Position numbers and translations under genes: made by a program
In this document: positions 1 to 64,000 of the stretch, piece by piece
Position numbering within the stretch: position 1 is the first letter of the stretch
How the letters are laid out: each line of letters begins with the position of its first letter
NCBI GenBank assembly: GCA_964650645.1
Contig: CAZYUH010000001.1
Coordinates: 411,032 to 475,031, forward strand
Source: an uncultured Candidatus Saccharibacteria bacterium
Lineage (GTDB): Bacteria; Patescibacteriota; Minisyncoccia; Phycocordibacterales; SBAW01
DNA: 64,000 bases
Direction of reading: 5' to 3'
Notes under the pieces: generated by a model
Seen by the model: only the letters and a program-made list of their open reading frames with translations
Database searches by the model: none
Told to the model about the DNA's origin: nothing

Positions 1-1
1 G

Positions 2-478
2 ATCGAGCGGGCGGCCAGAACGATCAATAAGGCGTTCAAGCGCAAGGGCAGGCTCTATGCCGCGGGCAATGGTGGCAGTGCCGCCGATGCCCAGCACTTT
101 GCCGCAGAATTGGTGGGACGGTACGGCAAGGGCGACCGGTCAAGGCCCGCCATAGCGCTCACCACCGACACGTCGTTCCTGACCGCATGGGGCAACGATG
201 ACACGTTCGATAATGTCTTCGCGCGGCAGATCCAGGCGCATGCGAGGGAGGGGGACGTGTTCCTCGCCATCTCGACGAGCGGCAGCTCGCCCAACATCCT
301 GCGCGGCCTCAAGGCCGCGCGGGAGCGGAAGGTGCGCTGCATCGGGCTGCTGGGCAAGGCGGGCGCCGCGGCCAAGCTCTGCGATACCGTGCTTGCGGCG
401 CCCGCAGAAGGCACTCCGCACGTGCAGGAGCTGCACACCGCGATCATGCACGCCCTGTGCGCGTGCATCGACCGGTGA
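2..478 (+). CDS. gmhA: SIS-domain sedoheptulose-7-phosphate isomerase (GmhA/DiaA family), 5' end outside window
   Basis: Frame continues from base 2 (IERAARTINKAFKRKGRLYAAGNGGSAADAQHFAAEL..); SIS motifs GNGGSAADAQHF and AISTSGSSPNI. Confidence 0.8.
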   Translation: MERAARTINKAFKRKGRLYAAGNGGSAADAQHFAAELVGRYGKGDRSRPAIALTTDTSFLTAWGNDDTFDNVFARQIQAHAREGDVFLAISTSGSSPNILRGLKAARERKVRCIGLLGKAGAAAKLCDTVLAAPAEGTPHVQELHTAIMHALCACIDR

Positions 479-595
479 AAAGCCAAGCCGTCCGCGCCGC
501 TCTGCGGCCCGGGCGGCTTTCTTTTTTTGCTGCCTTATCCGGTCCTGCCTGCCGCGATTGCCGCTTGGGGTATAGTATTGTAGTATCTTTTTCTT

Positions 596-1171
596 ATGAA
601 GAATATCCTTTCAAAGGTGTGGCGCTGGGTCCGCTGGCCGCTCCTCGTCCTCGTCCTGGGCTTCGCCATCCTGGTAGCCTGGCGGCTCAAACTGCTGTAC
701 GAGCTCGACGACACCAATGCGGCGGTCGCGAAAATACACGCCAACCGCCTGACATGGGATGACGTCTTCGGCCCCTTGCCCGTGGAGCCCGACAAGGCGG
801 CGAACGACGCCACTTTGGCCGGCATAGATATAAACGAGAACGGCATCCGCGACGACGTGGAGCGCGCCATCTACTTCAAGTATAAGCACTCGGCCCGCGA
901 GGCCGCTCCCGCGTACCAGTACGCCAAGGCTTTACAAATGGAATTTACTGATGTATACAATTCTGCGACGCTCGTGGCGGTCATACAAGAGGAAAGCAGG
1001 GCTTCAATCTGCATGTTGGATATAAAAAAGGCTGACGAGATAGAGGATCTTGTGGTCAATACCGAGATGCGTAGGCAGGCTCAGGAAGAGTTGTACGAGA
1101 AGTACATGACTACCTATTCTCTTCCTAATCAAGGCGGGTGCGATTTGGATCCGGATTCTTTGCCGAACTAA
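596..1171 (+). CDS. hypothetical protein with N-terminal TM helix
   Basis: 191-aa ORF; hydrophobic N-terminus WPLLVLVLGFAILVAW; abuts next gene; no recognisable family. Confidence 0.5.
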   Translation: MKNILSKVWRWVRWPLLVLVLGFAILVAWRLKLLYELDDTNAAVAKIHANRLTWDDVFGPLPVEPDKAANDATLAGIDINENGIRDDVERAIYFKYKHSAREAAPAYQYAKALQMEFTDVYNSATLVAVIQEESRASICMLDIKKADEIEDLVVNTEMRRQAQEELYEKYMTTYSLPNQGGCDLDPDSLPN

Positions 1172-1176
1172 ATAAG

Positions 1177-3147
1177 ATGAAATTTTTGGGAGCCATAGCT
1201 CTGACGGGCGTTTTCCTGTTGCCGAACATTGTTTCGGCTGCTTGCGTTGCTGATGGTGCGACAGTGGCATATATAAATGGCATTTTTACTACTGAAAAAC
1301 AAGCTAAAAGTGATTTAAATAATTTGAAATCTGAATATATACGGATTACAGGTGATCCTAAAATAATTTTCATCAACGCCTACAACCCCTCCCACCTCGC
1401 CGGCGCGGGCGACCTCATGCAGGCCGCGGCCCAGCTGAGGGGGAAGTCCATATCGGGCTTCGACCTCGATACCATGCTCCTGCAGATGCATCCGCAGGTA
1501 ACCACCCGCAAGCTCCTCCTGGTCGGCCACTCGCAGGGCTCGTTCTACGCCAACGACATGTACGACTACCTCCTCTCGAACGGCGAGCCCAAGGCGTCGG
1601 TCGGCGTCTACCAGGTGGGCTCGCCGGCCTCGCATGTGGCGGGCGGCGGCAAATATCTTAATTCCTCCGGCGACGCCATGCTCGGGACCCTGCGCGGCAT
1701 GGGCTTCACCTTCCTTCCCGACAACATCGACCTTGCGTCGTACGGAGACGACGCGCGGAAGGTGTTCTACGGCCACTCCTTCAGCGGCGCCTACCTGGCC
1801 GAAGCCCCCGACCGCGTGGTGGGCGACGTGCAGAAGGCGCTCAAGAATCTCAAGGCCGACTCGGCGAGCCCTGCGGGCGACTGCTTCACCGCGCCTCATG
1901 CGGGCCTGGGCTACGCGGCGGCCAAAGCGGGCTTCGCGGTCGCCGACACGGCCGCGCTCGGCATCAAATCGAGAGCGATCGCGACGGGCAGGGTGGTGGT
2001 GGCGGCGGGCAACGCGCTCGCCGCCGCGGCGCAGGCCGCCTACGGCGCGGCCTCCAAGGTCGCGGCCGACATCGGCGTCACGGTGGGCGGCGTCGTCGGC
2101 CTCTCGCGCGCGGCGGAGCCGGAGAAAACGCAGACCAATTTCGACATATTCTCCCGCCTCTACGGCTCCAGCCTTACCAAGGACGATTACCGCGAGCTCA
2201 TGGGCGGCGCGGTCGCCATGGCGCCGGTGCTCGCGGCCGCTCCCGCTCCGGCCCAATCGCATCAGGGCGCCGCTCCTGTCGCGGCACAGCCCGCTTCTGT
2301 CTCTGTTTACGATACGGACGAGAACGAGGACGGTGCCGCGTTCCTCCTCCCGCTTTTGTCCGGCTCCGGCGGCGCGCGGCATCACCGCGCTTCAAGCGGG
2401 GAGCCTGATGCGCCGCCCGCGGCCGATGCTCCTTCCGTTGAGCCGGCCGCTGATGCTGCGTCGTCCACGCAGGAGGCGATCGTCGCGCCGCCTGCCCAAG
2501 AAGCGACAACGACTCCGCCCGCCGAAACGGCGACTACGACGCCCGAGGCGCCCACGCTTGCGTTCGTGTCCGGAGGCTCTCCCGTTACGGATTCATTTGA
2601 CGGGTATACCGGATCCGGCTGGGAGACATACGGCGGATATCCTCCGTTCGGCTTCAGCCCGGGCGTATTGAAGTACTTTGCGACGACTACCGATTGCTAT
2701 AGCGGAGGCTGCATTTCCGGAAGGTTCGAGTTGGGTAACGGCGGGTACGGCAATCCGATACGCATGTACAAAACGGGCGTCCCGGTCACAGAAGGAAGCG
2801 TTTCTATATGGAGAAAGTACCACAGGGGCTATGCGTACCGCGGCAATATGGGCGTTATGGTCTGCGTCGGCGCGCCTGACCAGGGCAACAAGTGCGATGG
2901 CATAGGGGACATATTCATAGGAGACGCGGAGGATACGTGGAACCGGTACTATTTCGCCTGGCGCAACAACGGCGCGGTCAAGGAATTCTGCACGTCGCGA
3001 TACGAGTTCGATCCTCTGAATTGCACGTGGCGGCCTTCTCCAACCATTGCCGCGGATGACGTGCCTGACACGGTGCTTATTTCCGGAGACGGCGGCCGGC
3101 CCGATCTGGGCGACCGCATCTGGTTTGACGACCTCGGGACGCCGTAG
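1177..3147 (+). CDS. secreted alpha/beta-hydrolase (lipase/esterase-like, GHSQG nucleophile elbow) with Pro/Thr linker and C-terminal Cys-containing domain
   Basis: Signal peptide MKFLGAIALTGVFLLPNIVSAA; lipase-type motif LLLVGHSQGSFYAN; PPAQEATTTPPAETATTTPEAP linker; start chosen at internal ATG just after upstream stop. Confidence 0.6.
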   Translation: MKFLGAIALTGVFLLPNIVSAACVADGATVAYINGIFTTEKQAKSDLNNLKSEYIRITGDPKIIFINAYNPSHLAGAGDLMQAAAQLRGKSISGFDLDTMLLQMHPQVTTRKLLLVGHSQGSFYANDMYDYLLSNGEPKASVGVYQVGSPASHVAGGGKYLNSSGDAMLGTLRGMGFTFLPDNIDLASYGDDARKVFYGHSFSGAYLAEAPDRVVGDVQKALKNLKADSASPAGDCFTAPHAGLGYAAAKAGFAVADTAALGIKSRAIATGRVVVAAGNALAAAAQAAYGAASKVAADIGVTVGGVVGLSRAAEPEKTQTNFDIFSRLYGSSLTKDDYRELMGGAVAMAPVLAAAPAPAQSHQGAAPVAAQPASVSVYDTDENEDGAAFLLPLLSGSGGARHHRASSGEPDAPPAADAPSVEPAADAASSTQEAIVAPPAQEATTTPPAETATTTPEAPTLAFVSGGSPVTDSFDGYTGSGWETYGGYPPFGFSPGVLKYFATTTDCYSGGCISGRFELGNGGYGNPIRMYKTGVPVTEGSVSIWRKYHRGYAYRGNMGVMVCVGAPDQGNKCDGIGDIFIGDAEDTWNRYYFAWRNNGAVKEFCTSRYEFDPLNCTWRPSPTIAADDVPDTVLISGDGGRPDLGDRIWFDDLGTP

Positions 3148-3190
3148 CCGTTTTGCCCGCCGGGCGGGGGTGGGGTAGTATTACCTCATT

Positions 3191-5422
3191 ATGAATTACA
3201 CCACGTACCTGCGCTGGGGCGTCATTAGCGGCCTGTTCGCGACCCTTTTAATACCGTTCGTCGTCGCCGACGGCACGCTCATGTCCAACCTCTTCTTTCC
3301 GTACATAACGGGCAAGAACTTCGCGTTCCGCATCATCATAGAGATAGTTGCCGCGCTCTATATACTGCTCGCGCTGCGCGATCCAAAGTACCGGCCCCGC
3401 GCCAGCTGGGTCATGTGGGCCGCGCTCGGGCTTACCGCGTGGATGGCCGTGGCGACGCTCGCGTCCGTCGACCCCGTAAAGAGCTTCTGGAGCAACTTCG
3501 AGCGCATGGAAGGGTACGTGAGCCTCCTTCACCTGTTCGCGTACTTCGTCATCATGGGCGCGGTGCTGACCGCCGAGAACCTGTGGGAGCGGTTCTTCAA
3601 CACGTCCATAGGGCTCTCCATGGTCATGGGCGTCTACGCGCTCTTCCAGGGCCTCGAGCTCTTCGGCCTGCACCCGTCCTCGCAGTCCGGCGCCCGCGCC
3701 GACACGAGCTTCGGCAACGCGACGTACCTCGCGGTGTACATGCTCTTCAACATATTCCTGACCCTGTTCATGCTGGCGCGCCGCGCAAAGCTGAGCACGA
3801 CCATGCAGACGGTCTACGGGCTGGCGCTCGTGCTCCAGTGCGCCGGCTTGTACCTGACCCAGACCCGCGGCGCGCTCCTGGGCGCTATCGGCGGCCTCGT
3901 CGTCGCGATGATATGGGTTGCCTGGCGCGCCAAAGAGGGCAAGTGGGCGGGCTTGCGCAAGTGGTCCCTGGGAGGACTGGTCGGCGTGATGGTGCTTGCC
4001 GGCGCGTTCTTCGCCTTCCGCGATACGCTCAAGCAGCAGGGCGGCACGCTGGGCCGTCTCGCCTCCATATCGCTCACCGAAAAGACGACCATCTCCCGCC
4101 TCTTCTATATATGGCCTATGGCGGTCTCCGGCGCGGCCGAGCGCCCTCTGGCCGGGTGGGGGCAGGAGAACTTCAGCTACGTGTTCAACGAGCACTACAA
4201 CCCCGGCATGTGGGACCAGGAGCAGTGGTTCGACCGCGCGCACAACCAGTTCCTCGACTGGATGATAGCGGGCGGCTTCCCGGCGTTCATCGCGTACCTC
4301 GCGCTCTTTGTCCTCGCGGCATGGGCCGTCATCCGCTCGCGCGAGCTTAGCGTGCCCCAGCAGGCGGTACTGCTCGGCCTCCTGGCGGGCTACGCGTTCA
4401 ACAACCTCCTGGTGTTCGATAACCTCACGTCGTCGCTCTGCTTCCTGGCCGTCCTGGCTTTCGTGCACGGGCTGAGCTGGCGCGAGCTTCCGGGCCGCTC
4501 GTGGATGACGCGCCCTGCCGGCCACCACGCGGTAGCCATAGCGGCGCCGGCCGTCATTATCGCCGTTGCCGTCGGAGGGTGGGCGCTCAATGCGCCGGGC
4601 ATCGCGCGCGCGAACGCTCTCGTGCATACCATTTCGCAGACATCGGACCCCGCCGCGACGCTTGAGAACTTCAAGGGGGTGCTCGGCGCCGGCGCGTGGC
4701 CGGGAAGCCCGCTTGGCTACCAGGAAAGCGTCGAGCAGCTCGCGAGCTTCGCCGGCAGCTCCATCGCGCCCTCGCAGGCGCCCGCGGCCGTAAAGCAGGA
4801 GTACTTCGAGGAGTCGGTGTCCGCAATGGATACCCTCATGAATCAGCGCAAGGGCGACGCCCGACTCGAGCTCTTCGCGAGCGGGCTGTACGGCCAGTTC
4901 GGACAGCCGCTCAAGGCCATAGAGCACGCGCAGAAGGCGCTCGAGCTCTCGCCGGGCAAGCAGCAGATACTCTTCCAGCTCGGGCTCTCGTACCTGAGCG
5001 GCGGCGATATTCCCAAGGCGCTCGACGCGCTCAAGCAGGCGTACGACGAGGCTCCGGAGAACGACCAGGCGCTCATCTACTACGCGATGGGCCTCTATTA
5101 CGCCAAGGATACCGCCGCGGCTGACGCGCTCATTGCGGAGCGGTTCGGCTCGACTGCCGTCGACAGCGACCAGCTCCTGCAGGTGTACGGCAACCTCAAG
5201 ATGTACGACCGCGTGATAGCGATATGGAAGATGCGCGTCGAGAAGAATCCCAAGGACTTCAACGCGAACCTGAGCCTCGCGAGCGCCTACTACGCCGCAG
5301 GCGACAAGCCCGCCACTATCGCCCAGCTGAAAGCCATGCAGGTGCTCAATCCTGCGGCGGCGGGCCAGCTTGAGAGCCTTATTACGCAGGTGCAGAACGA
5401 CAATATCATCATCAAGCAATAG
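3191..5422 (+). CDS. O-antigen ligase/PglL-like (Wzy_C) polytopic membrane protein with C-terminal TPR repeats
   Basis: More than 10 predicted TM helices; Wzy_C-like signature LTQTRGALLGAIGGLVVAMIW; C-terminal TPR-like helices (AIEHAQKALELSPGKQQILFQLGLSYL..). Confidence 0.65.
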   Translation: MNYTTYLRWGVISGLFATLLIPFVVADGTLMSNLFFPYITGKNFAFRIIIEIVAALYILLALRDPKYRPRASWVMWAALGLTAWMAVATLASVDPVKSFWSNFERMEGYVSLLHLFAYFVIMGAVLTAENLWERFFNTSIGLSMVMGVYALFQGLELFGLHPSSQSGARADTSFGNATYLAVYMLFNIFLTLFMLARRAKLSTTMQTVYGLALVLQCAGLYLTQTRGALLGAIGGLVVAMIWVAWRAKEGKWAGLRKWSLGGLVGVMVLAGAFFAFRDTLKQQGGTLGRLASISLTEKTTISRLFYIWPMAVSGAAERPLAGWGQENFSYVFNEHYNPGMWDQEQWFDRAHNQFLDWMIAGGFPAFIAYLALFVLAAWAVIRSRELSVPQQAVLLGLLAGYAFNNLLVFDNLTSSLCFLAVLAFVHGLSWRELPGRSWMTRPAGHHAVAIAAPAVIIAVAVGGWALNAPGIARANALVHTISQTSDPAATLENFKGVLGAGAWPGSPLGYQESVEQLASFAGSSIAPSQAPAAVKQEYFEESVSAMDTLMNQRKGDARLELFASGLYGQFGQPLKAIEHAQKALELSPGKQQILFQLGLSYLSGGDIPKALDALKQAYDEAPENDQALIYYAMGLYYAKDTAAADALIAERFGSTAVDSDQLLQVYGNLKMYDRVIAIWKMRVEKNPKDFNANLSLASAYYAAGDKPATIAQLKAMQVLNPAAAGQLESLITQVQNDNIIIKQ

Positions 5423-5689
5423 GGTGTATACTGCGGGAGTGAGTGCGGCTAGGAGAGCTGTACCAAAACACAGTCCACGAAAGCGGCCCTCCTCGGGGGC
5501 CATTTTCGTTTGTGCGGAGCGGTTGCGCCGGCGCCTCGCTGTGTTGCCTGCGTTGCGAATCTCCGCGCCCCAGCTCGCTAGGTCTTGGAGATATCGCGCC
5601 TTGGCGCCTCGCGCCGCATCCGGCGCAACCGCTCTGCCGCTTGGAATCCGCGTTTTAATTTTTTAGGGATATACTGGTAATGTGCGCTT

Positions 5690-6023
5690 CGGGTGGGGAG
5701 CGGGGCACTCACATTAGGACAATGTTTTGGAGCTCGCCTTCCGCTTCCCACCGGGGGCGTAACACAAAAGAATGCAAACTGCTTTGCATTCTTTTGTTGT
5801 TTACGCCGGCCGGAGGCATGTTTTGCTAGCAGGCAAAACGGCCGAGGCGGGCTGAAGCCGAGAGCACGCAGGCTTCAGGGGCGGAGCGCGACGGCGCGAG
5901 CCAGGGTCGTGCGAATTTTTAGCAAAAAATTACGCCTGACCGCGACCCCGATTGCGCGACCGCGCAATCGGGAGTTGTGGGCAAAGCAAAGGAAAAGACG
6001 CAGGACATCCTGCGTCTTTTTTT
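5690..6023 (+). ncRNA. candidate structured non-coding RNA or regulatory region ending in an intrinsic terminator
   Basis: No credible ORF; a 15-bp perfect hairpin within 5756-5806 and a 12-bp perfect hairpin at 5947-5972, then terminator hairpin plus T7; no match to tmRNA, RNase P or SRP signatures that I can recognise. Confidence 0.2.
5997..6023 (+). terminator. rho-independent terminator
   Basis: gacgcagg-acat-cctgcgtc followed by ttttttt. Confidence 0.7.
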
Positions 6024-6498
6024 GTGCGGCGCGTTCGGCGCTTCAAATTATTTTTCTCATCGCTCAACGCGCAGCGCTATCATCTTCGATTTATTTTTTT
6101 AAAAAAATATTTCTTAAGATTGAATATGAATTTTTTCAAAGTTATCCACATTTAAAAAATAATTTTCATTGTATCTGCAGTTCATATGCTCGATACTTAT
6201 GTCAGTGCATCGAACAAGCGGTTACTGTCTCTCCTAGGGACTCAGATAAGCGCGGTCGAACGATGCGAAACCAAATTACGGCGAAAGCCGAAACTATCAT
6301 GGCAAAAAAGAAAAAGGCCGCAAAGAAGAAGGCCAAGAAGGCCAAGAAGGCTCGCCGCTAAGGCCTGCCACCCGCGCATGTTTTTAGCGCGGGCAATCCT
6401 CTCGAAAGAAAAGCCCCGAATCTTAGGATCGGGGTTTTTCTGTGCCTGCGCGAGGCGGGCGGCGGCCCGTTCCGCATGGCTAAAACGCTAAAAAGTGG

Positions 6499-6504
6499 TA
6501 GTAT
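6499..6504 (+). promoter_or_regulatory. -10-like box (GGTAGTAT) 6 nt upstream of secA ATG
   Basis: gtggtagtatcatgccATG; no SD; suggests leaderless or very short leader. Confidence 0.4.
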
Positions 6505-6510
6505 CATGCC

Positions 6511-9027
6511 ATGATTTCGATCAAAGGGCTGTTCGGTGATCCGGGGCAGAAAATAGTCAAAGGCAGCGCCCAAACGGTCGAGGCTATAAACGCGCTCGAG
6601 CCGCGGTTCCAGGGGCTCTCCGACGAGGAATTGCGCCAGACGACCCATGCGCTGCGCAACCGCATCGCGGGCGGGGATACGCTGGAGAGCCTCCTCCCTG
6701 AGGCGTTCGCGGCGGTGCGCGAGGCGGCGCGAAGGACGCTCGGCCTGCGCCACTTCGATGTCCAGCTCGTGGGCGGCATCGTGCTCAACTCGCGCGGCAT
6801 CGCCGAGATGAAGACCGGCGAAGGCAAGACGCTGGTCGCGACCACCGCCGTGTACCTCAACGCGCTCATGGCGAAGGGGGTGCACGTCGTCACGGTAAAC
6901 GACTACCTGGCGCGACGCGACGCGGTATGGATGGGGCAGATCTACGCGGCGCTCGGCATGTCGCTCGGCGTCATAGCCGGCGACGGCAGCTGGCGCTACG
7001 ACGCGAACCACAAGGAGCTCGACCAGGAGCGCGACGAGACGGGCAGCTTCCATATCGTGCACGAGTTCCTCCGGCCGTGCGTGCGGCGCGAGGCGTACGA
7101 GGCCGACATCACCTACGGCACCAACTCGGAGTTCGGATTCGACTACCTGCGCGACAACATCGCGTACGACCAGAAGGGCCTGCGCCAGCGCGGGCACTAC
7201 TTCGCGGTCGTCGACGAGATAGACTCCATCCTCATTGATGAGGCGCGCACGCCGCTCATCATCTCCGCGCCGGCGCAGGATTCGGAGGATATCTACCGCT
7301 CCATGTCCAAGGTGGCGGCGGCCCTGGAGAAAGAGCGCGACTATACCGTGGACGAGAAGCGCAAGGCGATATCGCTCACCGACGAGGGCATCACCCGCGC
7401 GGAGGGCCTGCTCGGCGTCGAGAACATATACACCGAGGGCGGCATCAAGTACGTCCACCACCTGGAGACCGCGGTGCGCGCCCAGGCGCTCTTCCGCAGG
7501 GACAAGGAATACGTGGTCAAGGACGGCGAGATAATCATCGTCGACGAGTTCACCGGCCGCATGCAGCCGGGCCGCCGCTGGTCGGAAGGCCTGCACCAGG
7601 CGATAGAGGCCAAGGAGGGCGTGGCCGTCCAGCGCGAAAGCCGCACGTACGCCTCCATTACGTACCAGAACTACTTCAGGCTCTACGAGAAGCTCGCGGG
7701 CATGACCGGTACCGCCAAGACCTCCGCCGAGGAGTTCTACACGGTCTACCAGCTCGACGTCGTCGAGATACCGACCAATAAGCCCGTCATCCGAAAGGAC
7801 CAGAACGACCTCATATACCAGACCGAGGCCGGCAAGTTCAAGGCGATAGCGCGCGCGATAAAGGAGGTGCACCAGAAGGGCCAGCCGGTCCTGGTGGGCA
7901 CCGTCTCCATAGAGAAGAACGAGCTTCTCTCCGCGTTCCTGCGCCAGGAGGGCGTGCCGCACGAGATACTCAACGCCAAGAACCACGAGCGCGAGGGCGA
8001 GATAGTCGCCGGCGCGGGGCGCAAGGGCGCGGTCACCATCGCCACCAACATGGCCGGCCGCGGCGTCGACATCAAGCTCGGCGGCGCGACGGCGACGCCC
8101 GAGGAGGCCGACGAGGTGCGCTCGCTCGGGGGCCTGTTCGTCCTGGGCACCGAGCGCCACGAGGCGCGCCGCATCGACAACCAGCTGCGCGGCCGCTCGG
8201 GCCGCCAGGGCGATCCGGGCGAGACCCGCTTCTTCGTGTCGCTCGAGGACACGCTCATGCGCGTGTTCGCTTCCGACACCATAAAGAGCCTCATGGGCCG
8301 CTTCGGCATCCCCGAGGACGAGGCCATAGAGAACAGGATGGTCACGCGCTCGCTTGAGAGCGCCCAGACCAAGATTGAGGGCTTCAACTTCGACGCGCGC
8401 AAGCATGTTTTGGAATATGACAACGTGCTCGACAAGCAGCGCCGCGCCATTTACGAGCGCCGCCGCCGCATACTGTCCGGGCGCGGCGAGGCTATCGCGC
8501 AGGTGCTGACCGAGCTCGCGGGCGGGAGCGAGGAGGCCCGCGCCGTCCTTGAAAGGAAGGAGCAGGAGCTCGGGCTTGATAATTTCCTGTCGGCGGCGCG
8601 CACTATAATGCTCCAGATGCTCGATACGCTCTGGGTCGACCATCTCGAGAGCATGGAGTACCTGCGCGGAAGCGTGAACCTGCGCGCGTACGGCCAGCGC
8701 GACCCGCTGGTCGAGTATCGCAAGGAGGGCACGAACATGTTCAAGTCCATGGAGGACGACTTCAAGGGCCGCGTGTTCGAGACGCTGGAGCGGCTCGAGC
8801 CTCTGCCTGCGGGCGCGCCCACGGGCCTCGCCGCCGAGCCGCCTATAACGCCGGTCATACCGGCATCGGCATCCGCCTCGCCGCAGGGCCAGGCGGCCGC
8901 GACGGATGAATCCGAGATGGGCCGCAACGACAAGGTGACGATAACCAACGGCACGGAAACGCGGGAGATGAAGTATAAGAAAGCCGAGCCGCTTATAAGG
9001 AGCGGGGAGTGGCGACTGGTCAGATAG
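6511..9027 (+). CDS. secA: preprotein translocase ATPase SecA
   Basis: 838 aa; N-terminal MISIKGLFGDPGQKIVK..; DEAD motor motifs MKTGEGKTLVATT and VTVNDYLARRD; C-terminal tail. Confidence 0.97.
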   Translation: MISIKGLFGDPGQKIVKGSAQTVEAINALEPRFQGLSDEELRQTTHALRNRIAGGDTLESLLPEAFAAVREAARRTLGLRHFDVQLVGGIVLNSRGIAEMKTGEGKTLVATTAVYLNALMAKGVHVVTVNDYLARRDAVWMGQIYAALGMSLGVIAGDGSWRYDANHKELDQERDETGSFHIVHEFLRPCVRREAYEADITYGTNSEFGFDYLRDNIAYDQKGLRQRGHYFAVVDEIDSILIDEARTPLIISAPAQDSEDIYRSMSKVAAALEKERDYTVDEKRKAISLTDEGITRAEGLLGVENIYTEGGIKYVHHLETAVRAQALFRRDKEYVVKDGEIIIVDEFTGRMQPGRRWSEGLHQAIEAKEGVAVQRESRTYASITYQNYFRLYEKLAGMTGTAKTSAEEFYTVYQLDVVEIPTNKPVIRKDQNDLIYQTEAGKFKAIARAIKEVHQKGQPVLVGTVSIEKNELLSAFLRQEGVPHEILNAKNHEREGEIVAGAGRKGAVTIATNMAGRGVDIKLGGATATPEEADEVRSLGGLFVLGTERHEARRIDNQLRGRSGRQGDPGETRFFVSLEDTLMRVFASDTIKSLMGRFGIPEDEAIENRMVTRSLESAQTKIEGFNFDARKHVLEYDNVLDKQRRAIYERRRRILSGRGEAIAQVLTELAGGSEEARAVLERKEQELGLDNFLSAARTIMLQMLDTLWVDHLESMEYLRGSVNLRAYGQRDPLVEYRKEGTNMFKSMEDDFKGRVFETLERLEPLPAGAPTGLAAEPPITPVIPASASASPQGQAAATDESEMGRNDKVTITNGTETREMKYKKAEPLIRSGEWRLVR

Positions 9028-9035
9028 CGCATTTC

Positions 9036-9069
9036 AAAATCCCGCGCGGCGCAGCAGCGCGGGATTTTG
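9036..9069 (+). terminator. intrinsic terminator after secA
   Basis: aaaatcccgcgc..gcgcgggatttt hairpin immediately after stop. Confidence 0.55.
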
Positions 9070-9087
9070 CTTTGCTACAATAAGCGC

Positions 9088-9825
9088 ATGGATATACCGC
9101 TATTTGTCGGGGCGTTCGTCGCCGGCTTCCTCATGTTCCTCGCTCCCTGCACCCTTCCCATCGTGCCGGGCTACCTCGCGTTCATCGCCGGAGTTCCCCA
9201 GGGCCAGGCGGGAAGCGCGCGCCGCCGCATATTCATAAACGCGCTCGCGTTCGTCCTGGGCTTCTCGGCCGTCTTCATCCTTCTCGGCTCGTTCGCGGCT
9301 GCCATAGGGGCCCTTCTGGGCCCGTGGCGCCCCCTCATCGCGCGCGCCGCGGGCCTCGTCATCATCCTCTTCGGGCTTACGATGCTCGGCGCATTCAATA
9401 TGCCGCTGTTGTCGGGCGAGCGCCGCATACGCCTCCCTAAGTGGCTCTCCCTCGGCCACCCGCACAGTTCTTTTCTAATAGGCGCGCTGTTTGCCCTGGG
9501 CTGGAGCCCCTGCATCGGCCCCATTCTCGGCACCATACTGTTTCTCGCCTCGGCGACCGCGACCGCGCTTGAAGGGGCGCTGCTGCTCGGCGTATTCTCG
9601 CTCGGCCTCGCTCTCCCGTTTCTCGCGTGCGCATGGCTCATAGGCCGGGCCGAGGGGGTGGTGGCGCGCGCGGGCCCGCTCTCGAAGGCGCTTTCGGCAG
9701 TTGGCGGCATCGTGCTGGTCCTCCTCGGGGCGCTCATGCTCACGGGCACCATGGGCACGCTCGTCGCGTGGGGCCTGGACCTCTTCGGTGGAGCCGGCTA
9801 CGACCGATTGCTCAACTACCTGTAA
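9088..9825 (+). CDS. ccdA: cytochrome c-type biogenesis/thiol-disulfide transporter CcdA (DsbD family)
   Basis: Polytopic membrane protein; motifs FLAPCTLPIVPGYL and GWSPCIGPILG (paired Cys in TM1 and TM4). Confidence 0.85.
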   Translation: MDIPLFVGAFVAGFLMFLAPCTLPIVPGYLAFIAGVPQGQAGSARRRIFINALAFVLGFSAVFILLGSFAAAIGALLGPWRPLIARAAGLVIILFGLTMLGAFNMPLLSGERRIRLPKWLSLGHPHSSFLIGALFALGWSPCIGPILGTILFLASATATALEGALLLGVFSLGLALPFLACAWLIGRAEGVVARAGPLSKALSAVGGIVLVLLGALMLTGTMGTLVAWGLDLFGGAGYDRLLNYL

Positions 9826-9842
9826 TAGGGCACTATAGGCCT

Positions 9843-10178
9843 ATGCTTAAGATAACAGTCCGCATACTGGCAACCGCAGGGGCGCTATTGCTCATGCCGA
9901 GCCTCATAGACGGCATTTCCGTGGCCAACTTCTACACGGCGGCCATCGCGGCGCTCATTTGGGGCGTCATGTCGATAACGATACGCCCCGTGCTCGGGCT
10001 CCTGACCCTGCCCATCAATATCATCACCTTCGGGCTCTTCTCGTTCGTGCTCAACGCGCTCCTCTTCTGGTTCGTGGCGTCCTTCGTGCAGGGCTTCGAG
10101 GTGTCGGGCTTCCTGGCCGCGCTTTTCGGCGCGGCGGTGCTCGCGCTCGTGTCGTGGGCGGTGGATGCCGCCCTGTAA
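9843..10178 (+). CDS. small 3-4 TM membrane protein, DUF360/YvlD-like (phage-holin-4_2-like family)
   Basis: 111 aa, MLKITVRILATAG..LPINIITFGLFSFVLNALLFWFVASF; start moved to the internal ATG because the upstream extension is Arg/Gly junk. Confidence 0.5.
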   Translation: MLKITVRILATAGALLLMPSLIDGISVANFYTAAIAALIWGVMSITIRPVLGLLTLPINIITFGLFSFVLNALLFWFVASFVQGFEVSGFLAALFGAAVLALVSWAVDAAL

Positions 10179-10184
10179 ACTCCT

Positions 10185-11159
10185 ATGGCCTTAGTCGATG
10201 AGCTTACGATAGCCGCAAAAGCGGGCAAGGGAGGGGACGGCGTCGTGCGCTGGCTCCACCTGAAGGGCAAGGAATACTCGGGACCGTCCGGCGGCAACGG
10301 CGGCGACGGGGGCGATGTCTACGCGCGCGGCGTACGCAACGTGTCGCTCCTGGCGCGCTATCGCGGCGAAAAGAGGTTCGCGGCGGGCGATGGCGCTGCG
10401 GGCGAAAACCGAAGCAGGCACGGCAAGAAGGGGGAGGACCTGGTTATCGACGTGCCGGTAGGCTCGCTTATCCGCAACAAGGAGACCGGCGAGGTCCACG
10501 AGGTCCTGGAAGAGGGCCGGCAGATTTTGATACTCAAGGGCGGGCGCGGCGGCGCGGGCAACGAGGTATTCAAATCCTCGGTCAACCGCGCCCCGGACGC
10601 GGCCATGCCCGGCGGGGAAGGAGAGTCGGCGGAGCTCGAGATAGAGCTCCAGCTTATCGCCCAGGCGGGACTTATCGGCTTGCCGAACGCGGGCAAGAGC
10701 TCGCTCCTCAACGCGCTCACGGGCGCCTCGGCGAAAATCGGGGCGTACGCCTTCACCACGCTCGATCCGAATCTCGGCGTTTTATACGGCTTCGTGCTTG
10801 CCGATATTCCCGGGCTCATAGAGGGAGCGTCCGAGGGCAGGGGACTCGGCTCGAAGTTCCTGCGCCACATCGCCCGTACCGAGCTGCTGGTCCACTGCGT
10901 ATCCCTGGAATCCGAGAATCCGGAGGACGACTACCGCATAGTGCGCAAGGAGGTCGCCAGGTACTCCCCGGTCGACCTGTCCGGCAAGCGGGAGGTCGTA
11001 GTGCTCACCAAGGCCGACACGCGCGACCCCGTTTTCATAGAAGAGGTGGCTGCCCGCATGCGGCTCCACGGCGCTCCGGTCTATACCGTCTCGGTGCTGG
11101 ATGACGCTGCGGTAAAGGCGCTCGGCGACCGGCTCGTAGCCCTGTTGAGAAAAGCATAG
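10185..11159 (+). CDS. obg: GTPase Obg/CgtA
   Basis: Glycine-rich Obg fold (GKGGDGVVRW, GGNGGDGGDVY); G-motifs GLPNAGKSSLL and DIPGLIEGA. Confidence 0.95.
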   Translation: MALVDELTIAAKAGKGGDGVVRWLHLKGKEYSGPSGGNGGDGGDVYARGVRNVSLLARYRGEKRFAAGDGAAGENRSRHGKKGEDLVIDVPVGSLIRNKETGEVHEVLEEGRQILILKGGRGGAGNEVFKSSVNRAPDAAMPGGEGESAELEIELQLIAQAGLIGLPNAGKSSLLNALTGASAKIGAYAFTTLDPNLGVLYGFVLADIPGLIEGASEGRGLGSKFLRHIARTELLVHCVSLESENPEDDYRIVRKEVARYSPVDLSGKREVVVLTKADTRDPVFIEEVAARMRLHGAPVYTVSVLDDAAVKALGDRLVALLRKA

Positions 11160-11167
11160 CCCCGAGG

Positions 11168-11173
11168 TAGTAT
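11168..11173 (+). promoter_or_regulatory. -10-like box (GGTAGTAT) upstream of gatB
   Basis: gaggtagtatcgtcatatagctATG. Confidence 0.35.
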
Positions 11174-11185
11174 CGTCATATAGCT

Positions 11186-12571
11186 ATGGCGACCTATAAA
11201 GCGACTATCGGCCTGGAGATACATGCCGAGCTCCGGACTGAAACCAAGATGTTCTGCGCGTGCCGCAACGACGCGGATGAGAAGCGCCCCAACCAGAACA
11301 TCTGTCCGGTGTGCATGGCGCATCCCGGCACGCTTCCGGTCATAAACCGCGAGGCGGTGCGCCACGTGCTCATGGTCGGCCGCGCCCTGGGCTCGAGGAT
11401 CGCGGACTACACGGAGTTCGACCGGAAGAATTATTTCTACCCGGACATCCCCAAGGGCTACCAGATAAGCCAGTACGCCTACCCGCTGGTGTCGGGAGGC
11501 TCCCTCAACGGCATCGCGATAACGCGCATACACCTTGAAGAAGACACCGCGCGCTCCCAGCATGAGCGCGGCAAGAGCCTCGTCGATTACAACCGCGCCG
11601 GCGTACCGCTCATGGAGCTGGTGACCGAGCCGGTCATACATGACGCGCAAGACGCTGGCGCGTTCGCGCGCGAGCTCCAGACGCTCCTGCGCTCGCTCGG
11701 GGCGGGCGAGGCGAACATGGAGAAAGGCGAGATGCGCGTCGAGGCGAATATTTCAATAAGCGCCGATGATACTCTCGGCACCAAGGTCGAGGTAAAGAAC
11801 CTCAACTCCTTCCGCTCCGTCGAGCGCGCCATCGCCTACGAGATAGCGCGCCAGTCGGCGTTGCTTGATTCCGGCGGCACGGTGGCGCAAGAGACGCTGG
11901 GCTGGGACGAGCGCGCGCAGAAAACCTACGTACAGCGCAAGAAGGAGAAAGCCCACGACTACCGCTACTTCCCGGACCCCGACCTGCCCAAGCTCAGGCT
12001 TTCTGAGATTCCCGAGCTTTCCGCGGAGGCGCTCGATGGCGCGATGCCAGAGCTCCCGTGGGCGAAGCGCGCGCGCTACGTCATAACGGGCGCAAAGCCA
12101 GAGTACGCGGAAATGTTCGTGCAGGACGCGCGCTACGGCGCCTTGTTCGACGCGGTAGTCGGCGACAAGGCGCTTGCTGCAAACTACATAGGCTCCGACA
12201 TCGCGGGCCTTGCGGCGAAGCACGGCGAGAAGGGCGTGTCGCGCATATCCCCCGAAGGCCTCAGCGCCATGCTTGCCGCCATAGGCGAGGGCAAGCTCTC
12301 GTCGCGCGGAGCGAAGGACGCGCTCGCGGAGGTGTTTGTGAACGGTGGCGACCTGGCGGACGCCATACGCAAGTACGAGCAGCAGAGCGACGAAGGGGCG
12401 CTTAAGGCCGTCGCGCAGAAAGTCATCGATGCCCATCCGTCCGTCGTTGCCGACTTCAAGGCAGGGAAGGCGGCGGCGCTCCAGTTCCTGCTCGGCCAAG
12501 GCATGAAGGAGTCCCGAGGCTCGGCGAATCCGGCTGCCCTTAAAGCCGCGCTTGAGTCGCTTCTTCTCTAA
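11186..12571 (+). CDS. gatB: Asp/Glu-tRNA amidotransferase subunit B
   Basis: MATYKATIGLEIHAELRTETKMFCAC..NQNICPVCMAHPGTLPV; YFYPDIPKGYQISQY. Confidence 0.95.
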   Translation: MATYKATIGLEIHAELRTETKMFCACRNDADEKRPNQNICPVCMAHPGTLPVINREAVRHVLMVGRALGSRIADYTEFDRKNYFYPDIPKGYQISQYAYPLVSGGSLNGIAITRIHLEEDTARSQHERGKSLVDYNRAGVPLMELVTEPVIHDAQDAGAFARELQTLLRSLGAGEANMEKGEMRVEANISISADDTLGTKVEVKNLNSFRSVERAIAYEIARQSALLDSGGTVAQETLGWDERAQKTYVQRKKEKAHDYRYFPDPDLPKLRLSEIPELSAEALDGAMPELPWAKRARYVITGAKPEYAEMFVQDARYGALFDAVVGDKALAANYIGSDIAGLAAKHGEKGVSRISPEGLSAMLAAIGEGKLSSRGAKDALAEVFVNGGDLADAIRKYEQQSDEGALKAVAQKVIDAHPSVVADFKAGKAAALQFLLGQGMKESRGSANPAALKAALESLLL

Positions 12572-12628
12572 GGGGAGTGCCTTCTACCCGATATATCGGC
12601 ACCCCGTTTTGCGTCTCGGCAAAGCGGG

Positions 12629-13501
12629 GTGTATCATTTATATATGGATGAGCTAGAAATATCGGGAAAGCGACACATCTCGACGCGCCGCGCCGCACGT
12701 GAGCATGGCTATCACAGCGACTACATGGGACAGCTTATCCGCTCCAAGAAAGTGGCCGGACAGAAAGTCGGGCGTTCCTGGTATATAGATGAGGAGTCGC
12801 TCAATGCGTACCTGGGCAAGGCGCCCATGCCTGCGCCTCCCCGCGTGGTAGTCCCGGTCCCGGCAGAAGAGCCGGCCCTAATCAATGATGCGCCCGCGGT
12901 CGCTGAACCGGCGCCGGCCTCCGTTCCCGTCGCTCAGCACGATGCTGTTCCCGCGCCTGAGCCTGTTCCTGTCCGCACAGCCGATGAAGAGGTACCGCAT
13001 CCTGCCGCCCCTTCTTTGGAGTCAGGCGCGGAAATTGAAATACCTGTCACGCGCCTGGTGCAGGTAAGCGGTGTCGAAAGCGCGAGCACCCAAGCGAATG
13101 AGGCAAAAGAGCAGCCGGTACCCGCGCCGCGCCATGCGCAAGAGCCGGTGCGCGCCATATACCACGCCCCTTATATGGAAGAGCAGGAGGCTGTTAGGTG
13201 GCGGGAGACGCGCATACCCGTGCGCGCTTTTGCGCCGGAAGAGCCGCAGAGGGGAGGCTTGCGCTATGCGGCGGATGACTACGTGCATAGCGATGCGATA
13301 TCCGCCAATTCCGAAGCCTTGCAGTCATCCCATCGTCCTGCTCCGGCGCCGCGCAAGCCCTCCTCATTCCCGTACAAGAGCCTCGCATTCGTAGCCTTGC
13401 TTGCGACGGTAGCGTCTGTGTTCGCCTCTAATTTCATATCGACCACCATCGTTTCAGAGCAGGGAAAGTCAGCCACCGTCATCCGCGCTATCCACTGGTA
13501 A
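12629..13501 (+). CDS. tail-anchored membrane protein with N-terminal excisionase-type (HTH_17-like) DNA-binding domain and Pro/Ala-rich linker
   Basis: N-terminal RRAAREHGYHSDYMGQLIRSKKVAGQKVGRSWYIDEESL is homologous to the N-terminus of the giant ORF; C-terminal TM SLAFVALLATVASVFASNFI. Confidence 0.6.
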   Translation: MYHLYMDELEISGKRHISTRRAAREHGYHSDYMGQLIRSKKVAGQKVGRSWYIDEESLNAYLGKAPMPAPPRVVVPVPAEEPALINDAPAVAEPAPASVPVAQHDAVPAPEPVPVRTADEEVPHPAAPSLESGAEIEIPVTRLVQVSGVESASTQANEAKEQPVPAPRHAQEPVRAIYHAPYMEEQEAVRWRETRIPVRAFAPEEPQRGGLRYAADDYVHSDAISANSEALQSSHRPAPAPRKPSSFPYKSLAFVALLATVASVFASNFISTTIVSEQGKSATVIRAIHW

Positions 13502-13559
13502 GCATTCGGGGTCACAATACTGTATTTGTCAAATTACGTTTAAATCAAACAAAAACATA

Positions 13560-13592
13560 CTCCCGTCAAATAATTGACGGGAGTTTTATTTT
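13560..13592 (+). terminator. rho-independent terminator
   Basis: ctcccgtcaa-ataa-ttgacgggag followed by ttttatttt. Confidence 0.7.
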
Positions 13593-13928
13593 GCTTAATG
13601 CGCAAAAAGCCTTATTTATAAACTCTTTTAGCCGAGATATCGGATAGGCTATACGAAAAATGCTTTTTAAATAAAGGAGTACTCGGTAATGCGATTTCAT
13701 GCTTTTTATCGGGTATGTCTTTTGAATGATTAGCGTCAATCGAAAGCGTGGCCGGTGCTAATTTTGGGCTTGATTGAGAGGGTGGCGCCGCGCTAACGCT
13801 GTTTTTATCCTTGCGCTTTTGCGGCTTATTTTCTTCACTTTTTTGACAGAAAAATAAAAAGCCCGGCTTAAAATTATTCATAACTCCGCACACGAACTTT
13901 CCGAGCAAACAAAAGATTTTTCGGCCCT

Positions 13929-16900
13929 ATGACCTCAAGCAAAAAGCTCTTTTCAAAGACCGGCGAGACACTGCTTAACGCCCGAAAGGCCGCCGTTCTT
14001 TTGGAGTGCGCTCCCGACTACGTGAGCCGCTTGTGCCGCGAGGGAAAGATCGAAGGCGTGCGGCACCAGGGCCAGTGGTACATCGACCCTAAGTCGCTTG
14101 AGAGCTTCCGGGCGGGCCGCGATGCGGCGCGCCTTGCGCGCTCAGAAATGCTTTCCGCTGAGCGCCGCAACGAATCGAAGGCGTTCGCCCGGGCTAACGG
14201 CAAAGCGGAGGGAAAGCCCGCGCAAGGCATCATGAGCCGCATTCCGGCAATCCCGCTTTCGCGTCATGCCGCCGCGGCCTTGCTTATAAGCATGCTCCTA
14301 GGCGGCGCGGCGTACGCGTCGAGCGCGGCGTTTTCCGCCGCCCGGGCGCAGCCGGAGGCCCTGTCCGCTTCCGCGGGCCGCATCGAGTCGCCGTTCTTCT
14401 CGACGGTATCGTTTTCCTTCGAGAGCGTATGGCGCGCTATCGCATCGCTGTTCGCTCCGAGCCGCGATGTTGCAGTAGCGCCTTCAATGCAGGCAGACCG
14501 CACGCTGGCTGCGCAGCCGGCGTCGCCCGCCGCACAGCCTGCCGTTGTTGCCGCGACAACCACGCAGACCTTCGTGACGAACACCTATCCCGTTGTGGAG
14601 CGCACGATAGAGCGCACCGTGGAGCGCGCGGTTCCCGCGCAGGCGGCCGACCTTGGCGGCTTCGTTACCTACGACTTCCTCAATGCGCAGATAGACGGCG
14701 TGTACCGTTCTCTGTCGCGGCGCGGCAGCGGAGGCATCGCCGACTTCTCAAGCCTCACCGCCGCCGACATCCCGGCGCTTAACTACCTGCCGCTTACGGG
14801 CGGGACGCTTACGGGCGCGCTTTCCGTGTCGGCCACCTCGACCCTGGCGGGCATCGCGCTTAATGCCGACTGCAGCGCGTACAACAACGGCGGCAAGCTT
14901 ACGACCGATTCCTCGGGCAATGTCGTGTGCGATAACGACACAGCGGGCTCCGGGAGCGGCACCCCGGGCGGTTCTACGGGCCAGGTGCAGTACAACGATG
15001 CGGGCGACTTCGGCGGCGAAGCGGGCTTCACCTACGACGAGGGCGCCAACCGGCTCACTGTGTCTTTCGCCTCGACGACCGGCATTACCGCCGACTACGC
15101 ATCTACGACCAACCTGGTCGTCTCGGGCGTATCAAACGCGCTCTTGAAGACCGTAAACGGGGTCGTGGTGCCCGCCGTCGCCGGCACCGACTACCAGGCG
15201 GCGGGGAACTACGCGACCTTCGCCTACCCGTTCCCCTCGAACGCCACCACCACCTCCATCGCCTTCAACGGCGGCCTCACCGGGGCGCTGACCGGCAACG
15301 CCTCCACCGCCACGGCACTGCAGACCGGCCGCACCATCAACGGCGTCACCTTCGACGGCACGCAGGACATCACCGTAACCGCAGCAAGCTCCACGCTCCT
15401 TGCAAACAACAACACCTTCTCCGGGAACAACACCTTCTCCAACACCATTACCGGCTCAATCACCGGCAACGCGGGCACCGTCACGAACGGCGTGTACACC
15501 ACCACCTTCGGCGGCCTCTTCGCCGGGCAACTCGCGGGCACGACGACCGACGCCTTGGCAGAGGGAAGCGTGAATAAGTACTACACCGACTCGCTGGTGC
15601 AGTCGTACCTCAACGGCGTCGATAAGGGGTTCTTTTTCTCGACAACTTCGGCCGCGTACCAGCTTTCCGTTCTGGATAAGGGCTACTTCTTCTCGACCAC
15701 TTCAGCGGCATACAATCTCTCGACCATAGACAAGGGTTATTTCTTCTCGACGACGTCTGCGGACTACCTGCTGTCCGGCAAGAATTACGCAACCTTCGCG
15801 TACCCGTTCCCCAGCAACGCCACCACCACCCAGCTGGCGCTCAACGGCGGGCTCACTGCGCCGAGCGCGACCATCGCGTACGCGTCGACGACCGCGATAA
15901 CCGCCACGACCGCGAGCACGACCAACCTTGTCATCTCCGGCATCGCTACCGGCTCCACGCAGTGCCTCCAGATAAACTCCTCCGGTACGGTCTCCGGCAC
16001 CGGCTCGGCGTGCGGCTCGGGCGGCGGCGGAAGCATCACGCAAATCGGCCCTGCCGGCCAGATGCAGTCGGGCACGTCCATTACGCTTGCAACCTCGACC
16101 TCGGGCAGCGACTTCACTATTACCGCGGCGGCGGACACCATTACATTCAATTTTCCTATCGCATCGGCTTCCAATACCGGCAAGCTCACTGCGGCCGACT
16201 GGTCGACTTTCAACGATAAGATCTCTTCGACTTCGCTCTCCGCAGGCGCGGGCATCGCGTACAACCCCGCGACCGGCGTCATTACCAACACTATTGGCTA
16301 CCCGTTCCCCAGCAACGCCACCACCACCTCCATCGCCTTCAATGGCGGCCTCACCGGCACGCTCACGGGCTCGCTCGTAGGCAACGCCTCCACCGCCACG
16401 GCCCTCCAGACCCCCCGCACCATCAACGGCGTCACCTTCGACGGCACCTCCAACATCACCGTAACCGCGGCCTCCTCCACGCTCTTGGCGAACAACAACA
16501 CGTTCAGCGGCACCAACACGTTCTCCAACACCATCACCGGCTCAATCACCGGCAACGCGGGCACGGTCACCAACGGCGTGTATACCACGACGTTCAACTC
16601 CCTGTTTGACCCGCGCTTCGCTTCAAGCTTCGCCGGCACCACCACCGACGCACTCGCGGAAGGCTCGACCAACCTCTACTACACCCAAGCCCGTGCCACC
16701 GCGAACTTCATCGCCAACCTCGCGGGCACGTCGAGCGTCGCCTCCATCACCACGCTCCCGAACCTCTCCCTGCCGTCCTCGCAGGTGACGGGCCTGTTCG
16801 CCTACCCGTTCCCATCCAACGCCACTACCACCCAGCTGGCGTTCAACGGAGGCGCCACCTTCGCGGGCGCCACTACGACCGCGCTCGCGGTCACCGGCTC

Positions 16901-19900
16901 CACGACCGTCAGCAGCACGCTCAACGTCGGCGGCGTCATCAACGCCAGCGGCGGGGTAATCGGCAACGTAACCGGCTCCCTGGTGGGCAACGCCTCGACC
17001 GCCACCGCCCTTGAGACCCCTCGCACCATCAACGGCGTCACCTTCGACGGCACGCAGGACATCACCGTCGCCGCCGCGTCCTCGACCCTGCTCACAGACA
17101 ACAATACGTTTAGCGGAAAGACGCTTCTTGCCAATGCCACCACCACGAACCTCGCCGTCACCGGCGTCACTTCGTCGCTCCTTAAAACCTTGAGCAATGG
17201 AGCGGTGGTAGCGGCGGTGGCGGGCACCGACTATGTCGCCAACACGTCCGGCGACTGGACCGGCACGTTCGACGGCCAGGAGGGCAGCTATTACCTCAAT
17301 GCCGCCAACCTCGCGAACTTCGGCGTGCCGTTCTACAATTTCTTCTCGGCGACGACGACGAGCGCGCTTGCGGAGGGGTCCAATCTTTATTACACCGACG
17401 AGCGCGTAGACGACCGCGTCGGCGCGCTCCTGCAGGCGGGCAGCGGCGTCAATCTCACGTATGACGATGGCTCGGATACGCTCACCATATCCGCGACCGG
17501 CGGAGGCGGAGGCGGCACCGACGTCAACTGGACGTACTTCAACGGCTCGACCATACGCCCGGCAACGAGCACCAACCAGGTGCTTGTCGGCGGGACGTCG
17601 ACTTCGACGCTCGTCTCGCCGTTCGCCAAGCTCGGCGTCTTGGGCGGCGCGTCCATAGACTACGCCTCGACGACCGGCATCACCGCTTCGTACGCGTCGA
17701 CGACGGACCTTGTTATATCGGGAATCCCGAACGGAATCCTTAAGACCGTAAACGGCGTCGTGACCGCCGCTACCGCGGGCGTCGACTACCTCACGAGCGG
17801 CAGCAGCTTCGCGTATCCGTTCCCATCCAACGCCACCACCACCCAGCTGGCGTTCAACGGAGGCGCCACCTTCGCGGGCGCCACTACGACCGCGCTCGCG
17901 GTCACCGGCTCCACGACCGTCAGCAGCACGCTCAACGTCGGCGGCGTCATCAACGCCAACGGCGGGGTAATCGGCAACGTAACCGGCTCGCTGACCGGCA
18001 ACGCCTCCACCGCCACGGCCCTCCAGACCCCCCGCACCATCAACGGCGTCACCTTCGACGGCACCTCCAACATCACCGTAACCGCGGCCTCCTCCACGCT
18101 CTTGGCGAACAACAACACGTTCAGCGGCACCAACACGTTCTCCAACACCATCACCGGCTCAATCACCGGCAACGCGGGCACGGTCACCAACGGCGTGTAC
18201 ACCACCACCTTCGGCGGCCTGTTCGCGGGGCAGCTCGCGGGTACCACGACCGACGCGCTGGCGGAAGGCTCGGCCAACCTCTACTACACCCAAGCCCGCG
18301 CCACCGCGAACTTCATCGCGAACCTCGCGGGCACGTCGAGCGTCGCCTCCATCACGACGCTCCCGAATCTCTCCCTGCCGTCCTCGCAGGTGACGGGCCT
18401 GTTCGCCTACCCGTTCCCCTCGAACGCCACCACCACCCAGCTGGCGTTCAACGGGGGATTGAGCGCGACGACCATCACGGCAGATGCGGCCACCTCCACC
18501 AGCCTCTTCGGCGGCCGCGTCACGGGCAGCACGGCGAGCTTCGGCGCGACCGCGACCTCGTCGTTCAGCTCCGCGGGCGCCCTCACGCTCGCCAATCTCT
18601 CGAACGCGGTGCTCGCGGTCAACGCCCAGGGCCAGGTCGTCGCCACGTCCTCGATCGGCATGAGCCAGCTCACGGGCACCCTCGGCGTCCCCAACGGCGG
18701 CACCGGTTCGACCACGCTCGGCGGCCTCCTCATCGGCAACGGCACCGGCGCTATCGCCTCGGCTGCGGTCACGGGCCCCCTCTCGTTCTCGGGCACCACG
18801 CTCTCCATCGCGCAGGCCACGGGCGCGCAGAGCGGCTATCTCTCGTCGGCTGACTGGTCGACATTCAACGGCAAGGTATCCTCTTCGTCGCTTTCTTCAG
18901 CGAACGGCTACCTCACGTACAACGGCTCGACCGGCGTCTTCACCGCCTCCACGTCGCCGACCTACGCGGCCGCGACTTCGACGGCCTTCAGGACGACGTC
19001 GCTCACTATCGGCACGCTCACCGGCCTTCTCAAGGCCAGCAGCGGGGCGGTGGCGGCGGCGGTGGCGGGCACCGACTACGAGAACCCGCTGACCTTCAGC
19101 TATCCGCTCCAGCGCACGGTTAATGCCGTCTCGCTCGCGTTCGGCACCACCACCTCCAACACGTGGGCCGGCACGCAGACCTTCACGAACGCGCCGCGCC
19201 TCGGTACCCTGACCGGCCTCGTCGGCGCCAACAACGGCACGCTCTACCAGATCTCCACCTCCACCAGCTTCGTGACGTCGCTCACTGCGGGCGCCGGCAT
19301 CTCGCTCTCGGGCGCCACGGGCGCGGTCACCGTCACCAACGCCATCGGCTATCCGTTCCCGTCCAACGCCACCACCACGCAGATCGCGTTCAACGGGGGA
19401 GCGACCTTCGCGGGCGCGACCACGACCGCGCTCGCGGTCACGGGCTCCACGACCGTCTCGGGCGTCCTCAACGCCGGCGGCGTGGTGAACGCCAACGGCG
19501 GCGTTACCGCGGCGGGAGCCTCGACCATCGCCTCCACTACGCTCACCGGCAGGACGCTGCTTTCGAATGCGACCTCTTCTTCTATATATACGCCGGTGCT
19601 CGGCGTGAACGGCGAGTACTTCACCAACCTCACCGGCGCGGGCCTGCAGAACGTCGGGGGCGCGCTCACGCTCGATACGGCGGGCGACTGGACCGGCACG
19701 TTCGACGGCCAGGAGGGGAGCTATTACCTCGCCAACTCCTTCTCGACCACGAGCGCCGCGTACTTCAGCTCGCTGGGCCTCGCGTTCTCCACTACGTCCA
19801 GCGACTACTGGCTTTCCCAGAAGACCACCGGCAATCTCGCCGAGGGTTCTAATCTGTACTTCACGAACGCGCGCGCCGACGCCCGCATCGCCGCCGCTAC

Positions 19901-22900
19901 CAGCACGGTACGCGGGATGGTCTCGGCCTCGGGCCCGCTCTCGTACAACTCCTCGACCGGCATCTTCTCCATCTTCCAGGCCGGCGCGGGCCAGGACGGC
20001 TACCTCTCGTCTGCCGACTGGTCCGCCTTCAACGGCAAGCTCTCCAGCTCATCCATCGACACCTCCACCGAGCTCGCGTCGCTCATCGGCGACGAGACCG
20101 GCACGGGCGCGCTCGTATTCGGCACGGGCGCGACGCTGGCTTCCACGACGCTGTCGGGCAGCACGCTGCTCTCGAATGCCACCACTACGAACCTCGCCAT
20201 CACCGGCGTTACGTCGTCCTTGCTGAAGACCCTGGCAAACGGAGCGGTCGTGCCCGCCGTCGCCGGCAGCGATTACCTGACCAGCGCCACTATCTACCAG
20301 TACCCGTTCCCGAACAACGCGACGTCGACCCTCATAGCGTTCAACGGCGGCATTACCGCCGCCGCCTCGACGCTGTCCTCCACGACGCTTTCCGGCAGCA
20401 CGCTCCTTTCCAACGCGACGACGACCTCGCTCGGCTTCTCGGGGCTCGCCTCGACCCTGCTTAAGACCAACGCGCAGGGGACGGTGGTCGCCGCGAACGC
20501 CGGCACCGACTACGAGAATCCGCTCACATTCTCGACGGGCCTCAGCCGCATCGGGGACGTGGTGTCCAACAGCGGCGTCACGTCGGCGACCGGCACCCTC
20601 AACCAGATCAGCGTCAGCGCGAATACCGGCAATATAACCTTCTCGCTCCCGTCGCTCGTCAATCTCACCAACCTCACGGTCGCTGCGGCCACCACGACGA
20701 ACTCGTTCACGTCCGGCGCGCTGAGCGCTTCGACGGCGCGCTTCGGCTCGACGGCCACCACGACTATCGACGCGGCGGGCAACCTCGCGGTCGCGGGCAC
20801 CTTCGACGGCGCGGGCCTCGCGTCCTGCAGCGGCACCGCCGACAAGCTCCTGTGGAACGCGGGCGTGTTCTCCTGCGGCGTCGATTCCGGTTCCGGCGGC
20901 GGCACCAGCGAGATAAACTGGACCTGGTTCAACGGCTCGGCGGTCCGCGTCTCGACCTCGACCAACCAGGTGCTCATCGGCACCAACGCCACCTCGACGC
21001 TCGCCAAGCTCGAGGTGGTGGGCGGCGTCTTTACCGACAATGCGACCTCCACCGCGAGCCTGTTCGGCGGCCGCATAACGGGCAACAGCGCGGCGTTCGG
21101 CACGACCGCGTCGACCACCATCGACGCGCTGGGCAACGTGGGCATCGGCTCGACGACGCCGTCGGCGCGCCTCGCGGTCGTGGGCGGAAACATACTGCAG
21201 ACCGCGTCCGGCGATCCCAAGCTGGTCGCTTCAAGCGCGCTCGGCCACCGTACCTATGCCACGGCCGTATCGGGCCGGTACGCCTATGTCGCCAACGAGA
21301 CCGGGGGCCTGCGCATCCTCGATATCTCGAACCCGGCGGCTCCGGTCGTGACCGGCTCGTTCGCGTACAACGGCGGGTCTTCGGCAGCTATATCCATAGC
21401 GGTCGCGGGCCAGTACGCGTACGTCGGCGACAACGCCATAGGCCTCGTTATCATCGATGTCTCCAACCCGGCCGCGCCCTCGGTCGTGAGCACGAGCGCT
21501 ATCGTCAACGATCCGTGGAACCTCGCGCTTTCCGGCAAGTACCTGTACGTGGCGGACGGCAATGCCAAGGCGCTCAAGATAATAGACGTCTCCAACCCGG
21601 CCGCGCCGGTGGTGGCCGGCTCTTTCGTCTCCGGCGGCTCGACCCAGCCGCAGGCCGTGGCGGTAGCGGGCAAGTACGCGTACATGAGCGACGCCTCGCT
21701 GGGCAACATATATATAGTAGACATCTCGAACCCCACGGCGCCCGCCCTGACCGCCACCTACGCATCGGGCGGCTCTCCGATGAGCCTGTACGCTTCGGGC
21801 AAGTACCTGTACGTGGCGGACCTCGTAAACGGCTTTTATTCGCTCAATGTCAGCAATCCCAATGCTACCCCGACGCTGGTCGGCAGCTATGCGGGCTCGC
21901 ACTACGGCGTAGCGGTCGCGGGCCAGTACGCCTACATCGCCAACGACGCGGGCCACGAGCTGACCGTGCTCGACCTTGCCAACCAGTCGAGCCCGGCGCT
22001 GGTGGGCGGCGTCGATGTCGGCGACGAGGCGCTCGGCATCACCATGGCGGGCAAGTACGCCTTCATCGCTGCCAACCTCAACGGCCTCGCGGTCGTCGAC
22101 GTGAACGGCGCGAGCTTCCCGGCCGCGAACATCGCGAGCCTCCAGAGCGGCATGGCGAACATCGCCGACGCGCTCACCGTGGGCGGCAATATATACGCCG
22201 GCGGCGGGCTCGATGTCGGCGTATCGGGCATCTACAGCCGCGGCACAATCGCCGCCTACGTCGCGAGCTCGACCGAGCTTAATCCCGTCGTGGCGACCTT
22301 CATGGGCGGCAACGTCGGGATAGGCACTACCTCGCCGTTCGCAAAGCTCTCGGTCGGCGGCAGCGGATTCTTCGGCGGCTCGCTCACCGCGAGCAGTATA
22401 ACCGCGAGCACGTCGGCCTCGCTCGCTTCGACGACGCTTGTAGGGAACACGCTCCTCTCTAACGCAACGACGACATCGTTTGCGATTTCCGGCATTTCGG
22501 GCGCGCTTCTTAAGACCCTCGCAAACGGCGCGGTCGTCCCGGCGGTGGCGGGCACCGACTACGCTTCGCCGTCGGATATCTTCGCCTACCCGTTCCCGTC
22601 AAACGCCACCACCACCCAGCTGGCGTTCAATGGGGGATTGAGCGCGACGACCATCACGGCGAACGCCGCGACCTCGACGTCGCTCTTTAGCGGCCGCGTC
22701 ACGGGCAACACGGCGAGCTTCGGCGCGACCGCGACCTCGTCGTTCTCGAGCAACGGCACGCTCAGCCTCGCGGGGCTCTCAAGCGCCCTGCTTTCCACAG
22801 ACGCCTCCGGCGCCGTCGTCGCTACCACTACGCTCTCCACTAACTACCTCTTCGGGCACCTCGGATTCATCAACGGCGTGGCGTTCAGCGCGGGCGGCAG

Positions 22901-25900
22901 CAGCATCATCACCGCCGCCTCCTCCACGCTCTTGGCGAACAACAATACCTTCAGCGGAACCAACACCTTCTCTAATATCATCACCGGCTCCGTGTCCGGC
23001 AATGCGGGGACCGCCACGGCCCTCCAGACCCCCCGCACCATCAACGGCGTCACCTTCGACGGCACCGGAAACATAGTGATTACTGCGGCATCCTCTACTT
23101 TGCTTGCAAACAACAACACGTTCAGCGGCACCAACATCTTCAGCAACACGATCAACGGCTCCATCACCGGCAACGCGGGCACGGTGACCAACGGCGTGTA
23201 CACCACCACCTTTGGCGGCCTGTTCGCGGGGCAGCTCGCGGGCACGACGACCGACGCGCTGGCGGAAGGCTCGGCCAACCTCTACTACACCCAAGCCCGC
23301 GCCACCGCGAACTTCATCGCGAACCTCGCGGGCACGTCGAGCGTCGCCTCCATCACGACGCTCCCGAACCTCTCCCTGCCGTCCTCGCAGGTGACGGGCC
23401 TGTTCGCGTATCCGTTCCCCAGCAACGCCACCACCACCTCCATCGCCTTCAACGGCGGCCTCACCGGCACGCTCACGGGCTCGCTCGTAGGCAACGCCTC
23501 CACCGCCACGGCCCTCCAGACCCCCCGCACCATCAACGGCGTCACCTTCGACGGCACCTCCAACATCACCGTAACCGCGGCCTCCTCCACGCTCTTGGCG
23601 AACAACAACACGTTCAGCGGCACCAACACGTTCTCAAATACCATCAACGGCTCCATCACCGGCAACGCGGGCACGGTGACCAACGGCGTGTACACCACGA
23701 CGTTCAACTCGCTCTTCGACCCGCGCTTCGTCACTCAGCTCGCGGCAACCTCCTCAATCGCGAGCATCACCACCTTGCCGAACCTCTCGCTCCCGTACTC
23801 CCAGCTCACGGGCACGCCCGCCATCGCGGGCTACCCGTTCGCAGGGGCAGGGAACTCGACCTCGACGCTGACCCAATTCAACGGCGGCCTGACCGCGTAC
23901 GCGAGCTCGACCATCGGCAACGGCACGGCAACCGGCGGCCTCACCGTCAGCGGTAATGCGACGACGACCGGCAATGCGTACATTGCCGGCAATCTAACCG
24001 CAGCCGGAACCGTGGCGGCAAACGGCGTATCCACGGCGATGATAAGGGACGCATCAAGCGTCAGCGCCTTGGATATAGCGAATAGGAGGCTGCTGGATTC
24101 CGGCACGGTCAATGCTCTGGATTTCAGCTCCGCTTCAAGCATCAAGCTCACTCAATACACTTCAAACGGCTTCCTCAAGACTTCAGGCGGCAATGGAACC
24201 TTGTCTGTCGATACGACGATATCGACATCTGGCGGCAATGTCGGCATCGGCACCACTAGCCCGTACGCAAAGCTTTCTGTCGCAGGCCAAGTCGTCGCGG
24301 CAAGCTTCGTGGGTACTACCACCGCTACCTCTACGCTTGGTGGTGGTATGAATATCGCCTCGGGCTGCTACGCCGTAAACGGCACGTGCCTCTCTGCGGC
24401 AAGCCTCGGCGCCTCCACCTTCGCCTACCCGTTCCCCTCGAACGCCACCACGACCCAGATCGCGTTCAACGGCGGCGCCACCTTTGCCGGCGCCACCACG
24501 ACCGCGCTCGCAGTGACCGGCTCGACCACCGTCTCCTCGGTCCTCAACGTCGGCGGCGTAATCAACGCCAACGGCGGCATCACCGCCGGTACGTACAACG
24601 CATCCGGCGCGTCATCGACCGTCCTGTCGCTTAGCGGCCAGGCGCTGCTCTCAGCCTCGAGTACCACCAGTTCCGTCTTCCTGGGGCTGAACTCGGGTGC
24701 GTTGAACCAGTCGACCGGCGTCTATAACAGCGGCCTCGGCGCCGGCGCGCTCGCTTCCAACACCACCGGTACCCGCAACAGCGCCTTCGGCTTCGCGACC
24801 CTCGTCTCCAACACCAGCGGCGCCGGCAACACCGCCGCGGGCTTCCAGTCCATGCAGTCAAACACTGTCGGCATTAATAACAGCGCCTTCGGCTACAATT
24901 CGCTCGCCACCAACAGCTACGGCGTCTACAACACCGCGGTCGGCTCCCATTCGCTTTTTGCAAATACTAGCGGCGTCTACAACACCGCCAGCGGCTACGC
25001 CTCCCTCGTCTTCAACAGCTACGGCACCTTCAATAGCGCCTTCGGCTCCCAGGCGCTCTACAACAACGGCAGCGGATCCTACAACAGCGCCTTCGGCTAC
25101 TTCGCGGGGAAGACCAACACTGTCGGCACTTCAACGACTCTGGTCGGCTCCTTCAGCGACGTCGCGGCGAACAATCTCTCCACTTCGACCGCCATCGGCG
25201 CCGGCGCCGTGGTTAGCGCGAGCAACTCCTTGGTTCTCGGCGGCCTGGGGCAGAGCAGCGTGCTCGCGGGCGTGGGCACGACGACGCCGTTCGCGCGCTT
25301 CAGCATCCAGGCGAACCCGACCGACTCCGTTCCCAATGCCATGCTCTTCGCCATCGGCTCATCGACCGCGAGCGCGACCACCACGCTCTTCTCGGTCTCC
25401 AACACCGGTTCCACTACCGCGCAGAACGGCATCAATATCGCCAACGGCTGCTACGCCGTAAACGGCGCCTGCCTCTCGGCGGCGACGTTCGGCGCGTCGA
25501 CCTTCGCCTACCCGTTCCCATCCAACGCCACCACCACCTCCATCGCCTTCAACGGCGGCCTCACCGGCACGCTCACGGGCTCGCTCGTAGGCAACGCCTC
25601 CACCGCCACGGCCCTCCAGACCCCCCGCACCATCAACGGCGTCACCTTCGACGGCACCGGAAACATAGTGATTACTGCGGCATCCTCTACTTTGCTTGCA
25701 AACAACAACACGTTCAGCGGCACCAACACGTTCTCCAACACCATCAGCGGCTCAATCACCGGCAACGCGGGCACGGTCACGAACGGCGTCTATACCACGA
25801 CCTTTGGCGGCCTGTTCGCGGGGCAGCTCGCGGGTACCACGACCGACGCGCTGGCGGAAGGCTCGGCCAACCTCTACTACACCCAAGCCCGCGCCACCGC

Positions 25901-28900
25901 GAACTTCATCGCCAACCTCGCGGGCACGTCGAGCGTCGCCTCCATCACGACGCTCCCGAACCTCTCCATACTCTCCTCGCAGGTCTCCGACCTGGCGACG
26001 ACGATCGGCGCCGCGTACCCGTTCGCGCTGGCGGGCAACGCGACCTCGACCCTGACGCAGTTCAATGGAGGCCTCACCGCGTACGCATCCTCGACCATCG
26101 GCAACGGCACCGCGGGCCTCACCGTCTCCGGCAACTCGACCACGACCGGCACCGCGTACTTCGTGGGCAACGTGGGCATCGGTACGACTTCGCCGTTTGC
26201 AGCGCTGTCGGTACAGGGCGCTTCATCGCAAGCCGCCGCGACAAATGCCCCTGTTGCCTTTTCGGTACTTGGCGGTACGGGCTCGACTACGGGCCTGGGA
26301 GGCGCAATTGCCCTTACTGGAGGCACTGGCGGCAATGGCGTTGGTGGTAGTGGCGGAGGCATTTCCCTGACAGGTGGAAATAGCGGAGGAGGCATAGCTT
26401 CTGCGGGAGGAACAGTCGCTCTTTCTGCAGGCAATGGAGGAGGCGCTACTCCCGGCGCCGGCGGCGCTTTGACGATCTCCGGAGGAATAGCTTCAGGAAA
26501 CGCCGGAGGCATCGTAATTAGTTCGGGAAGCGCCAATATTGCCGCATCAAACACCTCCGGCGGAAACATAACCATGATAGCGGGCAACGGCGGCGGTGCA
26601 GGTTCAGTAGGTGCTGGAGGAAGCTTCACTTTTAACAGCGGCAGCGGCAATGTGGGCTCTGCCTCGCAGGCGGCCGGCAGCTTTACCTTTAACGGCGGCA
26701 GCGCCGGAGCCTCTAAGCAGGGAGGCAGCTTTGCCTTTAACGGAGGCGCCGGCTCGACAACCGGCAACGGCGGTGATTTCTCGATTACCGGGGGTACGGG
26801 CGGCAACTCGGCAGGATCGCGCGGCGGCAACATCACTTTGAATCCTGGCGCAGCAGGGACGAGCGGCGCGGTTGGCAATGTGCTGCTGGCAACCTTAAAC
26901 GGCAATGTCGGCATAGGCACCACCAGCCCGTACGCCAAGCTTTCTGTCGCTGGCTCGGTCGTAGCCGCCAGCTTCGTGGGCACCACCACCGCAACCTCTA
27001 CGCTCGGCGGCGGCATGGACATCGCTACCGGCTGCTACGCCATCAACGGAACCTGCCTCTCGGCGGCAAGCCTCGGCGCCTCGACCTTCGCGTACCCGTT
27101 CCCCTCGAACGCGACCTCCACCTCAATCGCGTTCAGCGGCGGGCTGACCGGCACGCTCACGGGCTCCCTGGTGGGCAACGCCTCCACCGCCACGGCGCTG
27201 CAGACCGGCCGCGCGATCAACGGCGTCACCTTCGACGGCACTTCCAACATCACCGTCACCGCGGCGTCCTCGACGCTCCTCGCCAACGACAACACGTTCT
27301 CGGGCACCAACACGTTCAGCAACACCATCAGCGGCTCCATCACCGGCAACGCCGGCACCGTCACCAACGGCGTATACACGACCACGTTCAACGGCCTGTT
27401 CGACAATCGCCTCTCGGCCTCGTCGTCGATCGCGGGCATCACGACGCTGCCGAACCTCTCGCTGCCGGCTTCGCAGGTCACCGGGCTTGCGGCCTACCCG
27501 TTCCCGTCCAACGCCACCACCACGCAGATCGCGTTCAACGGCGGGCTGACGGCGTATGCCTCGACCACTATCGGCAATGGCACCGCGATCGGCGGCCTTA
27601 CCATCAGCGGCGGCGCGACGACGACGGGCACCGCGTACTTCGCGGGCAATGTGGGCATCGGCACCTCTTCTCCCTACCAGGCGCTCTCCGTGGTCGGCAG
27701 CACTACGCTCCAGGCCAATGCTGCGGCGGCTTATTCCTGGACCAACGCCTCGCAGCCGGAGGGCGTGACGCTCCGCATCGGAGCCGATGGCTCTAGCGTA
27801 GCCGGCCTCCTGATACAGGGCTCCAATAGCGGGGCAGGCATAACCGATTACCTGTCCGTATACAATCGCTTCGGCACGAGGCTCTTTGGCGTGACCGATA
27901 GCGGGGTCGGTATCGGAGGCAATACCAGGCTGACCGTCGGCCCGGGCTTTGCATCCGGCGCATCGCTAAACCCGACCGGCGTAAACGACTACAGCATATT
28001 CGGCTCTTCGGCGACAAGCACGCCTGCTCAGCTCATATGGGACGCGCGCCGAGGCACGTTCTACGAAGACAGGACCACCCCGATCCTGCGCTTTGCGGGC
28101 AATGTTGGAGGAGGCAATAGCCCGATTATCGGGGAATCCGTCGGAGGCATAAACATACTCAATGCCAGCACGACGCGCGGACTTTCCTTCGCCAGCTACG
28201 CGTCGAGCACCGGCCAGTTCATCGAGAACTTCCGCATACTCTCGACCGGCAACACCGGCTTCGGCACCTCCAGTCCTTTCGCCAAGCTCGCCGTGCAGGC
28301 CGGCGACGGCGATACGGCGACGACGCTCTTCGCTATCGGCTCTTCGACCGCGAGCGCGACCACCACGCTCTTCTCGGTCTCCAATACCGGCTCGACCACC
28401 ATCCAGAACGGCGTCAACATCGCCGGCGGCTGCTACGCCGTCAACGGCACCTGCCTTTCGGCGGCAACGTTCGGCGCCTCGACCTTCGCCTACCCGTTCC
28501 TCAGCAACGCCACATCGACGACGCTCACGTTCTCGGGAGGACTGCTCGCGACCGCGTCCTCGACCTTCTCGGGCCAGCTCAATCTGGGCGGCACTGCGGC
28601 GAATATCGCGCTCGGCTCCAACTACCTCTCCGGCGACGGCGGCGACGAGGGCGTATTCGTGAACTCCGGCGGCGACGTCGGCATCGGCACCAACGGCCTC
28701 ATTTCAAGCCACGTGCTGACAGTGGCGGGCAACCAGTACCTCTCCGGCGGGCTTGGCGTAGGCGGCGGCAATACGGTGCCGGGTTCGGCGCACATCTACG
28801 GCTCTGCCGGCGATGCGACGTCGCTCACGATTGATGCGCCCAACGCGTCCAGCGCGTCGGCGCTGAACATAAGCGGGCCGTCGAGCGGGAAGGCGTTCGC

Positions 28901-31900
28901 CATTACGGCGACGGGCGAGACCCTGGCGCGCGGCATGTTCTACGTCGACGGCTCGTACGGCATCGGCCCGGGCGGCAACTCGTACTCGCGCGACACGTTC
29001 ATATCGCGCAGCGCGACCAGCACGCTCTTGGTGTCATCGGACATGGCAAGCGGCGCCGCGAACCTCATCGTGACGGGCAACATCGGCGTCGGCACCACCT
29101 CGCCGTACGCGAAGCTCTCGGTGACCGGAGACGCGGTGCTCTCCGGATCGAGCCCGACGCTGACCCTGCACGACACCGGCGGCAACTCGTTCAATACCAT
29201 CCAGAACGCGGGCGGCGGACTGCAATTCAATACCGGGTCGGGCAACAGCATCGTCTTCCAGCAGGCGGGCGTCGAGGCTGCGCGCTTCGTGACGGGCTCG
29301 CGCAATTTCGGCATCGGCACTTCCTCGCCGTCCCAGGCGCTCTCGGTCGCGGGCAACGGCTACGTTTCCGGCGGCTTCGGCATCGGCATGCCTCCGGCAG
29401 CGGCGGGCGGGCTGTACTTCAACCGCGCGGGCAACGACCCGTTCTTCTCGTGGTACGAAAGCGGGGTAAACGTCGGCCAGATACGCGCCGATGCGACCCG
29501 CGGCGGCATCTACTTCGCGGATACGACCGGCGGGACGACGTATTTCCAGGTAAACACCAGCGGAGCCGGGGCGGGCAACGTCGGCGTCGGCACCACCACG
29601 CCGGGCTCCTTGCTCGCCATAGGCAACACCGGCGGCATCAACTTCACGACCGCCACCTCGACCTTCAATACGACCGGCGGCATCAACATCAACTCGGGCT
29701 GCTTTGCCATGAACGGCACCTGCATTACCGCGGGCGGCGGAGGAGGCGTCTCGCTGAGCGCCGCCAATACGTGGACCGCGCTGCAGACCTTCCAGTCCGG
29801 CCTCCTCTCCCAGGCGTCCTCCACCTTCACCGGCGCGCTCACCCTCAGCGGCGGCATCGTCAATTACGCGGCCAACTCGACCTCGACCGTCCCGAACAAC
29901 GCGGCCTACGCGTGGACCATCGCCACCTCCTCGACCGCCCAGCCGCTCTTTGCTATAGACACCACCTCCGGCTCCGAAAGCGTCTCTTTGGGCGCGGCCG
30001 GCGCGGATGTCTACATCGGCGACGCCGGCTCCTCGCCTGATCTCGTGTTCGAGAACAGCGGCACGATAAAGACCGCGAGCGGCGGCACGCTCACGATCGG
30101 CGACGGCTCCGACATCGTCAACTTCGGCGTCAACGTCGGCATCGGCTCGACGACGCCCGGCTCGCTGCTTTCCGTCGGCGACACGAACGGCATCAACTTC
30201 ACGACCGCCACCTCGACCTTCTCCTCCACCGGCGGCATCAACATCGCTTCCGGCTGCTTCGCGGTCAACGGTACGTGCATCACCGGTGGGGGCGGCGGCA
30301 GCTCGGCGTCCTCCACATTGCTCGCTGACTTCAACACCTTCACCAACCTGCAGAGGTTTAACGGCGGCCTGCTCTCGCTCGCGTCCTCGACCATCGGCAA
30401 CGGCAATGCGGGCCTCACCATTTCCGGCAACTCGACCACCACGGGCAACTCGCTGGTCAGCGGCGGGCTCAACGTGGGCACGGTCCCGGTCGCGCCGGTC
30501 ACGGGCGGCATCTACCTCCAGCGCACGACCAATCCGTTCATCTCGTTCTACTACGGCTCGACGCAGGCGGGCCAGCTGCGCGCCAACTCGACGAGCCAGC
30601 TCTCGCTGACCGATCCTACCGGCAACAGCCCGTACCTCTCCATCAACACGTCCGGCGCGGCGGCGGGCAACGTCGGCGTCGGCACCACATCGCCGTTCGC
30701 CAACTTCGCGGTGCAGAAGAACTACGGCTCCACGAACACCACGCTGTTCGCCGTCAGCTCCTCGACCAACAGCGGCGGCACCACGGCGACCACGCTCTTC
30801 AGTGTCGACAGCTCCGGCGTCGCCACGGTGGGCAACGAGTCGGGCGCGGGCGACGCGAACTTCCAGTTCGCCTCCGACGCCAATGCCTGGTCGGTCGGCT
30901 ACAAGTCCTCCGACAAGTCGTTCAACATAGCGTCGTCCACCAACTTCTCGGGCACCGCGGCGCTCTCCATAGCCAAGAACGGCAACGCCACCTTCACGGG
31001 CTCGGGCGGCACCTGCACCATAAACGGCTCGGGCGAGTGCACTTCCGACATCCGCCTCAAGACGGACGTCGCGACGACGACCGGCCAGGACGCGCTCGCG
31101 AAGCTCGCGAAGCTCGACGCCATCACCTACACCTGGTCCGATCCGAAGCTCGACCAGGCGCAGCGCCTCGGCGTCGTCGCCCAGCAGGTGCAGGAGGTGT
31201 TCCCGCAGCTGGTGGGCTCGACGACCGTCAGCTTCATGGGCGTGACCGGCACCTACCTTACTGTCGACTACGGCGGCCTCGCGGCGCCGCTCATCGCCGC
31301 CGTCAACGAGCTCAACCTGCGCACGGGCTTCCTCGCGACGACGACCGCGACCTCCACTCCGGATGAGTTGGCGGACGGCCCGTTCAAGGCCGCGTCCGAT
31401 TGGCTGAAGTCGGCGCTCGCTTCGGGCCTCGACGCCATCCAGGGCGTCGCGGACATCGGCGTGCGCAACGTGGGCGCGGCGATCTACGCGGCGGCGGGCG
31501 CGTTCAACGAGGTGTTCGCGCAGACTATTACCGCCGACACGGTCAAGGCCAAGCAGTTGTGCCTCGAGGATGTCTGCATCACCAAGACTGAGCTCCAGAA
31601 CCTGCTCAACCAGCAGCACTCATCGGGCGGCGGGAGCGGCGGCAACGGCGGCGGGGGAGGGTCGGTGCCGCCGCCGGCGCCCGAACCTGCGGGCCCCGAG
31701 CCGGAGCCGCAGGCGTCGTCCACGCCGGAAACGGCGCCCGAGCCCGAGGCGCCGTCGCCTGGCGAGGCGTCTCCCGGGCCTGAGGCGCCTGCCCCCGAAC
31801 CGGACGCTCCCGCGCCTGAAGCGACTCCGGAGCCCGAACCGGAACCCGAGGATCCTGCTCCGCAGGATGCGCCCGCTCCCGCTCCGGCAAGCGCTCCGGC

Positions 31901-31934
31901 CGCAGGAGGGGAGGGCGGCGCGGTGCAGCCGTAA
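13929..31934 (+). CDS. giant (6001 aa) membrane-anchored fibrous surface protein built from phage tail-fibre-like repeats; contains LVIVD beta-propeller, glycine-rich block and C-terminal intramolecular-chaperone (peptidase S74-like) domain
   Basis: Single uninterrupted ORF; N-terminal HTH-like domain then TM (AAALLISMLLGGAAYASSAAF); about 17 modules beginning AYPFPSNATTT..FNGG; Phage_fiber_2-like motif GNASTATALQTPRTINGVTFDGTSNITVTAASSTLLANNNTFSGTNTF; C-terminal SDIRLKTDV..ITYTW..GVVAQQVQEVFPQLV; Pro/Glu tail. Confidence 0.9.
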   Translation: MTSSKKLFSKTGETLLNARKAAVLLECAPDYVSRLCREGKIEGVRHQGQWYIDPKSLESFRAGRDAARLARSEMLSAERRNESKAFARANGKAEGKPAQGIMSRIPAIPLSRHAAAALLISMLLGGAAYASSAAFSAARAQPEALSASAGRIESPFFSTVSFSFESVWRAIASLFAPSRDVAVAPSMQADRTLAAQPASPAAQPAVVAATTTQTFVTNTYPVVERTIERTVERAVPAQAADLGGFVTYDFLNAQIDGVYRSLSRRGSGGIADFSSLTAADIPALNYLPLTGGTLTGALSVSATSTLAGIALNADCSAYNNGGKLTTDSSGNVVCDNDTAGSGSGTPGGSTGQVQYNDAGDFGGEAGFTYDEGANRLTVSFASTTGITADYASTTNLVVSGVSNALLKTVNGVVVPAVAGTDYQAAGNYATFAYPFPSNATTTSIAFNGGLTGALTGNASTATALQTGRTINGVTFDGTQDITVTAASSTLLANNNTFSGNNTFSNTITGSITGNAGTVTNGVYTTTFGGLFAGQLAGTTTDALAEGSVNKYYTDSLVQSYLNGVDKGFFFSTTSAAYQLSVLDKGYFFSTTSAAYNLSTIDKGYFFSTTSADYLLSGKNYATFAYPFPSNATTTQLALNGGLTAPSATIAYASTTAITATTASTTNLVISGIATGSTQCLQINSSGTVSGTGSACGSGGGGSITQIGPAGQMQSGTSITLATSTSGSDFTITAAADTITFNFPIASASNTGKLTAADWSTFNDKISSTSLSAGAGIAYNPATGVITNTIGYPFPSNATTTSIAFNGGLTGTLTGSLVGNASTATALQTPRTINGVTFDGTSNITVTAASSTLLANNNTFSGTNTFSNTITGSITGNAGTVTNGVYTTTFNSLFDPRFASSFAGTTTDALAEGSTNLYYTQARATANFIANLAGTSSVASITTLPNLSLPSSQVTGLFAYPFPSNATTTQLAFNGGATFAGATTTALAVTGSTTVSSTLNVGGVINASGGVIGNVTGSLVGNASTATALETPRTINGVTFDGTQDITVAAASSTLLTDNNTFSGKTLLANATTTNLAVTGVTSSLLKTLSNGAVVAAVAGTDYVANTSGDWTGTFDGQEGSYYLNAANLANFGVPFYNFFSATTTSALAEGSNLYYTDERVDDRVGALLQAGSGVNLTYDDGSDTLTISATGGGGGGTDVNWTYFNGSTIRPATSTNQVLVGGTSTSTLVSPFAKLGVLGGASIDYASTTGITASYASTTDLVISGIPNGILKTVNGVVTAATAGVDYLTSGSSFAYPFPSNATTTQLAFNGGATFAGATTTALAVTGSTTVSSTLNVGGVINANGGVIGNVTGSLTGNASTATALQTPRTINGVTFDGTSNITVTAASSTLLANNNTFSGTNTFSNTITGSITGNAGTVTNGVYTTTFGGLFAGQLAGTTTDALAEGSANLYYTQARATANFIANLAGTSSVASITTLPNLSLPSSQVTGLFAYPFPSNATTTQLAFNGGLSATTITADAATSTSLFGGRVTGSTASFGATATSSFSSAGALTLANLSNAVLAVNAQGQVVATSSIGMSQLTGTLGVPNGGTGSTTLGGLLIGNGTGAIASAAVTGPLSFSGTTLSIAQATGAQSGYLSSADWSTFNGKVSSSSLSSANGYLTYNGSTGVFTASTSPTYAAATSTAFRTTSLTIGTLTGLLKASSGAVAAAVAGTDYENPLTFSYPLQRTVNAVSLAFGTTTSNTWAGTQTFTNAPRLGTLTGLVGANNGTLYQISTSTSFVTSLTAGAGISLSGATGAVTVTNAIGYPFPSNATTTQIAFNGGATFAGATTTALAVTGSTTVSGVLNAGGVVNANGGVTAAGASTIASTTLTGRTLLSNATSSSIYTPVLGVNGEYFTNLTGAGLQNVGGALTLDTAGDWTGTFDGQEGSYYLANSFSTTSAAYFSSLGLAFSTTSSDYWLSQKTTGNLAEGSNLYFTNARADARIAAATSTVRGMVSASGPLSYNSSTGIFSIFQAGAGQDGYLSSADWSAFNGKLSSSSIDTSTELASLIGDETGTGALVFGTGATLASTTLSGSTLLSNATTTNLAITGVTSSLLKTLANGAVVPAVAGSDYLTSATIYQYPFPNNATSTLIAFNGGITAAASTLSSTTLSGSTLLSNATTTSLGFSGLASTLLKTNAQGTVVAANAGTDYENPLTFSTGLSRIGDVVSNSGVTSATGTLNQISVSANTGNITFSLPSLVNLTNLTVAAATTTNSFTSGALSASTARFGSTATTTIDAAGNLAVAGTFDGAGLASCSGTADKLLWNAGVFSCGVDSGSGGGTSEINWTWFNGSAVRVSTSTNQVLIGTNATSTLAKLEVVGGVFTDNATSTASLFGGRITGNSAAFGTTASTTIDALGNVGIGSTTPSARLAVVGGNILQTASGDPKLVASSALGHRTYATAVSGRYAYVANETGGLRILDISNPAAPVVTGSFAYNGGSSAAISIAVAGQYAYVGDNAIGLVIIDVSNPAAPSVVSTSAIVNDPWNLALSGKYLYVADGNAKALKIIDVSNPAAPVVAGSFVSGGSTQPQAVAVAGKYAYMSDASLGNIYIVDISNPTAPALTATYASGGSPMSLYASGKYLYVADLVNGFYSLNVSNPNATPTLVGSYAGSHYGVAVAGQYAYIANDAGHELTVLDLANQSSPALVGGVDVGDEALGITMAGKYAFIAANLNGLAVVDVNGASFPAANIASLQSGMANIADALTVGGNIYAGGGLDVGVSGIYSRGTIAAYVASSTELNPVVATFMGGNVGIGTTSPFAKLSVGGSGFFGGSLTASSITASTSASLASTTLVGNTLLSNATTTSFAISGISGALLKTLANGAVVPAVAGTDYASPSDIFAYPFPSNATTTQLAFNGGLSATTITANAATSTSLFSGRVTGNTASFGATATSSFSSNGTLSLAGLSSALLSTDASGAVVATTTLSTNYLFGHLGFINGVAFSAGGSSIITAASSTLLANNNTFSGTNTFSNIITGSVSGNAGTATALQTPRTINGVTFDGTGNIVITAASSTLLANNNTFSGTNIFSNTINGSITGNAGTVTNGVYTTTFGGLFAGQLAGTTTDALAEGSANLYYTQARATANFIANLAGTSSVASITTLPNLSLPSSQVTGLFAYPFPSNATTTSIAFNGGLTGTLTGSLVGNASTATALQTPRTINGVTFDGTSNITVTAASSTLLANNNTFSGTNTFSNTINGSITGNAGTVTNGVYTTTFNSLFDPRFVTQLAATSSIASITTLPNLSLPYSQLTGTPAIAGYPFAGAGNSTSTLTQFNGGLTAYASSTIGNGTATGGLTVSGNATTTGNAYIAGNLTAAGTVAANGVSTAMIRDASSVSALDIANRRLLDSGTVNALDFSSASSIKLTQYTSNGFLKTSGGNGTLSVDTTISTSGGNVGIGTTSPYAKLSVAGQVVAASFVGTTTATSTLGGGMNIASGCYAVNGTCLSAASLGASTFAYPFPSNATTTQIAFNGGATFAGATTTALAVTGSTTVSSVLNVGGVINANGGITAGTYNASGASSTVLSLSGQALLSASSTTSSVFLGLNSGALNQSTGVYNSGLGAGALASNTTGTRNSAFGFATLVSNTSGAGNTAAGFQSMQSNTVGINNSAFGYNSLATNSYGVYNTAVGSHSLFANTSGVYNTASGYASLVFNSYGTFNSAFGSQALYNNGSGSYNSAFGYFAGKTNTVGTSTTLVGSFSDVAANNLSTSTAIGAGAVVSASNSLVLGGLGQSSVLAGVGTTTPFARFSIQANPTDSVPNAMLFAIGSSTASATTTLFSVSNTGSTTAQNGINIANGCYAVNGACLSAATFGASTFAYPFPSNATTTSIAFNGGLTGTLTGSLVGNASTATALQTPRTINGVTFDGTGNIVITAASSTLLANNNTFSGTNTFSNTISGSITGNAGTVTNGVYTTTFGGLFAGQLAGTTTDALAEGSANLYYTQARATANFIANLAGTSSVASITTLPNLSILSSQVSDLATTIGAAYPFALAGNATSTLTQFNGGLTAYASSTIGNGTAGLTVSGNSTTTGTAYFVGNVGIGTTSPFAALSVQGASSQAAATNAPVAFSVLGGTGSTTGLGGAIALTGGTGGNGVGGSGGGISLTGGNSGGGIASAGGTVALSAGNGGGATPGAGGALTISGGIASGNAGGIVISSGSANIAASNTSGGNITMIAGNGGGAGSVGAGGSFTFNSGSGNVGSASQAAGSFTFNGGSAGASKQGGSFAFNGGAGSTTGNGGDFSITGGTGGNSAGSRGGNITLNPGAAGTSGAVGNVLLATLNGNVGIGTTSPYAKLSVAGSVVAASFVGTTTATSTLGGGMDIATGCYAINGTCLSAASLGASTFAYPFPSNATSTSIAFSGGLTGTLTGSLVGNASTATALQTGRAINGVTFDGTSNITVTAASSTLLANDNTFSGTNTFSNTISGSITGNAGTVTNGVYTTTFNGLFDNRLSASSSIAGITTLPNLSLPASQVTGLAAYPFPSNATTTQIAFNGGLTAYASTTIGNGTAIGGLTISGGATTTGTAYFAGNVGIGTSSPYQALSVVGSTTLQANAAAAYSWTNASQPEGVTLRIGADGSSVAGLLIQGSNSGAGITDYLSVYNRFGTRLFGVTDSGVGIGGNTRLTVGPGFASGASLNPTGVNDYSIFGSSATSTPAQLIWDARRGTFYEDRTTPILRFAGNVGGGNSPIIGESVGGINILNASTTRGLSFASYASSTGQFIENFRILSTGNTGFGTSSPFAKLAVQAGDGDTATTLFAIGSSTASATTTLFSVSNTGSTTIQNGVNIAGGCYAVNGTCLSAATFGASTFAYPFLSNATSTTLTFSGGLLATASSTFSGQLNLGGTAANIALGSNYLSGDGGDEGVFVNSGGDVGIGTNGLISSHVLTVAGNQYLSGGLGVGGGNTVPGSAHIYGSAGDATSLTIDAPNASSASALNISGPSSGKAFAITATGETLARGMFYVDGSYGIGPGGNSYSRDTFISRSATSTLLVSSDMASGAANLIVTGNIGVGTTSPYAKLSVTGDAVLSGSSPTLTLHDTGGNSFNTIQNAGGGLQFNTGSGNSIVFQQAGVEAARFVTGSRNFGIGTSSPSQALSVAGNGYVSGGFGIGMPPAAAGGLYFNRAGNDPFFSWYESGVNVGQIRADATRGGIYFADTTGGTTYFQVNTSGAGAGNVGVGTTTPGSLLAIGNTGGINFTTATSTFNTTGGININSGCFAMNGTCITAGGGGGVSLSAANTWTALQTFQSGLLSQASSTFTGALTLSGGIVNYAANSTSTVPNNAAYAWTIATSSTAQPLFAIDTTSGSESVSLGAAGADVYIGDAGSSPDLVFENSGTIKTASGGTLTIGDGSDIVNFGVNVGIGSTTPGSLLSVGDTNGINFTTATSTFSSTGGINIASGCFAVNGTCITGGGGGSSASSTLLADFNTFTNLQRFNGGLLSLASSTIGNGNAGLTISGNSTTTGNSLVSGGLNVGTVPVAPVTGGIYLQRTTNPFISFYYGSTQAGQLRANSTSQLSLTDPTGNSPYLSINTSGAAAGNVGVGTTSPFANFAVQKNYGSTNTTLFAVSSSTNSGGTTATTLFSVDSSGVATVGNESGAGDANFQFASDANAWSVGYKSSDKSFNIASSTNFSGTAALSIAKNGNATFTGSGGTCTINGSGECTSDIRLKTDVATTTGQDALAKLAKLDAITYTWSDPKLDQAQRLGVVAQQVQEVFPQLVGSTTVSFMGVTGTYLTVDYGGLAAPLIAAVNELNLRTGFLATTTATSTPDELADGPFKAASDWLKSALASGLDAIQGVADIGVRNVGAAIYAAAGAFNEVFAQTITADTVKAKQLCLEDVCITKTELQNLLNQQHSSGGGSGGNGGGGGSVPPPAPEPAGPEPEPQASSTPETAPEPEAPSPGEASPGPEAPAPEPDAPAPEATPEPEPEPEDPAPQDAPAPAPASAPAAGGEGGAVQP
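21220..22150 (+). other. LVIVD-repeat beta-propeller segment inside the giant ORF
   Basis: Six to eight repeats such as YAYVANETGGLRILDISNPAAPVV, YAYVGDNAIGLVIIDVSNPAAPSV, YLYVADGNAKALKIIDVSNPAAPVV, YAFIAANLNGLAVVDVNGAS. Confidence 0.7.
26220..26900 (+). other. glycine-rich block (GGxGG-type, not collagen Gly-X-Y) inside the giant ORF
   Basis: GGAIALTGGTGGNGVGGSGGGISLTGGNSGGGIASAGGTVALSAGNGGGATPGAGGALTISGG... Confidence 0.8.
31010..31330 (+). other. intramolecular chaperone autoproteolytic domain (peptidase S74 / tail-spike C-terminal chaperone-like)
   Basis: TCTINGSGECTSDIRLKTDVATTTGQDALAKLAKLDAITYTWSDPKLDQAQRLGVVAQQVQEVFPQLVG..TVDYGGLAAPLIAAVNELN (S-D-x-R-L-K and IAQEV-like motifs). Confidence 0.7.
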
Positions 31935-31960
31935 CACGATGTCATAAAAGAGCCCGATGG

Positions 31961-31966
31961 TATAAT
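31961..31966 (+). promoter_or_regulatory. TATAAT -10 box 8 nt upstream of ATG (leaderless-type); conserved element shared with the 34484 paralog
   Basis: cgatggTATAATcgggcgtaATGaagcgg vs cgatgaTATAATcggcgttaATGaggtgg at 34470-34475. Confidence 0.45.
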
Positions 31967-31974
31967 CGGGCGTA

Positions 31975-33861
31975 ATGAAGCGGCATTCTTGTTTCAATGC
32001 GGGTACGCGCCTGGGCACTCGGCACGGCATAAAAAGAATCCTCCCGCTGTTCGGTGTTGCGGCATTTTTTGCCGTGTTCCTTGTGGCGCCCCACTCGGCG
32101 CAAGCAGCGCTTTCCTATGTCGGCTCCGCAGAAGGGAGCGGCATAAATACTACGGTTAATGTGAGCCTCACAGGTCTTTCTTTGCAACAGGGCGATCTGG
32201 TAATCGTCTTGAACGGATGGGGGGAGACCTCGAACGGTGATCCTGGCGTGGGTACGTCTGGATATACCGAGGTGGCTGATCTGTATGCGAATGATTCTGT
32301 TGATGCCAACCTTTCCGTCAGCTGGAAGATCATGGGTGCGTCGCCCGATTCGTCCGTGTCCTGCAACTCAAACGGCACGACATTCGGCGCATCGGCGTGC
32401 CTGGTGCACGTATGGCGCGGGGCGGACGCGACAGTGCCCATGGATGTGACTCCCACTACGGCTACAGGTGTCGACTCGGCCGTCTTCGACAGCCCTTCCA
32501 TTACGCCGGTAACTGCGGGAGCGGTCGTGCTTACGCTCGGCTTGAGCACCGCCACGGGCGCCAGCGGGGACTCGTCGATAACCGCTCCGTCGGGGTATTC
32601 CAATCAGGCCGATATAAATGCAAACGGAAACACGAGGTCATCCCAATCCGGCATCGCATCCAAGGCGTGGAGCGGCTCAGGTGCCGAGAACCCGGGCGCG
32701 TGGAGCAATATAACCACTGACACATTCAATTCCTGGGCTGCTGTTACGCTCGCTATACGCCCCGCTGCCGGACCGGGAGGGGGCGGGACCATATTCCTCA
32801 CGTCGGGCACGACGTGGCAGGTGCCTTCCGATTGGGATTCTTCTAATAACACCATAGAGGTTATAGGCGGCGGGGGAGGCGGAGATACCCCGAGCGACAC
32901 GGTCTATTCCGCGGGCGGCGGCGGCGGCGCATACTCGAAAATCACGAACGCGACGCTTACGCCCGGCGCGACAGTCGCCATTGCTGTGGGTGCCGGCGGG
33001 TCGGGCGGTACTACTCCGACTGCCGGCGGCGACACGTACCTGTGCAACTCGCCCAGCAACTGCGCGACCATTGGCGGCAGCGCGGTCATCGTCGGCGCGA
33101 AAGGCGGCGGCGCGCCTACCGGGTCCGGGTTCCCGACCGGCGGTGCCGGGGGTGCTGCGGCCAGCGGAGTGGGGACGGTCAAGAACTCGGGCGGCGCAGG
33201 CGGCACGTCTTCGTTAGGCAACCCGGGCTCCGGCGGCGGCGGCGCAGGCGGGCCGCGGGGCGCGGGCGGCGCGGGTGCGGATGACGCCAATACCACGGGC
33301 TCCGGAGGCGGCGGCGGCGGCGGCGCGGGCGGCGGCGGGTCCGGAACGAATGGCGCGGCCGGTACGGCTGCCGCAAATAGCTTAGGCGGCGCAGGCGGCG
33401 CAGGCGGCAACAATGCCGCGGGAGCGGGCTCCGGCGGCGCCGGTACGGCTAGCGGAGGAACGGGATCTGCGGGTACGGCCGGAGGAGGCGGCGGAGGAGG
33501 CGGCGGAAAAAACGGAACGAATGCCGGAGCCGGAGGCGCCGGAGGCGCTGGTACGGACTGGGACGCGACGCATGGTGCGGGCGGCGGAGGCGGAGGAGGC
33601 GGAGGCAGCAACGACGCTACCGTCAATGGTTCGGCGACCGGCGGCGCCGGCGGCCTGTACGGCGGCGGAGGAGGCGGAGGCGGCGGAACGTCCGCAGGCA
33701 ACGGCACCAACGGCGCGGGCGGCAACGGCGCGCAGGGGATCATCGTCATCACCTACACGGCAGCAGGAGGCGGGTCCGGCACGCCCTCGCGCCGCATGCG
33801 GCTCTTCGAAGGATTCAAAATAAAGCTCATTAGCGGCAAGATAAAAGTGCTCCCGATATGA
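31975..33861 (+). CDS. secreted glycine-rich protein (TSGTxW..IEVIGGGGGG / GIIVITYT family)
   Basis: Signal peptide ..FFAVFLVAPHSAQA; module IFLTSGTTWQVPSDWDSSNNTIEVIGGGGGGD..GGDTYLCNSPSNCATIGGSAVIVGAKGGG..long GGxGG tracts..GIIVITYT. Confidence 0.8.
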   Translation: MKRHSCFNAGTRLGTRHGIKRILPLFGVAAFFAVFLVAPHSAQAALSYVGSAEGSGINTTVNVSLTGLSLQQGDLVIVLNGWGETSNGDPGVGTSGYTEVADLYANDSVDANLSVSWKIMGASPDSSVSCNSNGTTFGASACLVHVWRGADATVPMDVTPTTATGVDSAVFDSPSITPVTAGAVVLTLGLSTATGASGDSSITAPSGYSNQADINANGNTRSSQSGIASKAWSGSGAENPGAWSNITTDTFNSWAAVTLAIRPAAGPGGGGTIFLTSGTTWQVPSDWDSSNNTIEVIGGGGGGDTPSDTVYSAGGGGGAYSKITNATLTPGATVAIAVGAGGSGGTTPTAGGDTYLCNSPSNCATIGGSAVIVGAKGGGAPTGSGFPTGGAGGAAASGVGTVKNSGGAGGTSSLGNPGSGGGGAGGPRGAGGAGADDANTTGSGGGGGGGAGGGGSGTNGAAGTAAANSLGGAGGAGGNNAAGAGSGGAGTASGGTGSAGTAGGGGGGGGGKNGTNAGAGGAGGAGTDWDATHGAGGGGGGGGGSNDATVNGSATGGAGGLYGGGGGGGGGTSAGNGTNGAGGNGAQGIIVITYTAAGGGSGTPSRRMRLFEGFKIKLISGKIKVLPI

Positions 33862-34454
33862 GCAGGGGCGCATGGATAGCCGCTTCGTGCGTTGCCCTGT
33901 GTATCGCGGCGGCGGCATGGGCGTTCTTTGGCGCGCCGGGAGCGCCGCGCATTTTTTTACCGGGCGGCGCAGGCGGCGAACCGGCGCCCGGCTTTGCAAT
34001 GGCAAGCGGGACAGACGCAAGCGCCGGGCCGCTCAAGCCGCCGCGCACGCCGCCGGCGGGACAGAAGGAGCTGTACAATGAAAAATATCGGTTCTCGCTC
34101 TTTTATCCGGACACCCTTTCCTTAAAAGCCTACGACGAAGGGGGCGGGGCGTCGACTATCGCGCTCCAGAGCGTCGCGCGCGCGGAAGGATTCCAAATAT
34201 TCGTCGTGCCCTACCGGGGCGCGCAAGTGAGCATGGAGCGGTTCAGGCGCGACGTGCCGTCAGGGGTCATGCGGGAGCCTCTTGATACAACCATAGACGG
34301 CGCGACGGCGACGAGCTTCTACAGCGCCAACGCCGCGCTGGGCGACACGGCCGAGATATGGTTCATTCATGGCGGCTACCTGTTCGAGGTGACCGCGCCC
34401 AAATCGCAGGCGGCATGGCTCTCGGATATCATGAAAACCTGGCAGTTCATATAA
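33858..34454 (+). CDS. small membrane-anchored partner protein, type A (..WQFI C-terminus)
   Basis: ATGA start/stop overlap with upstream gene; N-terminal TM AWIAASCVALCIAAAAWAFF; paralog of 36548 (FYPDTLSLKAYDE.. / IAYPEQLKVTQYEE..; both end W(Q/K)FI). Confidence 0.65.
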   Translation: MSRGAWIAASCVALCIAAAAWAFFGAPGAPRIFLPGGAGGEPAPGFAMASGTDASAGPLKPPRTPPAGQKELYNEKYRFSLFYPDTLSLKAYDEGGGASTIALQSVARAEGFQIFVVPYRGAQVSMERFRRDVPSGVMREPLDTTIDGATATSFYSANAALGDTAEIWFIHGGYLFEVTAPKSQAAWLSDIMKTWQFI

Positions 34455-34469
34455 GGCGGGGCGCGATGA

Positions 34470-34475
34470 TATAAT
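34470..34475 (+). promoter_or_regulatory. TATAAT -10 box 8 nt upstream of ATG
   Basis: gatgaTATAATcggcgttaATG. Confidence 0.45.
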
Positions 34476-34483
34476 CGGCGTTA

Positions 34484-36547
34484 ATGAGGTGGGGCAATGG
34501 CTACATAGGCGCGTTCGTCGCCGCGTGCGCGTGCGCATTCCTCCTGCCTGCCTGTGCGCATGCGGCGACGGTGTTCCTCACGTCGGGCACGTCGTGGAGC
34601 GTGCCGTCCGATTGGGACTCGGCGAGCAACACCATTGAAGTCATAGGCGGCGGCGGGGCGGGAGAAGATATAAACGGCGGAGGCGGCGGAGGAGGCGGCT
34701 ATACCAAGGCAACGAACGTGACGCTGACTCCCGGCTCGACGGTCGCGTATGCTGTCGGCGCGGGCGGGCTCACCAGCAGCGCGAGCGGCGGCGATACGTA
34801 CCTATGCAACAGCACCTCAAACTGCGCCGATATTAACGGCACGGCGGTCGTTGCGGGCGCCCGGGGCGGCGCGGGGTCTGCCGGAACCGGCGGCGGCGCG
34901 GGTGGCGCGCTGGGCGTGCCTGTATCGGGCACGGTGCGCTACGCGGGCGGCGCCGGCGGCGACGGGAATACCGACGGCGAGACCGGCGGCGGAGGAGGCG
35001 GCGCGGGCGGCCCTTTCGGCGGCGGCGCTAATGGCGGCGGCGGCGCGGGCGGCACCGATGACGGAGGCGGAGGCGGAGGCGGCGCCGGCGGCGGCACGAA
35101 CGGCGCCGCCGGAACCGGCCATAGCGGCACGGGCGGCAACGGCGGCGACAACCACAACGGCGCCGGCGGCGGCACGGGCGGCAACAGCGCGTCCGGCGGC
35201 ACGGACGGAGGCGGCGGAGGCGGCAGTTGCCGGTTCGGCGCGGACGGCGGCGGCGGCACCGAGTGGGACGCGACGCACGGCTCGGGCGGCGGCGGAGGCG
35301 GCGGAGGCTACGTCACCGACTGCAGCGGCACCAACAGCTCGGGCGGCGCCGGCGGCCTGTACGGCGGAGGAGGCGGAGGCGGCGGCGAGAATACGGCGAC
35401 CGACAACGGCGGCGCGGGCGCGCAGGGCATTATCGTCATAACGTACACGCCGGCCAGCGCTCCCGTTGGCCGCATCGTGCGCCTGAAGGGCGGCGTGCGG
35501 TTGGTAGGCGGCGTGCGGTTCGGCGGCACCTCGCCCGTCACGACGTACGGCGGGGGCGGAAGTCCGTCGTGCGATGCGGCATTTACCGATATTGGCGGCG
35601 GGCAGTGCCGTCTGTTCGTGACGTCGCTCGCGGCGACCACCTTCAGCGTGCCTCCCAACTGGACCTCGACGAATACCATAGAAACTATCGGCGGCGGCGG
35701 CGGAGGCTCGAACTACCCGACGGGCGGCGGAGGCGGCGCGTATAGCGCGTCCACCAACGTTTCGTTGACGCCGGGCGCGACGGTCGGCCTCAAGGTCGGC
35801 GGAGGCGGCGCGGGCGGGCCTACCGGCGGCTCGTTTACCGCAGGGGGTGCTGGCGGCGACACGTACGTATGCAACTCGACCAGCAACTGCGCGAGCATTG
35901 CGGGCAGCGCGGTCATCGTAGGCGCCAAGGGCGGCGGGGGCGGCGCGACGACCGCCGTCCTGACAAGCGGCGGCGCGTCTGGGAGCGGCGTGGGCGCAAC
36001 CAAGGTAAGCGGCGGCAACTCCCCGGCGCCATCGACCAACGGCTCCGGCGGCGGCGGCGCAGGTGGGCCGCAGGGCGCTGGCGCTGCGGGCGGGCAAAGC
36101 ACTGGCAACGGCGGCGCGGGCGGAGGCGGCAACGGCGGCGGCAGCGCGGGCGCAGGCACGGGTTCTGATAATGGAGGCAACGGAGGCAATAATTTCGGCG
36201 GCACCGGCAGCGGCGCGGGCGGCGTCGCATCGGGCGCTGTGGGCAGTCCGGGCGCCGCAGGTACGAACGGCGGCGGAGGCGGCGGAGGAAGCCGACCTTT
36301 TTCAGACAATAACATCGTCGGCGGCGCCGGAGGCAATGGCACCGAGTGGGACGCGACGCACGGGTCGGGCGGCGGCGGAGGCGGCGCCGGCGGCACGAAC
36401 GCCGCTGGTGTTACGGGCATTTTCGGCGGCGCCGGGGGGCTCTACGGAGGCGGTGGCGGCGCCGGCGGCTACAACACATCCGACGGCATAGGCTTCAAGG
36501 GCGGCGACGGCGGGCAGGGGATTATCGTCATAACCTACACGCTCTAA
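34484..36547 (+). CDS. secreted glycine-rich protein carrying two tandem copies of the TSGTxW..GIIVITYT module
   Basis: Signal peptide ..LLPACAHA; VFLTSGTSWSVPSDWDSASNTIEVIGGGGAG..GAQGIIVITYTP then LFVTSLAATTFSVPPNWTSTNTIETIGGGGGGS..GGQGIIVITYTL. Confidence 0.8.
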   Translation: MRWGNGYIGAFVAACACAFLLPACAHAATVFLTSGTSWSVPSDWDSASNTIEVIGGGGAGEDINGGGGGGGGYTKATNVTLTPGSTVAYAVGAGGLTSSASGGDTYLCNSTSNCADINGTAVVAGARGGAGSAGTGGGAGGALGVPVSGTVRYAGGAGGDGNTDGETGGGGGGAGGPFGGGANGGGGAGGTDDGGGGGGGAGGGTNGAAGTGHSGTGGNGGDNHNGAGGGTGGNSASGGTDGGGGGGSCRFGADGGGGTEWDATHGSGGGGGGGGYVTDCSGTNSSGGAGGLYGGGGGGGGENTATDNGGAGAQGIIVITYTPASAPVGRIVRLKGGVRLVGGVRFGGTSPVTTYGGGGSPSCDAAFTDIGGGQCRLFVTSLAATTFSVPPNWTSTNTIETIGGGGGGSNYPTGGGGGAYSASTNVSLTPGATVGLKVGGGGAGGPTGGSFTAGGAGGDTYVCNSTSNCASIAGSAVIVGAKGGGGGATTAVLTSGGASGSGVGATKVSGGNSPAPSTNGSGGGGAGGPQGAGAAGGQSTGNGGAGGGGNGGGSAGAGTGSDNGGNGGNNFGGTGSGAGGVASGAVGSPGAAGTNGGGGGGGSRPFSDNNIVGGAGGNGTEWDATHGSGGGGGGAGGTNAAGVTGIFGGAGGLYGGGGGAGGYNTSDGIGFKGGDGGQGIIVITYTL

Positions 36548-37114
36548 ATGGCCGCCAAGATCACCGCTTCAATAGCCCTGCTTGCCGCTATCGCGCTCGG
36601 CGGGTACTTCCTTTGGCGCGGCGGCGGCCAGGACGCGGACGCTGCCGCCGCTTCGGCCCGCTTGGCCGTGCCGGACGCGCTTTCCGTAAGCACGCCCGAA
36701 ACCCGCGCTTTGCCCGGCGGCATGCGGCTGTACGAAAGCAAGGCGTTCAAATTTTCCATAGCGTATCCCGAACAGCTGAAGGTGACGCAGTACGAGGAGC
36801 GCGGCAGCGCCATGACGGTTACGTTCGAGAACCCGGACCGCACGCAGGAGTTCGAGGTGTACGTCACGCCCTACGCCAAGGCGCAGATAGACGACGCGCG
36901 CTTCAAGCTCGACCAGCCGTCGGGCCGGTTCCTCGATCCGCAGGACGTGATGGTGGACGGCGCGCGAGCGACGCTCTTTACCGGGTACAACACGATTATG
37001 GGCGACACGCGCGAGGTCTGGTTCATAAAAGACGGCTTTTTATACGAAGTGATGACCTACAAGCCGCTCGACGCGTGGCTGGGGCAGATGATGCAGGGCT
37101 GGAAGTTCATCTAG
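36548..37114 (+). CDS. small membrane-anchored partner protein, type A
   Basis: TAAATG junction with upstream gene; TM ITASIALLAAIALGGYFLW; paralog of 33858. Confidence 0.7.
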   Translation: MAAKITASIALLAAIALGGYFLWRGGGQDADAAAASARLAVPDALSVSTPETRALPGGMRLYESKAFKFSIAYPEQLKVTQYEERGSAMTVTFENPDRTQEFEVYVTPYAKAQIDDARFKLDQPSGRFLDPQDVMVDGARATLFTGYNTIMGDTREVWFIKDGFLYEVMTYKPLDAWLGQMMQGWKFI

Positions 37115-37128
37115 TATCTAGCCCACCC

Positions 37129-37150
37129 GAGCAAGGTTCAACCTTGCTCA
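37129..37150. repeat. REP palindrome copy 1 (centre base C on + strand)
   Basis: gagcaaggttCaaccttgctca; overlaps the RAYT stop codon (the TGA stop is formed by the palindrome centre on the - strand). Confidence 0.85.
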
Positions 37151-37872
37151 CTGCTTTGCGTTTGCATAGGCGGTACACCCTTGCTTTCCTTAAAATCGAG
37201 CCAGTCGTTTATGCTGTTTTCAAAACTCGAGCGCGCGTCGAAATAAGCAGGCAGGCTCTCCTTGTTTAGGATATTCTTTTCTATCCTGTCCCGGCCTGCG
37301 TAGTCAGGGTAGCTTGACGCATCATACGACTGCAGAAATAAGCGGGCGCGTTCCTTGTCGCGGATTCCGGATTCTTTCCATTTCGGCTCGATAAGCTTTA
37401 TGGGATTAAGATGCAGATAAGATACGAGGTATTTTAAATAGCGGTCCTCGTTAGCGTGCTGTGATTTGAACCTTCCTTGGAATAATGCTCCCGAGCGCGC
37501 ATAACGCTTGTTGAAATACATGGTGTACGCCGTAGTGAGCTTTTGCATGAAGCGGCTCGTTCCGCCGCCCTCCCTTTCTTTTAGCAGGAGATGGAAGTGG
37601 TTTGGCATGAGCACGTATGCGCATATGTCGACAAGAGGGGCGCCTCGTTCGCACGCGATAGCTTTTTCGAGCAAGGTTGAACCTTGCTCGCTCCGGCGCA
37701 AATTTTCCATATGAACCGGCGCGATTCCGTTGCAAATATAGAGCAGGGCAACGAATCGTTCGTAATCGGCCTTGCCTTTAAAGACAGTCCTTTTATCCGT
37801 ACCGCGATTGTAAAGATGGTAATATTCTCCCGGCGCAAAAATCATGTTCCGTGACATGGCAGGATAGTACAC
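37138..37872 (-). CDS. REP-associated tyrosine transposase (RAYT / TnpA_REP, HUH Y1 family)
   Basis: HUH motif YVLMPNHFHLLL; catalytic-Tyr motif YLVSYLHLNPIKL; 244 aa; flanking REP hairpins. Confidence 0.85.
   Translation of the reverse strand: MYYPAMSRNMIFAPGEYYHLYNRGTDKRTVFKGKADYERFVALLYICNGIAPVHMENLRRSEQGSTLLEKAIACERGAPLVDICAYVLMPNHFHLLLKEREGGGTSRFMQKLTTAYTMYFNKRYARSGALFQGRFKSQHANEDRYLKYLVSYLHLNPIKLIEPKWKESGIRDKERARLFLQSYDASSYPDYAGRDRIEKNILNKESLPAYFDARSSFENSINDWLDFKESKGVPPMQTQSSEQG
37669..37689. repeat. REP palindrome copy 2, inside the RAYT CDS (encodes EQGSTLL)
   Basis: gagcaaggttGaaccttgctc. Confidence 0.85.
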
Positions 37873-37885
37873 TTTTTGCCCACAT

Positions 37886-37906
37886 GAGCAAGGTTGAACC
37901 TTGCTC
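37886..37906. repeat. REP palindrome copy 3 (centre base G on + strand), between RAYT and gap
   Basis: gagcaaggttGaaccttgctc. Confidence 0.85.
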
Positions 37907-38002
37907 GCGGGGGGGGGTGGGGCGCGATGCGGTGAGGTGGTCGCTATGCGCTGCGGCGTATGGGCAAACGCATAGCCAAACGCATGGGCAAGCGCAGGGT
38001 AT

Positions 38003-38008
38003 ATACTG
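38003..38008 (+). promoter_or_regulatory. -10-like box (GGTATATACT) 7 nt upstream of gap ATG
   Basis: cagggtatatactgtgtacatATG. Confidence 0.4.
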
Positions 38009-38015
38009 TGTACAT

Positions 38016-39044
38016 ATGGCTATACGAGTCGCGATAAACGGGTTCGGACGCATCGGCCGCTGCTTCTTGCGCGCCGCGTGGAACGACCCGCAGGTAGAAG
38101 TGGTGGCGATTAACGATTTAGGCTCATTGGACACGCTTGCGTACCTTTTAACGTACGACAGCGTCTACCGGCGCTTCCCGGGCCAGGTGTCTGTCCAGAA
38201 CGGCGAACTGGTCGTGGGCGCCAAGCATATAAAGGTGGTAAGCGAAAAAGATCCGGCGAAATTGCCGTGGAAGGACCTTAATATCGACGTTGTGGTGGAG
38301 TCCACCGGCTTCTTCACCGATTTTGCAAAGGCAAAGGCGCACCTGACCGCGGGGGCCAAGCGCGTCGTCATATCGGCGCCCGCAAAGGACGGCGCCGACG
38401 AGGCTGGGGTGCCGGTCACGGGCGTCACCGTGCTCATGGGGCTCAACCAGGACAAGCTTGCGAACGTGCAGCTTTCTTCCAATGCTTCATGCACGACCAA
38501 TGCCGCCTCGCCGCTCATCGCGATACTCGACGCGGCGCTCGGCATAGACAAGGCGCTTCTTAATACCACGCACGGCTATACCGCCAGCCAGTCGCTCGTC
38601 GACGGGCCCTCGAAGAAGGATTTAAAAGAGGGGCGCGCCGCCGCGCAGAACATCGTGCCGACCTCGACGGGCGCGGCCATAGCGGTGACGCAGGCGTACC
38701 CGCAGCTGGCAGGGAAATTCGACGGCATTTCCCTGCGCGTGCCGGTGCCGGCGGGCTCTATCGCCGACGTCACGTTCATCGCCAAGCGCGACACGACCGC
38801 CGAGGAGGTCAACAAGCTCCTTATGGATGCGGCATGCTCGCCGCAGTGGCACGGGATATTCGGCGTCACGAAGGACCCGATAGTATCGAGCGACGTCATC
38901 GGCTCGACCTACGGCTCCATAGCAGACCTCAACATGACGCGCGTGATAGGCAACCTGGTAAAGGTGCTCGCGTGGTACGACAACGAGATGGGGTACACCC
39001 ATACGCTGCTGCGGCATGTGAAGCTGGCGGGCGGGCATATATAA
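38016..39044 (+). CDS. gap: glyceraldehyde-3-phosphate dehydrogenase
   Basis: MAIRVAINGFGRIGRCFLRAAW..; catalytic SNASCTTN; the GTG-extended ORF from 37851 runs through the REP and is rejected. Confidence 0.95.
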   Translation: MAIRVAINGFGRIGRCFLRAAWNDPQVEVVAINDLGSLDTLAYLLTYDSVYRRFPGQVSVQNGELVVGAKHIKVVSEKDPAKLPWKDLNIDVVVESTGFFTDFAKAKAHLTAGAKRVVISAPAKDGADEAGVPVTGVTVLMGLNQDKLANVQLSSNASCTTNAASPLIAILDAALGIDKALLNTTHGYTASQSLVDGPSKKDLKEGRAAAQNIVPTSTGAAIAVTQAYPQLAGKFDGISLRVPVPAGSIADVTFIAKRDTTAEEVNKLLMDAACSPQWHGIFGVTKDPIVSSDVIGSTYGSIADLNMTRVIGNLVKVLAWYDNEMGYTHTLLRHVKLAGGHI

Positions 39045-39296
39045 TAAAAGAGGCGGCATCATACGATGCCGCCTTCCATCACTTGTTCCACGGCGTTTTG
39101 TAGCCGTAGCGCCACACTGTTGTAAGTGCGAGAGCGTAGATAAATGCGCAAAGAATTAAGACAACCGGATGCATGGGATCCTCCTTATGCGTGCGAGGGC
39201 ATATCCGCAACCTAAGTTTAATTATACACCCAAAAGTTAGTTTTGTAAAGCTCTTGAAATGGGGGCTGAAAAGCGTGATACGGTAGTATATATAGT

Positions 39297-39743
39297 ATGA
39301 GGTTGTTTCTCGCGTCAGACCATGCCGGCTTCGAGCTCAAGCAGAAGCTCATCGACCACCTGCACGCCGCGGGCCACGAGGTCGAGGACATGGGCCCGGC
39401 ACGGCTCAACCCGGCGGACGATTACCCTGACTATATAGGGCCGTGCGCCAAGGCGGTCGCGGAGACGGAGGGCGCGATGGGTATTATTGCCGGCATGTCG
39501 GGCCAGGGCGAGGCTATGGCCGCCAACCGGGTGCGCGGGGTGCGCGCCGCGGTGTACTACGGCGGGCCGGCGGACATACTAAAGCTGTCGCGCCGGCACA
39601 ACGACGCGAACGTGCTCTCGCTCGGCGCGCGCTTCGTGTCGTTCGAAGAGGCGGCGAAGGCCGCCGACCTGTGGCTTTCGACGCGGTTCGAGCACGACGA
39701 GCGGCACCAGCGCCGCATACTGAAGATGGACTATGACGGTTGA
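39297..39743 (+). CDS. rpiB: ribose-5-phosphate isomerase B (RpiB/LacAB family)
   Basis: MRLFLASDHAGFELKQKLIDHL..GIIAGMSGQGEAMAANRV. Confidence 0.9.
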   Translation: MRLFLASDHAGFELKQKLIDHLHAAGHEVEDMGPARLNPADDYPDYIGPCAKAVAETEGAMGIIAGMSGQGEAMAANRVRGVRAAVYYGGPADILKLSRRHNDANVLSLGARFVSFEEAAKAADLWLSTRFEHDERHQRRILKMDYDG

Positions 39744-40374
39744 GATACTACCCGCGCTCCTTGTGCGCTCGAAAAGGGATTTGCAAGAGGGGCTTGAGCG
39801 CGTGCGCGGCGCGGCGGCATGGGTGCAGGTGGACCTGGTGGGCCGCAATTATATGGAGAATGAGGAGAGCTTCCCGTACTGGGAGGAATTCAGCTTCGAG
39901 GCGGACCTCATGGTGGAGGAACAGGCGCGCGCCGCGCTGGCAATGATCGAGCTGGGCGCCGCGCGCGTCGTCGTGCACGCGGCCTACCCGCAGGCGCGCG
40001 AGGCGCTCGACGCCCTCCAGGCGTACCGAACCGGCGACTTCGCTGTGGAAGCGGGCATTGCCCTGCGCTCAAGCGACGCGCCCGACGCGCTCAGGGAATT
40101 CGAGGGCTTGTACGACTACGCGCAGGTCATGGGCATCGCGCACGAAGGAAGGCAGGGACAGCCCGCGGACCCGCGCGCCGAGGAACTCGTGCGGGCCCTG
40201 CGCGAAGCGCACCCGAACCTGCCGCTACAGGTGGATGGCGCCGTGAGCGCCGAGCGCATCCCCGCGCTCGTTGCCGCAGGCGCCACGCGCCTGGTGGCGG
40301 GCTCGGCCGTCTTCGGGGTGGATAATCCGGCCGCGGCGCTCAGGGAGCTTGGTACACTAGCTAATACGGTATAA
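39733..40374 (+). CDS. rpe: ribulose-phosphate 3-epimerase (divergent)
   Basis: ILPALLV..VQVDLV..ADLMVEE..LQVDGAVSAERIPALVAAGATRLVAGSAVF matches the Rpe TIM-barrel pattern; overlaps rpiB stop by 11 nt. Confidence 0.65.
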   Translation: MTVEILPALLVRSKRDLQEGLERVRGAAAWVQVDLVGRNYMENEESFPYWEEFSFEADLMVEEQARAALAMIELGAARVVVHAAYPQAREALDALQAYRTGDFAVEAGIALRSSDAPDALREFEGLYDYAQVMGIAHEGRQGQPADPRAEELVRALREAHPNLPLQVDGAVSAERIPALVAAGATRLVAGSAVFGVDNPAAALRELGTLANTV

Positions 40375-40375
40375 T
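40370..40375 (+). promoter_or_regulatory. TATAAT -10 box 5 nt upstream of pilin ATG
   Basis: ggTATAATtttttATGaaa. Confidence 0.45.
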
Positions 40376-40380
40376 TTTTT

Positions 40381-40959
40381 ATGAAAGCCCCCAAAGGATT
40401 CACCCTCATTGAACTGCTCGTTGTCATCGCCATTATCGGCATCCTGGCCTCCATCGTGCTCGTGTCGCTTAGCAGCGCGCGCGCCAAGTCCCGCGACGGC
40501 CAGCGCATTTCAGAGCTCAAGGAGATGCAGAAGGCGCTCGAGCTGTATTACAGCGACCATGGCCGCTACCCGATAAGCACTTGCGCGGCGCCCAACAACT
40601 ACTGGACCAGCTTCGACAGTCCCACGTTCTCCCCGCGCCTCTTGTGCGCGCAGGCTTGGACCGCGGGCACAGAGACGCTCGCGCAGGAGATGGCGCAGTA
40701 TATAAGCCCCATCATGGACCCTAAGAACGTGGCGAGCGATGCGGGCTTCCTCTACGTGTCCGCCTCAAACGGGCAGAGCTACTGCTTCATGTCGCACAGG
40801 AACCCGGAGAACCTCACGAACTTCCCCTCGAACTTCATAAACCCGTACCGCTGCGGCTCGGGCAATACGACGGCGCAGTGCTCTTCGAACGGCACGGGAG
40901 GAAGCTCCGCTAACGCGATATACATAGGCACGGGCTCGTTCGCCTCCGCGGGGTGCTAA
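40381..40959 (+). CDS. type IV pilin-like protein (prepilin-type N-terminal cleavage/methylation domain)
   Basis: [39 protein letters not shown]. Confidence 0.85.
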   Translation: MKAPKGFTLIELLVVIAIIGILASIVLVSLSSARAKSRDGQRISELKEMQKALELYYSDHGRYPISTCAAPNNYWTSFDSPTFSPRLLCAQAWTAGTETLAQEMAQYISPIMDPKNVASDAGFLYVSASNGQSYCFMSHRNPENLTNFPSNFINPYRCGSGNTTAQCSSNGTGGSSANAIYIGTGSFASAGC

Positions 40960-41019
40960 CCGCGCATTATCCGCATGCGCGATGCGCGATGCGCGCAAAC
41001 GCGGGGTATACTGGAATGA

Positions 41020-41904
41020 ATGGCGCTCACCGATAGGCAGGTAAAGGAGCTGGAGCTCAAGGCATCGGCTATCCGCGAAACCATCATAGAGATGCTCGAG
41101 GCCGCCGGTTCCGGCCACACCGCGGGGCCGCTCGGCATGGCCGACATCTTCGCCGCGCTCTACTTCAACGTATTAGAGCACAATCCGGAGCATCCGGAGT
41201 GGGAGGACCGCGACAGGCTCATACTCTCAAACGGCCATATCGTTCCTGTGCGCTACGCGGCGATGGCGCACGCGGGCTACTTCCCGGTGCCTGAGGCGCT
41301 GACCCTGCGCAAGTTCGGCTCGCGCCTGCAGGGGCACCCGGAGCGCGAGCGCCTGCCGGGGCTCGAAACGACCTCCGGTCCCCTGGGTTCGGGGCTCGGG
41401 CAGGCGGCGGGCATGGCCTACGGCGCGCGCATGGACGGCAGGAAGTTCCGCGTGTACTGCGCCATGTCCGACGGCGAGCACGACTCGGGCAACATCTGGG
41501 AGTCGGCCATGTTCGCGGGCGCCAACCGGCTCTCCAACCTCACGGGCATCATCGACCGCAACAACATCCAGATAAACGGCATGACCGAGGACGTGATGCC
41601 GCTGGAGGACTTCCGCGCCAAGTACGAGGCCTTCGGCTGGCACGCGATAGAGATAGACGGCCATAACATGCGCGAGTTCATCGACGCCGTGGGCCAGGCC
41701 AAGGCGGTGTACGAGAAGCCGACCGTCATTATCGCCCACACGATACCGGGCAAGGGCATAAAGGAGATAGAGTTCGATTACCGCTGGCACGGCGTGCCGC
41801 CGGGCAAGGGGCCGACCGACGTCGTGCCGGCCGAAAAGCAGGCCCAGGCGTTCCTTGCCGAATTGCGCACGCTCAAGGGCAAGATACAGAGCGAGCACGA
41901 ATAA
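41020..41904 (+). CDS. transketolase, N-terminal subunit (split enzyme)
   Basis: GSGHTAGPLGMADIFAALYF ThDP-binding; 294 aa. Confidence 0.9.
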   Translation: MALTDRQVKELELKASAIRETIIEMLEAAGSGHTAGPLGMADIFAALYFNVLEHNPEHPEWEDRDRLILSNGHIVPVRYAAMAHAGYFPVPEALTLRKFGSRLQGHPERERLPGLETTSGPLGSGLGQAAGMAYGARMDGRKFRVYCAMSDGEHDSGNIWESAMFAGANRLSNLTGIIDRNNIQINGMTEDVMPLEDFRAKYEAFGWHAIEIDGHNMREFIDAVGQAKAVYEKPTVIIAHTIPGKGIKEIEFDYRWHGVPPGKGPTDVVPAEKQAQAFLAELRTLKGKIQSEHE

Positions 41905-41910
41905 TACGCC

Positions 41911-42903
41911 ATGCTTAATCCCGACCTGCATCTCAAAGACGACATCTTCAGCAAGCCCGCCATGGCCGCGACGCGCGACGGCTTCGGCAAGGCGCTCCTG
42001 GAGTTGGGCGAGAAGGACCCGCGCGTGGTGGTGCTGTGCGCCGACCTCGCCGAGAGCACCCGCACGCTCGCGTTCAAGGAGAAGTACCCGGAGCGCTACA
42101 TAGAGCTGGGCGTCGCCGAGCAGAACCTGGCCACCGTCGCCTCGGGCCTCGCCGCCTACGGCAAGGTGCCGTTCATCACCTCGTACGCGGCGTTCTCCCC
42201 GGGCCGCAACAACGAGCAGATACGCTCGACGATCTCGCTCAACAACGTGCCGGTAAAGATCGCGGGCGCGCACGCCGGCATCTCGGTCGGCCCCGACGGG
42301 GCGACGCACCAGGCGCTCGAGGACATGGCGCTCATGCGCGTCCAGCCGCGCATGACGGTGCTCTCGCCGTGCGACAGCGAGGAGGCGCGCAAGGCCACGC
42401 TCGCCGCCGCGGCCCATAACGGGCCGGTATACATCCGCCTGGCCCGCGAGAAGTCGCCTATAGTGACGTCGGAAGGAACGCCGTTTGAAATAGGGAAGGC
42501 GCTCGCGGTCTGGGAGAGCGAGCACAAGCCCGAGGTGGCGGTGTTCGCCACCGGGCCGCTTTTGCTGGAGGCTTTGCGCGCCGCGAAAGAGCTCGAGCAT
42601 ACGCTTCCCGTGGCGGTTATAAACGTCGCGTCGGTCAAGCCGCTCGACCGCGAGGCTGTGCTGCGCTACGCCAGGGAAGCCGGTACGGTCGTAACGGTCG
42701 AGGAGCACCAGGTGGCCGGGGGCCTCGGGGGCGCCGTAGCGGAACTTTTAGCCGAGAACGCCCCGGCGCCGGTCGAGATGGTCGGCGTGCGCGACAGCTT
42801 CGGGCAGTCCGGCGAGATAGGGGAGCTGTACGATTTTTACAGGCTCAGCGCGCCGCACATACAGGCGGCGATACTCAAGGCGCATGCGCGGAAGGGTCAA
42901 TAG
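41911..42903 (+). CDS. transketolase, C-terminal subunit
   Basis: ELGVAEQNLATVASGLAAYGKVPF..GPDGATHQALEDMALMR. Confidence 0.9.
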   Translation: MLNPDLHLKDDIFSKPAMAATRDGFGKALLELGEKDPRVVVLCADLAESTRTLAFKEKYPERYIELGVAEQNLATVASGLAAYGKVPFITSYAAFSPGRNNEQIRSTISLNNVPVKIAGAHAGISVGPDGATHQALEDMALMRVQPRMTVLSPCDSEEARKATLAAAAHNGPVYIRLAREKSPIVTSEGTPFEIGKALAVWESEHKPEVAVFATGPLLLEALRAAKELEHTLPVAVINVASVKPLDREAVLRYAREAGTVVTVEEHQVAGGLGGAVAELLAENAPAPVEMVGVRDSFGQSGEIGELYDFYRLSAPHIQAAILKAHARKGQ

Positions 42904-43058
42904 CTACATCGGGTTCGCGTTCGTGGGGGCCTTTTCCTGCCTCATAGGAATGGTGGTAGTCCGCGCCATAAACGCGCTCCCGCAGGGCATCCCGCCGGGG
43001 AGCTTTTAAGCCCCTGGCGCAATACTGGCAGGTAAAGAGGCGTCGTCGCCCATAAATA

Positions 43059-43075
43059 TCAAGGTTCAACCTTGA
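43059..43075. repeat. degenerate REP-like palindrome (C form)
   Basis: tcaaggttCaaccttga. Confidence 0.6.
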
Positions 43076-43155
43076 TGACGAGATAGTTGACTTTTTATAT
43101 ATTAGGGTGTATAATAGGATACAGGAAGTAAGAATTGTATAGAGAGGAGACTGGC

Positions 43156-43728
43156 ATGAGAATGCTGCTTTTGTGCGCCGCCCTGTGGGCGCTCATCGCT
43201 CCGGCGCACGCCATGGACAAGCGACTGGTCGGCTGCCTCGCGCACGCGATTTACGGCGAGGCGCGTAGCGAGCCTATCAAAGAACAGCTTGCCGTCGGGT
43301 GGTCTATCAGGTTCCGCGCGGCAGCCGACCTGCCCGGGTATGGGGGCAGCGACCTGTGCGATGTGGTCTATAAAGTGACGCACTCAAGGCGTACTTACAA
43401 GACTACGTGGCAGTACGACGGCGCCCATGTCAGGCTTTCCGAAAGGATTGCCTTGCAACGCTCGCTGCGCGTGGCCAAAATGGTCCTTTCGGGACAGGGT
43501 CGGCCACCGCTGCCGGTCGTGAGCTTTTGCGACCCGCGCAGCCATTGGAAGGATGGCAGGGATGCGTGCTGGGGGCATGACCATAGTGGGGATCTCCGTC
43601 AGGTACACATAGGCACGGGGGGTCACCATAAGCATTACGTCAACAGGCAGTTCATGACCATACGCGAGCTCGCGGCCTGGTCGGCAGCCAAGGCGGCAGC
43701 CCGGTCCAGGTTGGCATCTAGCCGGTAA
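43156..43728 (+). CDS. secreted SleB-family cell-wall hydrolase (Hydrolase_2-like)
   Basis: Signal peptide MRMLLLCAALWALIAPAHA; LAHAIYGEARSEPIKEQLAVGWSIRFRAAA resembles the SleB/CwlJ domain; RBS-like gagaggag upstream; TTG-extended ORF from 43135 rejected. Confidence 0.7.
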   Translation: MRMLLLCAALWALIAPAHAMDKRLVGCLAHAIYGEARSEPIKEQLAVGWSIRFRAAADLPGYGGSDLCDVVYKVTHSRRTYKTTWQYDGAHVRLSERIALQRSLRVAKMVLSGQGRPPLPVVSFCDPRSHWKDGRDACWGHDHSGDLRQVHIGTGGHHKHYVNRQFMTIRELAAWSAAKAAARSRLASSR

Positions 43729-43752
43729 CGGACGGGTGCGAGTACAAAAAAA

Positions 43753-43788
43753 GCGCCCGCGGATTAATATCCGCGGGCGTATTCTTTT
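43753..43788 (+). terminator. rho-independent terminator
   Basis: gcgcccgcgga-ttaata-tccgcgggcg followed by tattctttt. Confidence 0.65.
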
Positions 43789-43812
43789 GGACATATTGAG
43801 CAAGGTTGTATT

Positions 43813-43833
43813 GAGCAAGGTTGAACCTCGCTC
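43813..43833. repeat. REP palindrome copy (G form, one mismatch) preceded by a half copy at 43798-43808
   Basis: gagcaaggttGaacctcgctc; upstream ttgagcaaggttg. Confidence 0.75.
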
Positions 43834-43862
43834 ATTCTTGCGCGGGAGGACTGATTATTCTT

Positions 43863-44852
43863 TTAAAATGCCTCAAGCGCGAACTGCGCGGGCGGGTTCG
43901 CGAGCATCGCTTCCAGCTGGGCGCGCGTCGGCAGGCCTTCCTGCGCGCCTATTTTCTGCAAGACCACCGAGGCGTTTGCGGCGCCCCACAAGAGCGCTTC
44001 TTTAAGCGGCACGCCGAGCGCCAGCGCGGACACGGTGCCCGAGGCGTGCGCGTCGCCCGCGCCGGTTATCTCGTACGGCTCCCGCGGGTCCGGGTAGCGC
44101 GGCACGTGCCAGTACCCGCCTGAAGAGTCGGCGCAGTACGCGCCGCGCGTGTCGTCGGTTATAACGGCGGCCTTCGAGCCGAGCGCCCGCATCCCGTCCA
44201 GCAGTTCGCGCATGTCCGCGCCCTCGGGCTTCTCCAGTATCTTCTCGGCCTCCTGCTTGTTGCAGTAGGTGATGTCGGCGCGCGCGTAAATGTCCTTGAG
44301 CGCCTCGGCGCCGAACCTCATCTGGTAGGTACCGGGCTGGAAGGCGAGCTTGGTCGAAGGCCAGCGCTTCAATTGCTCGCTCCATAGGCGGTGGTACGGC
44401 AGGGAATTCTCGCCGAGCGAGGACAGGTAGAGCCACTTGGGGCCCTCGGGCATGGCGGGCAGGGCGTAGTCGAAGGCCTCGTGCTTGACCAGTATCGTGC
44501 GCTGGCTTTCAAACCACAGCACGTAGTGGTAGTTGGTCTTCTTTCCCTTCTGCTTCTCGACGAACGACGTGTCCACCTTCTCGCGCATGAGCTGGGCCAG
44601 GCACTCCTGGCCGTGGCCGTCGTCGCCCACGTAGGCGCGCAGGCCGGCCTTCAATCCCAGCCGCGCGGCCGCCACCGCGGCATTGGCCGAGTTGCCGACC
44701 GCCGGCACCACCTTCGCGAACTCGAAGGGTATCTTGTCGCCCCAGCGCATGCACAGCTCGCAGGCCTCATTGTCGACGCGGCAGGTCACGTGCGCATCCT
44801 TCAGTCGGATAAAGTCGTCTATAACGATGTCGCCCACGGCAAGGAAATCCAT
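43863..44852 (-). CDS. PfkB-family carbohydrate/sugar kinase (ribokinase-like)
   Basis: MDFLAVGDIVIDDF..; C-terminal EITGAGDAHASGTV (DTxGAGD-type motif); start set at MDFLAVGD rather than the upstream extension. Confidence 0.8.
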   Translation of the reverse strand: MDFLAVGDIVIDDFIRLKDAHVTCRVDNEACELCMRWGDKIPFEFAKVVPAVGNSANAAVAAARLGLKAGLRAYVGDDGHGQECLAQLMREKVDTSFVEKQKGKKTNYHYVLWFESQRTILVKHEAFDYALPAMPEGPKWLYLSSLGENSLPYHRLWSEQLKRWPSTKLAFQPGTYQMRFGAEALKDIYARADITYCNKQEAEKILEKPEGADMRELLDGMRALGSKAAVITDDTRGAYCADSSGGYWHVPRYPDPREPYEITGAGDAHASGTVSALALGVPLKEALLWGAANASVVLQKIGAQEGLPTRAQLEAMLANPPAQFALEAF

Positions 44853-44902
44853 ATGCACGTAGTATATAATGGATATCGGCAATAGCGCCGCATTTCTACA
44901 TT

Positions 44903-45754
44903 ATGAAAACACTCAGAGAAACAATCAGCGAATACAAATCGGCGGGCAAGGCGATAGGGCATTTTAATTTCTCGGACTCCAACCAGCTCAAGGCCATTAT
45001 CGACGCTTCGCGCGAGACGGGCCTGCCGGTCATCGCGGGGCTTTCCGAAGGCGAGCGCGAATACTTCCCGCTCATGCAGGCGCGCGCGTTCGTGGAGCTG
45101 TACCAGAACCAGGGTGTCGAGGTGTACCTCAACGCCGACCACACCTACACGACCGAGAAGGTCCAGCGCGCCCTATCGGCGGGCGTTGATTCGGTGGTGG
45201 TGGACGGCGCGCATCTTCCGACCGAGGAGAACATCCGCCTGCTCGCTTCGTGCGTGAAGTACGCGCGCGCCGCCGGACGCGATGTTGTCGTCGAGGGCGA
45301 ATTGGGCTACATCGGCCAGTCCTCCAAGGTCATGGACGCTCTGCCCGAGGGCGTTACGGAGGCCAACCTGACCACTCCCGAGGACGCGAAGGCGTTCGTC
45401 GAGGCGACGGGCGTCGATTGCTTCGCCCCCGCGGTCGGCAACGTGCACGGCATGCTCAAGTCCGCGGCCCAGCCCAGGCTCCATCCCGACCACGTAAAAG
45501 CCATAGCCGACGCCACCGGCGTGCCGCTTGTCTTGCACGGCGCGTCCGGCAATACCGAGGAGGACATATTGGCCTGCATCAAGCAAGGCGTCGCCATTGT
45601 GCATATAAACACCGAGTTGAGGCTCCTGTACCGCGACAGCCTGCGCGCCTCGCTTTCGGGCGACGAGACCACGCCGTACAAGTTCCTGACGCCGGCCGTG
45701 GACGCCATGAAGGCCTACCTTGCGGGAAAGATGCGCGCGTTCGCCGGGCAGTAG
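44903..45754 (+). CDS. fba: class II fructose/tagatose-bisphosphate aldolase
   Basis: AIGHFNF..LNADHTYT..GNVHGMLK..LVLHGASG. Confidence 0.85.
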   Translation: MKTLRETISEYKSAGKAIGHFNFSDSNQLKAIIDASRETGLPVIAGLSEGEREYFPLMQARAFVELYQNQGVEVYLNADHTYTTEKVQRALSAGVDSVVVDGAHLPTEENIRLLASCVKYARAAGRDVVVEGELGYIGQSSKVMDALPEGVTEANLTTPEDAKAFVEATGVDCFAPAVGNVHGMLKSAAQPRLHPDHVKAIADATGVPLVLHGASGNTEEDILACIKQGVAIVHINTELRLLYRDSLRASLSGDETTPYKFLTPAVDAMKAYLAGKMRAFAGQ

Positions 45755-45786
45755 TGGATAATAGCCCGCGCGCACTCAGCGCCCGT

Positions 45787-45824
45787 GCCATACTTGAATG
45801 GCGCGGGCGCTTTTGCCGCATGCG
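45787..45824 (+). terminator. probable intrinsic terminator after fba
   Basis: agcgcccg..cgggcgct stem followed by tttg. Confidence 0.45.
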
Positions 45825-45872
45825 TCAGCCGTGTTGCGCGGCAGTAGCACATAATCCCAACGATATTTCCAT

Positions 45873-48485
45873 ATGAAGCATTTCCTGCGACGCGTGCGGA
45901 AGGCGGCGCGCCCGCATATTAAGAAATTCGCCGCCCTTCCCATGAAGAGCAAGGCGCTTGTTGCCGCCGCCGCGCTCGTGGTGGCCATAGGCCTTCCGTC
46001 CGCCGTCCTGCACGCGTGGACCATTTACCCTACGATGTCGTATACGACGGTCTATACCGGCGGCTACACGACCATTTCCTGGTCCGCCCCGACCTCGGAC
46101 TGGTGCCAGATTTACTACACGCAGGGGTCGGCGGCGCATATGTCGGGCGAGTCGTGCTACACGAGCAAGCTCGGGAACGTATGCGCCGTCGTGGTAAACG
46201 GCCCCAACGGAAGCGTCTCTGCCGGCCCCATAAACAGCGCGAATACGTACAACCTGTACTGCTACAACGCGTCGGGCGGCATCGGCTCGTCCGAAGGGAC
46301 CGGCTCGAGCTATATAACGGTGTACCCGACTACGCGCACCGCCACCACGCTTAACTACTTCTACGCGTCGCCGTCGTCCATTCCCTTGGGCGGCAACACG
46401 ACGCTCTACTACAGCGCCAACGCGGGCACGAGCGGCACGGGCGTGTACCTAAGCGGCTACGGGTACTTAAGCGGCTGGTCCGGGAGCCTTGCGCGCGGGC
46501 CGCTCAGCAGCAACACCACTTACTACCTGTACCTTGAAGACAGCTACTACGGCGAGACGGGGCCGTGGAATACGACCGTGACGGTGAACTCGCCCGTTAC
46601 GGCGGGCGCGTCCGCCCCGGCGAGCGTCCCGGTCGGACAGAGCGCCACGATTTCCTTCTATGCCGACAGCGCGACGCCGCCGACGCAATGCCAGATAAAC
46701 AACTACAACGATACCGTCGCGCTCCTGAACGTCCCAGGCTGCTCGTCGGCCCAGGCGCGCACGTACAACACGGGCCCGCTCAATACGCCCGGCTCGTACG
46801 CGTACAAGTTCTACTACTACCAGGGCGCGTGGGTGTACGCCAAAACGGTAACGGTCAACGTGGCGCCCAGCTGCAGCTTCGCGCCAGCCTCCGCTACTGT
46901 CCAATCGGCCGGGGATACGGCGACCCTTTCCTATTCGAGCCAGGGCGCGACGAGCGGCAGCATCGATAACGGCTTCGCGGCGCTTCCCACGGCGCCGGGC
47001 GCACCTAAGAGCGTGTATCTTACTTCGGGCACCAGCTGGACCGTGCCCGGCGACTGGAACAACGCCAACCCTTTCTCTGTCGAAGTCATCGGCGGGGGCG
47101 CGGGCGGCGGCAACGGCGCCACGGGCAATACGGGCTACACGGGTAACACCGGCTCCGGCGCGTACAGCGGGCGCGGCGGCACGGGCGGCACGGGCGGCAC
47201 CGGCGGCTACGGCGGTTCGGGCGGCGGCGGCGGCGCGTACACCAAGATTACGAACACGAGCGGCCTGACGCTGACGCCGGGCGCCTCGATTGCCGTGCGA
47301 GTCGGCGCGGGCGGCGGCGCGGGAGCGTCCGGCGGGGACACGTATTTCAACGGCGCGTCGTGCGCGGCGTCGTCCGTCTGCGCCAAGGGCGGCCTGGCCG
47401 GCGGCACGGGCGGGGCCGCGGCATCGGGCGTGCCCGCAACCAACAGCACCCGCTACTCGGGCGGCAACGGCTACCCGGGCAGCGCGGGTTCGGGCGGGTA
47501 CGGCGGCAGTGCGGGGGCGTACGGGGCAGATGGTTATTATTCGTATCCGAACGGCACCAAGGGTGCTCCGGTTTGGAATCCGCCGGTGAGCGGCGCCGGA
47601 GGCGCGGGCGGCTCCGGCGGCGCTGGCGGCGCGGGCAGGGGCGGCGGCGGCGCGGCCGGGCCGTACGGCAACGGCGGCAACGCCTCCGGTTCGACCGGCG
47701 GCTACGGCGACGCGAACCACACCTCGCCGGGCTATAACGGAACCGAGTACGGCTCGTACGGCGCGGGCGGCGGTGCGTACGGCCCGTCGGGCGCGTCCGG
47801 CAATTACGGCGCCGGGGGTGCCGGCGGCAACGGCGGCACCGGCGGCCAGGGAGGCTACGGCGGCGGCTCGGGCGGATACGGAGGCTACGGAGGCTACGGC
47901 GGGGGAGGCGGCGGCGCGGGGAGCGCCGGAAAAGGCGGGCTCATCGTCATTACCTATACGCCTGAAGTGTTCGCTTCCAGCGCTTCAGTGGCGACGCCGC
48001 CCATCAACACCAGCCCGACCACGTTCACCATGACGGTCAGCGACGCCGCATCGGGCCTCTCGGGCACCTGCTCCATTCCGGTCACCATAGACGACGCGTG
48101 CAGCGACATCTCCGGGTTCCAGCCCAACAGCTGGAACGCCTCGCCGCCCAGCGGCTGCCAGGCGGGGCCTACCTGCGTGCCGGCCGGCTACACGTACAAC
48201 GGCAGCATATGCGTCTCGTCCATACCGGTCCTCGACGCGTTCAGCGGCCCGTCGCGCGTGCGCCGCGGCAATACCGCCACGCTCACCTACACCGTTTCCA
48301 ATCCGCCGGCATCGTGCGTCATAAACGGCACGGACGGGTTCAATGCCGTGATAAGCCCGCAGGACGGCGTGCAGGGCTCGGTGACGACGAACCCCATCGT
48401 GGGCCAGACGTCCTTCAAGCTCTGGTGCAACGGCGTGTCGCAGACCGTAACAGTCAACGTCGCGCCCGAGTACCAGGAGATATAG
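45873..48485 (+). CDS. mosaic secreted protein: shared N-terminal module + glycine-rich TSGTSW..IVITYT module + shared C-terminal Cys/Ig-like module
   Basis: Basic-n-region signal MKHFLRRVRKAARPHIKKFAALPMKSKALVAAAALVVAIGLPSAVLHA; WTIYPTMSYTTVYTGGYTTISWSAPTSDWC; SVYLTSGTSWTVPGDWNNANPFSVEVIGGGAGGG..GGLIVITYTPE; C-terminal ..VNVAPEYQEI. Confidence 0.8.
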   Translation: MKHFLRRVRKAARPHIKKFAALPMKSKALVAAAALVVAIGLPSAVLHAWTIYPTMSYTTVYTGGYTTISWSAPTSDWCQIYYTQGSAAHMSGESCYTSKLGNVCAVVVNGPNGSVSAGPINSANTYNLYCYNASGGIGSSEGTGSSYITVYPTTRTATTLNYFYASPSSIPLGGNTTLYYSANAGTSGTGVYLSGYGYLSGWSGSLARGPLSSNTTYYLYLEDSYYGETGPWNTTVTVNSPVTAGASAPASVPVGQSATISFYADSATPPTQCQINNYNDTVALLNVPGCSSAQARTYNTGPLNTPGSYAYKFYYYQGAWVYAKTVTVNVAPSCSFAPASATVQSAGDTATLSYSSQGATSGSIDNGFAALPTAPGAPKSVYLTSGTSWTVPGDWNNANPFSVEVIGGGAGGGNGATGNTGYTGNTGSGAYSGRGGTGGTGGTGGYGGSGGGGGAYTKITNTSGLTLTPGASIAVRVGAGGGAGASGGDTYFNGASCAASSVCAKGGLAGGTGGAAASGVPATNSTRYSGGNGYPGSAGSGGYGGSAGAYGADGYYSYPNGTKGAPVWNPPVSGAGGAGGSGGAGGAGRGGGGAAGPYGNGGNASGSTGGYGDANHTSPGYNGTEYGSYGAGGGAYGPSGASGNYGAGGAGGNGGTGGQGGYGGGSGGYGGYGGYGGGGGGAGSAGKGGLIVITYTPEVFASSASVATPPINTSPTTFTMTVSDAASGLSGTCSIPVTIDDACSDISGFQPNSWNASPPSGCQAGPTCVPAGYTYNGSICVSSIPVLDAFSGPSRVRRGNTATLTYTVSNPPASCVINGTDGFNAVISPQDGVQGSVTTNPIVGQTSFKLWCNGVSQTVTVNVAPEYQEI

Positions 48486-48534
48486 TCCGGTGGGGATAGG
48501 GGTGCCGCCGCGCGCCCGATAGGGGCTATAGTTA

Positions 48535-48924
48535 ATGCATATGATAAAGAAAGCGCTCATCTGGGTTACCGTGCTGCTCGCGCTCATCGCGCTTTCCGGC
48601 GCGGGATATTACTACCTCGGCACGGGCGCCCCGAGCCCCGAGCCCCTGCCGCCCGCGGCGATGCCCGACAACAACGTCATAGCCGGCCCGGTCGTGAGCG
48701 CGAGCGCGCAGGGCGTCACGATAGCCAAGCAGGACGGAACGCAGGCGACGCTCAGCCTATCGGCGCAGACGCAGGTAATCGAGGCGGGGACTAACGGCCA
48801 GCCCGGCATCCAAAAGAGCGCGAGCGATATCGAGCCGGGAATGATGGTGCTGGTCACCCCGAGCGAGAGCGACGCGTCGCTCGCCGCGTTCATCGTCATC
48901 CTTCCGCCGCCGCCCATGCAGTAG
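48535..48924 (+). CDS. small membrane-anchored partner protein, type B
   Basis: TM ALIWVTVLLALIALSGAGYYY; one beta-rich domain QDGTQATLSLSAQTQVIEAGTNGQ..; related to 50419, 51131, 54470. Confidence 0.6.
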   Translation: MHMIKKALIWVTVLLALIALSGAGYYYLGTGAPSPEPLPPAAMPDNNVIAGPVVSASAQGVTIAKQDGTQATLSLSAQTQVIEAGTNGQPGIQKSASDIEPGMMVLVTPSESDASLAAFIVILPPPPMQ

Positions 48925-48941
48925 GCGCGTTCCAAGCTTGC

Positions 48942-50366
48942 ATGAAATTCCTTAAAAAACTCAAGAAGCGGGCGAACAGGCTCAAGCGAAACCAGCTAAG
49001 CGAGCTCGTTCTCATGACCGGCGCCATGGCGCTCCTGCTTGTCGTCGCCGTGTTCATGCGCCTGGGCGCGCCCCAGGTCGCCCGGGCGTTCTACATTCCG
49101 GTAACGCCGTCCTATACCCCCGTTACGACCGGCGGCTACACCACCATTTCCTGGACCGCCTACGACGCCGATTATTGCTCCATAGGCTATTACGCATCGC
49201 CGGCGGCGGGGCATCTTTCGGGCGAGACTTGCTACGGCGGGTCGATTGCCAGCTATGGAACAAAAGGGGGAGGGGGAGGAGGGACTCCGTACTGCAGCGT
49301 TATGGTCCCAGGCAGGGCCGGCCGCAGCTACAACGTAGCCGGCAGCGCGACGGCCGGCCCGATGAACGCCGCAACCACGTACAACATCGCGTGCATGAAC
49401 AGCGGCAGATGGAACTCCGGCTCCGGCAGCGCCAGCGTCACGGTCTACCCGACGCCGCGCACTCCCACTACGCTCAACTATTTCTACGCATCGCCCTCCA
49501 CCATCCCGTATAACGCCAGCGCCACGCTCTACTACAGCGGCAACAGGGGCACTGACGGCGTCGGCTTGTATCTTGCCAATTACGGCTACCTTAGCGGGTG
49601 GTCGGGCAGCATCGCGCGCGGTCCGCTTACGGGCAATGCGACCTACGGCATCTACACCGTAGACAATTACTACGGCTGGGTGGGGCCGTGGAATACGACC
49701 GTTACCGTGTCGGCCCCGGTCGCGCCCAAGGGCCCGTGCAACGACATTCCTGCCGCGACTACGCTCCCCAACGGCTGCGTTGCGCCCGCGGTGGTGCCGG
49801 GAACCTGCATCCCATCGGGCGGCAGCTATTCCGCTGGGTCCAATACCTGCTCGTGCCCGGTCGGAAAGCATTTGGAGGGTACTGCCTGCGTCGCGAACCC
49901 GCTGTGCGCCAACGGCCTCAACGATTCCTACGCGCCGTCGTGCGCGTGCCCGGCGGGCCAGTACCAGCCCGGGGGCGTCTCGTACTGCGTGGTCCTGCCG
50001 GTGTGCACCAATGGGCTGAGCGAAGCGTACTCGCCCAGCTGCACGTGCCCCGCAGGCCAGGTGCAGGTGTCCGGAGGCTCCACGTGCGTACCGAAGGGTG
50101 AAATACACAGCATGACCGCACAGCCCTCGCGCGTGCGCAAGGGCAACACCGGCACGGTGTCATGGAACACGAGCGCGATGGTCTCGTGCACGCTTAAGGG
50201 TCCCGTGAACGGCGCGATGCAGACGCTCTCGACCGAGCTGTCGGGGACGAGGACCGTCACCATAACCAACCAGTCCGTGTACACGCTCTCGTGCGCCGAC
50301 CAGTCGGGCGCGTCGTACAGCTCGACCGCCACTATAAACCTCATCCCCGAAGTCGAGGAGCTATAG
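48942..50366 (+). CDS. secreted protein sharing the N-terminal module, with Cys-rich tandem repeats and shared C-terminal module
   Basis: MKFLKKLKKRANRLKRNQL.. signal; FYIPVTPSYTPVTTGGYTTISWTAYDADYC; repeats CANGLNDSYAPSCACPAGQYQ / CTNGLSEAYSPSCTCPAGQVQ; C-terminal ..INLIPEVEEL. Confidence 0.75.
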   Translation: MKFLKKLKKRANRLKRNQLSELVLMTGAMALLLVVAVFMRLGAPQVARAFYIPVTPSYTPVTTGGYTTISWTAYDADYCSIGYYASPAAGHLSGETCYGGSIASYGTKGGGGGGTPYCSVMVPGRAGRSYNVAGSATAGPMNAATTYNIACMNSGRWNSGSGSASVTVYPTPRTPTTLNYFYASPSTIPYNASATLYYSGNRGTDGVGLYLANYGYLSGWSGSIARGPLTGNATYGIYTVDNYYGWVGPWNTTVTVSAPVAPKGPCNDIPAATTLPNGCVAPAVVPGTCIPSGGSYSAGSNTCSCPVGKHLEGTACVANPLCANGLNDSYAPSCACPAGQYQPGGVSYCVVLPVCTNGLSEAYSPSCTCPAGQVQVSGGSTCVPKGEIHSMTAQPSRVRKGNTGTVSWNTSAMVSCTLKGPVNGAMQTLSTELSGTRTVTITNQSVYTLSCADQSGASYSSTATINLIPEVEEL

Positions 50367-50418
50367 GGGTAAGGGCCGGGCGGAAGACGGGGCGGGATAT
50401 CATAACGAATAACACAGT

Positions 50419-51084
50419 ATGAACATGAACAAGAAAACGATTATAGAGGCGGCGGTCGCGGTCGCTGTTATCGCGGCGGGCGCGTTCGCGTATATGCACT
50501 ACAAGCAGGGCGCCGAGCCCGCCGCATTCGACCCCAACCTCGTAGCGCCGGCCGGCACCGTCACCGCCATCTCGCCTTCAAGCATCTCCATACGCCAGCA
50601 GGACGGCGCGCAGAAGACGTTCGCCATAGGCCCCGATACGCTCGTCATAAGCCAGGTCGCTGCTGGCGAAACAGGCAAGGGAATCAGCGACATCGCCGCG
50701 GGTACGCTGGTGATACTCAGGCCGAGCCCCGCCAATCCCGGCGCCCTCGCCTCGATTCAGATTTCGGGCGCCGGCGCGCCTCCCGCGCCCGGAACCGCGG
50801 CCGCCGCGCCGAGCGGCCCGCCCGTATCGTTCATGGGGGTGGTCGTAACGGTGAGCCCGTCCGTGCTCGTCATCAAGCCTCAGGAGCCGAATGCTGAGGA
50901 CGTCGAGGTGGCCATAACCGCCGGCACGGCCGTGCGCTCCAACGTGCTGGCGGGGCAGAAGGGTAAGACGTTTGAAGACATTGCGGCCGGAACCCCCGTG
51001 TTCGTCGCGGGCACGACGGGCGACGCGGGCGTTACCGCGAACATCGTGCAGGTGCTGGTGCCAATAGAAGAATTGGCGCAGTAG
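50419..51084 (+). CDS. small membrane-anchored partner protein, type B (two tandem beta-rich domains)
   Basis: TM IIEAAVAVAVIAAGAFAY; QDGAQKTFAIGPDTLVISQVAAGETGK is identical to a segment in 51131. Confidence 0.65.
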   Translation: MNMNKKTIIEAAVAVAVIAAGAFAYMHYKQGAEPAAFDPNLVAPAGTVTAISPSSISIRQQDGAQKTFAIGPDTLVISQVAAGETGKGISDIAAGTLVILRPSPANPGALASIQISGAGAPPAPGTAAAAPSGPPVSFMGVVVTVSPSVLVIKPQEPNAEDVEVAITAGTAVRSNVLAGQKGKTFEDIAAGTPVFVAGTTGDAGVTANIVQVLVPIEELAQ

Positions 51085-51130
51085 CGCCGTTCCCGATCCG
51101 GCGGGTCCTGGTTCGTAGGCGCTCATCCAT

Positions 51131-51784
51131 ATGAAATTGAAAGCCGTTATCATCGCCGCAGCGCTCGCCGTCCTGGCGGCCGCTGCCGGAGCCCTGTATT
51201 ACAGCGGCACGCTTAATCCATTCATGGAAATCCTCGCCGGTTTCCCGGAGCGGGATGAGCAAAAGGCGGTGGGTGCGCTGGCCGCCGTTACGCCGACCAG
51301 CGTTACTATTGCCGGACAGGACGGCGCGCAAAAGACGTTCGCCATAGGCCCCGACACGCTCGTCATAAGCCAGGTCGCTGCCGGCGAGACGGGCAAGGCT
51401 CTCGGGCAGATTCCGCTCAAGAGCCCGGTTATGATCGTTCCCGGCGCGTCCCGCACCGTTGCCGCATCCGTCAGCCTCCTTCCTCCTCTGCCGCCCGCGC
51501 CCCCTCCGGGGGCGGAAATAGTAACCACGGAGGGGGCGATGGCCTCCAAGACGGCCGACAGCATTACCTTGCGCACGGATGACGGGACGTCCGTGCGATT
51601 CCTGGTTACCGCCTCGACCTCGGTGGTGTCGAAGGTCGAGGCGGGCGGCGTGGGCGCCGGATTCGACTCGCTCGAATTCCGCGACCGCGTCAGCGCCTTC
51701 GGCGCGCGCAACGAGGACGGGAGCGTCGAAGCGCTGCAGCTGCTTATCCTGCCGCCGTCCGCCGCGGATGGCGCAAACCGATAA
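51131..51784 (+). CDS. small membrane-anchored partner protein, type B
   Basis: TM AVIIAAALAVLAAAAGALYY; GQDGAQKTFAIGPDTLVISQVAAGETGKALGQIP. Confidence 0.65.
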   Translation: MKLKAVIIAAALAVLAAAAGALYYSGTLNPFMEILAGFPERDEQKAVGALAAVTPTSVTIAGQDGAQKTFAIGPDTLVISQVAAGETGKALGQIPLKSPVMIVPGASRTVAASVSLLPPLPPAPPPGAEIVTTEGAMASKTADSITLRTDDGTSVRFLVTASTSVVSKVEAGGVGAGFDSLEFRDRVSAFGARNEDGSVEALQLLILPPSAADGANR

Positions 51785-51793
51785 TATATTTTT

Positions 51794-54451
51794 ATGAACA
51801 TCCTCAAGAAAATAAAGAAGGCGTGGCGCGGCCCTACGCGCACCCTCGCGCTCGTGCTGGGCGCCGTAGCGCTCGCGCTGTTTGTGCGCGTCGGCGTTCC
51901 CGCGATAGTGCACGCCTGGACCATTTACCCCGTTCTGTCCTACACGCCGTTCTACGCGGGGCAGTACACCACCGTTTCGTGGTCCGCGCCCACCTCCGAC
52001 TATTGCTATCTCATCGGATTCGCGCCCGGCGGCGGCACGGTCCTCTATTACGTAAACGGCTATTATTACTACAGCCCCCAGATCCTGTACGCGAACGGCA
52101 GTTATACCGTCGGGCCTGTCAGCAGCCCGTTTACGTACTACGCGTACTGCTACAACCAGTCGGGCGGCATAGGCTCTTCAGAAGGGTTCGGCACCGGCTA
52201 CGTGACGGCGTATCCGACGACCCCGACCCGCTCGACGCCCTACATAAGCGCCTCTCCGACCGGCGTTACGCGCGGCAACAGCAGCACCATATACTGGTCC
52301 ACCTCCGCCGGCAATAACTACTCCACCGGCTACCTGTTCGGCGGCGGCCTCGACGGGTACGTATCGTCGTCGGGCTCGCGCTCGACGGGCGCCCTCAACG
52401 CGAGCACGCAGTACGGCTACCAAGTGTACGATTCGTATTTCGGCTGGGAGACCCCTGCCTACGTCACGGTCGGCGCGTACAACCAGCCCGCCATGACGGC
52501 GAGCGTTACGTCGTCCGCCGGCAATGCGTCGTCGGGCGGGTCGCTCACTGTGCCGTTCGGGACCCAGCTCAACGCGAGCGCCACCTACGCCGCGGGCTCA
52601 GGCGACACGCTCACGTACTCGGTGCTCAACGTCCTGCCGCCGAGCCCCGGCGCGGAATACAACGCCAATTACACCACGCCGTACAACCAGGCCAGCCGCG
52701 CGTACTCCTTCACGCCCGCGACGCCCGGCACGTACGTCATCAAGCCGTACATCCAGACCACCTACGGCAGCGGATGGCTCAATATGCCCGGCGTCAATAT
52801 CACCGTAACGGTGCAGCCGCCCCCGCCGACGCCGGCCATTTCCGCAGCGCCCGCGACGGTCGACATGAACGGCACCTCGACGCTCGCCTGGTCCGCGACG
52901 AACCTCGCGGCAGGGCAGTGCACGCTTGCCGCGCCCTCAAGCGGCGCGGGCACGACGAACTTCGGCGCTGTCACGACCGGTTCCCGCATAGTCAACTACT
53001 ACTCGGTCAACGCCGTGGTAGACGGCTGGGCCTACAGCATGGGCGGGTACAACGGCTCCTCGTACGTGCCGACGGCCTACAAGGCGCCGGCGTCGAGCGA
53101 CCTCTCCAATAACGCGAACTGGAGCACTGCAGGCGCGATACCGACCTCCGTCGCGCTCTTCGACGAGCCGCTCTACATTAACGGCAACCTCTGGAGCTTC
53201 GGCGGCGTGGCGTTCAATACGCAGAACTGGACGAGCACCATCTGCTACGTGCCGGTAAGCGGCGGCACCTTGGGCGCCTGGAGCTGCCCGGCCTCGCTTC
53301 CGACCGGCATGGCGCAGGGCTACTCCAACCCGGTCATTATCGGCGACTACATCTACCGCTTCGGCGGCTACAACTACACCACGTACGCGGGCGGCGTCGC
53401 ATCCGTCGCGCGCGCGCCGCTGTCTTCGCCGACTAGCTGGACGAGGTACCCCAACGTGCTGCCGCAAGCGAGCGGCATGTACGCCCACGGGGTCGCCGTC
53501 ATCGGCGATTACGTCTACCTCTTCGGCGGCTATAACGGCTCCTCGTACCTCAACACCATCTACCGCGCGCCGCTAAGCTCCGACCTCACGTCGCCCTCGA
53601 GCTGGACTTCCGGCGGCGTCATTCCGTACCCGCTCATCAGCATGGGCATCGTCGTTGACGGCGATTATCTCTACCTCATCGGCGGGCACAACGGCACCGG
53701 AGCGGTCAACAGCGTCTACAACATCCCGCTTTCGACCCTGGCCGCGGGCGGTGTCACCCAGGGCTCGTGGGGCAGTTACCTCAGCCTGCCCGCCGCGCGC
53801 AACCTGCCCAAGCCGCTCATTGCGGGCGACAAGCTCTACCTCATGGGCGGCTGGCAGAACGGCGTGTACGCCAACGCCGCCTACGCGCTCCCGTTCAATA
53901 CCGGCCTGCCGTACACCACGCCCGCCAACATGCCGTGGCGCGTTACGGGCGCTCCCAACAAGGCCGTCACCTGGCCGCTGAGCGCCAACACCACGTACGC
54001 GCTCCAGTGCACCAACTCTACCGGCAGCAACTCGGCGTCCGCGGCGGTCAACATACGCGACATGTGCACCGACATCCCCGGATTCCAGAACGCACTGCCG
54101 CCGGGCTGCACCGGCCCCGTGCCGAGCCCCTCGGGCCTCTGCATCCCCGCCGGGTACATGTACGACGGCAGCGCGTGCGTCGTGGCGCCGCCGGTCATAG
54201 GAAGCTTCTTCGGCCCGTCGCGCGTGCGCCGCGGGAGCACGGCCACGCTCACGTACCTTGTCTCCAACCCGCCGGCCTCGTGCTCCATTACCGGCACCAA
54301 CGGCTTCAGCGCGTCGGTGAGCCCGGTAGACGGCGTGCAGGGAACCGTCACGACGGATCCCATCACGGCAAACACCGTGTTCACGCTCGATTGCGACGGA
54401 GTGAAGAGCGCGGCGACGGTCGGCATCACGCCGGAGTACCAGGAACTGTAA
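51794..54451 (+). CDS. secreted mosaic protein with Kelch-type beta-propeller and shared N- and C-terminal modules
   Basis: MNILKKIKKAWRGPTRTLALVLGAVALALFVRVGVPAIVHA; WTIYPVLSYTPFYAGQYTTVSWSAPTSDYC; Kelch-like blades GDYIYRFGGYN.., GDYVYLFGGYNGSS.., GDYLYLIGGHNGTG.., GDKLYLMGGW; C-terminal DMCTDIPGFQ..GITPEYQEL. Confidence 0.8.
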   Translation: MNILKKIKKAWRGPTRTLALVLGAVALALFVRVGVPAIVHAWTIYPVLSYTPFYAGQYTTVSWSAPTSDYCYLIGFAPGGGTVLYYVNGYYYYSPQILYANGSYTVGPVSSPFTYYAYCYNQSGGIGSSEGFGTGYVTAYPTTPTRSTPYISASPTGVTRGNSSTIYWSTSAGNNYSTGYLFGGGLDGYVSSSGSRSTGALNASTQYGYQVYDSYFGWETPAYVTVGAYNQPAMTASVTSSAGNASSGGSLTVPFGTQLNASATYAAGSGDTLTYSVLNVLPPSPGAEYNANYTTPYNQASRAYSFTPATPGTYVIKPYIQTTYGSGWLNMPGVNITVTVQPPPPTPAISAAPATVDMNGTSTLAWSATNLAAGQCTLAAPSSGAGTTNFGAVTTGSRIVNYYSVNAVVDGWAYSMGGYNGSSYVPTAYKAPASSDLSNNANWSTAGAIPTSVALFDEPLYINGNLWSFGGVAFNTQNWTSTICYVPVSGGTLGAWSCPASLPTGMAQGYSNPVIIGDYIYRFGGYNYTTYAGGVASVARAPLSSPTSWTRYPNVLPQASGMYAHGVAVIGDYVYLFGGYNGSSYLNTIYRAPLSSDLTSPSSWTSGGVIPYPLISMGIVVDGDYLYLIGGHNGTGAVNSVYNIPLSTLAAGGVTQGSWGSYLSLPAARNLPKPLIAGDKLYLMGGWQNGVYANAAYALPFNTGLPYTTPANMPWRVTGAPNKAVTWPLSANTTYALQCTNSTGSNSASAAVNIRDMCTDIPGFQNALPPGCTGPVPSPSGLCIPAGYMYDGSACVVAPPVIGSFFGPSRVRRGSTATLTYLVSNPPASCSITGTNGFSASVSPVDGVQGTVTTDPITANTVFTLDCDGVKSAATVGITPEYQEL

Positions 54452-54469
54452 CCGCATAGGAATACGCAT

Positions 54470-55126
54470 ATGAAACTGAACATGAAATCGAAGCCCGTCA
54501 TCGCCGCGCTCGCGCTTGCCGCAGTGGCGCTCGTCCTCGCCGCGCTGTACTTCAGCGGCGCCTTCAAGCCCCGCCAAGCAACGGTCCAAGGATTGCCGCA
54601 CGTGTTCGGTACGCTGGTCGCGGCGACTCCTTCGAGCGTCACGATTGCTGACGAGCACGGCAAGCCCGTTACCCTGAGCGTGAACGCCGGAACCCAGGTC
54701 ATTACCCAGGTTGGGGCGGGCGAGAAAGGCAGGACGCTGGAGCAGATTCCCCTGCAAAGCCGGGTGGTGGTTGTCCAGGATGCGGCGGATAAGACCGTCG
54801 CTGCGAGCATCAGCCCGCTTCCGGCGCCTCCCATGCCCACCCAGGGAATCATGCTTACCAGCGCGGAAGGCACGGTGCTCTCCAAGGCCGCCGACAGCTT
54901 CATGCTCCAGAAGGACGACGGGACTCCCATAAAAATAACGGTCAGCGCCTCGACAAAGGTGCTCTCTAATGTTGCGGCAGGGGAGGAGGGTAAGGGGTTT
55001 GATTCAATCAAGGCCGGCGACCGCGTGGGCGTCGTGGGCACGCTCGATGCGGGCGTCAGCATCGACGCCGTGCAGCTGCTCGTGCTGCGCCCCGTTATCG
55101 CCGCTTCTTCAAGCCCGGCGCTCTAA
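54470..55126 (+). CDS. small membrane-anchored partner protein, type B
   Basis: TM VIAALALAAVALVLAALYF; two beta-rich domains (..ADEHGKPVTLSVNAGTQVITQVGAGEKGR..; ..KDDGTPIKITVSASTKVLSNVAAGEEGKG..). Confidence 0.65.
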   Translation: MKLNMKSKPVIAALALAAVALVLAALYFSGAFKPRQATVQGLPHVFGTLVAATPSSVTIADEHGKPVTLSVNAGTQVITQVGAGEKGRTLEQIPLQSRVVVVQDAADKTVAASISPLPAPPMPTQGIMLTSAEGTVLSKAADSFMLQKDDGTPIKITVSASTKVLSNVAAGEEGKGFDSIKAGDRVGVVGTLDAGVSIDAVQLLVLRPVIAASSSPAL

Positions 55127-55192
55127 GGCGCGCAGCGCTCCTGCGTGAAAGGCGAATGGGGATAGCGGCGGCGCTCACGCCCGCTCCGGCCG

Positions 55193-55198
55193 TACAAT
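55193..55198 (+). promoter_or_regulatory. TACAAT -10-like box 6 nt upstream of ATG
   Basis: ccgTACAATagccgtATGaagcg (similar to the element at 31961). Confidence 0.35.
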
Positions 55199-55204
55199 AG
55201 CCGT

Positions 55205-56623
55205 ATGAAGCGCTTTTTAAGGAAGGTCAGGAAAGTGAAATTGAGCCGGGTCCAGGAAATCGCTCTTTTGTGCGGCGCAATGGCCCTGCTTATCATGGCG
55301 GCGGTATTCGTAAGCGGCGGCGGCATGGAGCGCGTCGCGCGCGCGGTCGCGACGGGCGGCATTTCGCCCTGGTCGCAGACGGCGAGCATCTTCCCGTGCT
55401 CCTGGACCGGCAACTGCAGCCCGACCTCTGCCAGCAATGTGTACGGTTTTTCCGCGAGCCCGACTTCGGTTGCAGCAGGCCAAGCCGTTACCTTGGCGTG
55501 GACTTCTGCGAGGGAAGTCGGGGGGAGCTTCATCCCCGCATGCCAGGGCCCTTATGCGACCGGCAAGACGTACAATATGCACTGCTACATTTACCCGGGC
55601 GGCGCTGAGGTATACACCGGAGACATTTCCGGCGGCGTGACGGTGTATCCTGCGGCGGGCACTAACACGTATACCTTCTGCTCCCAATTCATGCAGGATC
55701 AGGGATACCCCTGCCTCAATGCGACCGTTGTTGCTGCCGCGCCGCCGCCCGTCATTCCGACGACCCTCGCCTTCGCAGCGGTCCCGACTTCGGTCCAGAG
55801 CGGAAGCCCGGCCTCGCTCTCGTGGACGGGCGTTAAGGGCACGAGGTTCTCCGCCTGCCGGCTGGTCGGCGGGCAGTGGGGCGCGAGCGGCGCGTGGTTT
55901 ACCGCGCATCCGGGGAGCATCAGCACCTCGCCGCTCACCACTACGACCACCTACAATATGGCCTGCTACGACACTGACGGAGCTTCCACTCCGTGGAGGA
56001 GCGCGACCGTGACCGTCACCGCTCCCGCAGGTCCTGACATCTGCACCGACGTCCCTGGCGTGCAGAACAGCGTGCCCCCCGGGTGCGCGGGCCCGGTGCC
56101 GAGCCCTGTGGGCACCTGCGTTCCGAGCGGCTCGACCTACGACGGCAGCGCGTGCGTGCCCTTGCCCGTGTGCACGGGCGCGCACCAGGTAGGTACGCCG
56201 CCCAACTGCGCGTGCGACGTCGGCTACCAGATGCAGGGCGGCTCCTGCGTGCAGATGCAGTGCCCGGGCGCGCACGAGGTCAATTGGCCCGCATGCTCGT
56301 GCGAAGCGGGATATGTGCGCGACGCGGGCACGAATGCCTGCGTCCGCGAGCCCAAGCTGGATATCACCGTTAACGGGCAGGAGGCCGTACGCGTGCGCCG
56401 CGGCAGCGATGTAACCGTCGCCTGGAGCGCCACGGGCGTGACCGCCGGCTCCTGCCGCGTTACCACTAATACCGGTGCCACTCTGGCATCCGCTGACTCG
56501 GGCTCCCAGGCAGCGACCGTAGACCACCAGACTACCTACACGCTTTCGTGCACTAACGATGCCGGGTCTGGGGTTTCAAAAGAAGCGAACGCCACCCTCA
56601 TTCCCGAGGTTATCGAGCAGTAG
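55205..56623 (+). CDS. secreted protein with shared C-terminal Cys/Ig-like module
   Basis: MKRFLRKVRKVKLSRVQEIALLCGAMALLIMAAVFVSG signal; DICTDVPGVQNSVPPGCAGPVPSPVGTCVPSGSTYDGSACV; ..RVRRGSDVTVAW..; C-terminal ..TLIPEVIEQ. Confidence 0.75.
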   Translation: MKRFLRKVRKVKLSRVQEIALLCGAMALLIMAAVFVSGGGMERVARAVATGGISPWSQTASIFPCSWTGNCSPTSASNVYGFSASPTSVAAGQAVTLAWTSAREVGGSFIPACQGPYATGKTYNMHCYIYPGGAEVYTGDISGGVTVYPAAGTNTYTFCSQFMQDQGYPCLNATVVAAAPPPVIPTTLAFAAVPTSVQSGSPASLSWTGVKGTRFSACRLVGGQWGASGAWFTAHPGSISTSPLTTTTTYNMACYDTDGASTPWRSATVTVTAPAGPDICTDVPGVQNSVPPGCAGPVPSPVGTCVPSGSTYDGSACVPLPVCTGAHQVGTPPNCACDVGYQMQGGSCVQMQCPGAHEVNWPACSCEAGYVRDAGTNACVREPKLDITVNGQEAVRVRRGSDVTVAWSATGVTAGSCRVTTNTGATLASADSGSQAATVDHQTTYTLSCTNDAGSGVSKEANATLIPEVIEQ

Positions 56624-56805
56624 GGGAGCGCAACGGCAAAGATTGAAGGAGGGGCCGGCGCCAGCCGGCCCCCTTCGGTTGCGGATACGGGACAAATCGG
56701 CTATACGAGCCTCGACGCCCATATACCCGTCGCTCGCTCGGAAACAAGCCCCTGGGGCTTGTTTCTCCCGCTTCGCTAGGGTATAGTGGGCGCACACTTA
56801 TATAT

Positions 56806-57450
56806 ATGGAACTTACCGTAGAAAAGCGCGGCCAGGAGGCGAAGCCGAAGGCGCTCCGCGACAAGGGCGTCATGCCGGCCGTCGTGTACGGCCGCTCGGA
56901 GGAGCCGGCCTCTGTCGCCGTGGACCTCAAGGCCTTTTCCAAGCTCTACAGGCAGGCGGGCGAGTCCTCGGTCATCACCCTCAAGGGCCTCGGCGCCGAC
57001 AAGCAGGTGCTTATTCACGACGTGGCATTCGACGCCGTGTCCGGCGCGCCCATCCATGCCGACTTTTACGCCATCCAGAAGGGCCAGAAGGTGACCGTAT
57101 CCGTTCCCTTCGAGTTCGAGGGCGTCTCGCCGGCCGTGAAGGACCTCGGCGGCATCCTCACTAAGGTTATGCACGAGCTCGAGATTACCTGCGAGCCTGC
57201 CGACCTCCCGCACGCCATAAAGGTGGACATCTCCAAGCTCGCTACGCTCGATGACCAGATAAAGGTGGGCGACCTGGCGCTTCCCAAGGGTGCCGAGGTG
57301 TCCGTAGACGCCGACGAGGTCGTGGCCATGGTATCGGTAGCGCAGGAGGAGACCGAAGAGGCCGCTCCCATGGACATCTCCCAGATAGGCGCCTCGGTAG
57401 AGCGCGGCAAGAAGGAGGAAGACGCCGCCGAAGGCGACTCGAAAGAGTAA
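56806..57450 (+). CDS. rplY: 50S ribosomal protein L25 / general stress protein Ctc
   Basis: MELTVEKRGQEAKPKALRDKGVMPAVVYGRSEEPASVAVD..; acidic C-terminal tail. Confidence 0.9.
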   Translation: MELTVEKRGQEAKPKALRDKGVMPAVVYGRSEEPASVAVDLKAFSKLYRQAGESSVITLKGLGADKQVLIHDVAFDAVSGAPIHADFYAIQKGQKVTVSVPFEFEGVSPAVKDLGGILTKVMHELEITCEPADLPHAIKVDISKLATLDDQIKVGDLALPKGAEVSVDADEVVAMVSVAQEETEEAAPMDISQIGASVERGKKEEDAAEGDSKE

Positions 57451-57465
57451 TTCTGAACGCATCAC

Positions 57466-57495
57466 GAACGGCCCCGGTAACTCCCGGGGCCGTTC
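57466..57495 (+). terminator. intrinsic terminator-like hairpin after rplY
   Basis: gaacggccccgg-taactc-ccggggccgttc (12-bp perfect stem), then GGTATACT -10-like box for the next gene. Confidence 0.5.
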
Positions 57496-57520
57496 TGCGT
57501 CTGGTATACTGACAAGAACC

Positions 57521-58891
57521 ATGACGATAGGGCGGTATATTGCTGTTGCGCTGATGGGGACGCTGCTCGGGGCCGGGGCGCTCTTTGCCGCGGCGCCGCA
57601 GTCGCGCGTGGCGGCCCAGGAAATGAGCCCCGAGCAGCGCGCTCAGCTCCAGGCCCAGTACGACCAGCTGCAAAAGGAGATCGAGCAGTACCAGAAGATA
57701 ATCGATGAGACAAAGGCGAAAGCGAACACTATACAGGGCGACGTCACCATACTCGATGCCCAGATAAGGAAGGCGCAGGCCGAGATAAACCAGCGCACGT
57801 CGGCCATAAGCTCGCTCTCCGCGACCATCAACCAGAAATCGAAGGCCATCGCCACGCTCGAGACCAGGCTTGAGGACGGCCGGGCCTCCATGGCAAAGCT
57901 CCTGCGCGAGAAGAGCTTCAGCGACAACACCTCGCTCGTCGTACTGGCGCTCTCGGGCGGGACGCTCACCGAGTTCTTCCAGAACGCCGACCATATCGAC
58001 TCGATAGACGAGAAGCTCCAGGAGAAGTTCGACGAGCTGCGCGGGGTAAAGACCCTGACCGAGGCGCAGAAGGAGGAGCTGGCGCTCCAGCAGAGCAGGC
58101 AGCTCGACGCGAAGAAGGATGTCGAGGCGAAGAAGACGGTCATCGACCAATCGAAGACCGAAAAGAAGAACCTGCTTGCCGCCACCAAGAGCGACGAGGC
58201 CGCGTACAACCAGGTGCTCGCCGACCGCCAGGCCAAGGCGGCGGCCATCAGGGCGGCGCTGTTCCCGCTGCGCGATGCCGCGGCCATCAATTTCGGCGAA
58301 GCGCTGAAGTACGCGCAGGCGGCGGAAAAGGCGACCGGCGTCTCCGCCGCGCTCTCGATGGCGATACTCACCCAGGAGTCCAACCTGGGCCAGAACGTCG
58401 GCCAGTGCTACATGACCAACGACGCCACCGGCGACGGCAAGGGCAAGAACACGGGCACGCCGTTCAAGGGCGTCATGCATCCGACCCGCGACGTGCCGCC
58501 GTTCCTCGCGCTCTCGGCCAAGCTCGGCTTCGACCCGCATACGCAGGTGGTATCGTGCCCTATCGCCTCCGTCGGCGGATGGGGCGGCGCCATGGGCCCG
58601 GCGCAGTTCATCCCCTCGACGTGGGCCATATACGCCGCGCGCATCGCGTCCGCGCGCGGCAAGGCGGTCGCCAACCCGTGGGACCCGCAGGACGCCATCA
58701 TGGCCATGTCGTTCCTCTTGTCCGACAACGGCGCTTCCGCAGGCGGCTACACGGCCAACTTCAATGCCGCGGCCCGCTACTACGCCGGCTGGAACGGCCC
58801 CAACACCACGGCGGGGAAGAATTACGCCGCGCAGGTCATGTCCAAGGTTGCGGGCATCCAGAAGAACATAGACTACCTGGCCGGCATCTAA
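57521..58891 (+). CDS. secreted coiled-coil protein with C-terminal MltB-like lytic transglycosylase (SLT_2-type) domain
   Basis: Signal ..LFAAAPQSRVAAQE; ~200 aa heptad-rich region; ..MAILTQESNLGQN..GAMGPAQFIPSTW (E-S catalytic motif and G-x-x-Q-F-x-P-S-T-W). Confidence 0.65.
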   Translation: MTIGRYIAVALMGTLLGAGALFAAAPQSRVAAQEMSPEQRAQLQAQYDQLQKEIEQYQKIIDETKAKANTIQGDVTILDAQIRKAQAEINQRTSAISSLSATINQKSKAIATLETRLEDGRASMAKLLREKSFSDNTSLVVLALSGGTLTEFFQNADHIDSIDEKLQEKFDELRGVKTLTEAQKEELALQQSRQLDAKKDVEAKKTVIDQSKTEKKNLLAATKSDEAAYNQVLADRQAKAAAIRAALFPLRDAAAINFGEALKYAQAAEKATGVSAALSMAILTQESNLGQNVGQCYMTNDATGDGKGKNTGTPFKGVMHPTRDVPPFLALSAKLGFDPHTQVVSCPIASVGGWGGAMGPAQFIPSTWAIYAARIASARGKAVANPWDPQDAIMAMSFLLSDNGASAGGYTANFNAAARYYAGWNGPNTTAGKNYAAQVMSKVAGIQKNIDYLAGI

Positions 58892-58947
58892 GCGCTCCGG
58901 CACGCAGTCGGCCCTGCCGGCTTTTTTGATGATAAAATGAAGGGCAA

Positions 58948-59778
58948 ATGAAAAAGATGCGCGGCTTCACGCTCATTGAGCTCCTGGTGGTTATAGCCAT
59001 TATCGGCATACTGGCCTCCATCGTAATCGTGTCGCTTGTCAGCGCGCGGCAGAAGGCGCGCGTTTCGGCGGGCAAAGCGCAGGATGCGAGCATGCGCAGT
59101 GGAATGAGCGACAGGCTTTCCGGAGAGTGGGCCTTCAACGAATGCGCGGGCACGACAGGCGCCGATACCTCCGAGTCGGGCAACACCGCCACGCTCGGCA
59201 GCCCTGTCTGGTCGACCGATACGCCGTACGGCACCGGATGCTCGATAGAGTTCGGCCCGTCTACCTACATGTACACGGCCGCTCTTATCGACAATCCGCA
59301 GGTATTCACCATAAGCATCTGGTTCAAGACCTCTGTCGCATCGGGCGCGCGGCTTATGGGCTTCGCGTCGCTTGGCGCCTGGAGCTATGACCGCCAGCTT
59401 CATATGGGTACGAACGGATTGGTGTACTTCGGATGGTATGACAGCGGCAACGTCAGGTACGTGGCCTCAAGGGGCGCCCTCAACGATGGCCAGTGGCACC
59501 TGGCCGTCGCCACGTTCAGTAACGGTACCGGATCGCTCTACATAGACGGAGCTCTGCAGGGAACGCTTTCGGCAGGATTGGCTGAGAACTATAGCGGGTA
59601 CTGGCGGGTCGGCTACGGGCCGATGTCCGGGTGGCCTGGGGGAGCCGACGGCTCCTTCCTGGGCCTCTTGGACGACGCGCGCCTGTATACAAGCGCCATT
59701 TCTGCCGCTGAAGCACAAAAGCTGTACGCCGCAGGGCCGGGCGCCGAGGCGCCCCTGGGCCCGGTCGCCGCGCGCTGA
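58948..59778 (+). CDS. type IV pilin-like protein with C-terminal LamG/concanavalin-A-like lectin domain
   Basis: [38 protein letters not shown]; ..[33 protein letters not shown].. typical LamG strands. Confidence 0.8.
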
Positions 59779-59818
59779 CGCCCTTGCTCCGGCATCGTTT
59801 CGATGCTATATTCAGGGC

Positions 59819-60037
59819 ATGAAAACGGAGACCCACCCGACATACTTCCCCCAGGCCCAGGCCGTCTGCGCGTGCGGGCGCTCCTTTACCGTAGGCTCCA
59901 CCCGCGAGAAGCTCGAGGTGGAAATCTGCTCCGAGTGCCATCCGTTCTACACCGGCAACGAGAAGATCCTCGACACCGCCGGCCGCGTAGAGAAGTTCAA
60001 GGCCCGCCGTACCGCCGCCGCCAAGAAGTCCAAGTAA
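59819..60037 (+). CDS. rpmE: 50S ribosomal protein L31
   Basis: [60 protein letters not shown]. Confidence 0.9.
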
Positions 60038-60086
60038 CTCCCGAGAGGGCCCTCTGGTATCATTGCTGGAGGGCTTTTTCATTTGC

Positions 60087-61061
60087 ATGAGCGACCTATC
60101 CCACTACAAGGAAAATCCGAAAACCGCGTACCTGTACGCGGAGCTTGAGCGCCTGCAGAAAGAGGAGGCGGACACCCGCGCGCTCGAGGGCGAGCTGGGC
60201 GACCTTGCCGCCGAGGACCTCAAGCGCATCGGGGAGCAGAAGGCCGCGACGCTTGCCGAAATGGAGCGCATCGTGGCGCTCGAGAAGAAGGAAGAGGAGT
60301 TCCCGAACGAGGCCGTGCTTGAAGTGCGCGCGGGCGTGGGCGGGGAAGAGGCGGCGCTTTTTGCCGAGCAATTGGCGCGCATGTACCAGGGCTACGCCGA
60401 AGAGGCGGGCTGGTCCGTCAAGACCTTGAGCGAAGCGAAGACCGACCTCGGGGGCTACAAGGAAGCGGTCTTCGAGATACGGGGCCTCGGCGTGTACGAG
60501 CGCCTGCGCTTCGAGACGGGCGTGCACCGCGTCCAGCGCATCCCGGCTACCGAGAAGCAGGGGCGCATCCACACCTCCACCGCGTCGGTGGCCGTCCTGC
60601 CCATACGCAAGAAGCACAAAGTGGTCATCAACCCGGCCGACATCGAGTACGAGTTCTCGCGCGCGGGCGGCGCCGGCGGCCAGAACGTCAACAAGGTCGA
60701 GACTGCCGTGCGCATCATCCACAAGCCCACCGGCATAGACGCGCGCAGCCAGGCCGAGCGCTCGCAGAACGCGAACAAGGAGCGCGCCATGGCCGTGCTC
60801 ATGGCCAAGCTCGAGCAGGCGCAGGAGGAAAAGGAGCGCGCCAGCTACGCGGCGACCCGCGCCGAGCAGATAGGCACCGCTGACCGTTCCGAGAAAATCC
60901 GCACCTACAACGAGCCGCAGGACCGCATCACCGACCACCGCATCCGCACATCCTGGTCCAACATCCCCAAGGTCATGGGCGGCGACATCGGCCGCATGCT
61001 CGACGAGCTGCAGGAGGCGCAGGGACGCATGGCCGGGGGAGGGGACGCCTCCGAGGACTGA
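60087..61061 (+). CDS. prfA: peptide chain release factor 1
   Basis: GGQ motif [14 protein letters not shown]; PAT tripeptide ([14 protein letters not shown]) indicates RF1 not RF2; ATG at 60087 preferred over the TTG at 60063. Confidence 0.88.
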
Positions 61062-61062
61062 T

Positions 61063-62049
61063 ATGCGCCGCGTATACATAGCCAGGGGGGCCGTTGCCGT
61101 TTTGGCGCTCGCAGTCCTCGTATTCTGGCAGAGCGCGCGGGCGCCGTTCGCTTCCATTCTCCAGCCCGCGCCGGCACCCGAGGCGGACCCGAGCATCCTT
61201 TTCATGGGCGACATCATGCTCGACCGCAGCGTGGCGCGCCATGCGGCCGCTTCTTCGGCCGGCGCGCTGTTTGCGGGGGTCCTGCCGCTCATGGGCACCG
61301 CCGACGCCCGCGTCGCAAATATCGAGGGCGCCATTACCACCAACCCGTCCATTGCCCAGGTGGACCACACCATCCTTCATTTCACCTTCGACCCGGCGCT
61401 GGCGCAGGCCGCGCTCGCGCCGCTCCGCCTTGACGCCGCGAGCCTCGCCAACAACCATGCGTACGACTTCGGGCGCGACGGCTACGACGCGACGCGCGGC
61501 TACCTGGAAGCGTGGGGCATCAGGCCTTTCGGACATCCGTACAACGCGCGCGGGCTCTCGGCCGCGCTGGACGTGCGCGGCAAGCGCTTCTGCTTGGTGG
61601 GCTACCACAGCCTCTACGACCCTTCGACTGCCGAGGCGGCGGGGGAGATAGCTCGCCTGCGGCCAGAGTGCTACAAAATAATCGCGTTCGCGCACTGGGG
61701 CGAGGAGTACGTGCCGGTCGCCAATGCCGCCCAGGCCGCCCAGGCGCACGCGCTTATAGACGCCGGGGCCGACCTCGTCATCGGCGCGCACCCGCATGTC
61801 GTGCAAAACGTGGAAGAGTACAAGGGCCGCGCCATATTCTACTCATTGGGCAACTTCATGTTCGACCAGAATTTCTCGTGGGCCACCACCCACGGCCTGG
61901 CGGTCAAGGCGACCTTCGGGCCAACCTCGACCGCGTTCGTTTTGACCCCGATAACCATAAAAGGTCAAGAGGCGACGCTGGCAGGCGGGGACGACGCCCG
62001 CCGGGTCCTCGAAGCGGCCGGCCGCCTTGCAGAGTTCTCCTTGCCGTGA
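61063..62049 (+). CDS. capA: CapA/PgsA-family metallophosphoesterase (poly-gamma-glutamate capsule synthesis-like)
   Basis: ILFMGDIMLDR..; LANNHAYDFGRDG; IGAHPHVVQ; YSLGNFMFDQ. Confidence 0.8.
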   Translation: MRRVYIARGAVAVLALAVLVFWQSARAPFASILQPAPAPEADPSILFMGDIMLDRSVARHAAASSAGALFAGVLPLMGTADARVANIEGAITTNPSIAQVDHTILHFTFDPALAQAALAPLRLDAASLANNHAYDFGRDGYDATRGYLEAWGIRPFGHPYNARGLSAALDVRGKRFCLVGYHSLYDPSTAEAAGEIARLRPECYKIIAFAHWGEEYVPVANAAQAAQAHALIDAGADLVIGAHPHVVQNVEEYKGRAIFYSLGNFMFDQNFSWATTHGLAVKATFGPTSTAFVLTPITIKGQEATLAGGDDARRVLEAAGRLAEFSLP

Positions 62050-62132
62050 TATTCTTGCCTGGTATTTAAGGCCACGGGCCGTTTTTATGTGCCCTGTCAG
62101 GGCGCATTAGATACATCAGAATCAAGACCTAC

Positions 62133-62870
62133 ATGGCAGACAAAAACCCCGTCATAGACAAGCTTTTCTCCGTCGGAGCGCACTTCGGCTACTCGCCCTC
62201 GCGCCGCCACCCGAGCGTTTCCAAATACATCTTCGGCGCAAAGGGCGGCGTCGAGCTGTTCGATCTCGAGCAGGTCGCCTCGCTCCTTTCCGAGGCCGTT
62301 GAGTTCGTCTCCAAGCTCGGAAGCGAGCGCAAGACCCTGCTGTTTGTGGGCGGCAAGGCCGAGGCCCGCGAGGCGCTCAAGCGCGCCGCGGAGCGCGTGG
62401 GCCAGCCGTACTCGGCCGGCCGCTGGATAGGCGGCAGCCTCACCAACTTCGGCGAGATAAAGCGCCGCCTCAACCGCCTCGACGAGCTTACCGACATGCG
62501 CGAGAAGGGCGAGCTCGCCAAGTTCACCAAGAAGGAGCGCCTTCTGAAGGATCGCGAGATAGCCGACCTCGAGAGCATGTTCGGCGGCCTCAAGGGCATG
62601 AGCAAGAACCCCGACGCGCTCTTCGTCGTCGACCCTAAGGCCGAGGCCGGGGCCGTCGCCGAGGCGCGCCAGCTCGGCATCCCGGTCATCGCCCTCATGA
62701 ACTCCGACTGCGACCGCAGCAAGGTGACCTACCCGATACCGGCCAATGACGCCGCGCGCGATGTAATACAATACGTGGTGGGCGAGGTTGCCGACGCCTA
62801 CGAGAAGGCGCTCGCGACGGCCGCTCCCGCAGCCGCTGTCCCCGCAGCGCCCGCCGCTTCTACCAACTAA
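62133..62870 (+). CDS. rpsB: 30S ribosomal protein S2
   Basis: LFSVGAHFGYSPSRRHPSVSKYIFG..; VVDPKAEAGAVAEARQLGIPVIALMNSDCD. Confidence 0.95.
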   Translation: MADKNPVIDKLFSVGAHFGYSPSRRHPSVSKYIFGAKGGVELFDLEQVASLLSEAVEFVSKLGSERKTLLFVGGKAEAREALKRAAERVGQPYSAGRWIGGSLTNFGEIKRRLNRLDELTDMREKGELAKFTKKERLLKDREIADLESMFGGLKGMSKNPDALFVVDPKAEAGAVAEARQLGIPVIALMNSDCDRSKVTYPIPANDAARDVIQYVVGEVADAYEKALATAAPAAAVPAAPAASTN

Positions 62871-62883
62871 GCTGTTTTCACAT

Positions 62884-63342
62884 ATGTCCACCATCACCCC
62901 CGAGCAGGTCAAGGAACTGCGCGAGAAGACCGGCGTTTCCGTCATGGAGTGCAAGAAGGCGCTTGAGCAGTCAGGGGGCGATATGGATGCGGCGCTCAAG
63001 GTTCTCAGTGAGCGCGCGGCCGCGACGGCAGGAAAGAAGGCCGACCGCGAGCTCGGGGCCGGCACCATAGCCGCCTATATCCACGCCAACAAGCAGGTGG
63101 GCGCCATGGTGTCCCTTGCCTGCGAGACCGATTTCGTATCGAAGAACGAGGAGTTCGCGGCGCTCGCGTACGACATCGCCATGCACGTCTCGGCGATGCG
63201 CCCGGCCTCCAAGGAGGAGCTCCTGGCCCAGCCCTACATCAAGGACGGCGAGAAGACCATCGCCGACCTCGTCTCCCAGGCGACCCAGAAGTTCGGCGAG
63301 CGCACCGAAGTGGCCGACTTCAGTTGTTTTGCGGTCGCGTAA
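62884..63342 (+). CDS. tsf: elongation factor Ts (short, 152-aa form)
   Basis: MSTITPEQVKELREKTGVSVMECKKALEQSGGDMDAALKVL (UBA-like N-terminus) ..ACETDFVSKNEEF. Confidence 0.85.
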   Translation: MSTITPEQVKELREKTGVSVMECKKALEQSGGDMDAALKVLSERAAATAGKKADRELGAGTIAAYIHANKQVGAMVSLACETDFVSKNEEFAALAYDIAMHVSAMRPASKEELLAQPYIKDGEKTIADLVSQATQKFGERTEVADFSCFAVA

Positions 63343-63358
63343 GGGGTACACTTAGCGG

Positions 63359-63769
63359 GTGGCCATCTTCCTTACGGTAACGCTCGCTATCTCGATAGCG
63401 GGAATGATTTCCCTCATCGCGCTCAAGCGCTACGAGCTTTCCTCGGGCCGCGTCCTTCTGGGCTCGGCCCGCCCGGCAGTGGGCAACTTCTTCCACCGCG
63501 GGCTCTCCTGGATTGAGTACGTCCTGCCGGGCCTCGTGCGGGTCGGTATTCGCTCGTTCTATACCGCTTCGCGCAACGTCGCGCGCGCATGGTCCTCGCG
63601 CCTCGCGGCGCGCGCTGAGAGCGGCCTTGAGCGCGCGCTCAGCCGCGTGCGCCGCAGCGCGGCCGCCCCGCGCAAGGGCCAGAGCTCGGCATTTTTGCGG
63701 CAGGTCGCCGAGCACAAGAAAAGCCTCCAGGAGAGCGCCTCCGGCCGCGCCACCCGCGCGGAGGAGTAG
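63359..63769 (+). CDS. hypothetical protein with N-terminal TM helix (GTG start)
   Basis: MAIFLTVTLAISIAGMISLIAL then Arg/Ala-rich; positional and strand context only. Confidence 0.35.
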   Translation: MAIFLTVTLAISIAGMISLIALKRYELSSGRVLLGSARPAVGNFFHRGLSWIEYVLPGLVRVGIRSFYTASRNVARAWSSRLAARAESGLERALSRVRRSAAAPRKGQSSAFLRQVAEHKKSLQESASGRATRAEE

Positions 63770-63774
63770 AAGAC

Positions 63775-63850
63775 GCCGCCTTAGCTCAGTTGGTAGAGCA
63801 ACTCTTTTGTAAAGAGAAGGTCCCCAGTTCAAGCCTGGGAGGCGGCTCCA
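63775..63850 (+). tRNA. tRNA-Thr (anticodon UGU)
   Basis: 76-nt cloverleaf: acceptor gccgcct/aggcggc, D-arm gctc..gagc, anticodon loop tTTGTaa, T-arm cccag-ttcaagc-ctggg, encoded CCA. Confidence 0.8.
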
Positions 63851-63853
63851 TAT

Positions 63854-63884
63854 AAAAAAACCGCCGGATGCATTCCGGCGGCTT
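63854..63884 (-). terminator. intrinsic terminator for the convergent minus-strand gene (possibly bidirectional)
   Basis: aaaaaaa-ccgccgga-tgcat-tccggcgg; T-run on minus strand. Confidence 0.6.
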
Positions 63885-63901
63885 GAAGTCGAACAGTCCG
63901 T

Positions 63902-64000
63902 TTACTTTTCGAAGTCAAAGTACCTGGCTTCGGCAAGCCCGATAATTTCCACTTCCTTCGAATCGATAGCATCTCCCGGTTTGTAGACCTTGTCGCCCGT
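63902..64000 (-). CDS. 3' end of an unidentified minus-strand gene running off the window
   Basis: In-frame to window edge: ..TGDKVYKPGDAIDSKEVEIIGLAEARYFDFEK stop; followed by terminator. Confidence 0.3.
   Translation of the reverse strand, partial: TGDKVYKPGDAIDSKEVEIIGLAEARYFDFEK

Follow-up and report, generated by a model that had tools for sequence, protein, structure and literature searches.

A basic tail motif links glycine-rich secreted proteins to a predicted membrane-anchored PsbP-like partner in Patescibacteria

Analysis of a 64,000-nt window from the chromosome of an uncultured ultra-small Patescibacteria (CPR) bacterium, probably a symbiont, identified a tandem two-gene cassette in which a large glycine-rich protein (A1 or A2) is followed by a small partner protein (B1 or B2). 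We find that the presence of the partner correlates with a short basic tail motif in the large protein and not with its glycine-rich module, and that this tail motif links the partner family to otherwise unrelated secreted proteins. Judging from predicted folds and sequence comparisons, we favour, at about even odds, a reading in which recognition of the tail by the partner serves to tether or present an adhesin-like cargo on the cell surface.

Organization of the duplicated cassette

An initial annotation of this DNA had described a tandem duplication of a two-gene cassette, and the four ORFs are recovered at the coordinates that it gave (Table 1), together with the ATGA overlap between A1 and B1 and the TAAATG junction between A2 and B2. 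The duplication is supported by the paralogy of both gene pairs. A1 and A2 are 66% identical across 98 non-low-complexity residues (BLASTP with composition adjustment, E 2e-28), so their relationship extends beyond glycine composition, and their DNA segments are 79-93% identical. B1 and B2 are 40% identical over 136 aa (E 2e-38) and each has one N-terminal hydrophobic helix, in agreement with their description as N-anchored paralogs. The adjacency of large protein and small partner, set beforehand as the refutation test for the pairing, is conserved in related genomes.

Table 1. Positions of the cassette genes, their domains and motifs, and associated features in the window.
Feature	Position	Strand	Description
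Giant fibre-like ORF	13929..31934	+	6001 aa, directly upstream of A1; HTH_17 N-terminal; Peptidase_S74 near the C-terminus (nt ~31044-31214)
Promoter-like element 1	31939..31966	+	ATGTCA, 16-nt spacer, TG-extended TATAAT; 8 nt separate the -10 box from the A1 ATG
A1	31975..33861	+	628 aa; signal-peptide-like aa 1-44, N-terminal domain aa ~45-265, glycine-rich module, type-2 tail
A1 module	32788..33759	+	aa 272-595, 39% Gly; module HMM domain E 1e-58 and 3.5e-12
A1 type-2 tail RRMRLFEGFKIKLISGKIKV	33790..33849	+	aa 606-625, C-terminal
B1	33858..34454	+	198-aa partner; ATGA overlap with the A1 stop; N-terminal hydrophobic helix and predicted PsbP-like domain
Promoter-like element 2	34446..34475	+	TTCATA, 18-nt spacer, TG-extended TATAAT; 8 nt separate it from the A2 ATG
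A2	34484..36547	+	687 aa; signal-peptide-like N-terminus, module 1, internal type-1 tail, Cys-loop linker, module 2
A2 module 1	34562..35449	+	aa 27-322, 40% Gly; copy used for the structure model
A2 type-1 tail RIVRLKGGVRLVGGVRF	35471..35521	+	aa 330-346, internal, between the modules; low pLDDT in the model
A2 module 2	35606..36541	+	aa 375-686, 38% Gly; domain E 2.9e-64
B2	36548..37114	+	188-aa partner directly after the A2 stop (TAAATG); predicted TM helix aa 2-25, flexible linker
B2 PsbP/Mog1-like domain (predicted)			aa ~46-187
Module in 870-aa protein 45873-48485	47007..47960	+	aa 379-696; no tail motif, no partner gene

The cassettes lie among GAPDH, transketolase, SecA and similar housekeeping genes and are flanked by an IS200-like gene. 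Their position upstream of GAPDH is kept in distant relatives, with conserved synteny to GAPDH and pentose-phosphate genes. The giant fibre-like ORF next to A1 has a single hydrophobic segment (aa ~117-135), and in relatives the cassette is likewise preceded by fibre-like or S74-bearing genes.

The glycine-rich module

The module is ~300 aa long, with one copy in A1 and, as had been proposed, two whole copies in A2 (domain E 1e-74 and 3e-64), each ending in GIIVITYT. Hydropathy and sequence were the only basis for assigning signal peptides and membrane topology: both N-termini are signal-peptide-like, and neither A1 nor A2 has a second hydrophobic segment by hydropathy. The earlier description of a Sec signal followed by the conserved strand does not extend to A1, where a separate ~220-aa domain (aa ~45-265) of an unnamed family with phage relatives stands between the two. 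A1 and A2 align to Pfam PF21722 (Gly_rich_2) over profile positions 4-220 of 226 with 23.9 bits (E 5e-05) and 18.6 bits (E 0.002), against a gathering cut-off of 24.3, and many close homologs of the module carry a precomputed assignment to this family.

The AF2 model of A2 module 1 (pLDDT 90.1, pTM 0.88) predicts a TNF-like beta-sandwich with a projecting polyglycine-II helix lattice, a fold of receptor-binding type. On this model, the module has both the TNF-like part and the glycine-rich (polyglycine-II) part that define the domain of cyanophage Pam3 gp24, and the fold appears to be shared with the distal end of that tail fibre and with gp33 and gp29 of mycobacteriophage Bxb1. The module profile matches the Pam3 fibre (E 2.5e-10) from the first strand to GIIVITY, and glycine content is ~39% in both the module and Pam3 gp24 (PDB 7YPX/7YFW). 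In Pam3, receptor recognition by the tail fibre has been ascribed to these domains (PMC9608196). The resemblance ends outside the module: gp24 has an alpha-helical baseplate-docking shaft, whereas A1 and A2 have signal peptides and are cellular chromosomal genes, and gp24 lacks the tail motif that the partner tracks here. The tail wing brush gp33 and the tail spike gp29 of Bxb1 (PDB 9D93) and the gp38 adhesin of Salmonella phage S16 also differ from A1 and A2: all are virion proteins that have neither a signal peptide nor a basic tail, and no partner of PsbP-like type. The glycine-rich domain of ALK/LTK (PDB 7LRZ, 7LS0, 7NX3, 7LIR) belongs to animal receptor tyrosine kinases, an unrelated context, and has much weaker structural similarity. 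Phage fibres and ALK receptors are established examples of the domain, and a secreted cellular CPR protein is a new context for it, not a new fold.

The module also occurs in other contexts, among them proteins with pilin-like or phage-type N-termini and proteins with Ig-like domains, which supports its earlier description as a shuffled building block of what was termed, by inference, a surface apparatus. One further copy is indeed present in the 870-aa protein at 45873-48485 (E 1e-21). A copy proposed within the giant ORF (26220-26900) was rejected, since every module HMM domain score there was negative with filters off; by eye, this segment is a different GGxhxhxGG-type repeat without the TSGT..VP, GGDTY and ITYT strands.

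The cassettes are cellular

The partner was found at 32 genome loci, 31 of which are labelled as Patescibacteria-type or metagenome bins, the sole exception being a bin labelled Acidobacteriota, and a scan of IMG/VR returned no relative of the partner. Because of these labels, the absence from IMG/VR and the conserved synteny, we conclude that the cassette system is cellular rather than viral. The cassettes could instead be prophage remnants or a domesticated phage tail-fibre module with the partner as a phage accessory protein: relatives of the module and of the N-terminal domain of A1 occur in phages (Pam3, Bxb1, and locus L045 with a phage capsid gene), the upstream giant ORF carries the Peptidase_S74 tail-fibre chaperone domain, and an IS200-like gene lies beside the cassette. 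We consider this origin quite improbable, given the flanking housekeeping genes and kept place upstream of GAPDH, cargo with signal peptides in place of baseplate-docking N-termini, no other phage structural genes seen within the window, and a partner that is absent from IMG/VR. Assignment of A1 and A2 themselves as phage tail fibres, i.e. virion proteins, was rejected on their signal-peptide-like starts, their housekeeping neighbours and a PHROG search in which they matched no family except for one weak hit of unknown function.

The partner proteins

The AF2 model of the partner (pLDDT 90.8) has a helix at residues 2-25 followed by a beta-rich domain, and we interpret the partner as a membrane-anchored, probably outward-facing protein with a predicted PsbP/Mog1/DcrB-like domain. 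The fold group comprises PsbP, Mog1, DcrB, LpqN, Tsi3, TplEi and SciW, none of which is known to be paired with tail-tagged secreted proteins. Identity to members of this group is 7-16%. Pfam PF18933 (PsbP_2) scores 17.2 bits against a cut-off of 27; nothing in Pfam, NCBIfam or PHROGs is significant, and a BFVD fold search gave two weak 'lipoprotein' matches only. The partner family is large and uncharacterised, with 2542 representatives at 50% clustering, confined almost entirely to bins labelled Patescibacteria or relatives. Its invariant positions include the acidic residues E84, D122, E156 and E167, the serine S125 and the tryptophan W158.

Another reading is that of polymorphic toxins, in which the large secreted protein would be the toxin and the PsbP-like protein its immunity factor, as the tandemly duplicated cassettes and variable upstream proteins could suggest. 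However, searches of A1 and A2 against Pfam, NCBIfam and PHROGs gave no toxin domain, and what varies between cargo proteins is of binding type. The partner stays conserved across these changes of cargo, and a single partner may come after two cargo genes that differ; we find a toxin-immunity pair very improbable. A T6SS-type immunity protein (Tsi3, TplEi) was rejected as an identity for the partner: only the fold is alike, no toxin domain is adjacent, and the partner is kept across cargo architectures.

A basic tail motif predicts the partner

A1 and A2 share a conserved basic tail motif of ~20 aa that the initial annotation did not include. It occurs as type 1, RIIRLxGGVRLxGGVRL, and type 2, RRMRLFEGFKIKLISGKIKV, and is strongly basic and amphipathic, with alternating hydrophobic and basic residues and GG turns. 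No NCBIfam or Pfam match covers the tail at E<=1. Known C-terminal sorting signals (LPXTG, PEP-CTERM, GlyGly-CTERM and the like) were rejected as its identity, as no model matches, there is no second hydrophobic segment, and the tail can be internal or N-terminal. It is internal in A2 and at loci L004, L014 and L025, and N-terminal at L008; this varied position fits a binding element and not a simple C-terminal anchor signal.

We compared 45 related loci; 39 partner genes have a scorable upstream ORF. The same-strand ORF directly upstream contains the module in 26 of these and a regex-defined tail in 25, rising to ~33 once degenerate tails recognised by eye are counted. Among 709 background ORFs the regex has 9 matches, only 3 of them in real genes and all three in the same loci, an enrichment that is partly circular because the regex was written from instances in these same loci. 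The arrangement was defined as a type 1 or 2 tail on a signal-peptide protein with an anchored PsbP-like partner at most 1-2 genes downstream on the same strand. It is found for A1 (type 2) before B1 and A2 (type 1, internal) before B2, and most of the 45 loci are alike.

The tail, rather than the module, is the correlate of the partner, because tailed proteins without a module have partners (L008, L013, L018, L019, L015) and module proteins without a tail have none (window 45873-48485, L040, L041). The 870-aa protein of the window, in which the module is present and both tail and partner are absent, serves as an internal control. At each of L043 and L044, two tailed genes without a module precede a single partner. 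In a small follow-up set of proteins picked by tail, a partner lies at most 2 genes downstream in 5 of 6 tailed cases and in 0 of 3 tail-less cases. A few loci depart from this pattern: L037 has a tailed protein and no partner, with no frameshifted copy in a three-frame translation of the downstream region; L010, L011 and L028 (8847) have a partner after a gene with neither tail nor module; and L016 has the module and no tail.

These distributions also bear on whether the partner might be an extracytoplasmic chaperone dedicated to folding or assembling the cargo, comparable to phage tail-fibre assembly proteins, whose genes sit immediately after the fibre gene. Such a chaperone would bind transiently, perhaps via the tail, and stay outside the final structure. 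The tight order of cargo and small partner, with overlapping or abutting genes, is what such a chaperone might produce. It would less readily accompany tailed module-less proteins while missing from tail-less module proteins, or carry a permanent membrane anchor, and we judge this role rather unlikely. Such an anchor is unusual among tail-fibre assembly chaperones. The Pam3 fibre gp24 does depend on a smaller chaperone, gp25, which binds its glycine-rich domains (PMC9608196); gp25 is a beta-sandwich and helical-trimer chaperone, whereas the partner is predicted to be membrane-anchored and PsbP-like. Assignment of the partner as a Pam3 gp25/Tfa-type chaperone was rejected on its predicted TM helix and PsbP-like domain, the lack of a PHROG hit and its absence from IMG/VR.

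Additionally, partner sequences group by tail type. In 31 of 32 cases a partner and its nearest relative come after tails of one and the same type (0 of 2000 permutations), and B1 groups with partners that come after type-2 tails. This agreement could stem from co-inheritance of both genes as a unit, and no alignment column of the partner is fixed differently (>=75%) between the type-1 and type-2 groups. The grouping matters for one more possibility, that the tail binds the envelope directly, for instance at the surface of the membrane or on anionic polymers of the wall, while the partner acts in processing, export quality control or sensing and not as a tether. The strongly basic, amphipathic tail could suit that role, and the invariant E84, D122, S125, E156 and E167 could form an active or ligand-binding site. 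Nevertheless, that partner clade follows tail type is easier to explain by direct recognition, and we regard direct envelope binding as improbable.

A model for surface display

Under the tethering model, the cargo would be exported via Sec, with a receptor-binding-type domain as its working part and the ~20-aa basic tail as a portable element. The PsbP-like domain of the partner would recognise the cognate tail, probably by the tail strands joining its sheet. An otherwise soluble binding protein could thereby be held or displayed at the surface, beside the giant S74-type fibre encoded upstream, in an assembly probably used for attachment to other cells. In this model we infer that tail and partner bind each other, how the partner is oriented in the membrane, that the cargo is retained at the surface and that it acts as an adhesin.

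The concept is shared with dockerin-cohesin pairs, in which various secreted proteins share a short, portable tag that a cell-bound receptor module reads, allowing different cargo to be displayed. There is no sequence or fold relation between the two; the tag here is ~20 aa, and the receptor would be a single-pass PsbP-like protein encoded beside its cargo. The association of partner and tail across related genomes points to a means of keeping proteins at the cell surface that has not been described before. The pairing of the anchored PsbP-like partner with the tail is undescribed in Pfam, NCBIfam and PHROGs, and the literature searched on PF21722, on Patescibacteria glycine-rich, tail-fibre or PsbP proteins and on CPR giant adhesins gave no account of a tail-partner system. 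If the partner is the tail receptor, it would explain how reduced episymbionts retain adhesins on the cell, the tail would give a sequence rule for predicting the surface proteome, and tail-partner pairs would be a handle for testing which factors mediate attachment to the host, in organisms that can be cultured only with great difficulty. More speculatively, and with less confidence than in tethering itself, Patescibacteria might have a lineage-specific non-covalent display system, with two tail types, cognate PsbP-like receptors and, beside giant S74-type fibres, interchangeable adhesins of phage-receptor-binding type on wall-poor episymbionts, in which duplicated cassettes diversify host attachment.

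Promoter-like elements

Both cassettes are preceded by a common promoter-like element, as had been noted from the sequence. The exact GATGRTATAATCGG is found only at 31956 and 34465, and TATAAT-N8-ATG is limited to the two sites ahead of A1 and A2. Both sites reach 10/12 as sigma-70-like sequences, each with the TG of an extended -10. Because the -10 box ends so close to the ATG, the A1 mRNA looks leaderless from this spacing.

Two tandem cassettes share a glycine-rich module

Each of the two tandem cassettes encodes a large secreted protein, or cargo (A1, A2), and a small anchored partner (B1, B2). The coordinates claimed for these ORFs in the initial annotation agree with the ORF listing, and the stop/start junctions are as it described: the A1 stop and the B1 start overlap in an ATGA, and the A2 TAA is followed immediately by the B2 ATG. 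The proposed paralogy of A1 and A2 exceeds glycine composition (66% identity, 98 mostly non-glycine residues, E 2e-28, composition-adjusted BLASTP), and at the DNA level their non-repetitive strands are 79-93% identical. B1 and B2 are likewise mutual paralogs (40% identity over 136 residues, E 2e-38). Using a module profile built from 39 sequences, we recovered the ~300-aa glycine-rich module twice in full in A2 and once in the 870-aa protein, both as had been proposed, and as one complete copy in A1. Copies run from the strand (F/Y)LTSGTxWxVPxDW to GIIVITYT and are 38-40% glycine. Two earlier placements did not hold up. The A1 module does not directly follow the signal peptide, as a ~220-aa domain of a separate family intervenes, and the giant ORF at 26220-26900 gave only negative domain scores against the module profile with filters off. 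By eye, this glycine-rich stretch (GGAIALTGGTGGNG..GGNITMIAGNGGG..) is a different GGxhxhxGG repeat that looks like a short beta-helix-type repeat.

Features of the cassettes and their surroundings (nucleotide positions are those of the window unless a related locus is named)
Feature	Nucleotides	Strand	Residues	Remarks
Gene before giant ORF	12629-13501			weak HTH_17 match
Giant ORF	13929-31934	+	6001 aa	directly upstream of cassettes
A1	31975-33861		628 aa	
A1 N-terminal domain	32107-32769		aa ~45-265	own unnamed family
A1 module			aa 272-595	
A1 tail			aa 606-625	type 2, C-terminal
B1	33858-34454		198 aa	
A2	34484-36547		687 aa	
A2 module, first copy			aa 27-322	domain E 1e-74
A2 tail			aa 330-346	type 1, between the two modules
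A2 module, second copy			aa 375-686	E 3e-64
B2	36548-37114		188 aa	
IS200-like Y1 transposase gene	37138-37872	-		directly after B2
GAPDH ORF as listed	37851-39044			GTG start
Type IV pilin-like gene	40381-40959			N_methyl motif
Module protein	45873-48485		870 aa	one module copy, aa 379-696
Second C-terminal signature	48465-48485			APEYQEI, end of 870-aa module protein
Second C-terminal signature	54431-54451			TPEYQEL, end of Kelch-repeat protein 51794-54451
Second C-terminal signature, related loci	L010 2206-4158; L011 3462-4898; L025 8709-12575			

The module belongs to an established type of binding domain

PF21722 (Gly_rich_2) is assigned to many module homologs and scores 23.9 bits on A1 and 18.6 bits on A2, against a cut-off of 24.3. 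The module matched the Cyanophage Pam3 tail fibre (7ypx_A; listed figure 17.8; 37% identity, 179 residues), the Mycobacteriophage Bxb1 tail wing brush gp33 (14.4) and tail spike gp29 (10.3), and ALK glycine-rich domains (6.9-7.3). The Pam3 fibre was also reached by sequence profile (E 2.5e-10), in an alignment spanning the first strand to the last GIIVITY-like strand. The corresponding part of that fibre is a TNF-like sandwich with a glycine-rich domain in which extended loops are stacked, and host-receptor recognition has been proposed for it (PMC9608196). A 2026 paper (PMC13243192) describes this kind of polyproline-II/polyglycine bundle for the Bxb1 proteins gp33 and gp29 as well as for gp38 of phage S16, which verifies the likeness to actinophage glycine-rich tail proteins proposed earlier. 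The predicted fold and its strong matches show that the cargo carries a domain of the phage-receptor-binding type. Its role as a shuffled building block is borne out by homologs with pilin-like N-termini, Ig-like domains, a conserved C-terminal domain and others; some homologs have phage-type N-termini and no signal peptides.

The partner is predicted to be a single-pass, PsbP-like protein

No Pfam model matches the partner above cut-off, and NCBIfam and PHROG gave no match. Its predicted structure (pLDDT 90.8) comprises a helix (aa 2-25), a low-confidence linker and a compact beta-rich domain matching BT_1490 (listed figure 10.6), cyanobacterial PsbP (10.4), TplEi (9.3), Tsi3 (8.7), LpqN (8.1), RseB (7.4), DcrB (7.0) and SciW (6.6). 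By this model the partner crosses the membrane once and carries a PsbP-like domain. It is highly improbable that the cassettes are toxin-immunity pairs. The family is sizeable: in the library searched, which is clustered at 50% identity, 2542 representatives match at E<=1e-3 and 403 do so at E<=1e-30, and all 150 matches listed are ~170-230 aa long. Patescibacteria-type or metagenome-bin labels apply to 31 of 32 genome loci (Adlerbacteria, Kaiserbacteria, Paceibacterota, Nomurabacteria, Harrisonbacteria, many Saccharibacteria bins and one Peribacteraceae); the remaining one is a bin labelled Acidobacteriota. No relatives were found in IMG/VR, and BFVD gave two weak matches only, both phage 'lipoproteins'.

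The partner tracks a portable basic tail

The ORFs of 45 related loci were searched with the profiles of module and partner. The claimed adjacency is kept: in almost every case a large secreted protein is encoded just ahead of the partner on the same strand, the two genes being separated by roughly -50 to +25 nt. These upstream proteins are not always glycine-rich, and reading the exceptions revealed a short motif, the tail, common to almost all of them. It has two types, R(I/V)IRLxGGVRLxGGVRL (type 1) and R(R/K)MRLFEGFKIKxxSGKIxx (type 2).

It is the tail, rather than the passenger domains, that the partner accompanies. An upstream ORF could be scored for 39 partner genes; it contained the module in 26 and matched a loose tail regex in 25, a regex derived from the same loci, so the partner-tail counts are not independent of it. 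Degenerate tails identified by eye raise the tailed proteins to ~33. In background ORFs the regex matched 9 of 709; of these only three are real genes, each sitting in one of these loci but one gene more distant. Module-free tailed proteins precede a partner in five loci (L008, L013, L015, L018, L019), and the 870-aa module protein of the window has neither tail nor partner. Exceptions to the association occur in L010, L011, L016, L028 and L037. The family of the A1 N-terminal domain (334 matches, no Pfam model) consists mostly of ~240-aa stand-alone proteins ending ...WAAVTLALRPA; most members lack a tail and some lie in phage contexts, with at least one adjoining a phage capsid gene (L045). 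A few ~380-aa relatives have a type-2 tail and then a partner gene.

Additionally, we selected proteins among the homologs according to their tails and inspected the contigs that carry them, a partly independent but small set. In the first batch, downstream genes were scanned with the partner profile. Tailed P0092 and P0072 have a partner directly downstream, P0117 has one beyond an IS200-like gene, and P0374 and P0322 belong to pairs of tailed genes followed by one partner; tailed P0064 has none. Untailed P0066, P0067 and P0324 (the last in a phage context) have no partner. For 31 of 32 partners, the most similar partner sits behind a tail of the same type, and the difference between within-type and between-type partner identity was exceeded in 0 of 2000 permutations; this agreement may stem from co-inheritance of both genes.

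Proposed tail recognition and surface retention

We put at about even chances a reading in which the partner recognizes the tail and retains the cargo at the surface. Cargo and partner, whose genes are tightly linked, would both face outward; the sole hydrophobic segment in either protein is N-terminal. The PsbP-like domain would bind the tail, which is disordered in the single-chain model (all structures are predictions) and, with its GG turns and its alternating basic/hydrophobic strands, would suit strand addition. Binding would tether or present the binding protein at the cell surface, near the giant S74-type fibre. A recognition tag accounts better for a tail that may sit internally or at the N-terminus, and for a single partner gene coming after two cargo genes, than does a sorting signal that is cleaved off or a chaperone dedicated to the glycine-rich fold. 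The main rival, in which the partner resembles Pam3 gp25 and assists folding or assembly transiently as a chaperone, seems rather unlikely: partners also accompany module-free cargo, and no fold or sequence link connects them to fibre chaperones. Direct binding of the tail to the envelope is less probable still. The system would belong with arrangements of a surface adhesin and an anchoring or assembly partner. The glycine-rich module was already known. The pairing of an anchored PsbP-like partner with a basic tail that is portable was not found in Pfam, NCBIfam, PHROG or the literature searched; the partner family is nearly confined to Patescibacteria-type bins.

Promoter-like elements suggest leaderless mRNAs

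The shared upstream element was confirmed: within the 64 kb, neither GATGRTATAATCGG nor TATAAT-N8-ATG occurs anywhere but at the A1 and A2 starts. Both rank first among the sigma-70-like sites of the region (10/12, TG-extended -10). The -10 box ends 8 nt ahead of the ATG at both genes (31961-31977, 34470-34486), and therefore the transcripts would be leaderless. Related loci L005, L008, L009, L013, L015 and L026 have -10-like hexamers 6-9 nt before a cassette-gene ATG, and neither these nor the window elements have a Shine-Dalgarno-like sequence. This spacing suggests leaderless cassette-gene mRNAs in several lineages.

Genomic context

The window DNA (G+C ~64%) is chromosomal; both flanks carry housekeeping genes (SecA, Obg, GatB, GAPDH, ribulose-phosphate epimerase, split transketolase, fructose-bisphosphate aldolase), and a single tRNA is the only structured RNA found. 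The cassette lies upstream of GAPDH and pentose-phosphate genes in some relatives also, and L004 keeps both this position upstream of GAPDH and the tandem arrangement. That the cassettes are a domesticated prophage module is quite improbable.

At its N-terminus the giant ORF has an HTH_17 domain of the DNA-binding type (aa 15-63). It also has a single hydrophobic segment (aa ~117-135) and repeats rich in threonine, serine and alanine that extend over thousands of residues. Near its C-terminus lies Peptidase_S74 (nt ~31044-31214; 52 bits, cut-off 22), which in tail fibres of the endosialidase type is the intramolecular chaperone. For a giant fibre, a helix-turn-helix at its cytoplasmic end is odd. 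Fibre-like or S74 genes also lie upstream of the cassette in L002, L004, L005, L042 and L043.

Several large secreted proteins end in a second signature, ...V.(V/I).P(E/N/S)(Y/W/F)QE(I/L/Q)-stop, which may be another sorting or docking tag. In L010 and L011 a protein ending in LPNWQEQ replaces the tailed protein directly upstream of the partner.

In L042 an IS200-like gene separates the tailed module protein P0117 from its partner. IS200-like genes lie at L042 6038-6661 and L044 1507-2178, the L044 copy near the cassette; such cassettes may be a recurrent insertion target, or the element may merely be abundant. The GTG start of the listed GAPDH ORF adds ~57 residues and makes the ORF overlap the transposase gene. 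The true start is probably near 38016, because the Pfam NAD-binding domain begins only at residue 58 (MAIRVAINGFGRIGR). Long proline- or arginine-rich antisense/out-of-frame ORFs overlap the glycine-rich genes (29034-31619, 32904-33752, 34817-36097 and 35713-36420, all on the minus strand); we rejected them as genes, as they are an expected by-product of GGC-rich coding at high G+C. The type IV pilin-like gene lies between ribulose-phosphate epimerase and split transketolase, and syntenic L004 has one in the same position.

Follow-up and report, generated by a model that had tools for sequence, protein, structure and literature searches.

A RAYT-like transposase gene of Patescibacteria bracketed by DNA hairpins, with a third copy of the hairpin read in frame

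The hairpins at the two ends of an IS200/IS605-family insertion sequence are imperfect and differ from each other, terminal inverted repeats are absent, and the TnpA transposase has about 130-150 aa; a -35 element in the left end and a stop codon in the right end are typical insertion-sequence architecture. The HUH replication initiators phiX174 gene A and pT181 repC have their nick site within their own gene. REP-associated tyrosine transposases (RAYTs) are single-copy, vertically inherited and housekeeping-like, and one criterion for a RAYT is that its flanking repeat be highly abundant genome-wide (Bertels 2017, PMC5581495). According to PMC3733652, REPs carry a conserved GTAG or CGTC tag at one end and their hairpins stabilise mRNA 3' ends, the latter being established knowledge as well. 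Rickettsia palindromic elements (RPEs), about 150 bp long, lie in frame in unrelated genes, to whose products they add a peptide (PMC10969869). REP/RAYT systems have been studied mostly in Proteobacteria, where the matching of enzyme and hairpin is still an open question, and a search of a literature library returned nothing relevant on RAYTs or REPs in CPR/Patescibacteria, on a REP inside a RAYT gene, or on the core sequence described below. The E. coli rayT gene has no REP inside its coding sequence.

The locus described here lies in a 64-kb window (the whole stretch of DNA that was analysed) from a high-GC lineage of Patescibacteria/Paceibacterota. A preliminary description had reported a RAYT gene bracketed by palindromes, one of which supplies the TGA stop while another is read as EQGSTLL, in a high-GC lineage outside the Proteobacteria. 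All of this holds, with the protein taken as RAYT-like, as do the sequence and the positions of the three perfect copies, which begin at 37129, 37669 and 37886. What that description missed is that the arrangement of three hairpins is conserved across a large family and is not a peculiarity of one gene. The features are as follows, in window coordinates.

37115..37990, no strand: inserted cassette, approximate extent; absent at the orthologous site in related genomes
37122..37150, no strand: left arm, 29 nt, of the terminal inverted repeat; hairpin extended outwards by C-rich CCCACCC
37129..37149, no strand: downstream (3') hairpin, perfect 21-nt palindrome; its centre triplet on the minus strand is the TGA stop, 37138-37140
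37138..37857, minus strand: gene for the RAYT-like Y1/HUH transposase; probable start at ATG 37857, placed by the reading frame and alignment of homologues; 239 aa
37669..37689, no strand: internal hairpin, perfect 21-nt palindrome, coding in frame for EQGSTLL (residues 62-68 in the numbering of the 244-aa reading frame)
37864..37869, minus strand: putative -10 box TACTAT; 16 nt separate it from TTGCTC and 6 nt from the ATG
37885..37913, no strand: right arm, 29 nt, of the terminal inverted repeat; hairpin extended outwards by a G-rich stretch
37886..37906, no strand: upstream (5') hairpin, perfect 21-nt palindrome, ending 28 nt 5' of the ATG
43058..43076, no strand: variant solo hairpin ATCAAGGTTCAACCTTGAT, intergenic, with the same core, another outer stem and a compensated change
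43796..43833, no strand: solo element distant from the gene, made up of a half copy and then a one-mismatch full copy, between convergent genes

The transposase and its hairpins

The longest open reading frame (minus strand, 37138..37872) encodes 244 aa from a GTG at 37872 and ends in ...SSEQG-TGA; the real start is probably the ATG at 37857, which gives a protein of 239 aa beginning MSRN. Both motifs named in the preliminary description are present, the HUH motif as NHFHLL (codons 37591-37599) and the YxHxNP motif as YLHLNP (37402-37419), and their residues are invariant: H92, H94, Y152, H154, N156 and P157 in an alignment of 21 sequences (244-aa numbering), and H87/H89 and Y147/H149/N151/P152 in 113 sequences (numbered from ATG 37857). 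The protein passes the cut-off of Pfam PF01797 Y1_Tnp (32.9 bits vs 23, E = 8e-8). Its sole NCBIfam match is the equivalog model REP_Tyr_transpos (NF047646), at 45.9 bits and hence below the cut-off of 80, and no IS200-type transposase model of NCBIfam matches at E <= 0.1. A sequence search of the PDB gave a single, weak match, the E. coli TnpA_REP 4ER8 (E = 0.16). The same entry is the top Foldseek match (E = 2e-5, TM 0.69) of an AF2 model with a pLDDT of 85.8; the TnpAs of IS608 and ISDra2 rank below it (E about 2e-3), and the fold probability is 1.00 for 4ER8 and for the IS608, ISDra2 and IS200 transposases. These comparisons support a Y1/HUH transposase that is RAYT-like and nearer to TnpA_REP than to IS200/IS605 TnpA, in agreement with the earlier assignment. 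Homologues fall into 355 clusters at 50% identity (E <= 1e-30), a large RAYT-like family specific to Patescibacteria.

The perfect 21-nt palindrome, GAGCAAGGTT[C/G]AACCTTGCTC (pattern GAGCAAGGTTSAACCTTGCTC), occurs at 37129-37149, 37669-37689 and 37886-37906; 100 dinucleotide shuffles gave no match to the pattern. Elsewhere in the window the pattern is found with one mismatch at 43813-43833, next to the half copy GAGCAAGGTTG at 43798-43808, and as the compensated variant ATCAAGGTTCAACCTTGAT, a perfect 19-nt palindrome. The count of five copies given earlier is therefore roughly right, provided that it is taken as three perfect copies, one near-perfect copy and one half copy or variant. Folded as single-stranded DNA, each perfect copy gives a 9-10-bp stem closed by a loop of 3 nt, with energies between -9.2 and -11.4 kcal/mol and z between -5.3 and -6.2. 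With its flanking C/G pair the internal copy extends to 23 nt (37668-37690). The two arms of the terminal inverted repeat, 37122..37150 and 37885..37913, are 93% complementary in a repeat search, and the C-rich tract that lies 5' of the upstream hairpin on the coding strand is likewise found in the homologous loci L089 and L010. The solo copy at 43796..43833 is placed after a terminator-like hairpin, and the 21-mer of the variant at 43058..43076 is identical to the internal copy of homologue L011. An Rfam search of the window gave a single match, a tRNA, and no family on the hairpins. Long perfect palindromes, as observed here, have also been described for REP singlets of P. fluorescens SBW25 (PMC3337134).

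Matching hairpins on both sides of the gene are present at about 85% of 79 related loci, a core-type hairpin being found within 150 nt upstream at 67 and downstream at 69 of them. The core common to the family is CAAGG-N5-CCTTG, and the outer stem differs by lineage (e.g., CCCATAGG... in L059 and TACGGAGG... in L048). Among 243 hairpins, sizes range from 15 to 47 nt, and no position outside the palindrome core is conserved in the manner of a GTAG/CGTC-type tag; individual copies have lengthened their palindromes independently of one another, up to 33-47 nt. When the internal copy is taken as reference, upstream copies are in the same orientation in 15 cases and inverted in 21, and downstream copies are the same in 21 and inverted in 11. 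Our data do not lend support to the earlier suggestion that the centre base orients the element, since flank copies occur in either orientation; the centre base matters only because a TGA or TAA middle codon would halt translation. As to BIME-like inverted pairs, which had also been raised, inverted doublets resembling REPINs lie beside several homologues (L034, L043, L045, L046, L079 and L084). At L001, the segment between the extra upstream copies is not a duplicate of the 5' part of the gene.

Insertion, promoter and dispersed copies

In three related genomes (L092, L093/L094 and L095) the orthologous site is empty, ORF188 being followed directly by GAPDH with a spacer of 38-40 nt. Homology with these genomes resumes near GGTATATACTGTGTACATATG, and the boundaries of the cassette are blurred because the related genomes are only ~80% identical. 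The GC3 of the transposase gene is 0.57, compared with 0.82-0.88 in host genes. On this comparative evidence, the window cassette is a recent insertion of foreign composition. The similarity shared with locus L089 does not reach beyond the hairpin-bounded stretch, outside which the two loci have different genes, and a strain-level comparison of L025 and L027 places a breakpoint 4 nt past the hairpin. The related sequence L090 (Logan ERR3697023) shows 98% identity. Many related loci have the same neighbours at 76-90% DNA identity, which indicates that the cassette is usually stable and not a frequently jumping insertion sequence.

The insertion polymorphism, the foreign composition and the hairpin-bounded similarity to L089 would all be accounted for by an autonomous IS200/IS605-type insertion sequence, in which the flank hairpins are the ends, the 0.8-kb unit transposes and each solo hairpin is either a footprint or a miniature derivative. 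The -35 in the left end, the stop in the right end and the terminal inverted repeat of 29 nt point the same way. We nonetheless regard this reading as unlikely: the IS200 models of NCBIfam are not matched, known IS200/IS605 ends are dissimilar and their TnpA is shorter, no second copy of the transposase gene is present in the 64 kb, most related loci are syntenic, and the empty-site junctions are not clean at the hairpins, with about 85 extra bases outside the upstream one.

The last six coding-strand bases of the upstream hairpin, TTGCTC (37886-37891), are at the expected place of a -35 element. The distance from the putative -10 box to the ATG would imply a leaderless or near-leaderless mRNA. 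Across the family, the hairpin centre is mostly 27-28 nt from the -10, and the end of the -10 mostly 6-7 nt from the ATG; the window copy has the commonest geometry (27 nt; 6 nt). A strict scan of the window locus for sigma-70 promoters and terminators found nothing, TTGCTC and TACTAT being weak boxes, and it is by family geometry that the -35 of the promoter appears to come from the upstream hairpin, the transcript being probably leaderless. At the other end of the gene, the downstream hairpin often overlaps the stop codon in the family (offsets -9, -10, -16, -18 and others).

Away from the gene, the window contains two to three copies. Of 185,579 species genomes, just 4 contain the exact 21-mer, the best case being a Kaiserbacteria MAG with six exact sites and one near-exact site. 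Around homologues, 66 core-type hairpins were counted in 370 kb (0.18 per kb), and 30% of dispersed hairpins fall in long open frames, compared with 80% of random positions. Some copies are read in frame, all of them outside the window: the exact 21-mer within RecJ (L005), UvrC (L007) and an HhH-GPD glycosylase (L008) of other CPR genomes, and a sister hairpin within rsmA (L030). Five of the six frame and orientation readings of the 21-mer are stop-free. That genes for DNA repair and rRNA modification contain in-frame copies suggests a remodelling of CPR proteins by small palindromic repeats, as by RPEs in Rickettsia.

The preliminary description had taken the gene for part of a REP/RAYT system. 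In its classical form this would be a domesticated, single-copy RAYT of vertical descent with a large genome-wide REP/REPIN population, of which the copies at the gene are the nearest members. The RAYT-like sequence and fold, the hairpin-flanked gene, the REPIN-like doublets beside homologues, the synteny of many homologous loci and the mostly extragenic position of dispersed hairpins all agree with it. However, the window copy is an insertion with foreign codon composition that related genomes lack, its RAYT score is below the NCBIfam cut-off, the hairpins have no GTAG/CGTC tag, and only two to three copies in the 64 kb lie away from the gene, with six exact sites in the best-sampled MAG; we regard the classical reading as unlikely for this gene.

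Base pairing within the coding sequence

An internal palindrome is present at the homologous position in 39 of 78 related genes, always at aa 53-61 and with the hairpin centre at codon position 2 (39/39), so about one in two of the related genes examined in other CPR bacteria have the same layout of three hairpins. Stem pairing in the internal copy is 92.9%, a percentage inflated by the choice of covariation sequences, which were selected for having a stem. Compensatory double changes are found in 7 of 10 pairs and in 86 cells, compared with at most 13 in slid controls. Where the Gly codon GGT changes to GGA, GGC or GGG, the partner Thr ACC changes to Ser TCC, Ala GCC or Pro CCC, respectively. 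By this covariation, internal base pairing is preserved through compensatory substitutions that change amino acids.

The copies of a cassette also change together. The internal copy differs from its own flank copies by a mean of 1.2 mismatches and from the copies at other loci by 7.5; between L075 and L051, an inner pair T-A is replaced by C-G in all three copies. Pairs of genes with discordant N-terminal and C-terminal identity, as expected from recombination at the internal hairpin, were not found. About half of the lineages have a decayed internal copy next to flank copies that are still perfect, so an intact internal hairpin is not essential. The idea that hairpin-less genes lack a 7-aa insertion was rejected, the loops being equally long (36.3 vs 35.3 aa) and many containing decayed hairpins, that of L042 among them. 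In the AF2 model, the EQGSTLL peptide lies in the loop of lowest confidence.

We favour, if only slightly, the reading that the locus is a ~0.8-0.9-kb cassette of recent arrival, made up of a Y1/HUH transposase and three copies of its presumed recognition hairpin. The perfect DNA hairpin, with the core and a lineage-specific outer stem, would be the element that the enzyme binds and cleaves, and enzyme bound at the upstream copy, in the -35 region, would shut off its own gene. The third copy, read in frame, falls in a loop that is hypervariable and at the enzyme's surface; it most likely originated by in-frame insertion of a hairpin into a tolerant loop. Hairpins of the same type are scattered as singles or doubles, mostly in intergenic DNA and sometimes in frame in other genes. 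A single hairpin-processing activity may act on all three cassette copies as live substrates, whether the enzyme cleaves and rejoins them or repair is templated by the hairpin. Such an activity could homogenise the copies, and it would explain both why they change together between lineages and why internal pairing is kept at the expense of amino acids. The internal copy is dispensable, because about half of the lineages let it decay; any benefit, e.g., self-limitation or an action in cis, is conjectural.

The covariation would be explained just as well by a symmetric double-stranded site to which a dimer binds. The palindromes could then be operators of a dimeric protein, possibly the transposase with its activity lost, and the internal copy an intragenic operator. 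The perfection of the palindromes, the position of the upstream copy on the -35 and the co-variation of half-sites, as expected for a dimer that changes specificity, are consistent with operators. So is the lack of strand asymmetry among stem mismatches, where G.T and A.C are balanced (13 vs 9), although this balance is uninformative on a one-strand or RNA hairpin versus a symmetric site. Several observations make the operator reading distinctly improbable, however. The invariant HUH and tyrosine residues argue for retained nuclease activity, hairpin copies are scattered at unrelated intergenic and coding positions, the independent extension of palindromy to 33-47 nt fits a hairpin or template-switch process better, and the nearest solved relative, 4ER8, was crystallised with a REP hairpin (entry title) and not with duplex DNA.

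Action of the internal and downstream hairpins in the mRNA, on translation, decay or termination, rather than in DNA, is very improbable indeed. Both copies would be transcribed if the promoter is correctly placed, the stem is stable, and there is the REP precedent of mRNA 3'-end stabilisation (PMC3733652). Yet the upstream copy, which precedes the probable transcription start, has the same sequence and co-varies with the others; sense-strand mismatches compatible with G.U pairing are not in excess, Rfam has no match, and orientation is random.

The cassette with its presumed recognition hairpins, the reading we prefer, may be taken one step further, although we hold the step to be doubtful: the in-frame hairpin could be a conserved cis site that the transposase recognises and by which it restrains or steers what it does to its own gene, with CPR hairpins having evolved to be readable in nearly every frame. 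If so, the same DNA segment would be both code and substrate, and frame-readable hairpins could spread into coding sequences where a genome has hardly any intergenic space, and in this way alter the surface loops of housekeeping proteins.

The family constitutes a natural experiment, in which about half of the examined genes have three copies at fixed positions, one of them under coding constraint; the fixed positions make the co-evolution of enzyme and hairpin directly readable from sequences. In the internal copy, DNA pairing is plainly the target of selection, or of a mutational process, that overrides protein sequence. A short, well-defined hairpin and a small enzyme also make binding, cleavage and strand transfer straightforward to assay.

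Comparison with known systems

With RAYT/TnpA_REP, as represented by E. coli RayT (4ER8), the enzyme shares the Y1/HUH fold and the YxxxNP catalytic tyrosine motif, and the gene is flanked by hairpins that are presumably recognised. The E. coli protein has 165 aa, compared with ~225-240 aa in the present family, where a helical C-terminal extension of ~80 aa is added. Further differences are the third, in-frame copy, the -35 and stop codon supplied by hairpins, and the recent insertion. Given that E. coli rayT has no REP in its coding sequence, the internal copy is outside the classical REP/RAYT picture. Single-copy vertical inheritance does not describe the window copy, with its empty sites and deviating GC3, whereas other members are syntenic.

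As in REPs, BIMEs and REPINs, dispersal is mostly intergenic and some copies form inverted doublets. In contrast to REPs, the hairpins are perfect odd-length palindromes without a GTAG/CGTC tag, and their copy number, as far as seen here, is low (two to three away from the gene in 64 kb).

IS200/IS605 elements (IS200, IS608, ISDra2) share with the cassette the Y1/HUH fold, a small hairpin-bounded unit with a single gene and insertion polymorphism. They differ in that the ends are here identical perfect palindromes that form a terminal inverted repeat, the enzyme has a RAYT-type catalytic motif, and one copy of the cassette is present in 64 kb.

The occurrence of in-frame palindromes in unrelated coding genes is shared with RPEs. 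The hairpins of this family, at 15-47 nt, are however shorter than the ~100-150 bp, with a conserved peptide, expected of an RPE-like element; they are also tied to a specific Y1 enzyme gene, with which they co-vary.

Finally, phiX174 gene A and pT181 repC likewise contain their own hairpin or nick site inside the coding sequence, so that the DNA is both code and substrate. Those are phage and plasmid origins with a single site and a defined nick, whereas the present locus is a cassette of the transposase type with three equivalent copies.

The transposase gene and its palindromes

A perfect 21-nt palindrome, for which the chance expectation in the window is none, occurs in three copies at a minus-strand transposase gene, with imperfect copies further on:

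37138..37872, minus strand: transposase open reading frame, ending ...SSEQG-TGA
37129-37149, 37669-37689 and 37886-37906: perfect palindrome GAGCAAGGTT[C/G]AACCTTGCTC (sequence match)
43813-43833: the same palindrome with one mismatch (sequence match)
43798-43808: half copy, ahead of the 43813-43833 copy
43058-43076: variant palindrome with compensated outer stem, ATCAAGGTTCAACCTTGAT

The preliminary description was correct about gene and palindromes (coordinates, stop and EQGSTLL reading): the TGA stop forms the centre of the first palindrome (37129-37149), and the second (37669-37689) is translated as EQGSTLL within the transposase frame. Homologues start with MSRN..., and the ATG at 37857 is therefore the probable start, giving 239 aa. 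As single-stranded DNA, the perfect copies have a 9-10-bp stem and a 3-nt loop (-9.2 to -11.4 kcal/mol).

The assignment to the REP-associated tyrosine transposases (RAYTs) is broadly right, but the protein scores below the NCBI cut-off for that family. It passes Pfam Y1_Tnp (32.9 bits; cut-off 23), and homologue alignments show no variation in the HUH histidines or the YLHLNP tyrosine motif. Its sole NCBIfam match is REP_Tyr_transpos (45.9 against a curated cut-off of 80), and its sole, weak PDB sequence match is Escherichia coli TnpA_REP (4ER8; E = 0.16). The AlphaFold model (113 homologues; pLDDT 85.8) likewise has 4ER8 as top structural match (E = 2e-5; target-normalised TM 0.69), ahead of the IS608, ISDra2 and IS200 transposases. 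Within the Y1/HUH superfamily the transposase sits on the RAYT side, outside the NCBI RAYT equivalog. A word-indexed search returned more than 4,400 related proteins and an exhaustive one 355 clusters (50% identity) at E <= 1e-30 and 6,562 at E <= 1e-10; the source names available are Parcubacteria, Paceibacterota, Minisyncoccota and Patescibacteria. The host is itself a Patescibacteria/Paceibacterota organism, since the nearest named relatives of its GatB (70-72% identity) bear such names.

The window's solo copies occupy just two intergenic positions, at about 43.1 and 43.8 kb. The variant hairpin (43057-43077) shares all 21 nt with the internal copy in a homologue's locus (L011, 3419-3439), which hints at a second cassette with another hairpin type, present or past in the genome. 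A 197-aa frame (43135-43728; no Pfam match; GC3 0.73 versus ~0.85 for host genes) lies between the variant (43058-43076) and the solo copy (43796-43833), and 43058-43833 may be a second hairpin-bounded insertion.

Three hairpins in one cassette

Eighty metagenomic loci encoding relatives, plus loci found with the 21-mer itself, were searched for hairpins independently of the window sequence, counting perfect hairpins of the ...AGG-N-CCT... type with stems of at least 7 bp. A hairpin lies within 150 nt upstream in 67 of the 79 loci with a complete gene and at or just past the gene end in 69, and half of the genes (39/78) contain one within the coding sequence, in every case at residues 53-61 and with the centre base at the second codon position (39/39). 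Other hairpins of equal strength number only 17 in all 78 genes. This is a new, conserved three-hairpin architecture of putative promoter element, coding segment and stop codon. Nearly all of 243 distinct hairpins share the core C-A-A-G-G-y-y-N-r-r-C-C-T-T-G, with an outer stem that varies by lineage; the palindrome totals 15-47 nt, and no conserved tag was found outside it.

In six loci (L034, L043, L045, L046, L079, L084) the flank copies are inverted doublets, which make up a larger hairpin; another locus, L010, has an array of hairpin copies upstream of the gene. The suggestion that the centre base orients the element is not upheld: flank copies vary in orientation relative to the internal copy with no consistent pattern, and the centre base matters only since TGA or TAA as middle codon stops translation. 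Several unrelated cassettes, those of the window (37907-37925) and L089 (1510-1531) among them, have a C-rich tract, CCCCAC-like on the coding strand, immediately beyond the upstream hairpin; in the L010 array (1-200) this tract alternates with the hairpin copies. Locus L059 carries tandem paralogous transposase genes (904-1596 and 2587-3249), whose internal hairpins occupy the same position but differ in sequence, CCCATAGGGGTACCCTATG versus CCCATAGGTTCAACCTATGGG.

Between upstream hairpin and ATG, 47 of 65 distinct regions have a TATAAT-like hexamer (5-6 positions matched), most commonly ending 6-7 nt from the ATG (23/47) and starting 27-28 nt from the hairpin centre (16/47), a spacing at which TTGnnn in the right arm falls at the canonical -35 distance; in the L029 group this arm reads TTGACA. 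The window fits the geometry (TTGCTC, 16 nt, TACTAT, 6 nt, ATG), with weak hexamers that failed a strict scan. From this layout we infer a leaderless or near-leaderless transposase mRNA, and autorepression by protein bound at the hairpin is possible. The stop codon often falls within the downstream copy, in several registers (offsets -9, -10, -16, -18 and others); TAG is the first triplet of that copy in L023, L025 and L027, and in 13 genes the hairpin falls within the last ten codons.

A TATACT box also stands a few bases ahead of the ATG of the neighbouring GAPDH gene, which shows no obvious ribosome-binding site; this holds for the window and for relatives lacking the cassette, and the lineage may commonly use leaderless mRNAs.

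37990-38016 (window): GAPDH TATACT-box site
2521-2559 (L092), 5571-5608 (L093) and 5574-5613 (L095): the same site in relatives

What is constrained at the internal copy is the nucleic acid rather than the protein, because codon changes are compensatory and the loop is hypervariable and modelled with low confidence. Across 38 distinct internal copies, pairing holds in 92.9% of cells, a percentage inflated by pre-selection for a stem, which does not inflate the variety of pair types; both-sided changes occur in 7 of 10 pairs (86 cells, versus at most 13 with the partner slid by 1-3 columns). The Gly codon GGT is paired with ACC (Thr), and GGA, GGC and GGG with TCC (Ser), GCC (Ala) and CCC (Pro), respectively, and lineages differ in the whole peptide (EQGSTLL, PIGSTYG, YGGLTSV, REGLTFT, IQGLSLD, NQGGALM). 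The coding palindrome reaches 27-33 nt in L059, L050 and L075. In the model the peptide falls in the core's least confident part (block 51-60, pLDDT 67), between helix 29-41 and strand 76-83, and in more distant family members the loop varies strongly in length and sequence.

It is new that the coding copy stays paired through compensatory changes of amino acid and follows the flank copies in sequence. Flank copies differ from the internal copy of their own locus by a mean of 1.2 mismatches and from those of other loci by 7.5; own-locus copies were found with a 3-mismatch limit, and an independent hairpin search gives the same sequences. Between the related loci L075 and L051 the same T-A to C-G replacement of the inner pair is seen upstream, internally and downstream, and palindromy extends separately in each copy past the shared 21-23 nt (L050, L075). 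The exact 21-mer is common to the window, L001 (protein 49% identical) and L089 (77%), and genomes sharing it have GC contents of 0.42-0.46, 0.54 and 0.65.

The internal copy is dispensable. Loops with and without a perfect hairpin average 36.3 and 35.3 aa, decayed versions (RQGSTLK, EQGKFLR, NQGDSLV) are common while flank copies are still perfect, and presence is patchy on a rough tree; L042 and L043 have decayed copies, whereas L064 and L067, in the same genomic context, keep theirs. The internal copy showed no evidence of recombination.

Insertion of the cassette and dispersed hairpins

The window cassette is a recent arrival, and the element behaves as an inserted cassette, not a domesticated gene. 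GC3 is 0.57 in the transposase gene and 0.82-0.88 in host genes. Three related genomes with the same gene order (L092, with ORF188 83% identical; L093/L094; L095) have ORF188 directly followed by GAPDH, 38-40 nt apart, where the window has ~875 extra bases; the cassette is present in L090, which is 98% identical to the window at this locus. The match of L089 to the window is confined to the interval between the two hairpins, and its neighbours differ. The cassette/empty-site junctions do not coincide cleanly with the hairpins: ~85 bases beyond the upstream one, with the C-rich tract also seen in L089 and L010, arrived with the cassette. Pointing the other way, most pairs of similar loci share flanks well past the hairpins at 76-90% identity, so that the cassette is usually stable. 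Loci L025 and L027 (99.7% identical) diverge 4 nt past the downstream hairpin, a strain-level rearrangement at the hairpin; at this place (L025 5661-5690, L027 3985-4010) L027 has another hairpin, GCGGCAAGGTTTAACCTTGCCGC, 30 nt further on.

Elsewhere in the window, 13929-31934 is a single 6001-aa frame rich in internal repeats (families D3-D9, D14-D16) that probably encodes a giant surface protein; just ahead of it, in 13001-14000 (including intergenic 13500-13930), GC falls to 0.505, the minimum for the window. Extremely Gly-rich frames lie at 33200-36550 and 47100-47950 (e.g., 34484-36547, 687 aa, GC 0.73, GGC-rich repeats), and in the related loci L093 and L095 it is the same gene that precedes ORF188.

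Core-type hairpins more than 150 nt from transposase genes number 66 in 370 kb (0.18 per kb); 30% lie in open frames of at least 150 aa, versus 80% of random positions, and they are thus mainly extragenic. The exact 21-mer is globally rare: of 185,579 species genomes 4 contain it, in 8 stretches altogether, and six of the sites belong to one Kaiserbacteria MAG, three of them at its transposase gene. Since MAGs tend to break at repeats these counts are minima; REP-like abundance was not seen for the 21-mer in these genomes or in the window with its two dispersed sites. One exact copy, in a 29-nt palindrome ATAGGAGCAAGG...CCTTGCTCCTAT, lies on a 2.6-kb goat-caecum MAG contig labelled Bacillota (L003, 1076-1096) and could reflect chance (~0.3 exact matches expected in the whole collection), mis-binning or transfer.

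In-frame hairpin copies also occur in housekeeping genes of other CPR bacteria, which is likewise new; they lie in linker regions, and the three exact carriers are all DNA-repair genes:

L005 81-101: exact 21-mer in the RecJ gene, read EQGSTLLT
L007 6819-6839: exact 21-mer in the UvrC gene, read LSKVQPCS, in the linker between GIY-YIG and UVR domains
L008 217-237: exact 21-mer in an HhH-GPD glycosylase gene, read RARFNLAQ, just before the helix-hairpin-helix
L030 (oriented) 2349-2381: sister hairpin in the RsmA gene, in a linker variable in B. subtilis KsgA

Further in-frame hairpins are found in large surface proteins.

Comparison with known palindromic systems

The RAYT/REPIN papers describe flanking repeats and long perfect palindromic singlets (PMC3337134, PMC5581495); no copy inside the gene and no CPR system was described in the RAYT/REPIN literature searched, and literature searches for core sequence strings and for REP with CPR returned nothing. 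In E. coli rayT the REPs lie on the flanks and none in the coding sequence, whereas the window transposase has an internal copy. Wobble mismatches of the G.T/A.C type show no strand bias in the stems, and a single-strand hairpin and a symmetric duplex site are therefore inseparable as the recognized form. The exact 21-mer copies resemble the Rickettsia palindromic elements, which lie in frame in unrelated genes (PMC10969869). Together with this likeness, the absence of stops from five of the six frame and orientation combinations of the 21-mer means that the internal transposase copy is most simply explained by a hairpin inserting in frame into a loop that tolerated it, and the three-hairpin cassette should be of interest to researchers of mobile elements and of CPR genomes.

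Follow-up and report, generated by a model that had tools for sequence, protein, structure and literature searches.

Exported proteins built from Ig-like sandwiches with ligand-binding inserts are exemplified by SiiE of Salmonella, the Marinomonas ice-binding adhesin and GhpA of Aureispira, which are the best structural matches of the large proteins described here. The small proteins of the same locus recall extracytoplasmic OB-fold proteins such as the DUF5666 family (PF18914) and B. subtilis YobA (PDB 4qy7). In the LPXTG/sortase, PEP-CTERM/exosortase, MYXO-CTERM and T9SS CTD systems, as in our case, a short motif stands at the C-terminal end of exported proteins. The T9SS CTD, too, has the fold of an Ig-like sandwich. 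To our knowledge, T9SS is not expected in CPR bacteria. We studied a gene cluster in a 64,000-nucleotide stretch of DNA from an uncultured Candidatus Saccharibacteria bacterium (the window). With a probability of about one half, it is a lineage-specific CPR surface-protein locus that encodes adhesin-like large proteins and membrane-anchored OB-fold partners.

Gene layout and synteny

An ORF check of the window confirmed the eight-gene cluster described in an earlier note. All ORFs lie on the + strand at 45873-56623, with gaps of 9-78 nt and a GC3 of 0.78-0.89. Four mosaic exported proteins (L1-L4) are interleaved with four N-anchored small proteins (S1-S4):

45873..48485, + strand: L1, 870 aa; terminal Ig-like domain 48219-48461; tail APEYQEI, 48462-48482
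48535..48924, + strand: S1, 129 aa; N-terminal TM anchor, one OB-fold (DUF5666-like) domain, Pro-rich end
48942..50366, + strand: L2, 474 aa, core family member; tail IPEVEEL, 50343..50363
50419..51084, + strand: S2, 221 aa; TM anchor and two OB-fold domains
51131..51784, + strand: S3, 217 aa; TM anchor and two OB-fold domains
51794..54451, + strand: L3, 885 aa; terminal Ig-like domain 54185-54427; tail TPEYQEL, 54428-54448
54470..55126, + strand: S4, 218 aa; TM helix and two OB folds
55205..56623, + strand: L4, 472 aa; terminal Ig-like domain 56357-56599; tail IPEVIEQ, 56600-56620

The cluster is flanked by genes for fructose-bisphosphate aldolase and ribosomal protein L25, and this site is fixed in syntenic relatives, where it holds 1-3 large genes per locus. 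The 474-type gene (L2) is the only large-gene type found at all syntenic loci. Gene orders, given as protein lengths (aa), are:

window: 870-129-474-221-217-885-218-472
L001: 132-455-219
L003/L005: 240-578-123
L004: 909-211-212-901-134-468
L010: 127-489-210-574

These orders bear on whether the two kinds of protein work together. They could instead be independent envelope proteins whose adjacency reflects co-expression only, a reading to which we give a minor but appreciable chance. Relative L009, with a large gene but no small gene at the aldolase-L25 site, is in its favour, as is the large:small stoichiometry, which differs between loci and is not strictly 1:1. Against it, the pairing put forward in the earlier note recurs in related genomes: large and small genes are interleaved at five of six distinct syntenic loci with the window counted (four of the five others). 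Moreover, the single-domain S1-type gene, single-copy at each locus with small genes, always abuts a 474-type gene, and an HMM of the small proteins found members only at aldolase-L25 loci in the ~250 kb of related sequence searched.

Modular architecture of the large proteins

Module sharing among the four large proteins, also proposed earlier, is highly significant in BLASTP (E down to 2e-62). The N-terminal ~240 aa of L1 and L2 are 49% identical (E 2e-62), those of L1 and L3 42% (E 2e-37), those of L2 and L3 34% (E 6e-20) and those of L1 and L4 just 27% (E 2e-8). L1 and L3 share 58% identity over the C-terminal ~145 aa (E 2e-43), L3 and L4 46% over the CTDIPG module (E 6e-19), and L2 and L4 30% over their full length (E 3e-43). 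At the DNA level, all shared modules are 63-82% identical. Together with the gene orders, these sequence comparisons support a family of mosaic, copy-number-variable exported proteins with modules swapped among its members; the locus would expand and contract by duplication and module shuffling at the fixed aldolase-L25 site. The main modules outside the signal region are:

47007..47966, + strand: L1 glycine-rich domain (aa ~379-698; phmmer without bias filter)
49083..49712, + strand: two N-terminal Ig-like sandwiches of L2 (aa 48-168 and 177-257; AF2 pLDDT about 85-93)
49725..50075, + strand: Cys-rich middle of L2 (aa 262-378; low AF2 confidence)
50076..50342, + strand: terminal Ig-like domain of L2 (aa 379-467; two conserved Cys, RVxxG start)
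53333..53902, + strand: Kelch repeats of L3 (best Pfam stretch, aa 514-703)

In L1, a long basic N-region and a hydrophobic helix are followed by two N-terminal Ig-like domains, another Ig-like module, the glycine-rich domain, a CSDISG Cys module, the terminal Ig-like domain and the tail. For L1, Pfam returned no hit. Its glycine-rich domain starts with YLTSGTSWTVPGDW..VEVIGGG and ends with GLIVITYTP. Window ORFs 31975-33861 and 34484-36547 contain Gly_rich_2-like domains of this type, which share TSGTSWTVP.DW..EVIGGG, GGGGGAYTKITN..LTPGA, GGDTY and GIIVITYT with the L1 domain; ORF 31975-33861 itself scores 23.9 bits with Gly_rich_2 (PF21722), just below the gathering threshold of 24.3. In L3, N-terminal Ig-like domains precede a Kelch beta-propeller (PF24681, 58.3 bits, cut-off 50; PF01344, 35.6 bits, cut-off 20.1), a CTDIPG Cys module and the terminal Ig-like domain. 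DNA repeat family D8 marks five Kelch blades between 53018 and 53869. L4 has the same signal type and a distinct Cys-containing N-module (SPWSQTASIFPCSWTGNCS), also found in homologues P0012, P0013, P0018 and P0020, followed by an Ig-like domain, a CTDVPG module, EGF-like repeats and the terminal Ig-like domain.

The AF2 model of L2 contains three Ig-like sandwiches. Its Cys-rich middle comprises a CNDIP..GC..C module and CxNGLxxSYxPSCxCPxGQ repeats; across long evolutionary distances, no part of L2 is better conserved (68-81%). An EGF_LRP2 match in homologue P0019 supports the EGF-like reading of these repeats. No sequence match to Pfam Ig families was found for the large proteins, nor to PDB chains for a terminal-domain profile. 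The Foldseek matches are Ig/FN3 arrays in SiiE, ice-binding adhesins, the grappling hook GhpA and S-layer protein 7ptp, all of them surface proteins. By this likeness of fold, the large proteins may be adhesin-like or ligand-binding surface proteins.

The earlier note had also considered effectors with immunity or chaperone partners. The interleaving of large and small genes and their mosaic evolution would suit secreted toxins following polymorphic-toxin logic. Yet searches of Pfam, NCBIfam, PADLOC and PHROGs revealed no domain of a toxin, nuclease, peptidase or other enzyme. Nor do the small proteins resemble cytoplasmic immunity proteins, since their OB folds are extracytoplasmic and tethered by a TM anchor. 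In addition, the pattern of variation is the reverse of that in polymorphic toxins: in the L2 lineage, the first N-terminal Ig-like domain diverges fastest (80% identity between close strains versus 97-100% in the rest), whereas the C-terminal domain stays conserved. We consider this role highly improbable.

Signal region and anchoring

The extended signal region of L2 is:

48942..49088, + strand: L2 extended signal region (aa 1-49)

It consists of a basic segment (MKFLKKLKKRANRLKRNQ), a ~20-aa hydrophobic helix and VARA|F. The pattern M-x-x-F-[FL]-K-K-[IV]-K-K ... E-[LI]-A-x-L-C-G-x-x-A-L-L-L recurs across homologues. By the -3/-1 rule, a putative cleavage site follows VARA in L2, and the large proteins would be exported by Sec with cleavage at a conserved V-x-A|W/F.

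In the AF2 model, N-terminal helices span residues 3-11 and 16-41; at about 20-26 residues, the hydrophobic helix is a long one. The large proteins might therefore stay N-anchored, with no need of a partner. This favours the independence of large and small proteins, the former being kept either by the uncleaved helix or by the terminal Ig-like domain and tail. Beyond this helix, we found no known membrane anchor, LPXTG or T1SS signal in the large proteins. Since they have no membrane anchor of their own, under our preferred reading it is probably the OB-fold membrane proteins, presumably co-expressed, that retain or arrange them at the envelope.

Small anchored proteins

S1-S4 are paralogues, as proposed earlier, the others being 33-36% identical to the 129-aa S1. 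They are remote homologues of DUF5666 (PF18914, 14.6 bits, below the cut-off of 27). In S4, a Pro-rich linker (LPAPPMP) connects the two OB folds:

54491-54553, + strand: TM helix (aa 8-28)
54599-54817, + strand: OB fold 1 (aa 44-116)
54854-55087, + strand: OB fold 2 (aa 129-206)

In structure comparison, the OB folds come closest to OB domains that bind nucleic acid, but the resemblance is only generic. To that extent the likeness agrees with large and small proteins being independent, the OB-fold proteins then acting otherwise at the membrane surface, for instance by binding glycan, peptide or nucleic acid.

S2 (50599-50679) and S3 (51317-51397) do share an identical 27-aa stretch. However, its 81 nt carry 5 synonymous differences and the 117 nt around it are merely 82% identical, so that the patch is locally conserved or converted. 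This divergence speaks against a very recent duplication, which the earlier note had read from the patch, as does the identity of only 63-82% between shared modules at the DNA level.

The C-terminal tail

A regular expression applied to all six-frame ORFs of the window found C-terminal PE(V/Y)xE only in the four large ORFs. On alignment, all 22 family members, which were gathered by overall homology and not by tail, have P(-6) and E(-2). The general form is [ILVTA]-P-x-x-x-E-x-COOH. Hence the proposed fixed tag is real. By contrast, the terminal "module" is not dedicated but represents a single copy of an Ig-like repeat that is uncurated and very widespread (11,436 cluster representatives). 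This repeat occurs mostly in internal tandem arrays, which reach 42 copies. The tail is specific to the terminal position, being present on 8 of 23 terminal versus 25 of 1,445 internal repeat copies (Fisher p 1e-8). Among the best 150 repeat representatives, 10 end in the tail (0.27 expected by chance) and 9 others have a hydrophobic segment within their last 45 residues; at least some of these segments are classical anchors (hydrophobic-plus-basic) at the extreme end, where anchoring signals sit. The terminal Ig-like domain and flexible tail may form a retention or assembly element.

The signal suspected earlier is therefore position-specific, but not private to the operon: tail-bearing proteins occur in unrelated lineages (L006, L007, L008, L011 and L012) with no DUF5666-like neighbour. 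This wide distribution again favours independence. Since L009 also has no small gene, the small proteins are unlikely to be an obligatory tail receptor, and the receptor or processing enzyme is probably another protein. If large and small proteins do interact, this cannot be what the tail generally serves for.

The tail could also be a beta-strand that each subunit donates to an Ig-like domain of the following one, by a donor-strand exchange like that of chaperone-usher pili and type V pili, the large proteins then being fibre or lattice subunits or S-layer blocks. In the L2 model the tail is unstructured and lies outside the fold; its alternation (P-x-hydrophobic-x-E-hydrophobic) resembles the first strand of Ig repeats in tandem arrays (P-x-I-x-S-F), and the fold matches include an S-layer protein. 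On the other hand, all three L2 Ig domains are modelled complete, with high confidence and no obvious strand gap, the tail is only 6-7 residues long, and Pfam and NCBIfam scans found no usher-, chaperone- or protease-like gene in the cluster. The four paralogues also differ greatly in size and inserts, which is unusual for such subunits. Overall, a fibre or lattice is quite improbable.

Comparison with known systems

Apart from Kelch in Pfam, no match emerged from Pfam, NCBIfam, PDB sequences, PADLOC, PHROGs or the papers covered. The earlier statement that nothing characterised matches thus holds for the combined architecture and not for its pieces, which are partly known (Kelch, Gly_rich_2-type, EGF-like and DUF5666-like).

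Compared to Gly_rich_2 proteins, the glycine-rich domain of L1 is embedded between Ig-like domains of a tail-bearing protein. Compared to DUF5666 and YobA, the small proteins have a TM anchor, Pro-rich linkers and a fixed genomic association with large proteins. Family tails such as IPQTIEQ and VPDTIER superficially resemble [IL]PxT sortase motifs. However, unlike known sorting signals, the tail has no downstream hydrophobic segment or basic cluster, usually only one residue following the invariant Glu, and NCBIfam sorting-signal models do not match the cluster proteins. Here the terminal domain is not specific to the C-terminus; only the tail is, and it sits where related repeat proteins carry classical anchors. 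Finally, the large proteins are far shorter than modular Ig-like adhesins, with 3-5 Ig domains; they carry Kelch, Gly-rich and EGF-like inserts, end in the P-x-x-x-E-x tail and are encoded alongside membrane-anchored OB-fold proteins.

Organization of the gene cluster

Eight open reading frames, all on the + strand, occupy the positions assigned to them in the earlier note, with four large mosaic exported proteins (L1-L4) interleaved with four small N-anchored proteins (S1-S4):

45873-48485 (+): L1, large protein of 870 aa, glycine-rich domain in the middle
48535-48924 (+): S1, small protein
48942-50366 (+): L2, large protein of 474 aa, Cys-rich repeats in the middle
50419-51084 (+): S2, small protein
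51131-51784 (+): S3, small protein
51794-54451 (+): L3, large protein of 885 aa, Kelch propeller in the middle
54470-55126 (+): S4, small protein
55205-56623 (+): L4, large protein of 472 aa, Cys-rich repeats in the middle

The variable middles described from the sequence were thus recovered. Third-position GC is 0.78-0.89 in the cluster genes and intergenic gaps are 9-78 nt. A promoter scan returned 0 promoter-like sites, and terminator-like sites were no more frequent than at the shuffle level. Directly after the last cluster gene, ahead of the L25 gene, a GC-rich inverted repeat (GGGGCCGGCGCCAGCCGGCCCC, 56650-56680) may indicate where the transcription unit ends; it was not called as a terminator because it lacks the T-run that the scan requires.

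Pairwise BLASTP confirmed the sharing of modules among L1-L4, with blocks far above chance. Over the N-terminal ~240 residues, identity is 49% between L1 and L2 (E 2e-62), 42% between L1 and L3 (E 2e-37), 34% between L2 and L3 (E 6e-20) and merely 27% between L1 and L4 (E 2e-8). The C-terminal ~145 residues of L1 and L3 are 58% identical (E 2e-43), and the CTDIPG Cys module is 46% identical between L3 and L4 (E 6e-19).

S1-S4 are paralogous, as proposed, and the identical 27-aa stretch reported for two of them is present in S2 and S3. The very recent duplication read from it does not hold in the DNA: the 81 nt of the patch carry five synonymous differences, the enclosing 117-nt segment is only 82% identical, and all shared modules show 63-82% DNA identity. 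Hence, the duplications are not recent, and the patch is either strongly constrained sequence or an old conversion tract. Among metagenomic proteins, P0180 matches S2 in its N-terminal half and, past the shared QDGAQKTFAIGPDTLVISQV patch, is identical to P0179, the nearest relative of S3 in that set. This switch suggests that P0180 is a recombinant of two tandem paralogues, probably fused by unequal recombination through the conserved patch.

The repeats were also considered as DGR targets. This was rejected: 45500-57000 holds no template/variable repeat pair, all repeats there being paralogous modules, and the mismatches in the 81-nt patch are not restricted to adenines. No reverse transcriptase was seen among the subset of window ORFs scanned. 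Prophage and defence-system readings were likewise rejected.

Architecture of the large proteins

In Pfam, NCBIfam, PADLOC and PHROGs, the eight proteins matched known families only through the Kelch region of L3 and sub-threshold small-barrel hits. The L3 Kelch scores exceed the Pfam cut-offs (PF24681, 58.3 bits, cut-off 50; PF01344, 35.6 bits, cut-off 20.1), and five repeated blade units are seen in the DNA. The L1 insert is homologous to window ORFs 34484-36547 and 31975-33861, with which it has all its non-glycine anchor motifs in common (phmmer without bias filter). With the default bias filter L1 does not match Gly_rich_2 (PF21722), and ORF 31975-33861 reaches 23.9 bits for a cut-off of 24.3.

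The N-terminal region is kept across homologues as a basic M-x-x-F-[FL]-K-K-[IV]-K-K segment, followed by E-L-A-x-L-C-G-x-x-A-L-L-L and V-[HY]-A|W. Such a pattern is consistent with an extended Sec signal and a signal-peptidase I site, at which cleavage is predicted. In the AF2 model of L2, obtained with 17 homologues at a mean pLDDT of 71, residues 3-41 form an N-terminal helix, and three Ig-like sandwiches are modelled with confidence (48-168, 177-257 and 382-467). The Cys-rich middle is poorly modelled, and the C-terminal tail, a P-x-x-x-E-x motif ending each large protein, lies outside the fold. Foldseek comparison of the model with the PDB retrieved Ig/FN3 domain arrays of surface proteins, including the GhpA grappling hook, an S-layer protein, and the SiiE and ice-binding adhesins. 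The Cys repeats are of the EGF-like type, with a match to EGF_LRP2 in a distant relative. Among close strains, divergence is fastest in the first Ig domain (80% identity versus 97-100% elsewhere), and over long evolutionary distances the Cys-rich middle is the best-conserved part.

A donor-strand fibre or lattice, with which the strand-like pattern of the tail is compatible, appears improbable, given that the Ig folds are modelled as complete and that no assembly genes were found in the cluster.

The small proteins are remote DUF5666/OB-fold relatives

In the AF2 model of a small protein (pLDDT 77 overall, ~90 in the domains), a TM helix is followed by two barrels on a Pro-rich linker. Both barrels have the features of an OB fold, in which five strands close into a beta-barrel and a short helix joins strands 3 and 4. 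The positive-inside N-terminus and the TM helix show that the small proteins are extracytoplasmic. S4 scores 14.6 bits (E 0.041) against Pfam DUF5666 (PF18914), below the gathering score of 27 bits, and S1-S3 have no match to this model. When the small-protein alignment was compared by hhalign with P0199, which scores 51.5 bits on Pfam DUF5666 and is a bona fide member, a probability of 97.1% (E 5.2e-11) was obtained over 145 aligned columns covering both domains. The small proteins are therefore remote relatives of DUF5666. The small-protein profile retrieved nothing useful from PDB sequences, and the few papers mentioning DUF5666 do not appear to assign it a function.

These results bear on the suggestion that the large and small proteins are effectors and their immunity partners. 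Such a role, raised as an option in the earlier note, is contradicted by three observations: no toxin or enzymatic domain turned up in the Pfam, NCBIfam, PADLOC and PHROGs searches, the C-terminus is conserved, and the OB-fold proteins are external. We regard it as highly improbable.

Distribution and synteny of the locus

Only 22 relatives of L2 were found in the database search, one of which was located in a Candidatus Adlerbacteria bin by genome scan. The family occupies the same site in five further distinct contigs, with a PfkB kinase/fructose-bisphosphate aldolase pair on one side and ribosomal protein L25 on the other.

Gene order between aldolase and L25 in retrieved contigs, as protein lengths in aa
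L001: 132-455-219
L003/L005: 240-578-123
L004: 909(Kelch)-211-212-901-134-468
L009: 555 alone
L010: 127-489-210-574

With an HMM run against all ORFs of the window and the 12 retrieved loci, small-protein members were found solely in the syntenic clusters. The small genes occur in five of the six distinct syntenic loci, window included, and wherever they occur a single-domain small gene adjoins a 474-type gene. Their absence from paralogous loci, which the earlier note had named as counting against its proposal, is therefore not observed, save in L009.

The main rival explanation holds that the large and small gene sets are functionally independent. It is favoured by L009, where a large gene stands without a small one, by the wider distribution of the tail, and by the long N-terminal helix, possibly an uncleaved anchor of the large proteins. 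Set beside the distribution of the small genes, it appears unlikely.

Other features of the window

The window resembles a CPR genome in its type IV pilin genes, in the packing of housekeeping genes between large surface proteins and in a 6,001-aa ORF:

12572-13928: ~1.35 kb upstream of the giant ORF, lower GC (0.57), no convincing coding frame by GC3 and no Rfam match
13929-31934 (+): single ORF of 6,001 aa
31975-33861 (+): Gly_rich_2-like protein, 628 aa
33858-34454 (+): small anchored protein
34484-36547 (+): Gly_rich_2-like protein with two Gly-rich domains, 687 aa
36548-37114 (+): small anchored protein
40381-40959 (+): type IV pilin-like gene
58948-59778 (+): type IV pilin-like gene
63775-63850 (+): tRNA-Thr (TGT); no other RNA gene was detected in the window

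In the 6,001-aa ORF, an HTH_17-like segment at the N-terminus scores 25 bits, just under cut-off. LVIVD repeats lie around aa 2446-2580 (192 bits), and a 'chaperone of endosialidase' domain, Peptidase_S74 (50 bits), is found ~300 aa before the Pro/Glu/Ala-rich end. This domain is phage-tailspike-like, an auto-processing module carried here by a giant cellular surface protein. Close to the syntenic locus in L003 there is a smaller protein (861 aa) with LVIVD and S74.

Region 31975-37114 forms a second arrangement of large exported and small anchored proteins. Its two small proteins are paralogous, ~190 aa long and N-anchored, and both end in ...W(Q/K)FI; they have no Pfam match and are unrelated to the OB-fold proteins. 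The two pilin-like genes, which flank the eight-gene cluster at a distance, have near-identical prepilin leaders, and the second has by eye a putative LamG/concanavalin-like C-terminal domain.

A terminal Ig-like domain and a position-specific tail

A profile built on the C-terminal ~89 residues, comprising the Ig-like domain just before the tail, was searched against 1.84 billion cluster representatives (E <= 0.001). It matched 11,436 proteins, mostly tandem arrays with up to 42 copies. Hence, what had been described as a C-terminal module is a single copy of an Ig-like repeat that is very common. No Pfam or NCBIfam model scores above threshold on this repeat, and it matches no PDB sequence.

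On the other hand, the conserved C-terminal motif itself stands. L1-L4 end in APEYQEI, IPEVEEL, TPEYQEL and IPEVIEQ, respectively, and among all six-frame ORFs of the window only these four have a C-terminus of this form. P(-6) and E(-2) are invariant in 22/22 members chosen by overall homology; further family tails include IPQTIEQ, VPEFEEQ, VPDTIER and VVPLVREL. Among the best 150 of the 11,436 representatives, 10 end in P-x-x-x-E-x for 0.27 expected (p 3e-13), and in the same set the motif follows 8/23 terminal domain copies versus 25/1,445 internal ones (Fisher p 1e-8). Mostly, one residue follows the Glu, apart from a few outliers that run past it (EPGSPGC, EPSGD, ERPHRRRIRRR). The tail was also found on unrelated contigs.

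Tails on unrelated contigs
L006: IPKFQEI
L007: IAPIWQEF and IIPTWQEF, two neighbouring genes (716-2404 and 3720-5144)
L008: VPIFNEQ and VPLVREL, two adjacent genes (6012-7406 and 7935-9593)
L011: SPTMYET
L012: KPVFVEF

The invariant Pro and Glu, the terminal enrichment and the occurrence on unrelated contigs establish the tail as a real, position-specific C-terminal signature in several lineages, and not as a private tag of this operon. One tail-bearing gene of the L007 and L008 pairs encodes a TPR protein. Given these neighbouring pairs, the tail-bearing set reaches beyond the family described here, and several members per genome are possible. The small-protein HMM detected no DUF5666-like neighbour on any of the contigs listed.

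In 9 other representatives, again among the best 150 of 11,436, a hydrophobic segment lies near the C-terminus, and at least some of these are classical hydrophobic-plus-basic anchors at the extreme end. The tail thus sits where anchoring signals normally sit, since sister repeat proteins carry their C-terminal anchors there. Three tandem-Ig-repeat representatives (P0026, P0085 and P0139) end in F(L/F)P(H/D)T(F/V)(W/F/L)GWL, a hydrophobic stretch and basic residues, which would make a putative LPXTG-like C-terminal anchor with an unusual motif.

Tentatively, the tail on the terminal Ig-like domain might be a previously undescribed TM-less C-terminal sorting, anchoring or assembly signal used in several lineages besides this one, a reading that we consider possible and well short of probable. 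It could be a docking peptide, or a transpeptidase/peptidase recognition site from which the short variable segment after the invariant Glu is removed. If the tail is such a signal, the Adlerbacteria OB-fold proteins would be part of the same envelope-attachment apparatus. Searches of NCBIfam and of the literature on DUF5666, CPR sorting signals and Patescibacteria/Adlerbacteria surface proteins turned up no account of either the tail or the family.

A model for the locus

The domain architecture is established, the genes lie tightly spaced on one strand, their synteny is conserved, copy number varies, and modules are exchanged. Our best explanation, to which we assign a probability of about 0.5, is that the large proteins are Sec-exported, adhesin-like surface proteins. 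Their Kelch, Gly-rich, EGF-like and variable first Ig heads would bind different ligands. The presumably co-expressed membrane-anchored OB-fold proteins would tether or organise them, a role proposed because the large proteins have no recognisable anchor. The terminal Ig domain and tail would act as a general retention or assembly element, the receptor or processing enzyme presumably lying elsewhere.

A life attached to host cells is generally assumed for CPR/Patescibacteria. To our knowledge, almost nothing is known of the proteins that mediate this contact beyond the Saccharibacteria pili. The locus provides concrete contact candidates. At its fixed site it encodes rapidly reshuffled, copy-number-variable exported proteins of Ig-like domains, whose binding heads differ, and the co-inherited family of membrane-anchored OB-fold proteins makes up a second candidate set. 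In addition, some of the exported proteins in several lineages can be recognised by the tail, a simple and searchable signature. Should it serve in sorting or anchoring, it would reveal a route of envelope attachment where proteins show no classical anchor motif, and metagenomes could then be used to predict surface proteomes. Should it do no more than cap the last Ig domain structurally, the locus would be an ordinary family of adhesin-like genes.

Comparison with known systems

The tail does not conform to LPXTG, PEP-CTERM or T9SS signals: the sequence does not continue into a hydrophobic segment or a basic cluster, and the terminal domain is not specific to the C-terminus. LPXTG-type sortase signals consist of a pentapeptide, a hydrophobic segment of ~20 aa and a positively charged end. 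In contrast, the window proteins have PEVEE and PEYQE rather than [LI]PxTG, stop one residue past the invariant Glu with no such segment, and have no NCBIfam match. PEP-CTERM/exosortase substrates combine Pro-Glu-Pro with a TM helix and an Arg-rich cluster, whereas the window tail has P-E, no third Pro, TM helix or basic cluster, and no NCBIfam match. The T9SS CTD (Por_Secre_tail, TIGR04183-type) is a beta-sandwich of ~80-100 aa found solely at the extreme C-terminus; the window terminal domain has no NCBIfam or Pfam match and also occurs as the 1,445 internal tandem copies among the best 150 of 11,436 representatives.

Polymorphic toxins carry a variable C-terminal toxin with a cytoplasmic immunity protein encoded immediately downstream, unlike this cluster, where the C-terminus is conserved and the small proteins are TM-anchored and extracytoplasmic. 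Chaperone-usher and type V pili rely on an incomplete Ig fold lacking a strand and on a dedicated usher, chaperone or processing protease. The L2 Ig domains are modelled as complete, and Pfam and NCBIfam reveal no usher or chaperone homologue in the cluster. The closest likeness is to modular Ig-repeat surface adhesins, whose way of working the system would share, although it falls outside any curated family. Two additions set this locus of adhesin-like mosaic surface proteins apart, a co-inherited family of anchored OB-fold proteins and a TM-less C-terminal tail.
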